64,000 bases of DNA, taken from Anaerolineae bacterium (GTDB lineage Bacteria > Chloroflexota > Anaerolineae > B4-G1 > SLSP01). A model generated the notes under the pieces. That model searched no databases. It was given only the letters and a program-made list of their open reading frames with translations, and was not told the DNA's origin. The DNA is taken from NCBI GenBank assembly GCA_035415725.1, contig DAOOGN010000001.1, positions 77,382 to 141,381 of the forward strand, given 5' to 3'. The stretch's first letter is position 1. Every line of letters starts with the position of its first letter. The translations under genes were made by a program, and so were the position numbers. Shown in pieces: positions 1-64,000 of this stretch.

Positions 1-1689
1 ACGTCGCCAACACGGTCGGTGAGTGGAGTGTATGTGAATCACCTGAACATCCCTGTCATCGGCGCCTATTACCCTGTGGACGATGTGGGCATTGGCGTTT
101 TGGTGGAACAAGCGCAGTCCGAAACCCTGGAATCGACGGACCGCATTGCAGCTACCTTGATTGCGCTTGCCCTGGCCGTTGCGCTGGTGACGACGATTAT
201 TGCGGCGATGGTAATCCGTCAGATTACCCGTCCCGTCATCCGTTTGACAGAGTCCGCCGTAGCGATGGCGGAAGGTGACCTGGCGCAGCATCTCGAAGTG
301 ACATCGCGCGATGAAATTGGTATTCTGACGTATGTTTTCAATGAGATGGCCGCCGAGCTGAAATCGCTCTATGCGGATCTGGAGGCCAAGGTTGTCGAGC
401 GGACGCAACGGTTGCAGGAGGCGAACTATCAGATCCAGCGCCGCGCTTTGCACCTACAGGCCAGTCAGGAAGTCGGTCAGGCCATTACTTCTGTACGCGA
501 CCCGACTTTATTGCTTAATCAGGTTGCGGATTTGATCCGGGATTGTTTTGTGTATGCTTCGGTGGCGATTTATATGGTGGAACCGGGTGGCGGAGAAATA
601 CGTTTGCGCGCTCATAGTCCGGCTACTCACAGTGAGACCGTGGTGGATATTGTCGATCAGGGTGCGTGGCCCGAGCGTGTGTATGCCGGCGACGGATCGA
701 TTATAGAGCGGGCGGCGCGCAAGTGCGTCACGCAAGTCGATCATCAGTCGACGGACGAGGCCATGGAGTGGTATCGACGTACCCTAAGTCGGGTGGCGCT
801 TCCCCTGCGGATGGAGGAGCGCGTGTTAGGAGTGCTGGCCGTGTTGAGCACCGAACACGAAGGCATCCAAGAGGACGAACTGGAAATCCTGGAATTGCTC
901 GCCGGGCAGGTAACGATTGCTCTAGAGAACGCCAGAGCCTATGAGCGGGAGCGTCTGGCGGCGCAACGTCTGGAAGAGGCGGAGGCCTTCAAAGGACGCT
1001 TCCTGGCGAATATGTCTCACGAATTGCGCGAACCTCTGAATACTGTCATCGGTTTTTCGCGTTTGATGATCAAAGGCATTGATGGACCGCTGACTCCCCA
1101 GCAAGCTCAAGACATCCAGCGCATATACGATGACGGGCAACGCCTCTTGTTCTTGATCAACGATATCCTGGCGATTTCACAAATTCAGGCCGGCATGTTG
1201 GAGCTAAAACTCCAGCCGGTTCAGCTAAAAGATCTGGTCGATGCCATTATGCCCACAGCCAGCGCGTTAGTGCGGGGTAAAGACATCGAACTCACCCACG
1301 AAATTCCCGCGGATCTGCCTACCCTGCACGCCGATCCGGCGCGCCTGCGACAGGTTTTGGTTCATCTTTTCAACAACGCGGCAAAATTCACCGCGCATGG
1401 GCGGATCGCGCTCAAAGCGTGGTGCAACGAAGACCAGGTTTATGTGAGTGTCAGTGACACCGGTGTGGGTATCCCCCCGGAGGATCTCGAACGGCTGTTT
1501 GTCCGCTTCGAGAAGGGGGCCGATAAAGAGGGACGTTGGCAGGCCGGTATTGGCCTGGGATTGGCGTTGAGCAAGGAATTCGTCGAAATGCATGGGGGGC
1601 ATATCTGGGTCAACAGTGAGGTTAACAAAGGCAGCACCTTCACTTTCTCTTTGCCCTGCTATGTGGGAGATGATGAGGGGAGGAAATGA
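1..1689 (+). CDS. Sensor histidine kinase, 5'-truncated by the window edge (end of a Cache-like domain, TM, HAMP, GAF, HisKA, HATPase_c)
   Basis: Frame 1 is open from nt 1, so the gene starts upstream of the window. The TM segment is [24 protein letters not shown]. The HAMP region is [36 protein letters not shown], followed by a GAF segment. The H-box is [23 protein letters not shown]. The G-boxes are [15 protein letters not shown] and [37 protein letters not shown]. Confidence 0.9.
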   Translation, partial: [562 protein letters not shown]

Positions 1690-3578
1690 TGAACCGGGAT
1701 GACATTTCTACCCAGGAAACCTCTGACATCCTGACGCAGATGGTACCCTGGCGGCAAGCGTTATTTGAACGCGTCTTGCGCGTGTTGGCTATCATCGCTT
1801 TGCCTATGTTGTTGGTCGGTGGGTACTATGTCTTTGCCAGCGGAGAAATGGTGTATCTGGCTCTGGTGGGACTCATTTACACGGCTATCGTGGTGGGAGC
1901 CTACGTGCCGCGCATTCCTTATGTCTGGCGTGTATGGGCGTTGCTGGGCGCGCTCGTGGTATTGGGCGTCAGTGATCTATGGTCTTACGGTTGGGGTGAG
2001 GATGGCCGAATTTATCTGCTGACCGCCACGTTGATTGCAACTCTTTTCCTGGGGGGACGTCATGGCACCCTGATGTTGATTGTGTCCTATGTGCTTCTGG
2101 CATTGTATGGGGTGCTGGTCAGCTTAGGTGTGATCGCATCACCGCCACCGGGAACCGTTTATACGCCGCTGACATTAGCCAGTGGGTTGGTTGTCTTTAT
2201 GACGTGTACGACGGCGTTATTTATTTCTTTCAACAATCTGCTGCCGCGTATTTTCGTCAGTTTGCAGCAGAGCACCCAGCTCTCCGCCGATTTGGAATCC
2301 CGGCAGCAGGACCTGGCCGAGCGGATGCGCCTTTTGCAGGATTCGAACCTGAGTTTGCAGCGGCGCGCGCTGTATTTGGATGCAACGGCGCAGGTGTTGC
2401 AGGACCTCATGACAATTTTCGATGTCGAAGCATTGCTGGAGCGGGCTGTGCAGTCGATCAGCCATCATTTCGACGTGGCCTATGCGGCCATCTTTTTGCC
2501 GGACGAAACTGGTACGTGGCTCGTCTTGCGCGCAGCTTCTTCGAGCGCCGGGCGTAAGCTGGTGGACCAGGGGTATCGTCTTGACCGCAGTGACCAGAGC
2601 GTGATCGTTCGGGTAGCAGAAACACAGCGACCGCACATTGTTTTGACGACCAGCTCGGCAGCGATGGATGCAGCGCATTTTACCACCAATCCCGACTCAT
2701 CAACGGTGCGTTCGGCGGTAGTCCTGCCGTTGGTTTTGTCCGGCGAATTATTAGGCGTATTGGACATGCAATCGACCGAGAGCGAGTTCGACCAGGACGA
2801 TGTGCGCACCTTACAAGGCCTGGCCTGGCAGTTGGCGTTGGCGCTTGACAATGCGCGACGCCTGAATGCGGAAGTCTCTATCTTGGGAACCGCCAACCCC
2901 TTCTACCGTTTGGCCGGGCGCCTGGGGACGGCGCAAACTGAAACAGATGTCTATGCCGCGGTCCTGGAAATCGCTCAGGGCTTTAACCCCGGCCAGACCT
3001 ACGTCGTGCGCGCGGCTCACGAAACGGCCTCCTCGTATGTCGTGGCCGATTGGCGTGGCGAGCGGGTCAACATCCAGCACGTCAGTGGGGATGCCGGAAA
3101 CTTCGGCGCGGCGTTGGAGATTGGCGCGGCTTTGCCGTCTCCATTACTGATTGCCGATGTAACGGCTGCGCCGGCTCTTCCCCTCCCCGGTTTCCATGAT
3201 TTTTGCGCCGGCCTGTTGGAGAATGCCGAGAATCGTGGCCTTGCCCTGGTCCCGCTGCGGACGGAAGATGGATTTTTCGCCCTATTGATGGTTTCCTATA
3301 ACGTCGTCCATCATTTTACACCCCTGGAGACACAGCTTTATCGTCTGATGGGGGAATTGGCGGGTGTGACTCTGGAAAGAATCGCCGTCATTCATGAGAC
3401 TCAGGTACAGTTAGAGCGGGAGCGTTGGTTGCGTGAATTCGGCGAGCGCGTGGTCCGCATCCCCGATCTGGAAATGATGATGGCGCAGGCGGCGCAATCC
3501 CTTCGGGATGTCGTTCAGGCGGATGGCGTGGTCGCCTCCATTGCTTTGCCGGAGTCTCCCTCAAGAGAGGAATCCTAA
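1686..3578 (+). CDS. Membrane GAF-domain sensory protein (multi-TM N-terminus, coiled coil, GAF, degenerate GAF, conserved C-terminal tail); no output domain
   Basis: ATGA stop/start overlap with the upstream gene. The N-terminus has hydrophobic helices. The GAF reads [27 protein letters not shown]...[19 protein letters not shown]. The C-terminal part carries the tail module. Confidence 0.85.
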   Translation: [630 protein letters not shown]

Positions 3579-3609
3579 AAATCTATCACAGTGATGGGTG
3601 GGTTGAGCG

Positions 3610-5337
3610 ATGAGTGAACAACGAGAGAGCGTTTTGCAGGCAGGCGCATCCTCTGAAGAAGTCCGACGTTGGCAACAAATACGGCTGCGGCGGGTGCTGA
3701 GGATTGTGTTCCTGGTGGTGATCCCGGCCTTGATATTCTTCTCCGCTTATGGGTGGAGAAACGATCAGGTTTGGCTCATTGCGTTCTGTGGGGTGAGTTT
3801 TGTGCTGGCCGGCATAATGCAGTTTTGGAAAAAGGCTCCCTACGTTTTGCAGGCCGCCACACTTGTGCTCATGCTCTATTTGTTGGCGGTACTCTCTGTG
3901 TATCTGGGAGGACTGAACGGCAGTGGACAGGTCTTTTTGCTGGCGGCTATCTTCGTAGCGGCGATATTTTTAGGAAGACGGACTGCGGCTGTGAGTGTGG
4001 GTGTGGCCGTCATCACCATGGGCGTTGCCGGCTGGCTTTTTTCGACGGGACGGCTGGCGGTGCCGGGAGAAATGCCCTTGACGACGACCAACCCCCTTGC
4101 CTGGGCCACGTACACTTTGCTCCTGTTGCTGGTCGGCGTCTTGTTTGTCTTGGTGCCGACCTCCATGCTGAGGCATTGGACAGAGACGCTGAACCAGAGC
4201 CGTGACAGGGGGCGCGAGCTTGCACTGGACCGCGAGCAAGCGCAGCTAGAGGCGCAACGCCAACGCGATCACGTGGAGCAGTGGAAGTGGGCGGCGACGT
4301 TGGGATATGGGCTGACCTCGATGCGCCAGCGGGAGGACCTGGTGTGGCGGGTGGTGCGAGAAATTGCCCAAACTTTCGACGTGCACCAGGTGACGTTATA
4401 TCTCTTGGAACGCTCTGGCACTGTCCTGATCCCGGCAGCAACGGCCGGTGATCGGGGTGAAGCCTTGCCTCCCGACGGCGGAGACATTTTGATCACCATG
4501 CGAGTGACACCGGCGCGTGCGGCCCAAATCGGTCGGGAGCAGATGGCGCTTTTGCTCCCCGGCGAATTGCCAAGTTTCCCTGAAAGTCGTGTCGAAATCA
4601 GCCTGCCATTAAGCGTGCGCGGCGAAGTACTCGGCGTACTGGACATTCACAGTCTGCACTCGACCTTCTCTGAAGAGGAATTACAGATCTTCCGCCTTGT
4701 TGCCAACCAGGTGGCGGCCTCCCTGGACGTCCTGCGCTCACTTGAAGAGGCGCAGACCCGCTTGCAAGAGACCCAGATGTTGTACACGCATCATGCGTTG
4801 GCTTCTTGGAAAATGCTCCTTGAATCCAGAAATGTGCCATCCTTCACCGCCGGTAAGGTGCCGGAGGCGCAGGTGGCCGTTCTAGCGCAGGAGGCTTTGA
4901 CGGCGCTGCAACCGCGTTCAGCATGGTTGGACGACGCCGGCATGTATCTGTTGATCGTTCCCTTGGTGATCGGCGGCGGCGCCGTGGGGTATCTGGCTTT
5001 CACCCGCGCGGCTGAAAAAGGCGCTTGGGACGTGAATGACCGCGAACTCATGACCATGGCTGCCGAGCGTTTGGCCGTCGCCCTCGATAACACCCGCATG
5101 CTCATGGATGCACGGCAACAGCTTCTTTACAACGAGCGGCTGGGGCAGCTCGGCGACCTGATATGGCAAGCGCCGAACCCGGAAGCCATTATGGAACAGA
5201 GTGTGCGTGAACTGGGACGTTTCTTTGAAGCCAGCGAGGTCCAACTGTATTTGACGGCGGCGCAAGGCGCAGTGCGCCCTCGACGTGGAACACAGCCTTT
5301 AACGTCCCGCCCTGAACAGGGAGAAGCCAATGGATAA
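3610..5337 (+). CDS. Membrane GAF-domain sensory protein (multi-TM, GAF, degenerate GAF, tail)
   Basis: Five to six predicted TM helices. The GAF reads FDVHQVTLYLLERSGTVLIPAATAGD...ISLPLSVRGEVLGVLDIHS. The second GAF is degenerate, with LIVPLVIGGGAVGYLAF. Confidence 0.85.
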   Translation: MSEQRESVLQAGASSEEVRRWQQIRLRRVLRIVFLVVIPALIFFSAYGWRNDQVWLIAFCGVSFVLAGIMQFWKKAPYVLQAATLVLMLYLLAVLSVYLGGLNGSGQVFLLAAIFVAAIFLGRRTAAVSVGVAVITMGVAGWLFSTGRLAVPGEMPLTTTNPLAWATYTLLLLLVGVLFVLVPTSMLRHWTETLNQSRDRGRELALDREQAQLEAQRQRDHVEQWKWAATLGYGLTSMRQREDLVWRVVREIAQTFDVHQVTLYLLERSGTVLIPAATAGDRGEALPPDGGDILITMRVTPARAAQIGREQMALLLPGELPSFPESRVEISLPLSVRGEVLGVLDIHSLHSTFSEEELQIFRLVANQVAASLDVLRSLEEAQTRLQETQMLYTHHALASWKMLLESRNVPSFTAGKVPEAQVAVLAQEALTALQPRSAWLDDAGMYLLIVPLVIGGGAVGYLAFTRAAEKGAWDVNDRELMTMAAERLAVALDNTRMLMDARQQLLYNERLGQLGDLIWQAPNPEAIMEQSVRELGRFFEASEVQLYLTAAQGAVRPRRGTQPLTSRPEQGEANG

Positions 5338-5364
5338 AATGCGCAGCGTTATGCGTGTGGAGGG

Positions 5365-7938
5365 ATGTCGTCGATGAGCTTATCTCCTGGAAATCCAATG
5401 TTACAATTGCTGACCTGGGTAGCGGCCCTGGTGGAGGTGATTTTGTCCCTCTACATCCTGATCCTCGATGCGCGTCACACCACCAACCGTCATGTAAGCC
5501 TGCTATCTTTTCTCCTTTTCCTGAATAACGTGGCTATGGGGTCGCTGCTGGCGGCAGATAGCGCTGATCAGGCGCTTTTCCCGACGCAACTTTTTGCTGC
5601 CACAGTGCATGCGGTTGTTCCGGCGGCAACCGTTGCGGCGGTGGTGCTGTTACGACCGGCCTGGTTGCGGAATCGCTGGCGCTGGGTCTGGTGGCTGAAT
5701 TACCTGGCGCTAGCCTTGCCGATAGTTGCCACGGCGTCGGATGTTATTTTTGGAACGCGGATTTGGTACTTCGGCTTCACGGCAAGCACGTATGCCGGCG
5801 GTTATTTGCCTTTGCGCGACTATGTATCCCCGACATTGTATATGCCGGCCATTATTTTCTATGGCGCGGCGATAGGAGCGGCCCCTCTGATTCCGGTTTT
5901 CGGCGTACTGCGTGATAAACAATCCACTACCGAACAACGCCGGATGGCGCGCGTGATCATGGGCGGCACCCTTGTGATTTGGATCATCCAGGGCGGTTTG
6001 CACTCATTGCTCGATCCCGCCTTGTCGACTGTCCTGGTGACTCTTGTGCTTGCCGGCACTTACGTTTACGTTTTCTTCCGTCAGATGGTGGTTGAGCGGC
6101 GCGTGCAGCGCGGGCGACTGCAAAACCGTCTGACTGCTCTGCTCTTATCCATCATGCTGCCTGTTTTGATCATCGGGGTTTTGTTAGTCAGTACCCAGGC
6201 GCGGTTGCTGCTCAGGCGCAGTGAAACAAAGCGCCTCGGCACAGTAGCGAGTTTGATCGTGGGCGCCGTCGATATCAAGGCCAACGTTTCGATACAAGAC
6301 ATGCAGCAATTGATTCGTCTGGCCGTGGCCGAGATCGGCGACACCGGCGTGGTTTACGTGATCGACAGCAACGACCGGATGGTTTTTCATTCGGAGTTGG
6401 ATTTAAACCTGGTGAGTGCCGATGATCCCTTGCTCGACGTCAGCCATTTGCCGCCGGTGCTCGCCTTGCGTCAAGGGCGGGCGGACGAATTGATAATCTT
6501 CACGGATGACGCCGGCACACGTTGGTGGGCCTATGCTACGGCACTGGGTCTTCTGGAGCGGAGCGTGATTGTGCAGCAACAGGAAGCCGCCATCACCCAG
6601 GATATGCACAGTGTCCTGACATTCTCGTGGGTGGTGGTGGGGATAGGCAGTGCTGTGCTGCTCGTTTTGGGATTCTTGACGATCCGCTATTCCCTCTTGC
6701 CGATGGCGTCGTTGACCGCAACGGCGCAGGCTGTTGCGGGCGGCGATTTAACCCGCGTTGCCGCCATCGAGAGTGAAGATGAAATCGGCGCGTTGGCACA
6801 GGCTTTCAACCGTGTGACTGCCCAGCTCAATGATTTAATCGGCAGTCTCGAAGCGCGTGTTGCCGAGCGCACGCAGGAAGTCGAACGGCGCGCAGAATAC
6901 CTTGCCATTACCGCCAATGTAAGCCAGGTGGTGGCTTCTATTTTGGATGTCGACACACTGCTGAAGCGTGTGGTGCACCTCATTGCAGAACGATTCGGTT
7001 TTTACCATACCGGCATCTTCTTGCTCGATGACACCCGTGAATGGGCCGTCTTGCGCGCCGTCTCCTCAGAAGGTGGCGAGCGTATGTTGGCGCGTGGACA
7101 TCGGCTGCGGGTGGGAGAACAAGGCATCGTTGGCTATGTCGCCGGTTCGGCGCGGGCACGCATTGCCCTCGACGTTGATGAGGATGCCGTGTGGGTGCAA
7201 AACCCCGACTTGCCGGCCACGCGGTCGGAAATGGCTTTACCCTTGAGTGTGGGGCAAGAGGTGATCGGTGTGTTGGACGTACAGAGCCAGGAGCCCGAGG
7301 CTTTTGGCGCCGAGGACATCACCACCCTGCGCATTTTGGCCGACCAGGTCGCGGTGGCGATCCGCAACGCCGAGTTGTTCGAAGAGAGCCAACGGACGTT
7401 GCAGGAGTTGCAGAAATCATACGGCGAGGAAGTGCGCGAGGGATGGGCGCAGCGCCCTTCGCCGGTCGTCGGATACCGCTATACGCCGTCGGCCGTCGCG
7501 CCGCTGACCTCGAATGCCGCCTTACCGCTTCTGGAGACGCCCGCGCCTTACGTAGCGGTCGATAACACCTTAATCGTTCCCCTGCAAGTGACCGGCGGAC
7601 AGGCCTTTGGCACGTTGCGCATGCGCCGCGATGTGGCGCAACCGTGGGTCAGCCAGGACATTGCCTTCGTGGAACGCGCCACGCAGGAAATTGCCCAGGC
7701 GTTGGAAGTGGCGCGTCTGCTCGAAGAGAGTCGTCGCCATGCGGCTCGTGAAACGCAGGTCAACGAGATTGCCAGTCGTTTCTCGCGTGCTCTGGACGTT
7801 GACGTGGTGTTGCAGACGGCGGTGCGCGAGCTGGGGCGCTTAGCGGGCGTTGCCGAAGTTGCCGTGCAGCTTGATTTCCCCGAATCGATTTCGGATTTAG
7901 GCGCGGGTGCGGCGACGCGAACCCATCGTCAGGCATAA
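5365..7938 (+). CDS. 7TM-Cache-HAMP-GAF-GAF sensory protein, no output domain; paralog of the gene at 18654
   Basis: Seven N-terminal TM helices with the motif [17 protein letters not shown]. An extracytoplasmic segment lies between two further TM helices. The HAMP region is [37 protein letters not shown]1 reads [60 protein letters not shown]...[15 protein letters not shown]. A helical linker leads to a degenerate GAF2 and the tail. Confidence 0.88.
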   Translation: [857 protein letters not shown]

Positions 7939-7953
7939 GGGGGAGACATCATC

Positions 7954-10035
7954 ATGGATCGTGAGGTAGGACAAAGACTCGCCGACGTAGTTGCGACGTC
8001 GCATAAAAAACGACCGGCTCTGGGGATTGTGACCCATCAGATTTCTGGCGCAACGGCCTGGTGGCTCGGCGCGGCCGAAGTGGCGCGGCAGCAGGATGTG
8101 GACCTGTTTATCTTGAATGCCGGTAATGTAGGAGCGGAAGGCAACATCGACGATAACATTCCTTATGCAGTGCATCATCTGATCGATCCAGAACGTCTCG
8201 ATGCGTTGATTTTAGTGCAGTGGTGGCCTGCACGCCAGGTCTTTGAAGCGTTCTACAACCGCTATTACCGCCCGTTGCCGGTGGTGAATCTGCACCGGCA
8301 TTATGAAGGCTATCCCGGCGTTTCTGTGGATAACTCCAAGGGCATGATGAGCTTGCTGCGTCATCTCATCGAGGTCCACGGATATCGTCGTTTGGCCTAC
8401 ATCGCAGGTCCACCCGGCAACCCTTCGGCGGAGACGCGTTATGCGGCTTATGTGGCGGCCCTGGCGGAATATGACATTCCTTTAGACGAAAACCTCATCG
8501 TTCCCGGTGATTTTTCCGCGCCGTCCGGGGCTAACGCCGTGCGTATGCTCCTGGACGAACGGGGTTTACGCCCGGCACTCGATTTTGAGGTCATCGTGGC
8601 CGCGAACGACTATATGGCTTTGACCGCCTTGGAGGAACTCCAACAGCGCGGCATCCGCGTCCCCCTGGACGTGGCGTTGGTCGGGTTCGATGACGTGGCC
8701 GATAGCGCCTATGCCATGCCGGCTTTGACCACGGTGCGTATGCCCAATTACGAAATGGGGCAAACGGCGGCTGAAATTGCCTTGGCGATGATAAAGGGAG
8801 AACCATTCGAGCCATATACGCTGCTGCCGGGTGAAGTGGTCGTGCGTCAGTCGTGCGGCTGTTTCACCTCGCCGCTGGCCGACTCCAGCGAGTCGATCCA
8901 GATGCCGGTGGTCACTGGCGCGCCGCCCGCCGGTGGACCCCCAGACCTTGCCGGCGGCCCGCCTGGCGGTCCAACACCGGAACAACTCCAATATGCTATA
9001 GCTGAATTGTCGCAGAGCATAGGGCCGGCTGGAGCGGTCCTCCAGGCCAACTGGGCTGAGGAGATCCTCACGGCCTTCAGTGCGGCGCTGGCCGTCCCGC
9101 CGGATGGTACATCGGCCGCTTCCCGACGCTTGTTGGGCGTCCTTTATGACATTCTGCGACGATTATACCTCCACGGTTACGATATGCTGGGGGTGGGGCG
9201 GACGATGCTTTTTGTACTGCGGCGCTGCATGCAGCCCACCTTGGCCGACTTTCAACAGATGCGGCGCGCCGAGAATGTTTGGCAGCATGCCATGGCTTTT
9301 ATGACAGACGTGGCGCATCAGATGCAGTCGGTGCAACAACACGCTGCGGAGACTTACCTTGGGCAGTTGCACGCCATTGGCGAAAAGTTGATCACGACCT
9401 TCGATATGACACACTTGCTCGATTTGATCGCCCGCGAGCTGCCGCGGCTGGATATCCCCGGCTGCTACATCGCTTTGTACGAAGGGCCGCGACCTTCCCA
9501 TGAAGAGGTCCGGCTGGTGATGGCCTATAACGCCCAGGGACGTAACCCCCAGGGTGTCGAAGGGCGGCGTTACCGGGCGGGCAAGCTGTTGCCGGATGAA
9601 CTGTTGTTGCCTGAGCGGCCAGCGATGTGGGTGGTGACACCTCTGTACTTTCAGGAAGTGGCGCTGGGTTTTGCGTTGTTTGAAGCGGAGAAGATGCCGG
9701 GCGAAGTGTATGAAACGTTGGGCCATCAGATCAGTAGTGCGTTGATGGGCTCGTTGTTGGTGCAGCAGCAGGAAGAAGCGCAGCGAGAAGCGGAGGCCGC
9801 GCGCCGGCGGGCGCAGGCGACGTTGAGCGAGGTGTTGACCACCCGTTCCATAACTGACCAGGTGCGCCAGGCAGCAGACACCGAAGCTGTCCTGCGGGTG
9901 GCGTTGGAGTCGTTGAGCCAGGTGCTGGGTGCGACGATGGCGGTGGCCCGTCTGGGAACGCGCGAGCAGCTTCTGGAAGCCGCGGCCGGCGTCGAAACGC
10001 CGGAGTCTGTTACCGACAAAATTCTGGCACCATGA
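7954..10035 (+). CDS. Cytoplasmic LacI-type ligand-binding (PBP1) domain sensory protein lacking an HTH, with a Pro/Gly-rich linker, helical middle region, GAF-like domain and tail
   Basis: The PBP1 signature is [16 protein letters not shown]...[10 protein letters not shown]...[25 protein letters not shown]...[37 protein letters not shown]...[12 protein letters not shown]...VVRQSCGC. There is no N-terminal DNA-binding helix-turn-helix. The low-complexity linker is [21 protein letters not shown]. Confidence 0.82.
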   Translation: [693 protein letters not shown]

Positions 10036-10107
10036 ACAAAAAAGTCCGGACTGTCGCCGTTCATCGGTCACCAGTGGTATGCAGAGACACGCAGGGTAGG
10101 AGAATTC

Positions 10108-10155
10108 GTGAAGTTCGTGGTGAAAATCATGTCTGACTCCGGCTTGTCCGGGTGA
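10108..10155 (+). CDS. Candidate 15-codon upstream ORF (leader peptide) whose stop overlaps the SD of the gene at 10165
   Basis: A GTG at 10108 is preceded by GGTAGGAG with a 5-nt spacer. It encodes (M)KFVVKIMSDSGLSG and stops at TGA 10153-10155, inside the GAGGAG SD of the main gene. This is the only intergenic gap in the array longer than 100 bp. Confidence 0.25.
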   Translation: MKFVVKIMSDSGLSG

Positions 10156-10164
10156 GGAGTAAGG

Positions 10165-13100
10165 ATGGCGCATCAGGCAAGAACACGTGAAATATCCTCT
10201 TCTGAAACGGTTCGTGACGCTCGTCGCGAGGCGACAACACGTCCTACCATTGGACTGCTGGTTGCCGAAACCTCCTCGTTGTGGGGGCAGTCGCTGTTGC
10301 AGGGTGTGACGGATGCCGCTGAGGCGTTGGATGTGAATCTGTTATGCTTCGTGAGCAGTACGCTGCCGGGAGAAAATGTTGAGGATGGCAAAAACATCTT
10401 CGACTTGATCGATCCTGATTTCCTGGATGGTATTATTGTATCGGGTAACATTGCTTATGCAACAAAACCCGAAACACTTCATGCCTTTATCGCTAGACTC
10501 AGAAGTGTTCTTCCTCTCGTGGGTATCGTGATGGTCCATGAAGGCCTCCCCTCTGTTCTGGTCGATGGCTTCAGTGGCATGTATGCTATGATCAAGCACT
10601 TGATCGAGGTCCATGGATGTCGCCGGTTGGCCTTCATTCGTGGTCCCGTGGGCAACTTCGACGCCGACGAACGGTACCGCGCCTATACCACGCTGCTCGA
10701 AGAATATGGCATCCCGTTCAATCCTGACCTGGTTGAGGTGGGCAATTTTACGGAGGGGCGGGCAGCGATGAAAGCCTTATGGCCGCGCATGATGGCTATA
10801 GCGCGTGAAGAGGGAGAGACAACGCCCTGGGCCGTCGTCTCTGCCAACGACGATATGGCAATCCAGGCGATAGAAACATTGCGGAGCTACGGTGTGCATA
10901 TTCCTGAAGACGTACTTGTGGTGGGTTTTGACGACACGGTCGCGGCGCAGAATTTGGATGTTCCCCTGACGACAGCGCGGCAGCCGACTCCGACGATGGG
11001 GCGGCTGGCCGTGGAGCTGATGGTGCAACGGCTGCGTGGAGAAGCGGTGCCGGAGAGAGTGATGGTGCCCGCTGAAATGATAGTGCGTCGCTCATGTGGC
11101 TGTCTGCCTGAAGCTGTGTTGCAAATCCCCGTTCAGGCGACAATGAAGGTCACCGGCGAGCCTCTCCCGGTCTTCACCGGAGTACCCGAGCCGCTATGGA
11201 ATGCTTTTATGGCTGCGGTGAATGGACAGCCGGCTGAGGGTTTTCTGACCTTGTTCGATCAGGCCTTGCGTCAGACGCAATATGAAAGCCAACGCCTGGC
11301 AGACTGGCAATTTGTTCTCACGGAGATGCGGCGGCACACCTTGACCTACCTGAGCGATCCCGACGCCCGCGGTCGCGCCGAGAACCTTTTCCAGCAAGCC
11401 CGTTTGTTAGTGGGAGAAGCTGAAAGACAACAGGAAGCATACCGCCGACAACGCTTTGAACGGCAAGAAACACTTCTATCTCAGATTGACAATACATTGC
11501 GGGCGACTTTGCACTTGCCGGAATTGGCGTCGGCTTTGAACGGATTATTCCCGGCTATTGGCATCGAATGTTGTTTCGCCTCGTTGTATGACGCCAGAGA
11601 TGCTGCGACCCAATATGCACGTTTGCTTTTTGCCTACGACACTTCCTGCGCCGACGGCGCTCCACAAGTCGAGTTGTATACCGACGGGCCGCTGTTCCCG
11701 TCGCAACAGTTGGTTCCGCGGAAAATTGTGGTTGAAGAACACCGGCGGACTCTCCTGGTGATAGGGCTTGCCTTGCAGGAGCAGCAGCTTGGCTTTATGG
11801 TGGTGTGGGGTGGCCCCCAATGGCAAGTGTATCCACGCCTGGCACAGCGTTTGAGCGATGTCATCTTCAGGGCGACGCTGATGCGGGAGCAGGAGCGCGC
11901 CCGGCATGAAGCGCTGGAAGCGGAGCGGCGGGCAGAAGAGTCACTGCGGGATGCGTTGGTGGCGCAGCGACGTTACGTTCATGGCGCGTGGCAGGAACGT
12001 GCGGAACCCGTCGGGGGTTATATGTACTCCCCCGACGCGCAGGGGGTGACTGACAGCGCCTGGCTGCCGGAGATGACGGATGCCGTGCAACGCGGTGACG
12101 TGGTGGTGACGCAGGACAGCACTGGCGGGCAAACCCTGGCTGTGCCGGTGACATTGTACGGGGAAGAAATGATCGGGGTTTTGGGATTCAAGGCTACGGA
12201 TGCTGTGCCCTGGAGTGAGGAGCATATCACCCTCGTCCGCACCATCGCTGCAGAAGTGGCCCTGGCATTGGAAACGCAGCGACTGCTGTCTGAAGTGCAA
12301 CGGCGCGCTTCCCGGCTCCTCGCGGCGGCGGAGATTTCACGGGTAGCGACTTCCATTCTCACCCTGGACGAATTGCTGCCACAAGCCGTGAACTTGATCC
12401 GTGAGCGGTTCGATTTGTATTATGCGGGTATTTTTCTGGTCGATGAGGACCGGCGGTGGGCTGTCTTGCGCGCCGGAACCGGTGAGGCCGGGCGTATGAT
12501 GTTGGAACGCAACCACCGCCTGGAAGTCGGTGGCGCTTCGATGATCGGCATGTGTGTGGCCCAAGGTGAGGCGCGCATCACGTTTGATACGCGCCACGAA
12601 GCCATCCATCGTCACAACCCCCTGTTGCCCGACACCCGCTCGGAACTGGCGTTGCCGCTGTTCAGTCGCGGCCGCGTGATCGGCGCCATGACCATCCAGG
12701 ATACACGGCCGGGCGCTTTCACCCGTGAAGACATCACCACGCTGCAAACGATGGCCGATCAACTCGCCAATGCTATTGAGAACGCTATGTTACTGCGCCG
12801 TATGGAGCAGAATATGCACGAACTGGAGGCGGCATCGGGGCGTTTGACCCGCGAGTCGTGGCAAAACTTCCTGGCAAATTATCGGCGGACCTTTGGCTAT
12901 CGCTATCGTCTAATCGACGTTGAGCCGACGCATGACCTGTCACCCGTAGCGCAGACGGCCCTCGAACAACAGGTGCCGGTCGTGACGACGGTGGCGGCAG
13001 AGTCTGAGGATGGGCGCGTGCAAGGCGCGTTGAGTGTGCCCCTCCGGGTGCGCAACGAAGTCATAGGAGTGCTTGACCTGCGCTTTGAGAATGCCGTTGT

Positions 13101-13374
13101 CTCCCCCGAAGCTATCAGTCTGGTGGAGGAGGTAGCTGCCCGCTTGGGTTCGGCTTTAGAGAGCGCCCGCCTGCTCGAAGAATCGCGCCGCGCTGCCGCG
13201 CGGGAGCAAACCACGGCCAGAGTCACCAGCAGTCTGCGCGAGAGGCTGGAGATGGATGCTGTGCTGAAGAATGCGGCGCGCGAGTTGCGCGCGGCGTTGG
13301 ACCTGTCGCGGGTGGCGGTACGTTTGGCCCCCCCCATGACGGAAGGGACCTCCCAGGAGACCAATGCAGGATGA
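10165..13374 (+). CDS. PBP1 (LacI-type ligand-binding) plus three GAF domains, sensory protein, no HTH, no output domain
   Basis: The PBP1 region reads [40 protein letters not shown]...[25 protein letters not shown]...[34 protein letters not shown]...IVRRSCGC. The canonical GAF reads [59 protein letters not shown]...[29 protein letters not shown]. Further GAF-like repeats and the tail follow. Confidence 0.88.
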   Translation: [1069 protein letters not shown]

Positions 13375-13412
13375 GAGGACCACAGCACAGCCACATTTGG
13401 CTGATAGCTGAC

Positions 13413-13447
13413 CGCTGAGGGCTAATCGCTGAAGGCTAATCGCTGAA
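13413..13447 (+). repeat. About 2.5 tandem copies of a 14-bp unit (ggctaatcgctgaa) in the intergenic region upstream of the gene at 13460
   Basis: The sequence is cgctgag ggctaatcgctgaa ggctaatcgctgaa gga. The last copy runs into the SD (AAGGA) of the downstream gene. Confidence 0.7.
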
Positions 13448-13459
13448 GGAAATGAAACG

Positions 13460-15805
13460 ATGACATTCAAGTTTGGAAACTGGCCTATCTTTTACAAGAT
13501 CATGTTTACCATCATGATCATCGTGTTTTTCGCCTTGACGATCACGACGGCTATCCACGTCAATGTCCTGCGCACACAGATGCGTGAACAGATCGGGGCG
13601 CAATTTGCATCGCTGGCAGACACGCGGGTGGAATATATCGTGGACACGCTTACAGAGCAGATCACCCTGCTACGCAGCATCGCTCTCGATAGCACGGTTG
13701 TGGGAACGCTGGAAACGGCTAATGCACGCTACAGTGATGATGCGTCGACCAATGAGTACATGTTGCTTGACACCGACCGCCAGTGGATTGCTGCGCCCGA
13801 TGACAGCGCTCTGGTGCAATCCATCGTCGATCCCACGCAAAATGCGTTGACGGCGCAGTTGCTCGCCCACGCGGAGACCTTGGCGACTTATGGCGAAGTT
13901 CTCATAACTGATCGCTACGGGGGACTGGTCGCCGCGACACGGCGGACCACGGATTACTATCAGGCCGATGAAGACTGGTGGCAGGCCGTGTATGCCGGCG
14001 GCAGAGGCGCCTTTTACATCGGCCAACCGGCTTATGATGAGAGTGCCGGGTACATCGCGGTCAATCTGGCCGTGCCGATCTATTCCCCTCAAAATCGGGT
14101 GCTGATCGGTGTGTTACGTTCTACTCTGAACATGGATCTCATCTATCAAGCCATGAAGCCATGGGGGGAAACTACCGTAACCCTTGTTAATGAAGACCGC
14201 GTGATTCTGGCCGATTCGAACCCCCAGCGCGTGGGGCAAAGCATACCTTCCTCGTGGCCGGTGCGCACGGGCAGTATCGGCGCGACGTGGCTGGAGGCCC
14301 GCGACGACGCCGGCCAGGTGTTGTTGATCGGGCGCGCGGCGACAGCCGATGCCGCCGTCGATGGCGAGATGGCGGCGGCGATTCGCCCCTTGGGATGGTC
14401 GCTGTTCATTTACCAGCCCCAGGCCGTTGCCTTGGCTCCGCTCACCCGGGCGATCTGGCTTGACGTGGGAGTTGCCATCCTCCTTGTTCTTCTGGCGGCG
14501 CTCGCCGCCGTGCTAATATCACGGCGGCTGGTCAACCCCCTGGTGCAGATCCTTGCTGTGGTGCGGCAATGGATGGCCGGCGACCGCACGCAGCGCGCCC
14601 CGGTCTACGGGCACGACGAGACCGGTGAATTGGCCACCTCATGGAACCAAATGGCCGATGAAATCCGGCAACTGGAACAGGCAGCCGCGCACCGTTTGGC
14701 AGAGCGTGAAAGCGAACAGAAGCGACGGGCCCGTGATCTGAACGTGACGACGCTGGTGGGGAATGTCATCTCCGTGACCTCGAACTTACCAGAATTGCTC
14801 CCCAAAGTGGCCGATCTTATACGTGAGCAGTTTGAACTGTACTACGTAGGACTGTTTTTGCTGGACGATACCGCTGAATGGGCCGTGTTCTATGCCGGAA
14901 CCGGTGATGTCGGTAAACGCCGCTTGGCGCAAGAATATCGGGTGCAATCTACGCAAGGACTGGTGGGACGTTGTGTGGCCGGTGGAAGTGCTCTTGTCGT
15001 CCGTGAAGATGAGGCGGATAGCGATCTGGTGGATAAGTCGGGACTGCCGGATACGCGCGCGGCCGTGGCCCTGCCGTTGCGCTCGCGGGGACAGATCCTC
15101 GGCGCTATCGAAGCCCATAGCTATCAACGCGATGCCTTTGACGCCGAAAGCATCATTGTCTTGCAAACGATTGCCGATCAAGTGGCGGTGGCGATTGACG
15201 GTTTGCGCCTGTATGCCGAACGCCAGGAAGCAATGGAGAGTCTCCAGCGCGCTTACGGTGAAGCCGCCCGCGAAGCATGGACGGCGCTGTTGTTGGGCCG
15301 CGCCGCCGGAGCAGAAGGTTATCAGGCGGAGATCAGAGGCCTGGCGGCGTTGCCTCCCACGCCGCCGGATACCTGGCGTGCCGACGCCCGGGTGGCCTGG
15401 AAGGAAGGACGTGTTGTCACGGGTGTGGAAGAGAACGGCGAGGCCGTTTTGGCATTGCCGATTCGTCTGCGCGATGAGGTCATCGGCGTGATTGATGTGA
15501 GCAAGCGTAAGGATGCCGGTGATTGGTTGCCGGAAGAAATCTCTCACCTGGAAGAACTGGTCGAACAGGTGGGATTGACGTTAGAGAGTTCCCGGTTTTA
15601 TCAGGAATCGCAACGCGCCGCCGCGCGCGAACAACTCTTGCGTGAAATCTCGGAGCGCATTCGTGTCGCCGTCGATGTGGACTCGGTGATGCGCATTGCC
15701 GCCAGGGAAATCGGCGACGTGTTACAACGCCCGGTCTTCGTCTATATTGCAGATGAATCACAACGTTCAACGCCGGCGGGTACGGCCCCGGGAGTACAAC
15801 CATGA
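13460..15805 (+). CDS. TM-dCache-TM-HAMP-GAF-GAF sensory protein, no output domain
   Basis: The signal-anchor TM is [22 protein letters not shown]. A periplasmic double-Cache region of about 280 aa follows. A second TM reads [22 protein letters not shown]. The HAMP region is [22 protein letters not shown]. GAF1 reads [59 protein letters not shown]...[12 protein letters not shown]. GAF2 and the tail follow. Confidence 0.88.
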   Translation: [781 protein letters not shown]

Positions 15806-18657
15806 AAAAAGAAGAAACGACGATGCGCGAAAATAACGCGACAACTTCCTCGCTGGATACGCAGCAGCAGAAAACCCGTCCCACGATCGGCTTGTTCACG
15901 TATGGGTTGGTTGATACGATTGGTGCAGCGCTGTGGCAGGGGGTGGAAGAAGCGGTGCGTGAGCATGATGTCAATCTGGTCTGCTTCTCCGGCGGCACCT
16001 GGCACGATTTTACGGGGGATACGCTGGCGGCCAATGTGTTATATGACTTTGTCAGCGCGGAACGCATCGACGGGCTGATCATTTGGGTGGGGCTATTGCA
16101 TCACGTCGACCCTGAGGTGGCCAGGGATTTTTATCGACGCTATGCTCCCATTCCGGTTGTGAGTATTGGACTGCAATTAGCAGGTATCCCTACCGTGATG
16201 GCGGATAATTATGCGGGGATGTACAGTGAAGTGGAACATCTGGTAGGGCACCATGGTTATTCTCGCATTGCCTTTATCCGCGGCCCTGAAGGCCATGAAG
16301 AGGCCGAGGATCGTTACCGCGCTTATCAGGATGTCCTGGCAGCGCATGGTATAAACGTGGACCTTGAGCTGGTCACGCCGGGCAATAACCAGCGGTCGGG
16401 TGGGGGGGACGCCGTCAAGATATTGTTCGACGAGCGACGTTTGCGCCCGCAGGTCGATGTCGAAGCTATCGTGGGCGCCAACGACAATATGGCTTTCGGC
16501 GCACTGGAGGCGCTTCAGGCGCGGGGGATTGCCGTTCCCCATGAAGTTGCCGTGGTCGGATTCGATGATTCTGCCGAAGGATTATATTCGCTGCCGACGA
16601 TGACCTCGGTGCCGTGGCCCGGATATGCGCAGGGCCGTCAGGCCGTCGAATTGTTGATGGCGCTTTTGCATCACGCTGACGTCCCGGCGTTGACGCGCGT
16701 TCCCACAACGGCGGTCATCCGTGAGTCATGTGGCTGCGTGATCCCGGAGGTGGTGCGTGCGGCCGAGGTGCCTGCACTGCGCCCTTCTGCACGGCGCCAG
16801 ACGGATACGATGGCTGCGGTGCGCGACGTGATGGTGGCCGAGATGGCGCAGGCCCTGGCGGCGATTCAGGTGGACGCCGCGCTGTTGGCCGGATTGGTGG
16901 ATGCTTTCATCGGTGAGTTTGCCGCCTCTCCTTCCAGGGGCTTCTTGCCGGCTCTGGAGGCGCTTTTGTGGCAAACTGTGGCCGCGGGCAGCGATGTGAA
17001 TGCCTGGCACCATGCCGTCTCCATTTTACGCCGCCATGCGCTTCCTTATATGAGGAATGAGGCTGTGCGTTCTCGTGCCGAGAATCTCTGGCAGCAAGCT
17101 CGCATCATGATCGGCCATGAAGCACAGCGGGCACAGGCGCGTTTAGGCTGGCGCGCGGAGAGCCGGGCGGCAGCAATACGTTATTTTGCGCAGATGTTGG
17201 CCTCGGCGACGGACTTGGCCGATTTTGCCCACATCCTGCCGCAGCAACTCCCATCTCTGGGAATTCCAGGATGTTCTATCGCGCTGTTTGAGGACCCGGA
17301 GAAACCTCTCCATGTCCGTTTGTTGGTGGCGCGCGATGGCACATCGACTCAGGAAACGTCCATTTTCCCGGCGCGATTGTTGCTACCGGACTCACTATGG
17401 CATCAGGAGAGCCGCTTTAGCCGCGTGCTGGAGGCGCTGTATGTGCGTAGCGCGCGCTTGGGGTATGTGCTTTTTGAGGTTGGGCCACAGGACGGCAGCC
17501 TCTATGTCACACTGCGGGAGCAGATCAGCAACGTCTTGCGCAGTTTGCTTTTGATGGACGAGACTCGCCGGGTGCAAGCGGCGCTCCAGCAATCCTATGC
17601 TGAAGTGGAACAGCAAGTGGCTAGCCGCACGGCTGACTTGCAGCACGAAATCGCCAATCGGGAGACCTTGTCTGAACGGCGTGCTCTTCAGGTGCAGACG
17701 ATCACGGTAGTCTCCCAGGAGATCGCCGCGGCGCCGACGTTGGACGAATTGTATCGCCGGGTAGTCACGCTGATCAAGGAGCGCTTTGACTACTATCACG
17801 TTCAAATCTTTCGCTACGACCCGCAGGTTCGCGCCGTCCGGCTGGTCGCCGGCTACGGTGAGGTGGGGCAGAAGATGCTGGAGGCCGGCTATTTCATCGA
17901 CATGGGTGTGGGCATTGTCGGAACGGCGGCGGAGACCGGCGAACCCGTCCTGGCAAACGAGGTGACGCCGGATCCTCAGTTGCCGGAAACCCAAGGCGAG
18001 TTGGCGGTGCCCATTAAGTTGCGCGAGCAGGTTTTCGGCATCCTGGATGTGCAGAGCAACCGCGTCGGGGCGCTCACACTGGATGACCAACTCTTGTTGG
18101 AGCAGTTGGGGGGGCAGATCGCCATTGCCATCGAAAACACAAGCCTGCGTGAAGAGATGGAAGAGCGCTTGCAAACGTTAAATATGATTCAAGAAGCCAT
18201 GGCCCGTGAGGGATGGGAAGTACTGCGGGCGCAGCAGCGTGGCCTCAAGGGGTACGCCTATGAAGGAGGCGTTGTGCACCCCTTGACCCAGGTCCCTGCC
18301 GCAGAGTATACCGTTCCCGTCGTCGCGCAGCAGGATCAGGTCATAGGCTGTCTGGGTGTTCAGGAGGACCCGGCGCGCCCTCTCTCCGCAGAAGAACGCG
18401 CGCTCCTGACGGCGATAGCGGAGCAGGTTACCTCGGCGCTAGACAGAGCGCGCTTGTTCGAGGATACCCGCCGGAGCGCCGCGCGCGATCAGCTTATCGG
18501 TGAACTGGGGACACAGATGCGAGCTTCGTTGGATATCGACCAAGTGCTTCAGACCGCCGTGCGTGAAATGGTCAATACGTTGAACTTGGCGCGCGTCGAA
18601 GTACGGTTGAGCAGCGAAGAGTCAGTCGGTGCGGCGGCAGAGGAGGTCAATGTATGA
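15802..18657 (+). CDS. PBP1 (LacI-type ligand-binding) plus GAF-GAF sensory protein, no HTH, no output domain
   Basis: ATGA overlap with the upstream gene. The PBP1 region reads [40 protein letters not shown]...[25 protein letters not shown]...[34 protein letters not shown]...VIRESCGC. The GAF reads [33 protein letters not shown]...[27 protein letters not shown]. A second GAF and the tail follow. Confidence 0.88.
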   Translation: [951 protein letters not shown]

Positions 18658-21605
18658 ATGTCTTGTTGACAGCTCAATCGCTGCAGGGCATCACGTGGTT
18701 GGCTGGTTTGTTGGCATTTATCCTTGTCTTCTATATGCTGTTGCTGAATTCGCGTCACACGGTCAATCGGCATATCAGCCTGTTGATGTTTTGGCTCGCT
18801 ATTTATGCCTTTGCGCTAGGCGAGTTGATAGGCGCAGTAAACATCGATCAGACACGGACATCAATGTGCCTGTTGGCAATGATGGCGGGTTCCCTTCCTG
18901 TAGGAATCTTGCTGGCCTCAATTGCACTCCTCACCCCGCAATGGATGCATGGACGCCAACGCTGGATAGTTTGGCTCCTGTATGTGCTCCAGGTGCTGCC
19001 TATCCTATTGACTGCCAGCGACGTACTTGGTAAGACGCAATTGTGGTATAGCCCTTATACCGATCCGCATTATGCCGGTGGCTATGTGCCTCCCCTTTAC
19101 ATTCAGGGTAACGTCGCCAATGTGTTGTGGCCGTTTTATCAGTATGGTGTACCCGCATTGACGTTGCTTTTTATTGTAAGCACGTGGTTGCAGCGCCAAG
19201 CGACATCTGTGACCCGCCGGCATAGCGGAGCGTTAGCAGGGGGCCTAAGTGTGGCTTATTTGCTGTATTTTGCGCTGCCGTCCACTATGCTGCCTGGTGC
19301 CTCAGCGACGGCCTCCATTGTCGTCATCATAGCAACCTATACCTACTTTGCCTTCCGGCAAATGACGATAGAGCAACGGATGCAGCGGGGACGTTTGCAC
19401 TCGCGTTTAGTTGGTCTTACACTGATCGTGGCCCTACCTATTCTGGTGGGAGTATTAGCCTTTGTGCTCATTCAGTCGCTAGAAGTGATGGAAGGGCAGG
19501 CTTTTGAGAAACTCGAAGCCACCAATAAACTTGTGGCGGCCAACGTACAACTATGGCTGGACTTCAACAGCCGTGCATTGCAGCAATTGGTGGCCTTGCC
19601 GCAGATCCGTAGTATGGACCCGGAGGAGCAACGGCCGGTTCTGCAGGTGATGGAAAGCGTCTATCCCTACATTTATCTGGTCAGCACGACCGACCTTAAA
19701 GGCATGAACGTCGCGCGTAGTGATGACGCTCCGCTGACAGACTATAGCGACCGCGAGTGGTTCCGAATGGCCCGTCTCGATGTGGTGGTTCACGAAGTGG
19801 TTATCGGGCGCACGAGTGGCCAGCCGGCGCTGGTCATGGCCACGCCTATTCGTGGACAAGGCCCCTTACCGATTGGCGCCTTACCGGTTGGCGTAGGAAT
19901 GTTTGCGACCACGCTGGAACAAATGTCCCGCGACATTGCGGCGACTCGCTTTGGCGAGTCGGGTATCGTCTATGTCGTCGATGCGCAGGATCGGATTGTC
20001 ATGCACCCCGATGCGGCAGTAACCAGTCAAATTCTGAATATCCACGATTCTCCTATTATCCAAAAAATGCGCGTCGATAAAGAACAAGAGTTTAACTTTG
20101 TCGATGCGGATGGTGTGCGCTGGCAGGTGTATGCTCAGGTCCTCCCCAACGGATGGGGCGTGATTGTGCAGCAAGAGTGGGATGAGCTGCATCGTCCGCT
20201 GCTTGACGTCGGTGAAACCGGAGCGGTAGTAGCCATTGCCGGCGCCACTTTGCTTGGCGCGTTGATGTTCTTTACGATGCGCCAGGCTTTTCTGCCTATC
20301 GACGCGCTTACTGTGACGGCCACGGCGATTGCGGAAGGTGATCTGACCCGCACGGCGCCGGTGATGAGTGAGGACGAATTGGGGGTGTTGGCGCGTACCT
20401 TCAATAGCATGACCGCGCAGTTGCGCGAGTCCATTGACACGTTGGAACAGCGGGTGGCTTCCCGTACCCTCGATCTGGAACGTCATTCTGCCTACCTGGC
20501 GGCTTCAGCGGAGGTCAGCCACGCGGCGGTGTCGATTTTGGACCCCGATATATTGATTCATCAAGTTGTCGATTTGATCCGCGAGCGTTTTGATCTCTAC
20601 TACGTCGGCTTGTTCCTGGTCGATGAGACGAAAACATGGGCGGTGCTGCGTTCCGGCACCGGGGCGGCCGGCGCAGCGATGTTGGCGCGTCAGCATCGTA
20701 TCCGTGTAGGCGAAGGGATGATCGGATGGAGCATCGCCAACGCCGAAACACGCATCGCTTCACACGCCGAGCTGGATGAAGTGCGTCTGGTCAACCCGGA
20801 ACTGCCGGAGACGCGCTCTGAGGCGGCTCTGCCGTTGCGCTCACGCGGGCAAGTGTTAGGGGCGTTGACCGTGCAGAGCAGTCACCCGGATGCCTTTGAT
20901 CCGGAAAGCGTGGCGGTGTTGCAGACGATGGTCGATCAGGTTGCCGTCGCCATCGACAACGCGCGTTTGCTGGCGCAGGCGCAAGCGGCACTGGAGTCCG
21001 AACGCCGCGCCTATGGCATCGTCTCGCGCCAGGATTGGAACCGCCTGGCGCGGGCCCGCGTCGAATCGGGCTATGCCGGTGTACGTCAGGCCGCGGCTAC
21101 CCAAGAGGTGGCAGTGCTCGTGGCGCAGGGCGAATGGAGTCCTGAGATGCGCACCGCGCAGCGGACGCAGCAGAGTGTTTCCGGGCAGCAAAATGGGATG
21201 CCGACGCTTGCTGTCCCCATTGTGGTGCGCGATCAGGTTGTGGGCGTGTTGAACTTCAGCAAGAGCGCAGAGGCCGGCGGACTCGCGCCAGGAGCTACCT
21301 GGACCCGTGAGGAAATCACCTTGCTTGAGGCTCTCGCCGGACAATTGGGGCAGGCACTGGACGTCGCCCGGCTCTACCGCCAGACAGTGCTGCGCGCGGC
21401 CAGAGAAGGTGCCATCCGCGAAATCTCGGATCAGATGCAACGGGCGACCGATATGACGGCGTTGATGCGTATCACAGCGGAGGCTTTAAACCGGACGCTT
21501 GGCGGCTCGCGCGTCTATGTGCACTTGGGCGTCGCTGCGGGTACGGACGCGCCCCCTGCCGCGGTTGAGCAGACGGACGGAGGAGATCATGGCGACACAA
21601 AGTAG
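18654..21605 (+). CDS. 7TM-dCache-HAMP-GAF-GAF sensory protein, no output domain; paralog of the gene at 5365
   Basis: ATGA overlap with the upstream gene. The N-terminal 7TM module carries [17 protein letters not shown]. A periplasmic Cache region of about 230 aa is followed by a TM helix. The HAMP region is [33 protein letters not shown]. The GAF reads [59 protein letters not shown]...[29 protein letters not shown]. Confidence 0.88.
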   Translation: [983 protein letters not shown]

Positions 21606-24600
21606 ACGCAGGAAAAAAGCGCCGGTCAGCCCGGCGCCATCACGCCAGAAACGACTTACCCTCGGTCTTTTCATCGATAGTTTGGCGATGGGATACCAGA
21701 ACGCATTGTTTCATGGCGTTGATGCGCTGGCGCGCGAGCGGGATGTCAATCTACTCGTCTTTGTCGGGGGCGCTCTGCATCCGGCCGGATCGCCGGCTAT
21801 TCCCGATAATGTGCTTTATGAACTGTGGGATGAAAACAACGTGGATGGGTTGATTCTGTCTTCTGGAGCCATCGGAACGGGGATCAGCCTGGAGGAAATG
21901 CAGATGTTTTCTGAGCGTTTCCGTTCTTTGCCGCAGGCCAGCATTGCCTTGCCGCTGGAAGGCGTACCCAGCGTGTTGATGGACAATTACATGGGTATGC
22001 GTGCCGTGGTCCAGCATCTTGTTGAAGACCATGGCTATCGTCGTATTGCTTTCTTTCACAAGCAAGAAGGCCACGCCGAGAACGACGCCCGCTATAACGC
22101 CTACGTGGATGTGTTAGCTGAGCATGGGATCGCCGTTGATCCCCATCTTGTGATTCCTGGCGTTCACTATAACACTCCTGAGACCGGCATGCGTTTACTG
22201 TTCGATGAGCGGCAACTGCGTCCGCGAATCGATGTTGAGGCTCTGGTGGCCGTCGATGATAGAGTGGCGCTCCAGATATTGGACATTTTGCAGGCCCGTG
22301 GCATCCGTGTGCCCGATGATGTGGCGCTGGTTGGATTCGACGACATCGAGGATAGCCGCTATGTGACCCCGGCATTGACGACGGCGCGGCAGCCTTTGCA
22401 TACCCAGGGACGACGTGCGGCAGAATTGGTGCTGGCGCAGCTTCAGGCCGAAAGCGAAGTCGCCCGTGGCGCCGTAGCTCTGCAAACGCGACTACAAGCT
22501 GATTTGATCGTTCGGCGCTCCTGCGGTTGTCTGGATACGACCGTCCGGCGGGCGCAAGTCGAAGATCGCCGTGAGGGAGGCATGCTTGCCGATATTGCCC
22601 TCTCTCTCGATGCAGCCTTGACCGCGCGCCGGGAAGAAATCCTTGTCGATATGATGCAGGTCATGACCCCTCCTGATGTCGCCGACTCGACGCGCCAGCA
22701 GATCGCCGCGCATGGGAGCCGGCTGGTGGATGCTTTTATCACGACCCTGAAGACTTTAGAAGCGGCTACACCGTCGGAAACCTTCTTGTGGACACTGGAT
22801 GAAATCCTACGGCAGACGGTGCTGGAACAGCGCGATGTGACAGCCTGGCAAGACGGCATCTCGGTGTTGCGACGACACGTGTTGTCCTGTACCTGTGCCA
22901 TCACGGTTCTGACGCGGGTCGAGAATCTGTTCCAGCAGGCACGGGTGATGATCGGTGGGGCGGCGCAACAGGCGCAAGCCTTTCAACGATTGCAGGCCGG
23001 GCGGCGCGACCAGATGCTGCGCCAGGTCGGCCAGACTTTGAGTACCGCCGCCAACCTTGAAGAGTTAGCCACGGCCATTGTGACCGAGTTATCCAGATTG
23101 GATATCCCCAGCAGCTATCTTTCTCTCTACGTCGATCCACAGGCACCCGCGGTCGGTTCAAAACTTATGGTGGCTTATGACCGCGTCCGTGGGTTTGAAC
23201 AAAAGTCGGCGGTGCATTTCTCCTCGCGCCAGCTCGTTCCAGAGGGATTTCTGCCCCCAGATCGGCGCTACAGCATGGTGGTCGTCCCCCTGTACTTCCA
23301 GAATATCCAACTTGGGCGCGCTCTCTTTGAAGTGGGGCCTCGTGAAGGCACGCTTTATGATGCTCTGCGGGGGCAAATTAGCAGCGCCTTAAAAGGGGTA
23401 CTGCTCACCGAGCAGATGACTGCCCGCGCCCTCCAATTGCAGACTTCTGCTGAAGTGGCGCGCGCTGCGAGCGAGATGCTTGATCCCGAGGCGTTGATGC
23501 AACGCGTCGTGACGCTGGTGCGCGAGCGGTTTAACCTCTATTATGCCGGCCTGTTCCTCGTTGAAGCCGACGCCGACAATCCCGAGCTGCAATGGGCCGT
23601 GTTGCGCGCGGGTACGGGCGAGGCCGGCGCGCAAATGGTGGCCCAGGGCCATCGTTTGCCGGTCGGTGATACTTCCATGGTCGGCTGGTGCATTGCACAC
23701 CGGGAAGCGCGCGTCGCGTTGGATGTGGGGCTGGAGAAAGTACGCCGGCCCCATCCGCTATTGCCGGACACGCGTTCAGAACTGGCATTGCCCTTGATCA
23801 GTCGGGGACAGGTCATCGGCGCTTTAACGATTCAAAGCACGCTGCCGGCGGCTTTTAGTCGGGAAGACATCATCGTGTTGCAAACTCTGGCCGATCAGCT
23901 TGCCAACGCCATCGGAAACGCGCGTCTGTACGAAGCTCTGGAGCTTGAGCAGTACTTGATGGACACCCTGATGGACAATACCCCGGATCATATTTATTTC
24001 AAAGATCGGGAGAGCCGATTTATTCGCGCCAGCCGTTCGCAAAGCAAACGTTTTGGTTTGGCCGATCCTCAGGAAATCATCGGCAAATGGGATTTCGATT
24101 TCTTTACGGAGGAGCACGCCCGTCCTGCTTACGAGGATGAGCAACGTATTATCCGCACCGGCGAATCGATAGGGGAGATTGAGGAGCGCGAGACGTGGCC
24201 CGACCGGCCCGACAGTTGGGTCGTGACGACCAAAATGCCTTTGCGCGACAGCGAAGGAAACATCATCGGCACGTTTGGCATTTCGCGGGATATCACAGCA
24301 CGCAAAAATGCGGAAATGCAGTTGGCTGCGGAACGTAACCTGCTGCGCGTTCTCATCGACAATCTGCCGGACTATATCTACATCAAGGACCGTCAGAGCC
24401 GTTTCTTGATTAACAACGTTGCGCATTTGCATGTGTTGGGGGCGAAAACGCAGGAAGAAGTCGTCGGCAAAACTGATTTTGACATTTTCCCCCACGAACT
24501 GGCGCTCCGCTATTACACCGACGAGCAGAAACTGATGGAGGCGGATGAAGCCTTGATCGACCGCGAAGAACCGGTGGTCGATCAGACCACCGGCATCAAC

Positions 24601-25827
24601 TTGTGGGTGTCCAGTACGAAAGTCCCTTTGCATGATGCAGATGGAAAGGTGAGCGGTTTTGTGGGGTTAACCCGCGACATCACCGAACGCCGCCGCACCG
24701 AAGCCATGCTGCGTCGGCGCAACCTGCAATTGCAGACCGTGGCCGAAGTGGCGCGAACCGCCGGCGGTGTTATGGATCTGGAGACCCTCATGCAGCAGGC
24801 TGTGGACTTATTGCGGGCACAACTCGATCTGTATTATGTGGGTCTCTTCCTGGTGGATGTAGCGACTACGCCGGCTGAATTTGCCAGTGCTCGTCGTCAG
24901 CAATGGGCTGTGTTGCGCGCCGGAACCGGGGAGGCCGGCGCGCAGATGGTCGCCCGCGGCCATCGTCTCGAAGTCGGCGGCACCTCAATGATCGGGCAAT
25001 GTGTGGCCACAGGTCAGGCGCGCATTGCGTTGGATGTGGGCGCCGAGGCTGTGCGCTTCGATAATCCGTTGTTGCCTGACACGCGCTCGGAGTTGGCGTT
25101 GCCGCTCATCAGCCGTGGTACAACCATCGGGGCGCTGACCATCCAGAGCACGGAAGCGTCCGCCTTTAGCACGGAAGATGTTGTCGTGTTGCAAGCTTTG
25201 GCCGACCAGTTAGCCAACGCCATTACGAACATCCGTTTGTTCGAACAGACGCAGAACGCCTTGCGCGATCTGGAAATGATACAGCGCCAGTATGTGGGTG
25301 AGGCCTGGCGTGGTTACCGGGCGGCAGGACTACCCTCGGACTATGAAGTGACGCGCCCGGGTGTATCATCCTTGCGCGAGGCCGGCGGCATAGCGACCGT
25401 GTTGCCTGAGATTCAGGAGGTGTTGACCCAACAGGGCGCTGTCGTGATGCCGGGCCGTGATGCCCCCGCCAACGACCATGCAGCTCTGATCGCTCCGATT
25501 ACTCAGCGCGGCGAGATCATTGGCGCGTTGGGCATTCACGATGAGGATAGCGGACGGGAGTGGACCGAGGACGAAGTCGCCCTGGTCGAGATGGTCGCTG
25601 AACGTATGGGCATTGTTGCCGAGACGCTGCGGCTGCTCGAAGAGACGCAGCGCACTGCTGGACGGGAGCACCTGATCCGCCAGATTACCGACCAGATTCG
25701 TGGGGCCGTCACGGTCGATGAGGCCATCCAACGTGCGCTTCGTCAACTGGGCGATGCGTTGGGCGCTGAGATGATGGCGCGCCTAGAGATCGGACAAAAA
25801 TCGGTCTCTGATGTCCCGGAGAAGTGA
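21589..25827 (+). CDS. PBP1 (LacI-type ligand-binding), GAF, PAS, PAS, GAF, degenerate GAF cytoplasmic sensory protein (about 1412 aa), no output domain
   Basis: I place the start at ATG 21589 ([10 protein letters not shown]), preceded by GGAGGAG; the ORF-track start at 21499 gives an unlikely N-terminus. The PBP1 region reads [40 protein letters not shown]...[25 protein letters not shown]...[35 protein letters not shown]...IVRRSCGC. Two PAS domains follow ([19 protein letters not shown]...[30 protein letters not shown] and [19 protein letters not shown]...[30 protein letters not shown]). There are two canonical GAFs of the [20 protein letters not shown] type. Confidence 0.88.
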   Translation: [1412 protein letters not shown]

Positions 25828-25844
25828 GGGAAGTGAGGGAAATA

Positions 25845-27191
25845 ATGAACACTCAATTGTCGCCCGTGGAGATCGATCAGGAACAGGCCCGGCGTGTCCA
25901 AATGGCTCGGGCGGTCATTCGAGCTTCGATGGCAGGTGCGGCTATATTCTTGGTGGTCTTCGTGAGTATGGTGATCGTTGCGCCGAATTTCGAGAGTCGC
26001 TATGGGGGGGTGGCAGCTCTGGTGTTCTTAGTCTTCAGCGGCATCAGTTTGGGGCTGATCCGTCGTCAGCGACTGAGTCTCGCCATCACGATCTATCTCA
26101 CAGCGTTGATTGCTAGCTTGACGGTCGCTGTCTATCTTCTTGGCGGCGTCACCGGCCCGATGGCGATGGGTTTTGTCATGGCGGTGGTCATTGTCGGACT
26201 GATCGGCGAGCCTAAGTCGTTACGCTATGCCTCCATCATCGTTGGAGTCATTTATCTGACGTTGGCGATTTTGGAAGCTACCCAGGTATTGCACCCGGCG
26301 CCTGTCCCTGAGGTTGCCCGCTGGTGGATAGAAATCGTATTCTTCCTGGCTATATTTGTCGTGACGGCTTTGGCAGTCGGGGCCTTCGTCAACCAGACCG
26401 GGCGTGCCTTTGCGGCGGAGCGGCAACGTAGCCTGGAACTGGTTCAGGCGACGCGCCAGGCTGAACAGTTGGCAATAGCCGAGCGTGAATCGCATGAATG
26501 GGAGAGCCGCGCCGCCGTGCATCTGCGCGAGACCGTCGCCGGCTATGTCGATTACCTGTCGCGGGTGGCCGCCGGAGACTACACGGCGCGCGTGGATGTT
26601 GGCGTGTTGGATGAGGCGGTGGAGGGCGACCGTGAACTACACGCTTTGGGTGAGTACCTCAATACAACCGTGGATGCACTGGTGGCGGCGCTGACCCAGG
26701 CTCAGGAAACACAACGTCGCTATACGGAACAGGCGTGGGAAACTTTCGTGGAGTCGGGGCGCGTGCAGCCTGGATTTGCTTATCGGCAAAATCAGATCAC
26801 CCCGGAGGTGGAGTGGTTGCCGCAGATGGCGCAGGCCGTGGATAGCGGAACGCCGGTGGTTGAGGACAAAGGCGCGGCTGTGCCGCTGGTCATCAATCGG
26901 CAGGTGGTGGGGGCCCTCGGCGGGGAGCATCCCGATGGTCGGCCATGGACCGCAGAGGAATTAGCTTTGATTGAGGATATCACCGGACAACTCGCGCAAA
27001 CGATCGAGAGCCTGCGGCTGTTCGACGACGTACAGCGGCGCGCGGCCCGCGAACAGATTTCCGCGCAGGTGACGGCGCGGATGCGCGAATCGCTGGATAT
27101 GGAGACCGTGCTCAGGACCGCAGTCGCTGAGATGCGCCGTTCCCTGGGTTTAGACAAGATCGCCATCCACCTGGGAGTATCTCAAAAATGA
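25845..27191 (+). CDS. Small membrane member of the family: 4-6 TM helices, coiled coil, helical '[11 protein letters not shown]' segment, GAF-like C-terminal part with tail; paralog of the gene at 44790
   Basis: ATG at 25845 is preceded by GAGGGA. An alternative GTG start at 25824 overlaps the upstream stop as GTGA. The TM region reads [15 protein letters not shown]...[14 protein letters not shown]...[19 protein letters not shown]. The C-terminus reads [48 protein letters not shown]. Confidence 0.8.
   Translation: [448 protein letters not shown]
27033..27138 (+). repeat. 106-bp perfect direct repeat, copy A (coding, C-terminal tail of the 25845 gene)
   Basis: Identical base for base to 29913-30018 (offset exactly 2880 bp). 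The flanking sequence diverges on both sides. Confidence 0.9.
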
Positions 27192-27239
27192 TAACCTGTT
27201 TGCGTTGCAGCAAACAGGAGTAGAGGGAGAACGAATACT

Positions 27240-30125
27240 ATGGTAGAATCTCAACCGGCTGAACATCCACAGCGCAGTAAGGTGCCTAATGGACGCCCGA
27301 CCATTGGCTATTTAGCGCCGGCCCTCCATGAAGACAGCCAGCCCCAATGGCTGGGCGTGGTTGACGCTGCTCAGGAACAGGATGTGAATTTGATTTGCTT
27401 CCCCGGCGCTACATTGTGTACCTCACCTGACTCCCCGGAACAGGCCAACATCCTCTATGATTTGGCCGGCGCAACCAATGTGGATGGCCTGGTCAGTTGG
27501 GCTTCTTCGATTGGCAACCTGGTGACTGCCGAGGAGATCGAGGCTTTCCACAAGCGTTATCATCCTTTGCCAGTGGTGGTGATTGGTCGAGCCTGGGAAG
27601 GGATTCCGGGTTTGTCGATGGAGAGTTATCAGGGTATGTACGCCGCGGTGACGCATTTGATCGAAGTCCACCACTGTCATCGCTTGGCGTTCATCCGTGG
27701 TCCAGAGAATCATATCCAGGCTCAGGCCCGCTATCAGGCCTACCTCGATGCCTTGAGCGCTCACGGTTTGCCTGTTGACCCGCGTCTCGTTACCCCGCCA
27801 ACAGAAAGCTGGGCGCGCAGTTACGGACAAAAAGCTATATGCCTTTTGCTCGACGAGCGCCGCCTACAGCCACCGGTTGACCTGGATGCAATCGTAGCCG
27901 CCAATGACGGCCTGATCTTGGGGGCGCTGCCCAGTCTGCAGGCGCGGGGCATTCAAGTTCCCGACGATCTGGCTGTCGTTGGATTTGACAATACGCTGCA
28001 TAGCCGCGTCAACACCCCGCCCTTGACGACCGTGGCCGCACCCTATTACCCCCTGGGGCGTCAGGCCATAGACACTGTCTTGGCTTTGCTGGAGGGGCAA
28101 GAGGTTTCCTCAGAAACCTTAGTGCCGGCTCAGTTAGTCGTGCGGCAGTCGTGCGGCTGCCTGGATCCGGCGGTCGCGCAAGCCAAACTGGAGCCAGGAG
28201 AACCGGGTGATGAGATGCTTACTTCCCTTTTGAGTTCTCGTCGAACCGAGATGATTGCGGCTGTGAAGCAAGCCTTGGGCGATACTCATGAGACTGTGTT
28301 GGGCAGCATAGAGCCGCTTTTGGCCGGTCTCGACGGCGAATTGACCGGCGAGACGCCGGGGCTTTTTATCCGCGAGTTGAACAGGGCCTTGCGTCAAACT
28401 GTGGCTTCGGGTGGGGATGTCGCAGTCTGGCATGGCGTGATATCGGCCTTGCGTTATCGAACGCGCGCGTGTGTCCGTGATCAGGCTTTTATCTTAGCCA
28501 GCGACCTTTGGCAACAGGCGCGCGTTGTCATCAGCGAGACGGTGCAACGCGCCCAGGCATACAAGCAAGTGCAGATGGATCAACGGGCGCTTCTATTGCG
28601 CGAGACCGGCGCGGCGTTGCTCAATACCTTCGACATTCAAGGCTTGATAGACACGTTAGCCCGCTCGTTGCCCGATTTAGACATTCCGGGTTGCTATCTA
28701 GTTTTGTACGAGGCGCCACAGCCATATCGATATCCGCAATCTCCGCCCGAATGGGCCAGATTGGTGCTGGCCTATAGTGAACAGGGATCTGTGAATTTGG
28801 GTGCGGAGGGATACCGTTTCCCCACCCGGCAACTGCTGCCTGTCGAGATGTTGCCATCGGCACGGCGCTACAGCCTGGTCGTCGAACCACTCTTCTTTCA
28901 GAACAGTCAGATCGGATTTGTGCTGTTCGAGATGGGCCCGCGCGAAGCCGACGTCTATGACACCTTGCGGGTACAGATGAGCAGCGCCCTACAGGGTGCG
29001 ACATTGATCCGGCGGATGGAGAACCGCGCGCTTCAATTCCAGGCCATCGCTCAAGTCTCGCGCGTGACCAGCAGTATTCTGGAGTTAGATGCGTTGCTCC
29101 AACAAGTTGTGGACGTAATACAAGAACAATTCGGCTTGTACTATGTGGGCTTGTTCTTGACCGAGCCAGCCGGCACGCAGGCCGATGCTTCAAGCCGCTG
29201 GGCCATATTGCGCGCCGGTACGGGCGAAGCCGGACGACAGATGATCGCGCAAGGTCACCGGTTGGAAATTGGTGACACGTCGATGGTCGGTTGGGCTATA
29301 TCGCAGCGACAGGCCCGCATCGCTCTCGATGTGGGACACGGGGAGCAAGTTGTACGATTCGACAACCCTTTGCTCCCGGCTACTCGTTCCGAAATGGCTC
29401 TGCCGCTTATCAGTCGTGGCGAGGTGATCGGCGCGCTAGACGTGCAGAGTGTCATGCCCGAAGCGTTCACTGATGAAGATGTGGCCGTTCTCCAAACGAT
29501 GGCCGACCAGGTTGCTTTGGCGATTGGCAATGTGCGCCTGTTCCAACAAGTCCAGGATAGTCTGGAAGCGGAGCGTCGGGCGTATGGCGAACTGAGCCGT
29601 GAAGCATGGCGGAAACTGCTACAAACACGCTCGGATCTGAGCTTTGTGTGTGATGAACACGGTCTCATGCCGGTACCGACGATCCTTGAACCGCACATGC
29701 AGACGGCGGTACAGACAGGTGCCGTCGTCGTCGCTGAGGACGATCAACAGACCGTCGCGTTGCCGATCAAAGTGCGCGATCAGGTCATTGGCGTGATCAA
29801 CGCTCACAAGCCGGAACAGGGGGCATGGGCGCAAGAACAACTTGTGCTGCTGGAGACACTGACGGAACAATTAGGCGTGGCGCTGGAAAGCGCACGGCTG
29901 TATCAAGATACCCAGCGGCGCGCGGCCCGCGAACAGATTTCCGCGCAGGTGACGGCGCGGATGCGCGAATCGCTGGATATGGAGACCGTGCTCAGGACCG
30001 CAGTCGCTGAGATGCGCCAGGCGTTGGGTTTGGAGGGCGTCATTGTGCAACTGGCGCGACCGGAAGCTGGGCGCGATGCCGGCAAGATGGAGTCAGGAGG
30101 AAGCGAATATGTGGATGCGCATTAA
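27240..30125 (+). CDS. PBP1 (LacI-type ligand-binding) plus GAF-GAF sensory protein, no HTH, no output domain
   Basis: The PBP1 region reads [39 protein letters not shown]...[25 protein letters not shown]...[34 protein letters not shown]...VVRQSCGC. The GAF reads [18 protein letters not shown]...[42 protein letters not shown]...[29 protein letters not shown]. The C-terminal tail is nucleotide-identical to part of the upstream gene. Confidence 0.88.
   Translation: [961 protein letters not shown]
29913..30018 (+). repeat. 106-bp perfect direct repeat, copy B (coding, C-terminal tail of the 27240 gene)
   Basis: Identical to 27033-27138. It encodes [35 protein letters not shown] in both genes. 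Confidence 0.9.
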
Positions 30126-31791
30126 ACAATTCCTTGCGCCGCCGGTGTTCGAGGAAGACGAAGAGAAGAGTCGGGTAGCCGGCCTTGCCAATCTGATTAT
30201 TCTGTCGGTCATCGCTCTTCTCAGTGTGGCTTCCGTCATCGTTGTCCTGGTTTTGCATATCTATGCTCTCATGGGTGCCGTCTATGTGGGCATGGTTCTG
30301 CCCTTGTTGGGTGCTCTATGGCTGGTGCGACGTGGGCATGTGCGCGCTGCCGGATGGATAACGACGATTGCTCTGTGGGTTGTTTTGGCCGTGATGGGTT
30401 TCTTCGTCGGGGGCGTCATTAACGCCAGTTTTACCACAATGATCATTGTGATTATCATTGCGGCGTTGTTGCTGGGCGCCCGGGCCGGCTTAGTTTTTAC
30501 TGCCATCAGTATGGCGGCGGTCGCCTTTGCCTATATCAGTGAACTTATCGGTATCCTGCCGCCGGCGCCGGGGGCGAACAGTACGGTCAGCTATTTCATT
30601 AACCATCTCCTCAACTACGGGGTTGCCGGCGCTCTGCTGTACGTGGCGGTGAATGGGTTGACCTCTGCCTTGCAGCGCGCCAGGCGTTTGACTGCTGAGT
30701 TAGAGTTACAACAAGAGCAATTGCAATTACTGGTGCAGCAACGCACCCGCGATTTGGAGCGCAATGCTAACTATCTCCACGCCACCATGGCGGTGGCGCG
30801 TGAATCGGCGGCGGCGATAGGCGCTCCTCAGATACTGCTCGCGCGCATGGCAAACGTCATTCAGGAACAATTTAATTTTTATCATGTAGGTCTCTACTTA
30901 CTGGATGAAGCCGGTGAGTGGGTTGAATTACGCGCCGTGGCCGGGGCCGGGCAGTCTTTGTTGGAGCGAGGACTTCGTCTGCGGGTGGGTATTGAAGGCA
31001 TGGTGGGCGATGTCGCGCGCCGAGGCGCCTATCACCTGGCAGCGGATGTCGATCAGGATTCCACTTACCTGCGTGTCGCTGAACTGCCGGACACCCGTTC
31101 TGAGTTAACCCTCCCCTTGCAACTGGCTGCTGGTGTCATCGGCGTGTTGGATATACAAAGCGCTGAAACGCAAGCATTTATGGAGCAGGATATACCTGCT
31201 TTTCAGGCACTCGCCGATCAAATCTCGGTCGCCATCAGTAACGCCCGCCTGCTCGAACAGTCCCGACAGGCGGCGGAGGTAGAGCGGCGCGCTTACGGGG
31301 CACTGACCGGGGAGGCGTGGGAAAATATGCTCCGCGGGGGTCAAGTCTCGGGATTTTATAGCAATGCACGTACAACGGCACCCGCCGCCGTCGATCTCTG
31401 GCAACCGGAGATGCACATGGCCTTGCAGACCGGCAGCCTTGTCCATAATGAAAGTGCGGCACATCGTCTGGCTGTGCCGGTGAAAGTGCGCGGCGAGGTA
31501 ATCGGCGTCGTCGACTTTGCCAAACCCGGTGAGGGGAGTACATGGACGACGGAGGAAGTGACTCTGGCCGAATCGCTGGCCGAACAACTGGGGGTGGCGC
31601 TGGAAAGCGCTCGTCTGTATCAAGATTCGCAACGCCGTGCGGCGCGTGAACAGATGACGCGCGAAATCACCGGCCGTATACGTGAGACGTTGGATGTAGA
31701 GACCGTCTTGCAAACGGCGGCGCGCGAGATCGGGGAAGCATTGGGATTCCTTGCCCTTGACGTGCGGTTGGATGTCGGAAAGCAGACGTGA
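30109..31791 (+). CDS. Multi-TM plus GAF-GAF sensory protein of the '[10 protein letters not shown]' N-terminal subfamily, no output domain
   Basis: ATG at 30109 ([22 protein letters not shown]) is preceded by AGGAGG and overlaps the upstream stop. Six to seven TM helices. The GAF reads [54 protein letters not shown]...[27 protein letters not shown] second GAF and the tail follow. Confidence 0.85.
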   Translation: [560 protein letters not shown]

Positions 31792-31806
31792 GAGCGACGG
31801 GAGTGT

Positions 31807-33534
31807 ATGGGTATGGAAAAGGATAACATCAAATCGACTGACCGGCGATATGTGCCCCTGGCGGAAGATATCGTGATCTGGCGCCAGCAATTGATCCGGC
31901 GGGTGTTGCAGGTGATGCTTGTTTTCGGCGGCCTGATGCTCACTGCCGGCTCTTATTCCGCTTACTCGCGCGGCGTCTTTTGGGCTATAGGCGTCTACAT
32001 CGGGGTCTATGGCGTTTTGGTGGTGTTGACGTTGTGGCGGCGGGCACCTTATACTCTGCAGGTAGCAGGGATACAGTTGATCCTCTACACCCTTGCAGTT
32101 GTCGTCTTTATTACGCGCGGTCTGGGCGATAGTAGTCGGGTCTATTTACTCACGATGGTCTTTGTCTCTACCCTTTTCTGGGGATGGCGGGCCACGCTCT
32201 TCACTCTCGGTCTTGTCATCGCCACGATGATGGGGATGGCGTGGGCCTTTACCGGCGGATATCTCGTCGCCCAGGAAGTTGTTTCGACCGATTGGAGCGC
32301 TTGGATACCGCTTTCCATCGAAGTGTTGAGCATGGGCGTCTTTATCATGGTACTTTTGTCCTCTTATACCGCCCGTTTCAACGCTTACGTCATGCAGAGC
32401 CGCGAACTGGCGCAGGCTTTGGAAGAAAATCGGGCCGATTTGGCGCAGCAAGTAGCGCAGCGCACGTCCGACCTGGAAAAGCGCACCAGGCAATTGGAAG
32501 CGGCGACCGCGGTGGCACGGGAAGCAGCCACCATCCAGGATGTAGAAGCGTTGTTGGAGCGGGCGGTTCAGCTCGTCTCGGACCGTTTTGGTTTCTACCA
32601 TACCGGCATCTTTTTGACCGATGAAGCGGGCGAATATGCCGTGTTGCGCGCTGCTTCCTCGGAAGAAGGGCAGCGTTTGTTGGCGCGCGCCCATCGTTTG
32701 AAGGTCGGGGAGGTCGGCGTCGTCGGTTATGTGACCCGGCAGGGCGAACCGCGCATTGCCCAGGATGTACGGGCAGACGCGCTGTATTACGCCAATCCGG
32801 AGATGCCGGCGACACGCTCGGAGATGGCTTTACCTTTACTGGTGCGGGGAAGAGTGATTGGGGCGCTGGATGTGCAGAGTGTCGAGCCTGAGGCATTTAC
32901 CCAGGATGATGTGGACGTTTTGCAGGCGTTGGCGGACCAATTGGCTATAGCGATTGAGGATGCCCGTCTTATCGCCGCATCGCAGGCGGCCTTGGAGACA
33001 GCACAGCGCGCCTACGGTGAAATAAGCCGCGTCGCCTGGCAAGAAATGCTCCGTACCCATGAGCGTCTGGGAGCGCGTTACGATCCGCATCATATCCTGC
33101 CGTCAGATGCGGTGCAACCTGAGGTTACAAAACCGGACGCACGTCAGTCCACAGCGGGGATAGACGCGCGCGTAGATACGCTGAGTGTTCCACTTAAAGC
33201 GCGCGGGCAGGTGATCGGCGAACTTGCGGCCTACGTGCCCGGCGATCAACCCTGGACGGCGGATCAGCGCGAACTCTTGGAGACACTGGGGGAGCAATTG
33301 AGCGTGGCCCTGGAAAGCGCGCGACTTTATGAAGACACCCAACGTCGCGCCGCCCGCGAGCGTATGATCAGCGAAGTGACCGGCAGGATCCGCGAGACGC
33401 TGGATATAGAGGCCGTGCTCAAGACGGCTGCTGAACAGATGTGCCAGGCGTTAGCGCTCAAAGATTTGGTGGTGCGTTTGGTGAGCCCAGAAGCCGTAAA
33501 AATGGACGTGGATCGTACAGAGCATAAAGTTTAG
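31807..33534 (+). CDS. Multi-TM plus GAF-GAF sensory protein, no output domain
   Basis: Five to six TM helices. The GAF reads [60 protein letters not shown]...[29 protein letters not shown]. A helical linker with [14 protein letters not shown] leads to a degenerate GAF and the tail. Confidence 0.87.
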   Translation: [575 protein letters not shown]

Positions 33535-33535
33535 T

Positions 33536-33672
33536 GGTTCTTTAGGATTTCGTGGGATCGAAATAAGAAACCGGCTACGGATTTACACGAAAAGTATAAA
33601 AAATGAAATCTGTGTCATCCGTGGCAAAAACTAAAGCCGTTTTTCCGTCACCACGCACAGTCCCAGAGAGCC
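33536..33672 (+). repeat. Conserved intergenic element, copy 1 (about 137 nt), candidate structured RNA or regulatory element
   Basis: About 80% identical to 61522-61670. Shared blocks are ggttct, aggatt, cgtgg, gaataagaaacc, cggattt, gtataaaaa, catccgtggcaaaaa, taaagc and gtttttcc. It contains a hairpin gCTACGGAT...ATCCGTGGc with one U-G wobble. Confidence 0.55.
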
Positions 33673-33707
33673 AATTGAGTCAAATCATCGCAGTGGGAGG
33701 AAGACAG

Positions 33708-34727
33708 ATGAGGGAGTATAGGCATTCTGACCATAGGATTAAAGGGGTATGGAGGGCGTTGGCGAGCCTGGTGGTGCTGGGCTTTCTTTTAAGTGGATGT
33801 GGCACTCCGGAGCCCAAAGTTTACCGGGTGGGTGTCCTATCGGGGTTGGATTTTGTCGCTGCCATCACCGATGGTTTTAAGGAAGGTATGACCGGGTTGG
33901 GTTATGTTGAAGGAGAAAATATCGTCTATGATGTGCAGCAGACAAATTTTGATATAGCTGCCTACAGGAGCATTCTCGACAAATTTATCGCCGATAAGGT
34001 CGATTTGATTTTTGTTTTTCCTACCGAGGCATCTATAGAAGCCAAGAACGTGACCCAAGGGACTGACATTCCGGTGGTTTTCAATTTTGCTTTGATTGAG
34101 GGCGTAGGACTGGTCGATAGCGTGCGTGAACCGGGGGGAAACATCACCGGTGTGCGCTATCCTGGCCCAGATATTGCGGTCAAGCGTTTTGAAATCTTGC
34201 ATGAGATTGTGCCGGATGCCAAACGGATATGGATCCCTTATCAACGAGACTACCCGATTGTAGACAGTCAACTGGAAGCCTTGCGCCCAGTGGCCGAGGC
34301 GGCTAACATTACCTTGATCGAATTTCCTGCTGAGAGTGCTGCCGAACTCGAGGCCGAACTGCAAGCGCGGGCAAAACAGGACGATCCGGGTATAGATGCA
34401 ATTTTGTTTCTTGCAGAACCCCTGGCTGTGACTCCGGAAAGCTTTGCCGTGATCGGCAGATTTGCCGACGAGCATAAGTTGCTTGTCGGTGGAGCCTTGA
34501 TGTCAGCAGAAGGTCATGAATCCGTTTTCGGAGTGAACGTCAACCCTCTTGACACGGGTAAACTGGCGGCGCCTCTGGCGGATAAAATTTTCAGAGGGAC
34601 GCCGGCCGGCACTATCCCCGTGGTCTCAGCCGAGAATTTCGTGCAGATCAACTATAGAGCCGCTCAAGCTTTGGGATTGACGGTGCCTGAAAGTGTGTTA
34701 GCGCAAGCGGATGAGGTGATTCGCTAA
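33708..34727 (+). CDS. PF04392/COG2984-type ABC-transporter solute-binding lipoprotein; no permease or ATPase partner genes in the window
   Basis: ATG at 33708 is preceded by GGGAGGA; the ORF-track start at 33603 would place an unlikely 35-aa extension across the intergenic repeat. The signal peptide with lipobox is MREYRHSDHRIKGVWRALASLVVLGFLLSGC. Family hallmarks are YRVGVLSGLDF...IPVVFNFALIEGVGLVDSVREPGGNITGV. Confidence 0.85.
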   Translation: MREYRHSDHRIKGVWRALASLVVLGFLLSGCGTPEPKVYRVGVLSGLDFVAAITDGFKEGMTGLGYVEGENIVYDVQQTNFDIAAYRSILDKFIADKVDLIFVFPTEASIEAKNVTQGTDIPVVFNFALIEGVGLVDSVREPGGNITGVRYPGPDIAVKRFEILHEIVPDAKRIWIPYQRDYPIVDSQLEALRPVAEAANITLIEFPAESAAELEAELQARAKQDDPGIDAILFLAEPLAVTPESFAVIGRFADEHKLLVGGALMSAEGHESVFGVNVNPLDTGKLAAPLADKIFRGTPAGTIPVVSAENFVQINYRAAQALGLTVPESVLAQADEVIR

Positions 34728-34754
34728 CTGTTCATCTTGTCGAGAGGTGGAACA

Positions 34755-36953
34755 ATGTCTATGCAAACAAAAAAGCCCAAGACCTCACGCAGCCTGGCGG
34801 CGACGTTAGCGTCCGCTTTCTTGGGTTTGACTTTAGTCGCTCTGTTTATTGCCTACATCCCGCAACTGTTCTTTTTCATCCGAACAGGCAATCAGGCGAT
34901 TGCCGGTGAGCAACAGTTGATTGCCAAGGAGGCTGCTAATACGGTGGTTAGCTTTATCGAGGCTAAATTCGGCGTCTTGGAGACGGCGGCCAGACTTGGT
35001 TATCTTATTTCCACCTCTCGGGAAAATCAGAAAGAAATTCTGGCGAGCCTGCTGGGGTCGCAACCTGCCTTCCGCCAGTTGGCTTTTCTGGATGCGCAGG
35101 GATGGGAACTGGTCAGAATCTCTCGGCTCTCGAAAAGCACTTCAGGAGATCTGATCGGTCGGGCTGGAAGTGGTTGGTTAGAGCAGGTGGCGCGGGGAGA
35201 AAGATATATTGGTCCGATTTACGTGGACGAAGCAACGAGCGAGCCACTGCTGGTCATGGCCGTTCCTGCCAGGGATGTTTTTGGCGATTTTCGTGGCGTG
35301 TTGTTGGCCGAAGTGAACCTGAAGTTTATGTGGGATCTGGTCGGCGCCTTGAAGGTTGGCGAGACCGGTCTGGCTTACGTGGTGGATCGACAGGGTAATC
35401 TGATTGCCTTCGGCGATGTCTCGCGCGTTTTGCAGAGCGAAAACGTCAGTCGCCTGGATTTGGTGGCAAAATTCGTTGCGGACCCGGTGCCGGCCGGTGA
35501 GGCTGTGACCGGTGGCTTTCAGGGGATCAATGGCTTCAGGGTGATAGGCACTTACGTCTCTCTGGGTGTGCCCGACTGGGCCGTGGTCACTGAATTGCCG
35601 GTACAGGAAGGAACGGCCTCCCTCATCCGCAGTATCTTGGCATCGCTAGGCGTGATGGTGATTGTCGCCGTCGTTGTCGCTAGAGTTGCCGTTTATATCG
35701 CCCGACGTCTTGCCGTGCCTTTGCTCAACTTGACGACCACCGCCGGCCGGATTGCTGGCGGGGAACTGAATCTACAAGCGGCGTTGCAAGGCCCCTCTGA
35801 AGTGGTGGATCTGGCGCGGGCTTTTAACACGATGACGGCGCAGTTGCGCGAGACGTTGACGGGCCTGGAACAGCGGGTCGCTGAACGCACCCAGGGCTTA
35901 CTGACGGCGGCGGAAGTATCGAGTGCTACAGCGGCCGTGCTTGATCTCGACAAGTTGTTGCCTCAGATCGTCGAGTTAGTGCGAGAGCGTTTCCAATTGT
36001 ACTATGTGGGGCTGTTCCTGACGGATGAAGCCGGCGAATATGCCGTCTTGCGCGCCGGTACAGGTGAGGCCGGACGCGCCATGTTGGCGCGTCAGCACCG
36101 GTTGCGTATTGGTGGTGACTCGATGATTGGTCGTTGCGTGTTGACAGGGCAGGCTGATATTCAACTCGATGTCGGTGAAGCAGCGGTCCACTTTAGCAAT
36201 CCCGATCTGCCGGATACACGTTCTGAATTGGCTTTGCCTTTGCGTGCGGGTGACCAAATTATCGGGGCGATGACAGTACAGAGTGAGCACGAGGCGTTCT
36301 TCTCTCAGGCAGATGTGTCCGTGATGCAGACTGTGGCCGATCAGGTCGCGAATGCTGTGCGCAACGCTCGCCTGTTCCAGCAACTACAGGCCAGCCTGGA
36401 AGCTGAAAGGCGTGCCTACGGCGAATTGGCCAGCGATGCATGGCGCAGCCTGTTGCAGTACCGCTCTGAACTGGGATTTGTGAGTGACGGTCAGAAAACC
36501 GTACAGCGAGCCGATGTCTGGCGACCGGAAATGGAAACTGCCTTGCACACCGCTCAAGTTGTGCCGGGCCAAGGTGATGCGCCGACGGTAGCTATCCCGA
36601 TCAAAGTGCGCGACCAGGTCATCGGGGTAGTCGATGGTTGCAAACCTGATGGCAGCGAATGGACCCAGGAAGAGATCGATATGCTATCGGCACTGACCGA
36701 GCAGTTGAACGTCGCGTTGGAAAGCGCGCGGTTGTATCAAGACACCCAACGTCGCGCCACCCGCGAGCGTATGATCGGCGAAGTGACCGGACGGATCCGT
36801 GAGACGCTGAACGTGGAGGCTGTGCTCAAGACGGCTGTCGACGAAATCCGTCAGGCACTGCAACTGGAACGTCTGGTCGTGCGCCTGGGGACGCCGGATG
36901 AAGACACCGTTCAGCCCGCCGAGAAAGGATACCAAGATGTGGAACAAGATTAA
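34755..36953 (+). CDS. TM-Cache-TM-HAMP-GAF-GAF sensory protein, no output domain
   Basis: ATG at 34755 follows GAGAGGTGG. The TM is [22 protein letters not shown]. The periplasmic Cache region of about 250 aa includes [58 protein letters not shown]. The second TM is [22 protein letters not shown]. The HAMP region is [31 protein letters not shown]. The GAF reads [60 protein letters not shown]. GAF2 and the tail follow. Confidence 0.87.
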   Translation: [732 protein letters not shown]

Positions 36954-38649
36954 GCAGTTTCTTGCCCCCCCTGTCTTTGCCGCTGACGAGGATAAAACTC
37001 GCACCGCGGCCTTGCTCAATCCGCTGATTCTGAGCGTGTTTGTGGTGGACATCATCGGTGCTGTGGCGACCGTATTGGTCTTCGCGCAGAAATTAGGCAG
37101 TGGCATTGTGGTGGGGTTGATCTTTTTGGTATTGTTGACTGCCAAACTCTTCTTGCAATATGGAAGGGCACGGTTGGCCGGCATTGTTTTTATTGTTGGA
37201 ATATGGTTGCTGTCCAGCGCCGTCATAGTGTTTTCCGGGGGACGCAGCATGATCGCTGCGGCTTATGTCAGTTTGACCGTCATTGTGGGGTTGGTTCTCG
37301 GACAAGGCCCTGCCATCAGGTTTGCCATTATCAACAGCGTGTTAAGTTTGGGGCTGGTGATTGCTGAGGCTGTGGGTGTGACCTTGCCGCTCTTGTTTCC
37401 GGTGCCGTTGGCATCGAACTGGGTGATGTTGAGCATTGCCTTGGCAATGGCCGTCGCGCCGCTTAACCTGGCATTGAACAGCCTGAACGCGGCCTTGAAC
37501 CGTGCACGGCGCTATGCTGCCGAAGCGGAGCAACAGCGCCAGCAGATTGAGGCTTTGGCCGAGGCGCGGGCGCTCGAACTGAAGCGCCGCACTGCCTACC
37601 TCGATGCCGCTACCCAAATCGCCACCGAGATCGCCGCGGTAGAACGCAATCCCCTCGCCCTCCTGCAACGCGCTGCCGAGGTGATCAGCCGGCAATTCGG
37701 TTTTTATCATACAGGGGTCTTTTTGCTGGATGATAGTGGGCAGTGGGCTGTGTTGCAGGCAGCCTCCGGCGAAGGGGGACAGCGCATGATGCAGCGTGGG
37801 CACCGCTTGCGCGTTGGTACAGAAGGCATTGTCGGCGCGGTAGCGGCCTATGGGCAATATCGCGTGGTGCAAGACGTCGGCGCCGATGGAGTTTTCTTCG
37901 ATAACCCGGATTTGCCCGCAACGCACTCCGAAATGGCTTTGCCGCTGCGCGCGCGCGGTGAGATCCTCGGCGTGCTCGACGTGCAAAGTACGGTCCCCAC
38001 CGCCTTTACTGATGAAGATGTATATGTGCTGCAGGCGTTGGCCGATCAGATCTCTGTAGCGGTGAGCAGTGCGCGTCTCTCCCGCCAGGTCGAAGAGAGC
38101 ATCGCCGCCGAGCGGCGCGCCTATGGTCAAGTGGTCGGCCAAGCGTGGCGTGATCTGCTCCGCGTGCGTCCTGACCTGGCTTTTGCCAGCGACGAGCGCG
38201 GCGTTGCGCCTTTCACAACCTGGGAGCCGCAGATGACAGCGGCGTTGCAAACCGGTCAAGTCGTCGGTGCTGGCGATGATCTGGCTATCCCTATCCGCGT
38301 GCGCGATCAAGTGATCGGCGTGATTGACGGGCATAAATCCGCGGGGACGGCGTGGTCTGAGGAAGAAATCGCTCTGCTGCAAACACTGACCGAGCAATTG
38401 AGCGTCGCTCTCGAAGGGGCGCAGCTCTACGAAGACACCCAACGTCGCGCCGCCCGTGAGCAGTTGGCGCGCGAGATCACGGCGGAAATGCGGCGTTCAT
38501 TGGACGTTACGACCGTGCTGCAAACGGCGCTTCATCAACTACGCGCTGCGCTGGGTCTCACCGAAGCCGAGGTATGGATCGAGGAAGCGTCTGCAGAGAC
38601 CTCCCCCATTCCCCCGGGGCCAACGGGGAGGATTAAGGGCGGGATGTGA
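36937..38649 (+). CDS. Multi-TM plus GAF-GAF sensory protein of the '[10 protein letters not shown]' subfamily, no output domain
   Basis: ATG at 36937 ([22 protein letters not shown]) follows GAGAAAGGA and overlaps the upstream stop at 36953. Six TM helices. The GAF reads [60 protein letters not shown]...[29 protein letters not shown]. Confidence 0.86.
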   Translation: [570 protein letters not shown]

Positions 38650-38664
38650 ACGAAGAGGAAAATT

Positions 38665-40482
38665 ATGTTCGAGCGGATTAGAAAATACTTCACATTGCCG
38701 GTTTTTGACGACGACGAACGGACGCGCCGCACACGGTTGCTCATCTCCATCCTGGTACCTTTGGCGGTGATGGCTGTCCTGGCGGTTATCGTGATGATAG
38801 TGTTGTCCGGTTTCCCTCAAAGGTTAGCGGATGCGAACATCATCATCGTTGCAGTCGCTATCGTTGCCGCCGTGTTGATTGCCTTCCCGCTCGTCCGCCG
38901 CAGGCCTCCCACCGGTCTGTCCATAGGCCTGCTCACCTTGCTGTGGCTGGTGACCACCGCTTGGCTGCGGTTTACGGAGGGACTTAGCGGTGGTCATACG
39001 AGCTCTGGTTATGTGTTGATAATTGTGCTGGCCGGTTTGTTGCTCGGTCCACGTGGCGCGATAGTGTACGCAGCGCTATCGCTTATGGCGATTATAAGTA
39101 CAGGCTATGCCGAAAACCGTGGTTTGATCCCCGGTCGTACAGGCGTTAGCACAGCGGATGCGTTGATCATCAGCGGCGTTGTGGCGTTGACGGGTGTTTT
39201 TCTACGTTACGCTGTGAAGAGCATGCAAGACGCAATTGACCACGCCCGTCGTTCGGCGCAGGCGCTGGCGGAGGCTAATAGCGAGCTGGAAGCGATTCGT
39301 CGCTCGCTGGAAGAGCGTGTAGCAGCCCGCACACAGGATTTGCGGTCCCGTTCGGCATTATTGCTGACCGCTATCGAACTGGGGCGTACCGCAGCCTCCC
39401 TGCACGACCTCGATGAATTATTAGCCCGTATGCCAGCGATGATTGCCGCGCAGACAGGCCTTTATCACGTAGGCATCTTTTTGGCGGATGAGTATGGGGA
39501 ATTCGTTGTCTTGCGTGGAACAAACAGCCCTGAGGGGCGACAGTTGATGGCAGTCAATTACCATGCAGCCGTGAATGAGCCGGGCTTCCTCGGTACGGTG
39601 GTGGCGAAACATGAACCGCGTCTGGCGCTGGATGTGGGGCCGGGGGCGGTGTCGTTCATCAATTCCCCGTTTCCCCATACGCGCTCGCAGTTGACCTTGC
39701 CGCTGATGGCCGGGGATCGCCTGGTCGGTGCCTTGGATTTGCACAGCACGGAAAGCGATGCCTTTACCGACCAGATGATTGAGATTATGCGTCTGCTGGC
39801 CGATCAGATAGCGATTGCGATTGAAGGGGCGCAACTGTTCGCCCAAAGCCAGACGGCGCTGGAAGCAGAACGCCGGGCGTATGGGCAGGTCAGCCGCGAA
39901 GCCTGGCGGGAGATGTCACGTGCTGAAGGCGCTTTGCGTTTTCTCTCTGACGCGCCGGGGATCGTTCGCCCGGCTTCCGGAGAAAGAGCCGCTGTGATGG
40001 AACGGGCGCGGCAGGCCGGCCAGTTGATCACAGAGGAAGAGTCTACCTTGGCCGCGCCCATCCAGGTGCGTGAGGGTGTGAACATCGGCGCGTTGCGGCT
40101 GCGCAAACCGGAGTGGAGCGCAGATGAGATCGCGTTGGTGGAGACGTTGACCGAGCAACTCGGCGCGGCACTGGAAAGCGCGCGGCTGTATCAAGAAACC
40201 CAACGCCGCGAGGCGCGAGAGCGTATCACCCGTGAGATTACCGAGGACATACGCCGTTCTGTGGAGATCGAGACGATTTTGCGCTCTGCCGTGACCCATC
40301 TCGGCGAGGCTCTGGGTGTGCCGCGTACCTACGTGCGCCTGATGTTAGAGGAAACGGATTTACCTTCCGCCGCCTTCATGGGCCTGGATGTAGCTCCGGC
40401 GCCATCGCCGGCAGCAGAGCCGCCGGCGGAGGATGATGACGCCGCCGCGGGTGGGCAAGGAGAAGAACACCATGAGTCCTAA
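38665..40482 (+). CDS. Multi-TM plus GAF-GAF sensory protein of the '[10 protein letters not shown]' subfamily, acidic Ala/Pro-rich C-terminus
   Basis: N-terminus [22 protein letters not shown]. Six TM helices. The GAF reads [58 protein letters not shown]...[26 protein letters not shown]. The tail is [53 protein letters not shown], followed by an acidic [24 protein letters not shown] end. Confidence 0.85.
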   Translation: [605 protein letters not shown]

Positions 40483-43400
40483 AAATAAAACTCAGGCCGA
40501 TGACCGGTTGGATTCCTCGCTTACGGAGACATCTGTAGGGGGGGAAGCGGCTGCCGCTACTCAGGCATTGCAGGACCTGGAAGCGCGCTATGCTTTCCTA
40601 CGGCAACTCTTGGATCTCAATCCGAATTTCTTCTTCGTGCGCGATCGTGAGGGGCGTTTTGTCTTTGCCAACAAAGCTCTGGCCGACGCTTATGGCACCA
40701 CGGTGGAAGCCTTGATCGGGAAGACGGACGCCGATTTCAACGCCAATCTCAAGGAAGTGGAAGCCATCCGGCAAAGCGACCTGGAGGTGATGGAATCTTT
40801 GCAGGAAAGATTTATCGCCGAAAGCCCCATTCTACGCAAGGGACGTTGGATGCAGACGACCAAACTGCCGATTGTGGATGCCCAGGGGGTGGCGCAGCAG
40901 GTACTCGGTATCTCCGCCGACATCACCGAACGTGTTCAGATGGAGGAAACCATCCGGGCGTCGCTGGAACGTCGTGGACGCCAGGTACAGACCGTTACCG
41001 AAGTCGCCCAGGAAATCGCCTCGGCCACAGCCTTGGATGAGCTGTTCCGCCGCGTCGTTACCCTGGTCAAAGAGCGTTTTGGCTACTATCACGCGCAAAT
41101 TTTCCGTTATGACGCCGCCGCGCGGGCGATGCGTCTGGTGAGCGGTTACGGCGTCGTGGGACAGCGTATGTTGGCTGCCGGCCATTACTTGCCGATGGGA
41201 CGGGGAGTGGTCGGCACAGCAGCCGCGACCGGACGGCCGGTGCTGGCATCTGATGTGACCCGCGACCCCGATTGGGTGCCCAATACTTTCCTGCCGGCTA
41301 CGCGCGGCGAACTGGCCGTCCCCATCAAATTGCGCGACCAGGTCCTGGGCGTTCTCGATGTGCAGAGCAACGTCACCGGCGCCTTAACGACCGAAGATCA
41401 ACTGTTGCTCGAGGGCCTGTGTGGTCAGATTGCCATTGCCATCCAGAGTACCCAATTACTTGAATCGGCCAACACCTTCCGCCAGGTGATTGAGTCCTCT
41501 GGACAGGGTATCTGTATGGCAACATTGGAGGGCGTTTTGACGTATGCCAATCCGGCCTATCGCGCCCTGGTTGGCTTGACAGACCCGGAGACATTGCCGG
41601 GACAACCCTTCCTCGCTCATTATCCTGAGATACTCCAGGGGCGTGTGCGTGAGGAAATTATGCCGGAGGTGTTGGCGAAAGGACAGTGGCAGGGTGAACT
41701 GGCCTTGTTGTCGGCGAGTGGTGAGGTGATTCCCACATTGGATATCCTGACCCTGGTGCGCGACGAACAGGGCGAACCCCGTTATCTGGTACGCCAGGTT
41801 ACCGACATCACTGCACGCAAGGCGATGGAGGATGCCCTGGCAACGGAACGTCAGTTGTTGCATGCACTGCTGGATAACGTGCCGGATCACATCTATTTCA
41901 AAGACGCCGAAAGCCGTTTTATCCGCATCAGCAGCGCTAATGCCCGCTGGCTCAATCTGGAGAATCCCTCGCAGGCGCTAGGAAAAACGGACTTTGACTT
42001 TTTCGGTGCTGAACATGCCGAGAAAGCCTATGCCGACGAACGTCACATCCTGGCTACCGGCCAGCCTATGCTCGATATGGAAGAGAAGGAGGTATGGCCG
42101 GATGGACATGAGACGTGGGTATCCACCTCCAAGATGCCGCTGCGTGATACTGAAGGGCGCATCGTGGGCACTTTCGGCATCTCGACCGACATCACGGCGC
42201 GGAAGCTGGCCGAAATCGAACGCGACCGGGCGTTGCGTAATATAGAGGTGCAGTCCCAGCAACTGAGCAACACCCTGACCGATATGACGCGCATCCAGGA
42301 GACCATGGCGGCTTTGACCGCGGCACTTACGTTTGAGGAAGCCGTCAACATCCTGCTATCCTCCGTAGTCGCGGCAGTCCAGGCCGACCGGGTCAGTATG
42401 TTCTTGATCAATAATGAACATATGACCCGCGTGGGTTTGTATCCTGGCGCTGAAACACAGCGCGCGCAGATTGGTGAAGCGCTGCCGCTGTCAAATTACC
42501 CCTTGACCAGACAGGTGGTTGAAACGCGCCGCCCGCGGGTCGTTGCCGGCGACTCGCCGGAACTTCAGGAACACGAACGGCGCGCTTTTGCCGCTGCTGG
42601 AATTGTGGCCCAAGCCATGGTCCCCCTCATAGGGCGTGAAGGTGTCGTGGGGCTCTTGGCGGTCAATCTCATGACCTCCAAGAGCGCCTTTACCGACCAC
42701 GATGTGCAGATATTGCAAATGTTGGCCGATCAAACTGCACTTGCCATCGAGAACATTCGATTGCTGGAGCGGACGCGCGTGCGCGCCGAGCGGGAGCGGC
42801 TGGTTCGTACCGTCATTGACCGGATTCGGCGCGGTACGGACCGCGATGCCATTATGCGCACGACGCTCCAGGAACTGGTGCAGATGCTCGACGCCTCTAA
42901 AGCCGTGATGCGTCTGGGCAACCGCGAGCAACTATTGTCGGCTCCAGGAGTGTCAACGTCGGCGTATGTTTATGCCAAAGGTGTGGACGGACTACGGACG
43001 GTTGCGGGCGATGATCGGGCCCTGGAGTTGGCAGCGCTGGTGGAAGCCGTGACGCAGGCAGCCACGGTTGCTAAGAAAGACCCTGCCGAAGGCCAGACGC
43101 TTGCCTTGCCTGTCACGTGGGGCGGTGAGACGATCGGCGTGCTGGGTTTTACCCGCCCGTTCGACCGCCCGTTGGATGATGACGAGATTGCAGCCGTCGA
43201 AGAGATCGTCGAACAGGCCGCCCTGGCCTTGGAGAACCAGCGGCTCTTCGATGAGACGCAGCGCGCCCGCGCGTTGTTGAGCAAACAAATCCGTGAATTG
43301 GACTGTCTGAACGACATCGGCCGCAAGATTGCCGAGTCGCCGGCGGTCCCTGACCTGTTGCAATGGACGGCGGAACGGATCCCTGCGGCCATGCAATACG

Positions 43401-44797
43401 CGGAGGTGTGTATCGCAGTGATTGAATACGCGGGACAGTTTTACGGGAATATCGAGGCTATTGACATGGCCCGCCAGATGGTTAACGGTTTGCGCAGCGG
43501 CGACGAAGAGGTAGGACGTGTCGTTGTGGCCTACACCGAAGATCACGTTTTCCTGGATGGCGAGAGCGCCTTGTTGGGTGATATTAGCCGACGTTTGACC
43601 GGCTACATTGAGAACCGCCAACTCCTGGAACAAACCGAGGCGCGCGCCGTGTATGAGCAGGCATTGCTTGAAATCGCCGGCAAAATTGGGACAAGTGAAG
43701 ACATGGAGGGCTTACTGGCCTCCCTTTCTGAAACCATCGTTCCTCTGCGCCGTTTGGCGCCGGTGGATTGGATGTCGGTAGCGGCGTATACTCCCGGTGA
43801 ATCGGCGGTGACGATCTTCACTGTGCCGTTGGAAGCTGAAGTCGGGCCTTTGAGTTTGCCGGCAACTCGCCTGGCCGTGGAGAATTCTGCGCCCGGTTGG
43901 GTCATCACCCACCAGAAGCCGTGGATAGAAGCGGATATGCGGCAGAAGATGACTTTCCCTGAAGATGCGGATTGGGTAGCGGCGGGAATTGTTTCACGGC
44001 TGCTTTTGCCGTTGCAGTTCGGCGATCAATTGGTAGGGACTTTGAATATGGGCAGCCGACAACCGCGGGCTTTCACCCAGGAGCATGGGATCTTGCTGGG
44101 ACAACTGGCTAACCAGTTGGCTCAAGCGATGGAACGCACGCGATTGTTGCAAAACACCCGCGCGGCGCTGGCGGCTGAGGCTGAAACGCACCGTAGCTAC
44201 GAACGCCGTGAATGGCAAACATACCTGCAAGAAAACCGCAAACTCCGTCAAAATACCTTTGTGTATGACGCTGTGACTCAGTCCGCTACCGATGCAGATC
44301 AGGTGGCCGTCCGCCCCGATTTTTGGCGCCCGGAGATGGTGCGTTCTTTGCGCGAAGCCGCCCCGGTGACGACCTACGATGAGGTTCATGCCGCACCCAT
44401 GGGGGATGGCGAGCCTGCCCCGACGACAGAAAAACGGTCCGGTCTGGCTATTCCCATCGAAATGCGCGGTCAGGTGATTGGAGTACTGGGGGTTGAAGAC
44501 CCTGAAGGGCGGTGGCGCGGCTCTCCCGATCAATTGGCCTTGATCCAGTCTGTCGCCCAGCAATTGGGTCAGGCATTGGAGAGTGCGCGTCTGCTCGAAG
44601 CGACACAACGGCGTGCCGCCCGTGAGCAGCGCGCGCGTGAGATCACCGACACCATTCGCGCTGCCCCCACCATCGAAGACGCAGTGAAGCGGGCTATCCA
44701 GGAAATCGCGCACGTTCTCAATGCTTCTGAAACAGTCGCCCGCCTGGGAACGGAAAACCTGTTGACGCCCCGTGAGGAAGGAGAGACTTATGAATAA
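40472..44797 (+). CDS. Cytoplasmic PAS-GAF-PAS-PAS-multi-GAF sensory protein (about 1441 aa), no output domain
   Basis: ATG at 40472 follows AAGGAGAAG and overlaps the upstream stop. PAS1 reads [17 protein letters not shown]...[29 protein letters not shown]. The GAF reads [34 protein letters not shown]...[27 protein letters not shown]. PAS2 reads [16 protein letters not shown]. PAS3 reads [18 protein letters not shown]...[30 protein letters not shown]. Several GAF-like repeats follow, with internal tail-like modules such as [44 protein letters not shown]. Confidence 0.86.
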   Translation: [1441 protein letters not shown]

Positions 44798-46196
44798 TGG
44801 AGCGCAGGCATCCACGGCGAATGTCATAACCGACAGCATACTGGTCGAAAATCAATCGCGGCGCATTCATCTCTTGCGCAGTGTGGCCTTGATCGTTTTG
44901 GCGGCATGTTCTGTGGTGTTGCTGGGTTACTTCATAGCTCTGTTTTTCATTCCCCATCTCCCTGTTTCACTGCCGGTTGTCGGCGCGATGGCGATCCTAT
45001 CTATGCTCGCTGTGCTTGTTCTGCTCACGCGGGGGCGCTTCGAACCGGCATTACGGCTCGGCATCGTGAGTTTGACCGCGATGTGGTTTGCGGCCATGTA
45101 TTTCCTCAACGGGACGCGGGGGCCGGCGATTTTACTGTCGCCGTTGATCATGTTGATTGCCGGTGTCATAGGTGAACGTCGTTATGCCCGGCCTACCAGC
45201 ATAGTCCATATAGTGTTCTATGGACTGTGCATAGCCTTAGAGTCCCTGGGAGTGATCACCCCTTATCAGATGACGGGACCGGCTTCCTGGGTGGCTTGGC
45301 TTGCATGTTTCATCTTGGCGGCTGTCATAATGATCATGATTAACCGACAGTTTATCGCGTATTTGGGGTATGCTCTCTCGGCTTCTCTGAAGCGCGAGGA
45401 AGCACTGGCGGAAATGAACCGGCTTGCACAGGCATCGGTGGACGCCGAGCGTATGGCACAGACGCAGGCCCAGGAGAACGCGCTCCAGCTCCAGGAAGTG
45501 ACGCAGGAATATGTCACTTTCCTGGAACGTATCGCCGCCGGCGACTACAGCGCCTCGTTGGACTTGAGTGCGTTGGCCGCTAGGCCAAATCTGCCACAGG
45601 AATTAGTCAGCTTAGGAGAATACATCAACACGACGGTTGTCAGTCTGGTATCGGCCTTGAATGAAGCGCAGAATGCCCAGCGAACTTACATGCGTCAGTC
45701 CTGGGAGAGTCTGATGGAAGCCGGCCGCATGCCCGGCGGCTATCGTTATCATGTGGATGAAGAGAGCCAAACAGAGCATGTGGAGATCGCCGAAGACGCC
45801 TGGCTGCCGCCGATGACCGAGGCGGTGCGTTCTCAAGAGGTCGCGGTCCGCCAGGATGAATTGGCGATTCCCATCGCTTCAGGGATGCGCGCGCAATTGA
45901 TCGGCGCGCTGGGGGTGCGCCGCAGCGGGCAGGAAGAATGGAGCGAAGATGAGCTGGCGCTGGTGACAGCGGTGACCGATCAATTGGCGCAAACATTGGA
46001 GAACTTGCGTTTGCTCGATGAAACGACACGCCGTGCAGCGCGCGAACAGATGTCGGGTGAAATCACCGCCCACATCCGTGAAGCAGTGGAAATCGAGGCG
46101 GTCCTGGAGCGCGCCTTGAGCGAACTGGGAGGCGCCTTGGCCGCCGACCGTGGTGCGGTGTATCTGGCGTTGAACGAACAGGAAAAGGCTGAATGA
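44790..46196 (+). CDS. Small membrane member of the family (TM helices, coiled coil, '[11 protein letters not shown]' helical segment, GAF-like C-terminus with tail); paralog of the gene at 25845
   Basis: ATG at 44790 follows GAGGAAGGAGAG and overlaps the upstream TAA; an alternative GTG start lies at 44772. The TM region reads [22 protein letters not shown]...[17 protein letters not shown]. The motifs [28 protein letters not shown] and [18 protein letters not shown] parallel [18 protein letters not shown] in the 25845 gene. Confidence 0.8.
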   Translation: [468 protein letters not shown]

Positions 46197-46248
46197 GAAC
46201 ATCGATCAGCGTGACGATGTCAACAATGCCGGTGATGAGGAAGCGATT

Positions 46249-48042
46249 ATGATGAAATCGTGGGCTGAACAAAAGGCGGATTTAACGGCGGCATGGGACC
46301 GCTTCGTGACGGTCAATGTCCCTGATGAAGAGGAAGCGCGTCTGGGGCGTCTGTTTTGTGTGGTGATGGTGCTGACGTTTGTCCTGGCGCTGGCGCTGGT
46401 ACTGATCTTTGTGATTGCTACCACGCGTGATCTGTTCGCCACCCGGCTTCAGGGGTGGTTGGCGACGGCTTGCTCACTGGTTTTTGTGCCTCTATCGGTG
46501 ATAAGCTTCTTCCGCGCCAAGCAGGGGAACGTTTCTTCTATCGCCTCACTGTTTGTGTGGCTCAATTTTATCGGCATAGCGATAGCCGTTTTGGCCACGG
46601 ACGGCATAAACTCGCCTGTCTGGCTGCTGTTCTTTTGGCCGGTGATGCTGGCCGGCATGTTCTTGGGGCCGCGGAGTGGAGTACGTATGGCCTTCGGCGT
46701 TCTGATCTACTATGGTCTACTGGCGCTGCTGTGGACTTATGTCTTCAAAGTACCCGCGCCGGATTCCTCGGATTCCTCTGTTCGTCTTTTCTATTACCTG
46801 GTGCGGGCCTTTGGATTGTTAATGCTGGTGGCGGCAGCCGGCTTCCTGAATTATCTGAGTATGAGTAGCGTGCGCCAAAATCTGACCCGCACGCGGCTTA
46901 TCAGCCAGGATCTGCGGGCCACGCAGCGTCTGTTGGAGAGACGGGTGGCAGAGCGCACGGATGAATTGGCCAAACGCGCCGAACAGTTCAGGACGATTGC
47001 CGAGCTGAACCGTACCGTCGCCTCGGTTGCAGATATGTCCTTGCTGTTGAATACTGCTGTGCACTTGATTGCGGAACGTCTGGGGTACGATCATGTGGGG
47101 ATTTTCTTCGTCGATCCGCGCGGCGAATGGGCCGTCCTGCGGGCGGCTTCCTCAGAAGGGGGACAGCGCATGTTGGCGCGGGGCCACCGGCTGCGGGTAG
47201 GCCAACAGGGCATCGTGGGCTATGTGGCGGCGACGGGGCTGCCCCGCCTGGCCTTTAGCGTGGGTGAGGACGCCGTCTGGTTCAACAACCCTGACCTGCC
47301 GGATACGCAATCAGAGATAAGCCTGCCGTTGGTGGCACGTGGGCAGACGATCCTCGGTGTGCTGGACATTCAGACGCATGTCAGAGCCGCCTTTACGGAG
47401 GAAGACATAACCGTGTTGCGTATCCTCGCCGATGGTATTGCTGTCGCCGTGGCGAACTCGTTGTCTCTGGAAGAGACGACAACTGCCCTGGCGCGTCTGG
47501 AACGTTATCAAGAACAGGATGCTTTGCACGCCTGGCGTCAGGTCTTGGCCCGGCGGCGGATGCAGGTAGGGTACGGTTTTGAATCGGGCTTTGTTTATCC
47601 GGTGGCCGTGGAGTCTGTGGCGGAGGCTGAGGGGGGCGAATTAAGTGAAGTGACAACCCGTGTGACCGCTGATGGGCGGCACCTTTTGTTGGCGCCGATT
47701 CGTGTCCAAAACCGCAACGTAGGCGTGCTCTCGTTTGAAAAAACGGCGCCCTGGGTCGAGGATCAAATCCAGTTGACACGGTTTGTGGTCGAGCAGTTGG
47801 ACCTGGCGTTGGATAACGCACGTCTGCTCGAAGAGACACGGCTGCGTGCGAATCAAGAGCGTGCGCGCAGTGACATCGTGGGCCGCATCCGCGCCATGAC
47901 CAGCACTGATGCGATCTTGCGCAACGCTGCGCGCGAGTTGGGCCTGGCGTTGCAAGTCGAACGCAGTCGCATACAACTGTTGCCGCCCGGCGAGGGGCGC
48001 GTGGAAGGTCCGGCGCCGTCCGTGGCGCAAGAAGAGGCATAG
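46249..48042 (+). CDS. Multi-TM plus GAF-GAF sensory protein, no output domain
   Basis: Six TM helices. The GAF reads [60 protein letters not shown]...[30 protein letters not shown]. The tail is [53 protein letters not shown]. Confidence 0.86.
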   Translation: [597 protein letters not shown]

Positions 48043-48051
48043 ACGGGTCCT

Positions 48052-49137
48052 ATGAAGATGAAACGTTGGCGTCTGTGGGGGTTGATGATCGCTTTAGCTT
48101 TGGCCATGGCGTGCCAGCCGGCGCAGAGGGGGGCCTTGCCTGCCCCTGTACCGAACGCGCCGGCGCGGGATAAATTGCGCCTTTTCTGGGTCAACAGCTA
48201 TGCCGGCGAAGATGTATGGTCCCAACAAGTACGAACAGGCGTTTTGGAGACATTGGCGCGTAGCGGCTATACGCTTGTAGAGGGCACATTGGAAATGGAG
48301 ACCTTTAATATGGAGGTACAGCAGATCCCTATGATTGACGTCGCTACGCCGGCAGCCAACCGGGCCGTGGAGAAGATTCAGGCTTCCCAACCCGATCTGG
48401 TGGTCGTCGTTGGCGATGTGGCCTCACGTGCTGTCATTCCCCGCTATCCCGATCGCAGCCTCCCCTTTGTTCTGTGCGGATTTGTCGGTGATCCGGCAGT
48501 GTATGGTCTGAATCTACCTAACGTCACCGGAGTTTTGGAGGCCTTGCATCCTGTGCAGACGGTGGCGATGGCGTATGCCTTTGTCGAAGATGCCCAGCAG
48601 TATATGATCCTCAGTGATGGCTCGGTAGCAGGTAAAGCTCGTGCCCTGTCTGCTTATAGTGTTTTAGGACAGAGTGAATACGGCGCCTCGGCGTCATTGT
48701 TTAGGATGGTAGAAACGTGGTCCCGTTGGCAAACGACGGTGTTGGAAGACGCACGCGCCGTGGACTTTATCCTCCTGGCGAGTTATCAGGGTGTGGTGGA
48801 TGATACCGGAGCGCTCGTCGATGAGAAAGAGGTTCTGGCCTGGATGCAGGCTAACTCGCCGGTGCCGGTTTTCGCGTTGTCCGACTTCGCCATTGTCAAT
48901 GGGGCGGTCGGGGGTCTGGTTTCGTATGGCTATGAAGAGGGTGTTTCGGTTGGAGAGATCGTGGTGCGGCTTGCCGCCGGCGAGTCGCCGTCCGATATCG
49001 AGATTCGTGGGCCGGAGCGCAACCTGCTGGCAGTCAATCTGGCGGCCGTGCATCATTGGAACTTGCGCATCCCTATCACATTCCCGCTGGCGGCGCGCAT
49101 CTATAGCACCTTGCCCGCCTCACAAGGAGGTCGTTAA
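48052..49137 (+). CDS. PF04392/COG2984-type ABC-transporter solute-binding protein (secreted or lipoprotein); orphan, no permease or ATPase nearby
   Basis: The signal peptide is MKMKRWRLWGLMIALALAMAC. Family-like motifs are LRLFWVNSYAGEDVW...LPFVLCGFVGDPAVYGLNLPNVTGVLEA, similar to the PGGNITGV region of the 33708 gene. Its stop overlaps the next start as TAATG. Confidence 0.8.
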   Translation: MKMKRWRLWGLMIALALAMACQPAQRGALPAPVPNAPARDKLRLFWVNSYAGEDVWSQQVRTGVLETLARSGYTLVEGTLEMETFNMEVQQIPMIDVATPAANRAVEKIQASQPDLVVVVGDVASRAVIPRYPDRSLPFVLCGFVGDPAVYGLNLPNVTGVLEALHPVQTVAMAYAFVEDAQQYMILSDGSVAGKARALSAYSVLGQSEYGASASLFRMVETWSRWQTTVLEDARAVDFILLASYQGVVDDTGALVDEKEVLAWMQANSPVPVFALSDFAIVNGAVGGLVSYGYEEGVSVGEIVVRLAAGESPSDIEIRGPERNLLAVNLAAVHHWNLRIPITFPLAARIYSTLPASQGGR

Positions 49138-52100
49138 TGTCACAGAAGGGCCTGAGCCTGCGCTGGCGCATGATCTTGATCATCGCGGGTATCCCTTTGT
49201 TGCTCCTGGTGCCGGTTTTCATCTATGTGGGTAGTCAATACCGGGATGCTTACCGCCAGGCCTACTGGGGAAAGGGCGATTTGATCACCGTTCAGTTGCA
49301 GCAAACACTGGAAACTGTCGCGCCTTATGTCGAAACGTTCGCGGATGCGCCGGGATTGGCGACGCTTTTGCGAAAGGCCGTCGAGGGCAGCCCGGAGTTC
49401 GACTTCATTGCTTTGGTGGATAACACGGGCAGAGTGATCGAACACTCCACGCCGGGGTTCAAAGGCACCACCATAACCGAGTTGGCCGGTCTCGATGTCG
49501 CTGAACCCATTGAACGGCGCGAAGTGGCGGCCTTTGGTTCGGTCTATCTCATCTCACGGGCGGTTCCCATGCCCGGTGCAGGTGCCCCGGGGAGTCCCAC
49601 TCAGCAACTCTACATCGTCGTAGGAGAGCGGGCCGAGCTTGTTGACCCTTCGATGAGGGCATTGTTGCTCGTCGGCATCGTCGGGGCGGCGGGACTGATC
49701 GCGTTGTTGTACTTTTCGACGCAGAGACTGGTGTTGCAACCTCTCTCCCGTCTGGCGGAAGGGGCGCGGATCATGGGCGCCGGGGATTTGACCCACACCA
49801 TCTCCATCGAACGGGAGGATGAGATCGGTTCTGTAGCGCAATCGTTCAACGCCATGGCCTCACGCCTGCGCGAAATGGTGGCCGGTCTGGAGCAGCGCAT
49901 TGCCGAGCGTACTGCCGCGCTGGAGCGCCGGACACTGCAACTGGAGACTATCAGCCTGGTCAGCAAAGAAGCGGCCCAGGTGCGCAACGTTATCCTGCTT
50001 CTGGAGACGACCGTGCGGGCCGTTTCCGAGCGCTTCGGTTTCTACCATGTGGGGATTTTCATCCTCGACGATGCCAAGATGTGGGCCATTTTGCGTGCCG
50101 CTTCTTCGGAGGGCGGGCAGCGGATGTTGGCGCGTGGACACCGTTTACAGGTTGGGCAGACAGGGGTAGTGGGCTTTGTGGCCGGTTCTGGCAAGCCGCG
50201 CATCGTCTTTAACGTCGGCGAGGATGCCGTCTGGTTCAACAATCCTGACCTCCCGGCCACGCGCTCGGAGATGGCTTTGCCGCTGCTGGTGGAGAATGAA
50301 GTCATCGGCGTCCTGGACGTGCAGAGTGACGTCCCTCATGCCTTCACCGATGAAGATATCAGCACGCTGCAACTGCTGGCCGACCAGTTGGCCGTAGCGC
50401 TTAACAACGCGCGTGCGCTCGAACAGATGGAAAGCGCGCTGGCCGAAGTTCATGCTCTGCAAGTTGAGTACAGCCGTCAGGGATGGGCACGGATCGCGGC
50501 TCAGACGCGCCCCCTGGCTTACGAATATGATCGGGTGGACGTAAACCCGGTGGCCCCGCTTCCCGTGCCCGCCGAATTGCGTGACGGACGTGCGTCGCGC
50601 GCTCAGCTCATGGATGGCGGCGTGCCGGTGATGATGGAAACATTGCGGGCCGGCGACCGCGTGTTGGGCTATTTGGGACTGGCCGACTCGCAGCACACCT
50701 GGTCCGCCGAGGAACTGTCGCTGGTCGAGAGTGTCGGTGAGCAGGTAGCTCTTGCCCTGGAAAACGCCCGACTCTTTGAAGAGTCTCAGCAGAGCCAGCG
50801 CCAGCAAACCCTCATCAGTAACGTCTTGCAGGTGGCCTCCAATCCCGACCTGAGTTTTGAAGAAGTTTTGGCGGAGATCGCCCGTATTTTGGCGCAGGCG
50901 TTGAATATGGCCGTGGGAATTTATACCTTCCCTGTGCCCAACTTCCCGCGTGTGCAACCCCATGCCGTTCTTGATCCTGCTGGAAAGCGCTTGCCCTTCC
51001 CCGACGAACCCCTCTCGCTTGCCGATGAACATTTCACTTTCCTCCGTGGACTGCGCCGCGCCGAGTTAGGGCCGCTTTCGCCGCTGCTGGGTGGCGTCGA
51101 GCTGACGCCGGATAGCCAGGAATTGCTGTCGCCTTACACCTTGGGGTGCGTGTTCTACGTCCCGTTGGGCAGTGGCGGCTCGCAGCGCGGTTTTATGGCC
51201 CTGCTTCAACCTCAGGACAATGTGTTGCCGCTCGACTCTGAGACCCGCGACCTCGTCCAGCGCCTGGCTAATCAGATTGAAGTTGTTTTGGATAACCTGA
51301 CGCTGACCGAAGAGACGCAGCAACGCTCCGAAGAACTGCGCTCTCTCTACAACATCTCTTTGGTCCTGAGCGAGTTGCTGGAGCCAACGGATGTATTGTC
51401 GGCGATTGTGCAGCAAGGGGAAACACTGCTCGAGGCGGACGGGAGTGAGTTCTTCGAGTACGAGGCCGAAACCGACGCCTTGATTTTGACGCTGGCCCCG
51501 GCGGATGGTTCCATGGGACAGGTGGGACTGCGGTTGCAGCGCGGCGAGGGATTGGCGGGAGAAGCCCTGGATAAACAACAGACGCTCTTTGTCGAGGATG
51601 AGGAGGCCGGGGATAAACGTCTGCCTGCTCCCGGTGGAACGCGCTTTCATGCCAGCATGGCCGTGCCTCTAAGCGGACGGTTTGGTCCGCAAGGGGTGCT
51701 GGTCTTGCACGCCGAAGAAGTCGCTGCCTTTGGCGAGCGAGAAGTGCGTCTGGCTAACCTCTTTGCTCAGCAAGCGGCCGCCGCTTTGGATAACGCGCGG
51801 CTGAACAAAGACGCGCAACGTCGTGCGGAAGAATTCTCCCTGCTCTCCCAGGCCGGCATCGACTTGCTGCCTATTCGGGATGTGGAACAGCTTCTCGCGC
51901 GTGCTGCCGATTGGGCCCGCCGGGTTTTTAACGTGCCGCGTGTCATGATTTATCTGCAAGACTCGGCTACAGGACACTACTTGCACGGGTTAAGCGTGGA
52001 TGCTGCCGAACACAGTTGGCAAGAACAGGAAAGGGTGATGCCTACCCCCGGTGGTCTGACGGAAACCATCATCGCTACCCATGAGAGTGTCCTGGTTCGA

Positions 52101-53642
52101 GATACCCGTGAACATCCCAGTGTCAGCAGTCGGCGGTTGGCCGAGTTGGGACTGCTGTCGCGCATGGGGGTGCCGCTGCGCGTCGGTGAGGATGTGTTAG
52201 GGGCACTCCTGGTCGCCGGCACCGCCGTCAACCAGTTTAGCGAGCGTGAACTGAATATGCTGGAGTTTATGGCGACGCAAATTTCTTCGGCGATCCAGAA
52301 CGCCCTGCAATTCGGTCGCACGGAAGCGGCGTTGAGCGTGGTCCGCCGACAGGCGCGCTATCAGGCCAACGTCTCGCAGGCCGCGGCTCTGCTGACCGAG
52401 CGCGGCACCGAAGCGGTTTTCGATGTACTGCGTTTACTTGGTGAAGCCTCGGCGGCTCAAGGCGTTCTCTATCTGGAGTATCATGCGGCGGAAGATAATG
52501 TCGCCATGGAGGATGCGGTCGGAACCGTTGCCGGCGACTCATACTGGCAGTCCCGGGCAATGTGGATGGCAACGACGCTCCCCACCGACGGGGTTGACAC
52601 GGCGTTGCTCGATCACCTCTCTCTGGAGCGGATGCAGCCCTGGGCCGATCAACTCATCGGCAAACCCTACCTGACGCTCCAACCCGAGGCCCTCCCTGAC
52701 TCGGAGCGGGAACTGATGCAGGCGCTTGGTTTTAACACGCTGTTGGTGTTGACCGTGCGGGGCGAGGCCCTTTATCCTAATGTGATCCTGATAGGCCGCG
52801 CCGACGCTGAAGGGGCCTGGGTGGAAGACGAAATCGTTGCCATGCAGACGGCTGCGGCCACACTTTCTAACACCATTGCGCGTGAACGGGTCTTCCAGGA
52901 AGTTCAGACCTCGCGCACCGAGACTGAAGCCCTGTACCGTGGAAGCGCCGAGTTGAACCTGGCGCAATCTTACGACGGCATCCTGAACGTGTTGCGTACC
53001 CACACCGTCCTGGGGCAGGGCGCCTATCACATGACGTTGCAACTCTTTGACCATCCCTGGACGGATGAGAGCGAACCCCAGTACGCCGAAGTCGTGGCGC
53101 ACTGGACGACCACCGACAGGAGTATGCTGCGGGAGCGGGTATGGCTTGATGATTTCCCGGCCGCGCAGGAATGGGGCCGTCATCCCGGCATGATCGTCCT
53201 GGATGATGTGGAAAATAACCCGCTCTTGAGCCGTAAAAACCGCGCTCTGTTCTCCCGGGTATTCGGCGCCAAGACAGTGATTCTGGTGCCTCTGGTGGCC
53301 AGTGGTCAGCGGATCGGTTTTGTGCATGCGATGTATCCTCAATCCATGGCGTTCTCGGAACAGGAACGTCGCCGCCTGGAAAGCCTGACACAGCAGGCGG
53401 CCATCGCCACGCAGAACCGATTGCAACTGTTGACCATTGAAGCGCGGGTCAATCGGGAGCGGATGATCCGTGAAATCACCGAACGCATTCAGGCTGCACC
53501 GGATGTGCAAGGGGTGTTGCAAGCTGCCGTGCGCGAATTAGGGCGGGCCTTCGGGACGCCGCGCAACCGGATCCAGTTCCGCTCGCCCGGTGAATCGACC
53601 GGCACAGGAACTGATGGAGACGAAGAGAATGAGAGGGAATGA
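49137..53642 (+). CDS. TM-periplasmic sensor-TM-HAMP plus about six tandem GAF domains, sensory protein (1501 aa), no output domain
   Basis: TM1 is [22 protein letters not shown]. A periplasmic segment of about 150 aa follows. TM2 is [19 protein letters not shown]. The HAMP region is [33 protein letters not shown]. GAF1 reads [60 protein letters not shown]...[29 protein letters not shown]. Further GAF-like repeats follow. The tail is [45 protein letters not shown]. Confidence 0.87.
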   Translation: [1501 protein letters not shown]

Positions 53643-53678
53643 TAGCCGGGTCAAGCGCTGCGCTGTTCCTCCGATAAG

Positions 53679-56600
53679 ATGGAATGGTTCTTGGACAGCC
53701 GTATATCCACCGGCTGGGAAAGGTTATTGGAAATGACGAAAAAGCGTAAAGAAAAACTGGCTGAGGAATTCATCGACGCCCGCACCGGGGACACTCTGGA
53801 TCAACAAACGGGTGAACCTGCGCCCTGGTTTGAGTTGACCCAGGCCGCGATGGCGGAAATCCTCGCAAGACTCTTTGATACGGTCACATGGATGCCCTTG
53901 AGCGAAGCCACCGTGCATGGGATCATCGCGCGCGAGCCGTTGACGGTCCATACTTACACGACTACCCTGGTGGGTGATGAACGACAGACGCAAGGGACTT
54001 ACGCGACGCCTCTTGAGGATATCAATGGCTGGCCGGATCAACCACACCAGGTCATCTTCTATGATAACCCAGAGGACCACAGTGTAGCCATGCCGGAGTC
54101 GCTACGCGCGCGCATGGTGCAGAGGGGATATCGTTCAGCATTGACGACCGGCTTAATGGCGCATGGGGAACTGGTCGGTTTCCTCACCTTGAGCAGTACA
54201 GCTTCCCTCCCTGACGGTGCTCAATCTGAGATTCAAGATGCCGTTGGCGTTCTGGCCGATTCCATTGGAGTGGCACTGGATAGCCTCTTGCAGGGTGAAC
54301 AGACGCGCCGGCGTACTGAACAACTGGAAACACTGAGTGTGATTGAATCCGCACTTTTGGAAACCAGTACCGAAGCTGAGATCCTGGATGTGTTTATACT
54401 GGCCCTGAAAAACACCGCCACCCTCACGGCCTGGTTAGTGTATACTGACGCCGATGCCGGCGGGACGCTGACGTCGCAGATTGTGGCTTCCTGGCATGAG
54501 GGGGGCATTCAGCCTCAAGATTCTTTACTGCATCATCCGCTGTTCCCGGATACTTTTCCCATGTCGCGTTTGTGGCTGGGCGATCTGGATCAGACTTTTT
54601 ATACCTTCGATCTCCGCCAGGACGTTCAGATGGACGTTCGTGCGCGCGAATGGGCGGTCAAGTACGGTTTTGTGTCGGTTGTCGTGCTTCCGCTGCGGCA
54701 TGATGGGCATTTGCAGGGTGTCATCGTCCTCAACTGGACCGAACCTTACACCTTGTCAGATACAGAGCGATTCCTTTTGCGACGTTTGCTGCGCCCGACC
54801 GTAGCATTGCTCTCGCGGCGGCGCGCTTACCTTGCCGAAGAGGCGGCGCGTGCTGAAAATGAGCGCCGTGCGACACAATTTCAAACCGCCGCGGAAGTCG
54901 CGCACGCGGCCTCCTCCATCATCGATCTGGACACCTTGTTGCCGCAAGCCGTGGAACTGCTCCGCGAGCGCTTTGACCTTTACTATGTCGGCGTTTTTCT
55001 GGTTGATGAGACGAAGCAATGGGTAGCGCTGCGCGCCGGTACGGGCGAGGCCGGTCGTACCATGTTGGAGCGCCGTCACGGTTTCGCCGTGGGTGGCAAC
55101 TCCATGATCGGGCGGTGTGTGGCCGAAGCCACGCCGCAGATTCCTGAAAGTGTCGAAGCGGCGGTACGTTACGTCAACCCGCTCCTGCCCGACACGACGG
55201 CAGAAATTGCTCTGCCGTTGGTCAGCCGTAACCAAATGATCGGCGCTATGTCGATCCAATCGAGCAAAGTGCGTGCCTTTTCTGTGACCGATATCACCAT
55301 CTTGCAGACGGTTGCTGACCAGTTAGCCAATGCAATTCAGAACGCCCGGCTGTTCGATCAACTCAATACCTCGCTGGTCGAAAGTGAGATGCAGACGGAA
55401 GTGAGCCTGGCGATCAACGAGGCGCAGTCTGTCAGTGAAATTGCGCGCGCGGCGGCGCGAGTGGCTGAGTTTATGGGCCTGGAGGGCGTTCTGCTGCATG
55501 ACTTCACCCGCTGGGATGAGGCCGGACGACCTGTGAGCCAGGACATTTACAGCCTGGTCATGCATGAAACCGCCGCCGAATCCAACGTCGTGGAGAATAT
55601 CGAAGTTGACCAGGAGTTGTTAGACTGGATCCTCGCCGACATACGCCGCATCTATGTCAGCAGGGACCTGGTCGCCGATCAGGAGTTGCCTGAGTCGGTG
55701 CGGGCCAACCTGCTGGCGCAGGGATATAACAGTATGATTGGTGCCGTTGTCAGCACGCGGAGCCGCCTGTTAGGCTTTTTGATCATGCATAGCACCCAGC
55801 CGGTGGAGGAGTTCCCGACTCGTTATATCCAGGTTTTCGTGCGGACTTTAACGGATCAGGTCTCGACGGGATTGGAGCGTTACACCTTGCTCCGTGAAAG
55901 CGCGCGGCGCGCGGCGCGCATGGAGGCGGCCTCTGAGATTGCCCGTTATGCGGCGTCGATTCTGGATCAGGAGACGTTGCTCACCGAGGTTGCCAAACTG
56001 ATCCGCGAGCGTTTCCATATTGACTACGTGGGCATCTACATGGTCGATGATTCGGGTCAATGGGCCGTCTTACACGCTGCTAGCGGAGGTGGAGAGGGTA
56101 GCAACGCCGCGCTGCCAGGCGTGGCGCAGGGACAACGCTTAGCGGTAGGGGGAGATACCATGGTGGGAATGTGTGTATCTACCGCTACTCCACGTGTGGC
56201 TTTGGCTATAGATGAAAAATCGCCGCCGTTTGACGTCGCTACGGCGCCCGGAACCCGTTCGGCCATCGTGTTGCCGCTTATCAGCCAGAATGTCGTCATT
56301 GGAGCCATCGCTATGAACTCCCTGGAGGCAGCGGCCTATTCCCAAGAGGATATGGCGATCTTGCAAACAATGGTTGACCACCTGACGACGACCATTGGCA
56401 ATGCGCGGCTTTTTGCCCAGTCCCAGGCTAGCCTGGAAGAGTTACAGCGCGTCCAGCAACGTTACGCTGTGGAAACGTGGGATAGCTACGTCGAAAAGCA
56501 AGACATTGTCGGCTATGCTTATGATTTGAACGCCATGACCCCCTTGCCTGTCGAGCAGGCCGATGTGCCGGCTGACTTCTGGGGCGGCCAACTCTTCATG

Positions 56601-59600
56601 CGCAGTGGCGAAGACGGCGGAGATGGGGCCACGCTGGCCGCGCCTTTCGCCGTCAGGAACGAGCCGGTGGGTTTCATGAGTTTTGAAGAGCCTGGCAAGT
56701 CACGAACGTGGACTGATGATAACGTTGCCGTCATTGAAGCCGTGCGGGAGCAGCTTTCTCTGGCCCTGGAGAACCGTCTGTTGATCGACCAATCCCAAAA
56801 TGCACTGCGTGAAGCCCGGCAGCGTGAGCGCGAAGTCCGTTTCTTGCAGGAAGTCGCCGCCTTCTTGAATGCGACCGAGAGTATCGTGGCTTCTCAGGGC
56901 GAATTGCGAGATCATTTGCAAGCCTTCATCCCGCTGGACTCACTGTCCATCGTGGGATATGACGCCAATCGTAGACTGTATTTCGTGGGCGAGCAGACCG
57001 CTAACGTGCTCGATCCTCAGGCCTGGAGCGGCGTCGAAGTGGGAGAGGGGACGGGGTACGCCTGGGTCGTCGAGATGAATGAACCGCTGGTGAGTGATGA
57101 CATCCGTCAGACGCCGCGTTTCCGGGAGGATGAGACGCTCATCGCGGCCGGCATAACGTCGCGCGCGGTCATGCCCTTGCGCTTAGGCGTGCGCACGCTG
57201 GGTACGTTGAACCTGGAAAGCCGTCAGCCCGGCGTGTTCTCCCGTCCGGAGCTGATGCCCATCCTCTTGCAGGTGACGGCGCAAGTCGCCTCGGCGATGG
57301 AGCGTGCCAACCTGCTTCAGCGCGCCCAGGAAAGCGCCGGCGAGTCGCGTACCCTTTATGAAGCGACCAGTGCGCTGGCCGAGGCCACCAGCTATGAGGC
57401 CGTCCTACGGGCCATCGTCGGCCACACGATTTTGTCCGAAAAGGCCTGGGCTGAAATCGCGCTGTTCGTCGTTGACCCTGAGACCGGCGCCGCACACAAT
57501 CTGCTGGAAATCGTGGGTTCGTGGAGCAGCGTCCCCTCAGCAGGAGAACTGGAAGTCGGGCAACGGATGGGGCTTGCGGAATTCCCGGCACTGCAACTCA
57601 TTCCCCCGGAACAGCAACTGTACATCTGTGAAGACATCGATAGGGCGACGGACATGCCGCCGGCGATCCGCAGTTTCTATCTGGAACAGGGGGTGCAGGC
57701 GTTGGTCATAGCGCGTCTTTCGACGGGAGGGGGCGCCCCTGGCGGCGAGCTTGGCCTGTTCCAGCTTCGCTTCGTGGAGCCTTATCATCCCTCAGAACAG
57801 GATGTGCGTCTCTACGATAACATCGCCGATCAGGCTGCCGTCGTGCTTTCTAACCAGCAACTCCTGCGACTTTCTGAGGCGCGCACCGAGCAATTGACCG
57901 CTGCCGTAGACTTTGCGAACCTGGCGACGGCCCTCTCTGAACGCGAAGATTTACTGAAGAAATCGGTCGACTTTTTCAAGACGCGCTTTGGTTTCTATTA
58001 TGTGAGCATTTCGATGTTGGACGAGGAGGGCGAATGGGCCGTCCTGCAAGCGGGGACCGGCGATGTTGCCGAGAAGTTGCTGCGGATGGGAACGCGGGTG
58101 CGCGTCGATACCAGCTCGATGATCGGCTGGTGCATCCTCAATGACCAACCGCGCATCGCCCAGGATGTGACGCGCGACCCGCTGTACTTTGAAAATCCTC
58201 TCTTGCCGAACGTGCGGTCGTCGATTGCGCTTCCCCTCAAGAGCCGTGGACAGGTCAATGGTGCCCTCACCATCGACAGTGACCGGCGGTTTGCGTTCAC
58301 CGGTGAAATCATCTCGACCCTCGAACTGATGGCGACGCAACTGGCGAATATGATTGAAAGCGCCGACTTGTACGACCGTTCACAAAGCTCGCTGGCCGAA
58401 ACGCGGATGTTGTATCGCATCGCGCAGCAGATTACCGACGCGCTGACCGTCGAGAATGTCTTCAAAGCTGCCGTCGAAGGGATCTCGCAGCGTCCTGAGC
58501 CGGACCTGATCGTCGCCGCGCAGTTGGAACCGCGTCAGACGCCGACGTCGATGCGCATTGTGGGGTCGTGGAGCCGCGATGGCGTACCTTTACCTTTTGA
58601 GGCGTACTCGTTCGAGCAAATCCCCCGCCTGGCGGCCATACTACGGGATGATGAGAGTTTTGTCACGCCCGATGTGACCCAGGACCCCCAGGTCGACGAA
58701 TTCTTCCGTGCCATGTTCGGGCAACTGGGACTGCGGGCGATGGCCGCTTTCCAGTTGCGCATTTACGGTGTGCAGTACGGTACGGTGATGATTCACAGTC
58801 GCAAGGCGCGAGAGTTTTCGAACACGGAACTGCGTTTTTATGAAAACGTGTCCCGCCAGGCTTTCGTTGCCCTCCAGAATATCAACCTTGTGGAAGAGAC
58901 GCGGGAACAGGCGGAGCGGCGCGACATCCTCAATGAAGTATTGCGTACCGCCTCCAGCTCCCTGGATAGGCTGTCGCTGCTGCGCGATGTCGGCAGAGTC
59001 ATCGCTACTCGTCTGGAACGCCCGGTGCTGATGTGGAACTGGGACAATCAAATGCTTACCGTGGTCTCTGGGCATGAAGCCGGCGGAAAACTGATGACGA
59101 ATGGAGACTCTCCGCCGTCTTTGACGCGCACGGATGCCCCCTTGCTTTATCAGGTCGTCGACAGGATGATTCCGGTCTCCATCGACTTTATGCAAGAGCA
59201 CGGGCCTGTGCTCGAACGCTCATTTGCCCATTTCGATCAGCCTCTCGTCGAAGGTTACGCCGTTCCCTTGCGGGTGCGCGGGACAGTCTTCGGCATTATG
59301 CTCTTGGGGCGTCATGAAGACCATCCACCCTTCGATGAAGAAACCAAAGATTTTATGCGGACGGCCGGCGTCAACGTCAGTGTTGCCTTGCAGACGGCCA
59401 TTCTTTATCAGGATGCACAGGAAACCGCCGTCAAGCTGCAGGAAGTCGATAAGCTCAAGAACCAGTTCATGGCGAACATGTCCCATGAACTCCGCACTCC
59501 GTTGAACTCCATCATCGGATTCTCACGGGTGATCTTGAAAGGTATCGACGGCCCATTGACCGACATGCAAAAAACAGACCTGACGGCCATTTACGAAAGC

Positions 59601-60920
59601 GGGCGGAACTTGCTGGAATTGATCAATGACATCCTGGACATTTCCAAGATCGATGCCGGCAAGATGGAAATGGCCTTCGAGCCAACCAATTTGCAGGAGA
59701 TCGTCCGGAGCGTCGTCACCACCATAGCGGGACAATTGATGGACAGCCCGGTCGAAGTCTTGACGGATGTGCCGGAGGAATTGCCGGTGGTCTTGGCCGA
59801 TAGCCGGCGTATTCGGCAGGTGTTGACGAACCTGGTGGGTAACGCGGTGAAATTCACCGACCATGGCTACATCAAGATCTCCGCTTCGTACGACAACTAC
59901 CGGGTGATTATGAGCGTTGAGGACACCGGCATTGGCATTCCTCCCGACCGTCGCCAGGCCGTTTTTGAGAAATTTGAACAGGTGGATTCTTCCTCAACGC
60001 GACGCTATGGCGGCACGGGTCTGGGCTTACCTCTTAGCCGCGAGTTCGTCAGACTCCATGGCGGTGACATGGATTTTGAAAGCGTGCCTGGGGAAGGTTC
60101 GCGCTTCTTCTTCTGGATCCCCATCGGTGGGCCATCGGCCAAACGTGAAGGAGAGGATAAAGAGACTCAGCAAGCCGGCGTTCGTACCATTCTCACCATC
60201 GATGATGATGAAGGCGTCATTACCCTCTTCCAGCGTTACCTGGAAAAGCAGGGTTACAACGTCGCCGGCATGACGACCGGTGAAGGTGTCGTCGAAACCG
60301 CCAAACGCTTGAAACCCTATGCGATCACGTTGGATGTGATTATGCCGGGGAAGGACGGTTGGCAGATCATCCAGGAACTGCGCGCCGATCCAGAAACCCG
60401 CGATATCCCCATCATTGTCTGTTCCATTCTCAGTGAAGCCGATAAGGGGATGAGCATGGGCGTCGCCGACTATCTGGTGAAACCGATCACCGAGCAGGAC
60501 TTGCTCGATGCACTCAGGCATTTGGAGCAGCCGGGCGCCGTGGGACACGTGTTGGTCGTGGATGATAACCCCGATGACCGGAAATTACTGCGGCGCATCC
60601 TTGAGGACGGTGGTTATAAAGTCGAGGAGGCGACCGGAGGCGCAGAGGCCATCGATGTCATTCACACGGACCCGCCCAATTTGCTCATCCTGGATTTGAT
60701 GATGCCGGATGTCGACGGCTTCGCGGTGTTGGAGAATCTCAAGATGTCGCCGCTTACCCGCGATATTCCCGTAATCGTTGTGACGGCCAAAGAACTCAGC
60801 AAAGCCGAACGTGAGCGCCTGCAACAGCGGGTCGAAGCATTATTGCAAAAAGGGCTGTTTGACCAGAATCAATTGCTCAACGACGTTCTCTCTGCTTTGG
60901 AACGCTTGAAGGGGACTTAA
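53679..60920 (+). CDS. Giant multi-GAF hybrid histidine kinase (about 2413 aa): at least 10 tandem GAF domains, HisKA, HATPase_c, REC, REC
   Basis: The repeated GAF signatures include [55 protein letters not shown]...[55 protein letters not shown] and [34 protein letters not shown]. The H-box is [33 protein letters not shown]. The ATPase region reads [23 protein letters not shown]...[38 protein letters not shown]. REC1 reads [18 protein letters not shown]...[11 protein letters not shown]. REC2 reads [18 protein letters not shown]...[14 protein letters not shown]. The start is uncertain; an alternative ATG lies at 53739. Confidence 0.88.
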   Translation: [2413 protein letters not shown]

Positions 60921-60943
60921 CCTGCATCGTAGACCAGGCTCTG

Positions 60944-60980
60944 CCCTCTTGCTCTCCTTCCCCAGGGAAGAGGGATTTTT
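60944..60980 (+). terminator. Intrinsic terminator candidate after the giant GAF histidine-kinase gene
   Basis: The stem is ccctctt ... aagaggg, followed by a TTTTT run at 60976-60980. It lies 24 nt after the stop at 60920. Confidence 0.55.
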
Positions 60981-60984
60981 GTGT

Positions 60985-61022
60985 CGCCTCCTTCTTCCCC
61001 GCTTGCGGGTGAGAAGGAGGCG
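60985..61022. repeat. 38-nt near-perfect palindromic hairpin (11-bp stem, 2 mismatches, 5-bp stem, 3-nt loop), no U-tract
   Basis: The sequence is cgcctccttcttccccgc ttg cgggtgagaaggaggcg. The reverse complement of the 3' arm matches the 5' arm at 16 of 18 positions. Confidence 0.5.
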
Positions 61023-61103
61023 GAGGAATGAGAGGGTCATCGCCTATGGTCAAAGTGTCAACGCGGCCTTAGCGTACTCTGCGGTGAGATTCGATCACAT
61101 AGC

Positions 61104-61131
61104 TTGACAGTTTGCCTCTAGGGTGTACAAT
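61104..61131 (+). promoter_or_regulatory. Sigma70-type promoter candidate for the ferredoxin gene
   Basis: TTGACA (61104-61109), a 16-nt spacer, then TACAAT (61126-61131). It lies about 60 nt upstream of the AGGAGG SD and ATG 61195. Confidence 0.6.
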
Positions 61132-61194
61132 AAATTTCGTTAACCAAGCATATTCTCCATCCCATAGCATATTTATCTAACAGGAGGTTGTATC

Positions 61195-61455
61195 ATGGCT
61201 TATGTGATTACTGACATTTGTGAACGCGCTGGCATGTGCGTTGACGTGTGTCCGACAGACTCCATTCACTTTGTGGAAGGTGACCCTAAGTGGCCCACCT
61301 ACTACATCAACCCTGACACCTGCATTAGCTGTGGCGCGTGTGCTGCGGAGTGCCCCAACGAGGCGATCTTCGATGAGGCCGATGACGAGGCGGCAGATTT
61401 CGTGCAGAAAAATGCTGATTTCTATACCAAAGGCCCCGGCAAAGATTTGATTTAA
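61195..61455 (+). CDS. fdxA: 7Fe ferredoxin ([3Fe-4S][4Fe-4S]), FdxA-like
   Basis: The 86-aa product reads MAYVITDICERAGMCVDVCPTDSIHFVEGDPKWPTYYINPDTCISCGACAAECPNEAIF. It has a Cx5Cx3CP motif plus a CxxCxxCxxxCP motif, a 7-Cys pattern like the actinobacterial and Thermus 7Fe ferredoxins. A strong SD (AGGAGG) sits 7 nt upstream, with an upstream sigma70-like promoter and a downstream intrinsic terminator. Confidence 0.9.
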   Translation: MAYVITDICERAGMCVDVCPTDSIHFVEGDPKWPTYYINPDTCISCGACAAECPNEAIFDEADDEAADFVQKNADFYTKGPGKDLI

Positions 61456-61488
61456 GCCAGTTTCATCGAAGTTGCTGGCAGTCTCAGA

Positions 61489-61520
61489 CGTGAAACGTAA
61501 AAACTTACGTTTCACGTTTT
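61489..61520 (+). terminator. Intrinsic terminator of the ferredoxin gene
   Basis: A perfect 12-bp inverted repeat (cgtgaaacgtaa / ttacgtttcacg) with a 4-nt loop (aaac), followed by TTTT. It lies 34 nt downstream of the stop codon. Confidence 0.75.
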
Positions 61521-61521
61521 G

Positions 61522-61670
61522 GGTTCTTCAGGATTGCGTGGAGGCGGAATAAGAAACCAGCCACGGATTTCACGGAGTGACACGCCAGGTATAAAAATTA
61601 GCGCCATCCGTATCATCCGTGGCAAAAATTAAAGCTGTTTTTCCATCACCACCCAAAGTTCCCCAGAACC
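61522..61670 (+). repeat. Conserved intergenic element, copy 2 (about 149 nt)
   Basis: Same element as 33536-33672. Here the hairpin is a perfect Watson-Crick GCCACGGAT...ATCCGTGGC. The copy-1 wobble pair (U-G) is a C-G pair here, which is a covariation consistent with RNA structure. It lies immediately 3' of the ferredoxin terminator. Confidence 0.55.
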
Positions 61671-61678
61671 ACGTTTTG

Positions 61679-62797
61679 TTATAGGATGTAGATGGGACTG
61701 GAAAATATCCATCCTACCTTCCGCCCCTGAAATTGACGATAAACCTCAACGCGATAAATACCCGGCTCCACCGAGGTATGGCGTAGTTGCGTTCCCCGGG
61801 CGCGTAAAATGGGTTTCCCATCGCGGAGCAGGTGTATTTCGCCTGGCGCCGGCAGATCGATTTCGATATTGCTGGCGCCTAGACGGCGCAACTCTTCCCC
61901 CATCGTGGCTTGCGCTGCGCCGCTTCGCGCCACGAAGCGAAATCCCCGTGTGGAAGAGGGCAGGTCGTAGCCGACCCAGGTGCGTCCTGCCCGCAGCGCT
62001 TCGTAAATCAGCGCCTTGTCCGACGCTGTCTCGCCCGATAATGGACTCTGCGTCAAAAGGTGCGTGTTGACGCCATGGAAAAGATAATTATAGGACAACC
62101 CTGCATGCCCGAACAAACGCCATTTCGCGGAGTCTCCATGCGCGTTAGCGCCGCCTAGAGCCGCGAGTCGTTGTCCGTCGCGGAGCAGTTCATCCCACAA
62201 TCGCAGCGTAGCCTTGTGCGGTCCGCGTATTCCCCATTCAGGACGCCGGGCGTAAATGGCGGCTATCGGCCTTGCCCACAGCAAACCCTTAAATTCCGAC
62301 ATATAATCCCACACTTCTATGCCGGTCACCCCGGCCGGCGGCCAATCCACCCACGGTGTCGCCCGCCAATCCGGTTTCAGCGGGCTGTGCCGGTCGAGGG
62401 GATGCGCGATGTAACAGAACCCGCCCCGCGCGTGCACGGTTTGGATGAGCGTCTGCGTACTACCGAAAGAATACGGCGCGATCTCCTGTTCCGTCCCGTA
62501 GACAAGCAGATGGTTAGCCGGTGGATGGCGACAAACATTATGGACCTCTTCCCCTACCAACAGCAACGTTCGTCCATAATAACCCTCAAGGCCCTCGGCA
62601 TAGATATTGTGATCCGTAACGATGACGAAATTGAGGCCCGCGGTGGCGGCGGCAGCAGCGATCTCTTTGTGCCAGGCTGCTCCATCGGAGTAAATGGAAT
62701 GGACATGCGGATTGCCAACGTATTCGCGGTAGGTTTCCATAAGACGAAATCTTATCGAGAAGGGGGGATTTGTCAAACGCTTTGCCGCCCGCCACAC
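61679..62797 (-). CDS. PHP-domain metal-dependent phosphoesterase (CehA/McbA-like)
   Basis: The N-terminal PHP motif is NPHVHSIYSDGAAWHKEIAAAAATAGLNFVIVTDHN. Further His/Asp-rich motifs include HNVCRHPPANHLLVY, YIAHPLD and GGANAHGD. The true start is probably the internal Met (METYREYVGNPHVHS) near 62737. Confidence 0.8.
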   Translation of the reverse strand: MWRAAKRLTNPPFSIRFRLMETYREYVGNPHVHSIYSDGAAWHKEIAAAAATAGLNFVIVTDHNIYAEGLEGYYGRTLLLVGEEVHNVCRHPPANHLLVYGTEQEIAPYSFGSTQTLIQTVHARGGFCYIAHPLDRHSPLKPDWRATPWVDWPPAGVTGIEVWDYMSEFKGLLWARPIAAIYARRPEWGIRGPHKATLRLWDELLRDGQRLAALGGANAHGDSAKWRLFGHAGLSYNYLFHGVNTHLLTQSPLSGETASDKALIYEALRAGRTWVGYDLPSSTRGFRFVARSGAAQATMGEELRRLGASNIEIDLPAPGEIHLLRDGKPILRARGTQLRHTSVEPGIYRVEVYRQFQGRKVGWIFSSPIYIL

Positions 62798-62805
62798 CCC
62801 CTACA

Positions 62806-62832
62806 AAAATTCCCCTTCCTGGGGGGAAGGGG
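62806..62832 (-). terminator. Perfect 11-bp stem-loop that resembles an intrinsic terminator when read on the minus strand
   Basis: The plus-strand sequence is attccccttcc tgggg ggaaggggaat. On the minus strand the hairpin is followed by TTTTTG. It sits immediately upstream of the annotated start of the PHP gene, so it may instead be a leader or attenuator structure. Confidence 0.4.
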
Positions 62833-62997
62833 AATGGGCTTATAGAAATACGCCTATCGTGTCATTCAAGAGTCCTTTGCCTACCCCAATCCGCGTTCAA
62901 CCTACTATAGGGAATATAAGTAGCTGCGCCAGGTTGACTGGCCTGAATAGATACAACGAGAGATTGTAACCGCGGGAAGTATAGATACGCTGAAAAT

Positions 62998-63026
62998 TTG
63001 CACCTTCTGGGGAACGTGTTTATAAT
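62998..63026 (+). promoter_or_regulatory. Sigma70-type promoter candidate for polX
   Basis: TTGCAC (62998-63003), a 17-nt spacer, then TATAAT (63021-63026). It lies about 50 nt upstream of ATG 63079. Confidence 0.55.
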
Positions 63027-63078
63027 AAAAGTGCCACACTTCAGTATGTGCTATGACTGACATGAAAGGCAGGCGGCT

Positions 63079-64000
63079 ATGAGCGAGCAAGGCAGGGAAC
63101 TCGCCACCATTTTCGAAGCGATTGCCAATGGGCTGGATATCCAGGGCGAAAACTATCACCGCATTCTGGCTTATCGACGCGCGGCTGAGAGCTTGCGGGC
63201 TTTGGGCGAGCCATTGGAACAGGTCTGGCAGGAGGGCCGGCTGGAAACTATCCCCGGTATCGGCGACATCCTGGCGGCGAAGATTGACGAATATCTGCGC
63301 ACCGGCGAAGTGCAGGCCTACATGAAACTCCAGGAGCAAATCCCGTTGGGCTTGCTGACGATTTTAGAAATTCCGGGAATGGGCCCACGGCGTACCCGGC
63401 TTGTATGGCAGGAACTCGGCATCACCTCCGTGGAGGAGTTGGAAGGCGCCGCCAGGGCGGGACAATTGCACCGCGTCAAGGGCATTGGCCTGGCGACGGA
63501 GCAAAAGATCCTGGAGGGCATCCGTGCGTGGCAGCGCCAAAGCAGTGAGCGCATTCCTCTGGGAGTCGCCTGGCCCCTGGGGAACGAAATCCTGAGCGCT
63601 CTGCGGGAAGTCCCTGATGTGTATGCCGCCGAGCCGGTGGGGAGCCTGCGCCGTAGGCGTGCTACACTCGGCGACCTGGACTTACTGGTGGCTGCCGAGG
63701 CGTCCGAGTCGGTGATGACTTGCTTCCGCACGCTGCCGATGGTGGAGGAGGTCTTAACGACCGGAAAGACCCGATCCGCGATCCGCACCATGGATGGGAT
63801 ACAGGTGGGACTGCGCGTCGTCTCGCCGGAGCGTTGGGGACCGGCGCTGTACGACTTCACGGGCAGCCAGGCACACACCTTGCGTATGCGCGCTCTGGCG
63901 CGTGAACGAGGACTTGTGCCTAATGAATATGGCTTTCGTCGCCTCGCCACCGGGACGGTCGCCGGCGAAAATGGTGGGCCGGGTGCGTCGGAAATTGTTT
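63079..64000 (+). CDS. polX: DNA polymerase X family (Pol beta-like) N-terminal part; 3'-truncated by the window edge
   Basis: The product starts MSEQGRELATIFEAIANGLDIQGENYHRILAYRRAAESLRAL. Helix-hairpin-helix segments read ETIPGIGDILAAKI and LEIPGMGPRRTRLVWQELGITSVEEL. The nucleotidyltransferase motif is GSLRRRRATLGDLDLLVA. The ORF continues without a stop to the end of the window. Confidence 0.85.
   Translation, partial: MSEQGRELATIFEAIANGLDIQGENYHRILAYRRAAESLRALGEPLEQVWQEGRLETIPGIGDILAAKIDEYLRTGEVQAYMKLQEQIPLGLLTILEIPGMGPRRTRLVWQELGITSVEELEGAARAGQLHRVKGIGLATEQKILEGIRAWQRQSSERIPLGVAWPLGNEILSALREVPDVYAAEPVGSLRRRRATLGDLDLLVAAEASESVMTCFRTLPMVEEVLTTGKTRSAIRTMDGIQVGLRVVSPERWGPALYDFTGSQAHTLRMRALARERGLVPNEYGFRRLATGTVAGENGGPGASEIV

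What the first reader, a model, noticed from the sequence alone, without database searches (positions are those of the whole stretch)
53679..60920. 2413-aa protein with at least 10 tandem GAF domains feeding one HisKA, HATPase and two receivers, the probable output hub
This protein has an exceptional number of GAF repeats ahead of a single kinase core and tandem REC domains. Its kinase core ([33 protein letters not shown]) is clearly paralogous to the truncated kinase at 1-1689 ([33 protein letters not shown]). The array is therefore bracketed by two related kinases. The many GAFs could each pair with one of the free GAF-only sensors upstream.
Basis: partly seen in the sequence, partly recalled or inferred. 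Interest (0 to 1): 0.65.

Follow-up and report, generated by a model that had tools for sequence, protein, structure and literature searches.

The report
Eleven-GAF hybrid kinase closing receptor operon
This gene encodes a soluble two-component kinase with eleven GAF-type sensor modules, and it is the last gene of a giant operon-like cluster, conserved in uncultured Anaerolineae, of about twenty receptors that have no output domain; its position suggests, but does not prove, that it transmits their signals.

Summary
The ORF is real: 53679-60920, 2413 aa (2395 aa if it starts at M19). It carries one HisKA, one HATPase_c and two intact receivers.

Ahead of the kinase lie 11 GAF-type modules. Three are canonical, three more pass Pfam cut-offs, four are sub-threshold and one is seen only by profile comparison. 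AlphaFold2 shows modules 1-7 as alpha/beta units joined by helices about 45-53 residues long. One of them is a reduced "mini-GAF".

The count is not exceptional. Equivalent terminal kinases in related clusters carry 2-16 units, and proteins in the library match in up to 21 stretches.

The cluster layout recurs across Anaerolineae and Thermoflexales MAGs: REC-REC-kinase, then receptors without outputs, then a poly-GAF hybrid kinase. That supports a functional link between the receptors and the terminal kinase.

One-GAF-per-sensor pairing is not supported. The counts do not match (11 units against 20 receptors here; 2 against at least 4 and 5 against at least 7 elsewhere). No one-to-one GAF relationships exist either.

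The more novel point concerns the receptors. They carry varied input domains and all end in one shared module: GAF, mini-GAF, then a truncated GAF "stub". I found no description of this system in the searchable literature.

The parts
53679..60920 (+). Poly-GAF hybrid histidine kinase ('hub', g24): 2413 aa, or 2395 aa from M19 at 53733. No strong TM-like segment (one weak window at aa 861, inside GAF S5).
53796..54308 (+). S1 (aa 40-210), class II GAF-like module. It varies among orthologues.
   Evidence: Pfam GAF E 2.8e-4, sub-threshold. hhalign 100% to S4. AF2 alpha/beta fold. Variability.
54291..54863 (+). S2 (aa 205-395), class II GAF-like module
   Evidence: GAF_2 E 1.2e-4; hhalign 96.5% over 133 columns; AF2
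54876..55373 (+). S3 (aa 400-565), canonical GAF with conserved C480
55356..55913 (+). S4 (aa 560-745), class II GAF
   Evidence: Pfam GAF 27.3 bits, above the 22.4 cut-off; AF2
55926..56423 (+). S5 (aa 750-915), canonical GAF with conserved C832
56421..56798 (+). S6 (aa 915-1040), reduced 'mini-GAF' plus a highly conserved connector helix. It is homologous to the C-terminal module of the stand-alone receptors.
   Evidence: Tail-module HMM 87 bits at 908-1050. BLAST to g21, g13, g11 and g10 tails. AF2 gives a low-confidence small sheet at 943-1002. Invariant residues 1022-1064.
56796..57323 (+). S7 (aa 1040-1215), GAF related to class I. Its closest relative is g19 aa 1092-1240.
   Evidence: GAF_2 39.4 bits; AF2
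57306..57893 (+). S8 (aa 1210-1405), class II GAF-like module. Pfam does not detect it.
   Evidence: hhalign 94% to canonical GAF and 98-99% to S2, S4 and S10. Related to g23 aa 1251-1440. As conserved as its neighbours.
57891..58388 (+). S9 (aa 1405-1570), canonical GAF with C1485
58371..58913 (+). S10 (aa 1565-1745), class II GAF-like module
   Evidence: GAF_2 E 4.5e-5; hhalign 78% to canonical GAF and 99% to S8
58911..59453 (+). S11 (aa 1745-1925), GAF next to the kinase. About 20 residues separate its end from the H-box.
   Evidence: GAF_3 34.8 bits; hhalign 94.8% over 137 columns
59457..59660 (+). HisKA (DHp), phospho-acceptor H1936
59799..60125 (+). HATPase_c with N, G1, F and G2 boxes
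60186..60524 (+). Receiver 1 (about aa 2170-2282): D2175/D2176, D2219, S2249, K2268
60549..60881 (+). Receiver 2 (aa 2291-2401): D2295/D2296, D2339, T2369, K2391
60957..60970 (+). Terminator-like hairpin followed by a T-run, 37 nt after the hub stop codon. This is a consensus match only.
1..1689 (+). g01, the 5' kinase: HAMP-GAF-HisKA-HATPase with no receiver. The window edge cuts it. It is 783 aa on the contig, where two REC-only genes precede it.
1686..3578 (+). g02: MASE11, GAF, then a diverged tail
3610..5337 (+). g03: MASE11, GAF, tail module
5365..7938 (+). g04: polytopic membrane region, HAMP, GAF, tail module
7954..10035 (+). g05: LacI-type Peripla_BP core with a partial tail
10165..13374 (+). 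g06: Peripla_BP, GAFs, tail module
13460..15805 (+). g07: dCache_1, HAMP, GAF, tail module
15802..18657 (+). g08: Peripla_BP, GAF, tail module
18654..21605 (+). g09: TM segments, dCache_1, HAMP, GAF, tail module
21499..25827 (+). g10: Peripla_BP, GAF, PAS, GAF, tail module. The start codon is uncertain.
25824..27191 (+). g11: six TM-like segments and the tail module, with no canonical GAF
27240..30125 (+). g12: Peripla_BP, GAF, tail module
30043..31791 (+). g13: polytopic membrane region, GAF, tail module
31807..33534 (+). g14: MASE11, GAF, tail module
33603..34727 (+). g15: solo ABC_sub_bind binding protein, 9 nt before g16
34737..36953 (+). g16: dCache_1, HAMP, GAF, tail module. Its C-terminal half was modelled.
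36898..38649 (+). g17: polytopic membrane region, GAF, tail module
38665..40482 (+). g18: polytopic membrane region, GAF, tail module
40433..44797 (+). g19: soluble protein with 3 PAS and about 5 GAF domains, then the tail module
44772..46196 (+). g20: five TM-like segments and the tail module
46249..48042 (+). g21: polytopic membrane region, GAF, tail module
48052..49137 (+). g22: solo ABC_sub_bind binding protein, overlapping g23 by 1 nt. The order g22, g23, hub is kept down to 48% identity.
49137..53642 (+). g23: TM segments, HAMP, multiple GAFs (including a class II unit at aa 1251-1440), then a partial tail
61195..61455 (+). 86-aa ferredoxin with two [4Fe-4S] motifs. It follows hub orthologues in synteny, but it may be a separate transcription unit, since a promoter-like site lies at 61104-61131.

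Best explanation
The ORF encodes a soluble, probably dimeric, poly-GAF hybrid histidine kinase.

Eleven GAF-type modules are strung on long connector helices. Five are 'class II', five are 'class I' (three of these canonical) and one is a reduced mini-GAF. In order they read II-II-I-II-I-mini-I'-II-I-II-I'. The last module runs with only about 20 residues of spacing into the DHp helix that carries H1936. A complete ATP-binding domain and two receivers with intact phospho-acceptor pockets follow.

It is the 3'-terminal gene of an operon-like cluster of about 63 kb: REC, REC, kinase g01, 20 receptors without output domains, 2 solute-binding proteins, then this kinase.

The receptors have diverse inputs (MASE11, dCache, HAMP, PAS, LacI-type binding cores). 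They all end in one shared module: GAF, connector helix, mini-GAF, helix, then a truncated-GAF stub. The hub holds one internal copy of that mini-GAF/helix element (S6).

Most likely mechanism (inferred, not shown): the receptors have no enzymatic output, so they signal by protein-protein contact through their common C-terminal module to the cluster's kinases. This poly-GAF kinase would be the shared transmitter. Conformational changes would travel along its helical GAF spine to set autophosphorylation of H1936. Phosphate would then pass to its own receivers, to the stand-alone REC proteins encoded at the 5' end, or to both.

The logic is many receptors feeding one kinase, as in chemoreceptor arrays, not one GAF per receptor.

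Shown: the domain anatomy, intact catalytic residues, unit-by-unit conservation and the conserved cluster architecture.
Inferred: dimerisation, receptor-kinase contact, the direction of phosphate flow and the final output.
For: Anatomy. The best Foldseek matches of the modelled half are helix-linked tandem GAFs (PDE5A, PDE6, PDE2A, CyaB2) and phytochrome GAF-PHY.

Purifying selection on every unit: orthologues at 40-81% identity keep S3 to REC2 module for module. That includes S8, which Pfam does not detect. There are no DNA-level repeats, so the duplications are old.

Operon-like packing: 24 co-directional genes with gaps from -107 to +129 nt, several of them 4-nt overlaps.

Receptors without outputs: Pfam finds only input domains plus GAF. 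The complete tail module sits at the C-terminus of 17 proteins and a partial one in 3 more. It is absent from both kinases and both binding proteins.

Conserved architecture elsewhere: hub homologues down to 30% identity sit at the 3' end of dCache/HAMP/GAF arrays. Loci found with the tail module alone show REC-REC-kinase at the 5' end and a hybrid kinase at the 3' end.

Stub under constraint: 441 of 514 complete tail copies in other MAGs stop within 40 aa of it, median 9 aa.

Precedent for a GAF protein controlling a kinase by direct contact: NreA-NreB (PMC8774646).
Against: There is no interaction, expression or phosphotransfer data.

Gene order shows a functional link but not its direction or mechanism.

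The cluster has a second kinase (g01), which could equally be the receptors' target.

The hub's own GAFs are strongly conserved and could bind ligands themselves.

No Hpt domain and no response regulator with an output domain lies in the window, so the output is unknown.

AlphaFold2 leaves the stub's last strand unfolded, so it gives no clue to a partner.

Units S8-S11 were not modelled structurally.

Loci L001-L007 were fetched through hub homology, so they are biased towards showing a terminal kinase. Only 4 unbiased loci resolve the 3' end.
Confidence: 0.55

Rival explanations
1. Autonomous multi-ligand integrator. Each hub GAF, or each class II/class I pair, binds its own small cytoplasmic ligand, and the kinase integrates these directly. 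The upstream receptors are only co-regulated, or they act through the 5' kinase g01.
For: Every unit is under purifying selection, as expected for ligand pockets. The three canonical GAFs keep a Cys at the same pocket-region position in 26-41 of about 40-42 orthologues. The protein is soluble. Solved tandem-GAF relatives bind small molecules.
Against: It does not explain why about 20 receptors with no output sit in one operon-like unit with this kinase in many MAGs. It also does not explain why the hub holds an internal copy of the receptors' mini-GAF/helix element, with the most invariant residues of its N-terminal 1200 aa. The cNMP (NKFDE) and bilin (CH, DXCF) signatures are absent.
Confidence: 0.25
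2. Each hub GAF is the dedicated docking site for one stand-alone GAF sensor, in one-to-one cognate pairs.
For: The hub and the receptors share a canonical GAF family. S3 is 59-63% identical to the GAFs of g06, g10 and g16. GAF domains are known to dimerise (established knowledge of tandem-GAF proteins). In the small closed-genome cluster L070 the numbers are close: 3 units against 4 receptors.
Against: The counts do not match: 11 against 20 here, 2 against at least 4 in L047, 5 against at least 7 in L074. There are no one-to-one nearest-neighbour pairs. S3, S5 and S9 all have the same set of nearest relatives (g06, g10, g12, g16), and receptor GAFs form two clusters of mutually similar paralogues. 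Five class II units have no relative in the simple receptors.
Confidence: 0.05
3. Phosphate sink or phosphatase partner. The membrane kinase g01 is the real transmitter for the receptors. The terminal hybrid kinase, with its two receivers, mainly drains or buffers phosphate from the REC-only proteins, tuned by its GAF chain.
For: Two kinases with 44% identical cores bracket the array, and two REC-only proteins precede g01. The hub has two receivers and no Hpt. That layout is compatible with sink behaviour known from other phosphorelays (established knowledge, not tested here).
Against: The fetched DNA of the small cluster L070 shows a terminal hybrid kinase but no 5' kinase. The hub keeps all the residues needed for kinase activity. 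The two roles are not mutually exclusive.
Confidence: 0.15

Closest known systems
Tandem-GAF regulatory modules of PDE2A/PDE5A/PDE6 and of the cyanobacterial adenylyl cyclase CyaB2
   Same: GAF domains joined by long continuous helices. These are the best structural matches of both models. The signal would travel along a helical spine to a C-terminal catalytic domain.
   Different: Those proteins have two GAFs and bind cNMP through the NKFDE motif. This one has eleven units, lacks NKFDE, includes a reduced mini-GAF, and its output is a histidine kinase.
Multi-GAF photoreceptor kinases (phytochromes and cyanobacteriochromes with several GAFs)
   Same: Several GAF domains in series ahead of HisKA/HATPase, sometimes with receivers. 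Phytochrome GAF-PHY structures are among the top fold matches.
   Different: There is no bilin-binding CH or DXCF Cys motif, and the whole protein has only 5 Cys. The source is non-photosynthetic Anaerolineae from digester- or wastewater-type metagenomes, judging from MAG names.
BarA/TorS/ArcB/LuxQ-type hybrid histidine kinases
   Same: The kinase core plus first receiver are most similar to these NCBIfam models (E 1e-98 to 1e-68).
   Different: All scores are far below the equivalog cut-offs. There is no Hpt domain; a second receiver sits in its place. There is no periplasmic sensor and no TM segment.
NreA-NreB (a stand-alone GAF protein controlling a sensor kinase by direct contact)
   Same: It is a precedent for a GAF protein with no enzymatic output regulating a histidine kinase through binding (PMC8774646).
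   Different: NreA is a single soluble GAF that partners with one kinase. Here about 20 multi-domain, mostly membrane-bound receptors share a GAF/mini-GAF/stub module, and no interaction has been shown.
Chemoreceptor (MCP)-CheA-CheY arrays
   Same: It works alike in outline. Many receptors carry the same repertoire of input domains (dCache, HAMP, PAS, binding-protein partners) and one conserved C-terminal signalling module. There are few kinases and single-domain REC proteins.
   Different: The window has no MCPsignal, CheW or CheA (P1-P5) domains. The shared module is GAF-based. This is an analogy only.
TorT-TorS and LuxP-LuxQ (solute-binding protein plus membrane sensor)
   Same: Solo ABC_sub_bind genes lie directly before the dCache/HAMP receptors g16 and g23.
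   Different: The partner receptors have no kinase domain of their own.

Membership tests
HisKA-class sensor histidine kinase | DHp domain with a phospho-acceptor His in the H-box | tested here: met
   PF00512 at 70.4 bits (cut-off 26.9), aa 1927-1994; S-H1936-ELRTP
HisKA-class sensor histidine kinase | HATPase_c with N, G1, F and G2 boxes | tested here: met
   PF02518 at 101.8 bits; motifs at 2051-2060, 2082-2087, 2096-2102 and 2111-2117
HisKA-class sensor histidine kinase | ATP-dependent autophosphorylation as a dimer | not testable with these tools
   Needs biochemistry
Hybrid histidine kinase | Fused receiver domain(s) with an acidic pocket, phospho-acceptor Asp, Thr/Ser and Lys | tested here: met
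   Two PF00072 stretches (145.6 bits in total). Receiver 1: D2175/D2176, D2219, S2249, K2268. Receiver 2: D2295/D2296, D2339, T2369, K2391.
BarA/TorS/ArcB-type tripartite hybrid kinases | C-terminal Hpt domain and a score above the NCBIfam equivalog cut-off | tested here: not met
   No Hpt in Pfam. BarA model 330 bits against a cut-off of 890; TorS 289 against 676.
GAF domain (Pfam GAF/GAF_2/GAF_3) | Score above the Pfam gathering cut-off, per unit | tested here: inconclusive
   Met for 6 of 11 units (S3, S4, S5, S7, S9, S11). S1, S2, S6 and S10 are sub-threshold. S8 has no hit.
GAF domain (fold level) | Antiparallel sheet flanked by helices, with N- and C-terminal helices continuous with connector helices | tested here: met
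   AF2 for S1-S5 and S7 (block pLDDT mostly about 75-93). S6 has only a 4-strand sheet at low confidence. Top Foldseek hits are tandem GAFs. S8-S11 rest on profile-profile comparison only.
cNMP-binding GAF (PDE/CyaB type) | NKFDE signature | tested here: not met
   No NK...F...DE match in the protein (a simple pattern test)
Bilin-binding GAF (phytochrome/cyanobacteriochrome) | Chromophore-binding Cys in a CH or DXCF context | tested here: not met
   No CH or D.CF motif; 5 Cys in total
Methyl-accepting chemotaxis proteins (for the upstream receptors) | MCPsignal cytoplasmic domain | tested here: not met
   No MCPsignal hit in any of the 24 proteins

The most novel reading that the evidence does not exclude
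The window holds an undescribed receptor-array signalling system of Anaerolineae and Thermoflexales. Dozens of receptors with MCP-like input diversity replace an enzymatic output with a shared module: GAF, mini-GAF, then a truncated-GAF stub. They are encoded in giant operons bounded by REC-REC-kinase and a poly-GAF hybrid kinase. They would signal by docking this module onto the kinases, possibly onto the hub's homologous S6 mini-GAF/helix element or by donating the orphan helix and strand of the stub. That would be a GAF-based analogue of the chemoreceptor-CheA logic.
Probability: 0.4. Interest if true: 0.75.

Novelty: new variant of a known kind. Interest (0 to 1): 0.55.

Why it matters
On its own the protein is an ordinary, if very long, hybrid histidine kinase. 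NCBI already lists it as 'GAF domain-containing protein'.

What matters is the context. A conserved super-operon holds about twenty receptors that lack any output domain, share one C-terminal GAF-based module and are framed by two kinases and REC-only proteins. If the receptors do signal through these kinases, this would be a second many-receptors-to-one-kinase design besides chemotaxis arrays. It would also explain a large fraction of the 'GAF domain-containing proteins' of Anaerolineae, a lineage that MAG names here tie to digester and sludge samples.

The shared module's profile finds 13,589 cluster representatives at E<=1e-30. Part of that profile is generic GAF, so the figure is an upper bound on the family's size.

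The truncated-GAF stub is a concrete, testable handle for how receptors without outputs might pass on their signal.

Tried and rejected
1. One-to-one GAF pairing. Rejected on counts and on nearest-neighbour analysis.

2. Recent internal duplication. Rejected. There are no DNA repeats of 30 nt or more in the ORF, canonical units are only 32-41% identical to each other by BLAST, and each unit is orthologously conserved.

3. Photoreceptor or cNMP sensor. The signature motifs are absent.

4. Membership in a named hybrid-kinase family. All NCBIfam scores fall below their cut-offs.

5. The tail as some other known domain. Pfam scans of ten 95-aa tails gave only weak hits to GAF N-terminal positions and noise. 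hhalign places the stub on GAF columns 1-31 at 59% probability, which is suggestive but not strong.

6. The idea that the stub folds back to complete the mini-GAF, as a circular permutation. This could not be judged. AF2 predicts helix 304-319 and then an unfolded end at low confidence, and no model coordinates were available to inspect packing.

7. Literature. Eight full-text searches (GAF with Anaerolineae or Chloroflexota, tandem or multiple GAF with hybrid kinase, no output domain, MASE11, NreA) found no description of these arrays. The two candidate papers I opened were unrelated. Subscription journals are not covered.

8. A ferredoxin link. Synteny is conserved, but a terminator-like hairpin and an 11-of-12 promoter match lie between the hub and the ferredoxin gene, so co-transcription is doubtful.
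Full report
**1. The observation**

The window is one long run of co-directional + strand genes, 24 ORFs from position 1 to 60920. GC content is even at about 0.58 and GC skew is positive throughout. The flagged ORF is there exactly as described: 53679..60920, ATG start, 2413 aa. The identical protein in NCBI is 2395 aa and is named 'GAF domain-containing protein [Anaerolineae bacterium]' (P0001). That length fits a start at M19 (ATG 53733). GGAAAGG precedes that codon, while the first ATG has no purine-rich site. The difference is immaterial to the finding.

Pfam finds HisKA (aa 1927-1994), HATPase_c (2041-2149), two receivers and three GAF families. All catalytic residues of the kinase and both receivers are present: H1936; the N, G1, F and G2 boxes; D2219 and D2339 with their acidic pairs, Ser/Thr and Lys.

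**2. How many GAFs**

A GAF profile built from the window's clear GAFs finds three strong units: 416-554, 763-907 and 1421-1560. It also finds eight weaker, regularly spaced matches. I cut the N-terminal 1925 aa into 11 segments, S1-S11, and tested each one.

- Scanned separately against Pfam, S4, S7 and S11 pass a GAF cut-off.
- S1, S2, S6 and S10 fall just below (E 5e-5 to 3e-4).
- S8 gives no hit.

Using alignments of 8-43 orthologues per segment, profile-profile comparison with canonical GAF gives 78-100% probability for all 11. For S1 and S6 the match covers only the C-terminal 46 columns.

An all-against-all matrix sorts the units into two classes.
- Class I: S3, S5 and S9, with S7 and S11 more distant.
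- Class II: S1, S2, S4, S8 and S10, which match each other at 91-100% over 144-182 columns.
- S6 stands apart as a reduced module.

The order along the protein is II-II-I-II-I-mini-I'-II-I-II-I'.

AlphaFold2 on aa 1-1200, with 30 orthologues, gave mean pLDDT 79. It shows seven alpha/beta modules separated by helices about 45-53 residues long. S6 is a small four-strand sheet of low confidence. The best Foldseek matches are helix-linked tandem GAFs (PDE5A, PDE6, PDE2A, CyaB2) and phytochrome GAF-PHY.

'At least 10 tandem GAF-type modules' is therefore confirmed, with three caveats. Only six units pass curated thresholds. One is a mini-module. S8-S11 rest on sequence profiles only.

**3. Is the number exceptional?**

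Not in this lineage. Homologues of 1400-3400 aa are common in Anaerolineae MAGs. The terminal hybrid kinases of related clusters carry 2, 3, 5, 5, 9, 10 and 16 units. A profile search of 1.84 billion representative proteins lists 150 top hits of about 1100-3950 aa with 5-21 matched stretches.

**4. Conservation**

Orthologues at 40-81% identity keep S3 through REC2 module for module. S8 is as conserved as its neighbours. Only S1 and S2 vary. The ORF has no DNA repeats. The chain is old and every unit is under selection.

**5. The surroundings**

Every other gene of the run except two encodes a sensor-type protein with no output domain. Their inputs are:
- MASE11 (g02, g03, g14);
- dCache_1 and/or HAMP (g04, g07, g09, g16, g23);
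- LacI-type Peripla_BP cores without an HTH (g05, g06, g08, g10, g12);
- PAS (g10, g19);
- polytopic membrane regions (g11, g13, g17, g18, g20, g21).

Each input is followed by GAF. The two exceptions, g15 and g22, are solo ABC_sub_bind proteins that sit directly before g16 and g23. Intergenic gaps run from -107 to +129 nt, with several 4-nt overlaps.

The only kinases are g01 and the hub. The window edge cuts g01 (HAMP-GAF-HisKA-HATPase, no receiver). Their cores are 44% identical over 251 aa, E 1e-71.

The contig is a 101.8-kb metagenome assembly. On it, two REC-only genes (128 and 139 aa) immediately precede the full 783-aa g01, and unrelated genes lie before them. After the hub come a terminator-like hairpin, a near-consensus promoter and an 86-aa ferredoxin with two [4Fe-4S] motifs.

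**6. A shared C-terminal module in the receptors**

I aligned the regions that follow the last canonical GAF of each receptor. They share a connector helix, then a module of about 100 aa that matches only the C-terminal half of GAF (the 'mini-GAF'). Next comes a very conserved helix (consensus ...EQLGVALESARLYQDTQRRAAREQ...). The last 45 aa or so then look like the start of another GAF (helix, helix, then a strand-like h.h.h motif) before the stop codon.

An HMM of this module finds it complete at the C-terminus of 17 proteins and partial in g02, g05 and g23. It is absent from both kinases and both binding proteins. One internal copy lies in the hub at aa 908-1050, which is S6.

hhalign puts the stub on GAF columns 1-31 at 59% probability. 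Pfam gives only weak hits to GAF N-terminal positions.

AlphaFold2 of g16 aa 390-738 gave mean pLDDT 85. It predicts GAF, a 52-aa helix, the mini-GAF (beta-beta-alpha-beta-beta), a 47-aa helix, a short helix and then an unfolded end. The model aligns with the tandem GAF-A/GAF-B structures of CyaB2 and PDE2A.

In the hub, the helix after S6 holds the densest run of invariant residues in the N-terminal 1200 aa.

**7. The same system elsewhere**

Hub orthologues at 73% and 48% identity keep the order binding protein, HAMP-multi-GAF protein, hub, ferredoxin. Homologues at 30-47% identity also sit at the 3' end of arrays of dCache-HAMP-GAF genes without outputs. In those arrays a ParA-like ATPase precedes the kinase and a PALP-REC protein follows it.

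A scan of one genome per species with the tail-module alignment confirmed 374 stretches. The 80 retained (74 loci) all come from uncultured MAGs, nearly all labelled Anaerolineae, Thermoflexales or Chloroflexota. The exceptions are one 'uncultured bacterium' and one Phycisphaerae-labelled MAG. One of the loci is from a closed chromosome.

Across all 82 fetched loci, 514 complete tail copies lie in ORFs that end in a stop codon. Of these, 441 stop within 40 aa of the stub, with a median of 9 aa.

Locus maps show a repeating architecture.
- 5' end: REC-REC-kinase without a receiver (L008, L038, L054, L057, L071), or a kinase at the edge of the fetched DNA (L030, L060).
- Middle: tail-bearing receptors.
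- 3' end: a hybrid kinase followed by a REC protein (L001-L007, L047, L070, L074, L075).

Where the 3' boundary is visible, 9 of 12 are hybrid kinases. The other three run off the locus inside a GAF ORF. All four resolvable loci found without hub bait end in a hybrid kinase.

**8.

It gives neither one-to-one pairs nor a purely internal origin.

- The canonical hub units belong to the array-wide GAF family. S3 is 59-63% identical to the GAFs of g06, g10 and g16, but about 39-41% to S5 and about 37% to S9. All three share the same nearest relatives.
- Class II units have relatives only within the hub and in g23. S7 has a relative in g19. S6 matches the tail of every receptor.
- The counts do not fit pairing: 11 units against 20 receptors here, 2 against at least 4 (L047), 5 against at least 7 (L074), 3 against 4 (L070).
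- The upstream proteins are multi-domain receptors, not 'GAF-only' proteins.

**9. Mechanism**

Shown:
- a soluble poly-GAF hybrid kinase with intact catalytic residues;
- its conserved position as the last gene of a receptor cluster;
- receptors without outputs that share a conserved terminal module;
- a homologous element inside the hub.

Inferred:
- The receptors act by contact with the cluster's kinases, with this kinase as the shared transmitter.
- The signal runs along the helical GAF spine into the DHp.
- Phosphate goes to the fused receivers, to the REC-only proteins, or to both.

NreA-NreB is a precedent for a GAF protein regulating a kinase by binding (PMC8774646). The many-receptors-to-few-kinases logic resembles chemoreceptor arrays, but no MCPsignal, CheW or CheA domain is present, so this is an analogy and not membership.

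Three rivals remain: an autonomous multi-ligand sensor, a phosphate sink for g01, and one-to-one pairing. They are weighed in their own sections of this report.

**10. Comparison with known families, and novelty**

The protein is a HisKA-class hybrid kinase (features met). It is not a BarA/TorS/ArcB member, because it has no Hpt and scores below the cut-offs. It is not a bilin or cNMP GAF sensor, because the motifs are absent.

By itself it is a new member of a known kind and is already in databases under a generic name. Eight full-text literature searches returned nothing on the cluster architecture or the receptors' shared module. I therefore rate the whole as a new variant of a known kind (two-component signalling with accessory receptors). 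There is a moderate chance that it is a distinct, undescribed signalling design.

**11. Verdict**

- Observation: confirmed.
- 'Output hub': plausible and supported by conserved gene order, but untested.
- 'One GAF per sensor': not supported.
- 'Exceptional' repeat number: not exceptional for this clade.
- Interest: 0.55, driven by the system around the gene and not by the gene itself.

Noticed in passing
window 1686-53642; C-termini of g02-g14, g16-g21 and g23: Twenty receptors end in the same module: connector helix, mini-GAF, conserved helix, then about 45 aa that resemble the first helices and first strand of a GAF, then a stop. In other MAGs, 441 of 514 complete copies stop within 40 aa of it. 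AF2 leaves the last strand unfolded. Its partner is unknown: its own mini-GAF, its dimer mate or a kinase.
   Followed up: partly
L008 6752-10004 (same contig, just upstream of window position 1): Two REC-only genes (128 and 139 aa) and the full 783-aa g01 kinase open the cluster. The same REC-REC-kinase head is seen in L038, L054, L057 and L071.
   Followed up: partly
window 53679-60920 (aa C480, C832, C1485, C1317, C2248): The 2413-aa protein has only five Cys. Three sit at the same 'SM(I/V)G.C' position of the three canonical GAFs and are kept in 39/40, 41/42 and 26/42 orthologues. The same Cys occurs in the GAFs of g06, g07, g10 and g16 but not in the g04/g14/g17/g21 cluster. This may hint at thiol or redox chemistry.
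   Followed up: partly
window 60957-61455: The 86-aa ferredoxin with two [4Fe-4S] motifs (61195-61455) follows hub orthologues down to 48% identity. A terminator-like hairpin (60957-60970) and an 11-of-12 sigma-70-like promoter (61104-61131) separate it from the hub.
   Followed up: partly
window 33603-34727 and 48052-49137: Solo ABC_sub_bind solute-binding proteins lie 9 nt before, or overlap by 1 nt, the dCache/HAMP receptors g16 and g23. This suggests binding-protein-assisted sensing, as in TorT-TorS or LuxP-LuxQ.
   Followed up: no
window 7954-10035, 10165-13374, 15802-18657, 21499-25827, 27240-30125: Five genes fuse a LacI-type Peripla_BP_3 ligand-binding core to the GAF/tail module. None has an HTH. 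g05, g10 and g12 have no TM-like segment, and g06 and g08 have one weak one. These look like cytoplasmic sugar or metabolite sensors that have lost DNA binding.
   Followed up: no
window 25824-27191 and 44772-46196: g11 and g20 are minimal receptors: five or six TM segments joined directly to the mini-GAF/stub module, with no canonical GAF.
   Followed up: no
L006 9253-10029 and 20279-21958; L007 8631-9407 and 16929-18602: In distant versions of the array, a ParA/MinD-like ATPase precedes the terminal hybrid kinase and a PALP (PLP enzyme)-REC fusion follows it. The fusion could be an enzymatic output that this window lacks.
   Followed up: no
window 53679 vs 53733: There are two candidate start codons. 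NCBI's identical protein starts at M19, which has the better ribosome-binding context.
   Followed up: partly
P0241-P0387: The representative library holds proteins of up to 3952 aa with 20-21 stretches matching the tail-module profile. These are GAF chains far longer than the one flagged.
   Followed up: no
window 61679-62797 (-): The first gene beyond the cluster is a CehA/McbA-family metallohydrolase (NCBIfam 98 bits, cut-off 80). It appears unrelated to the array.
   Followed up: no
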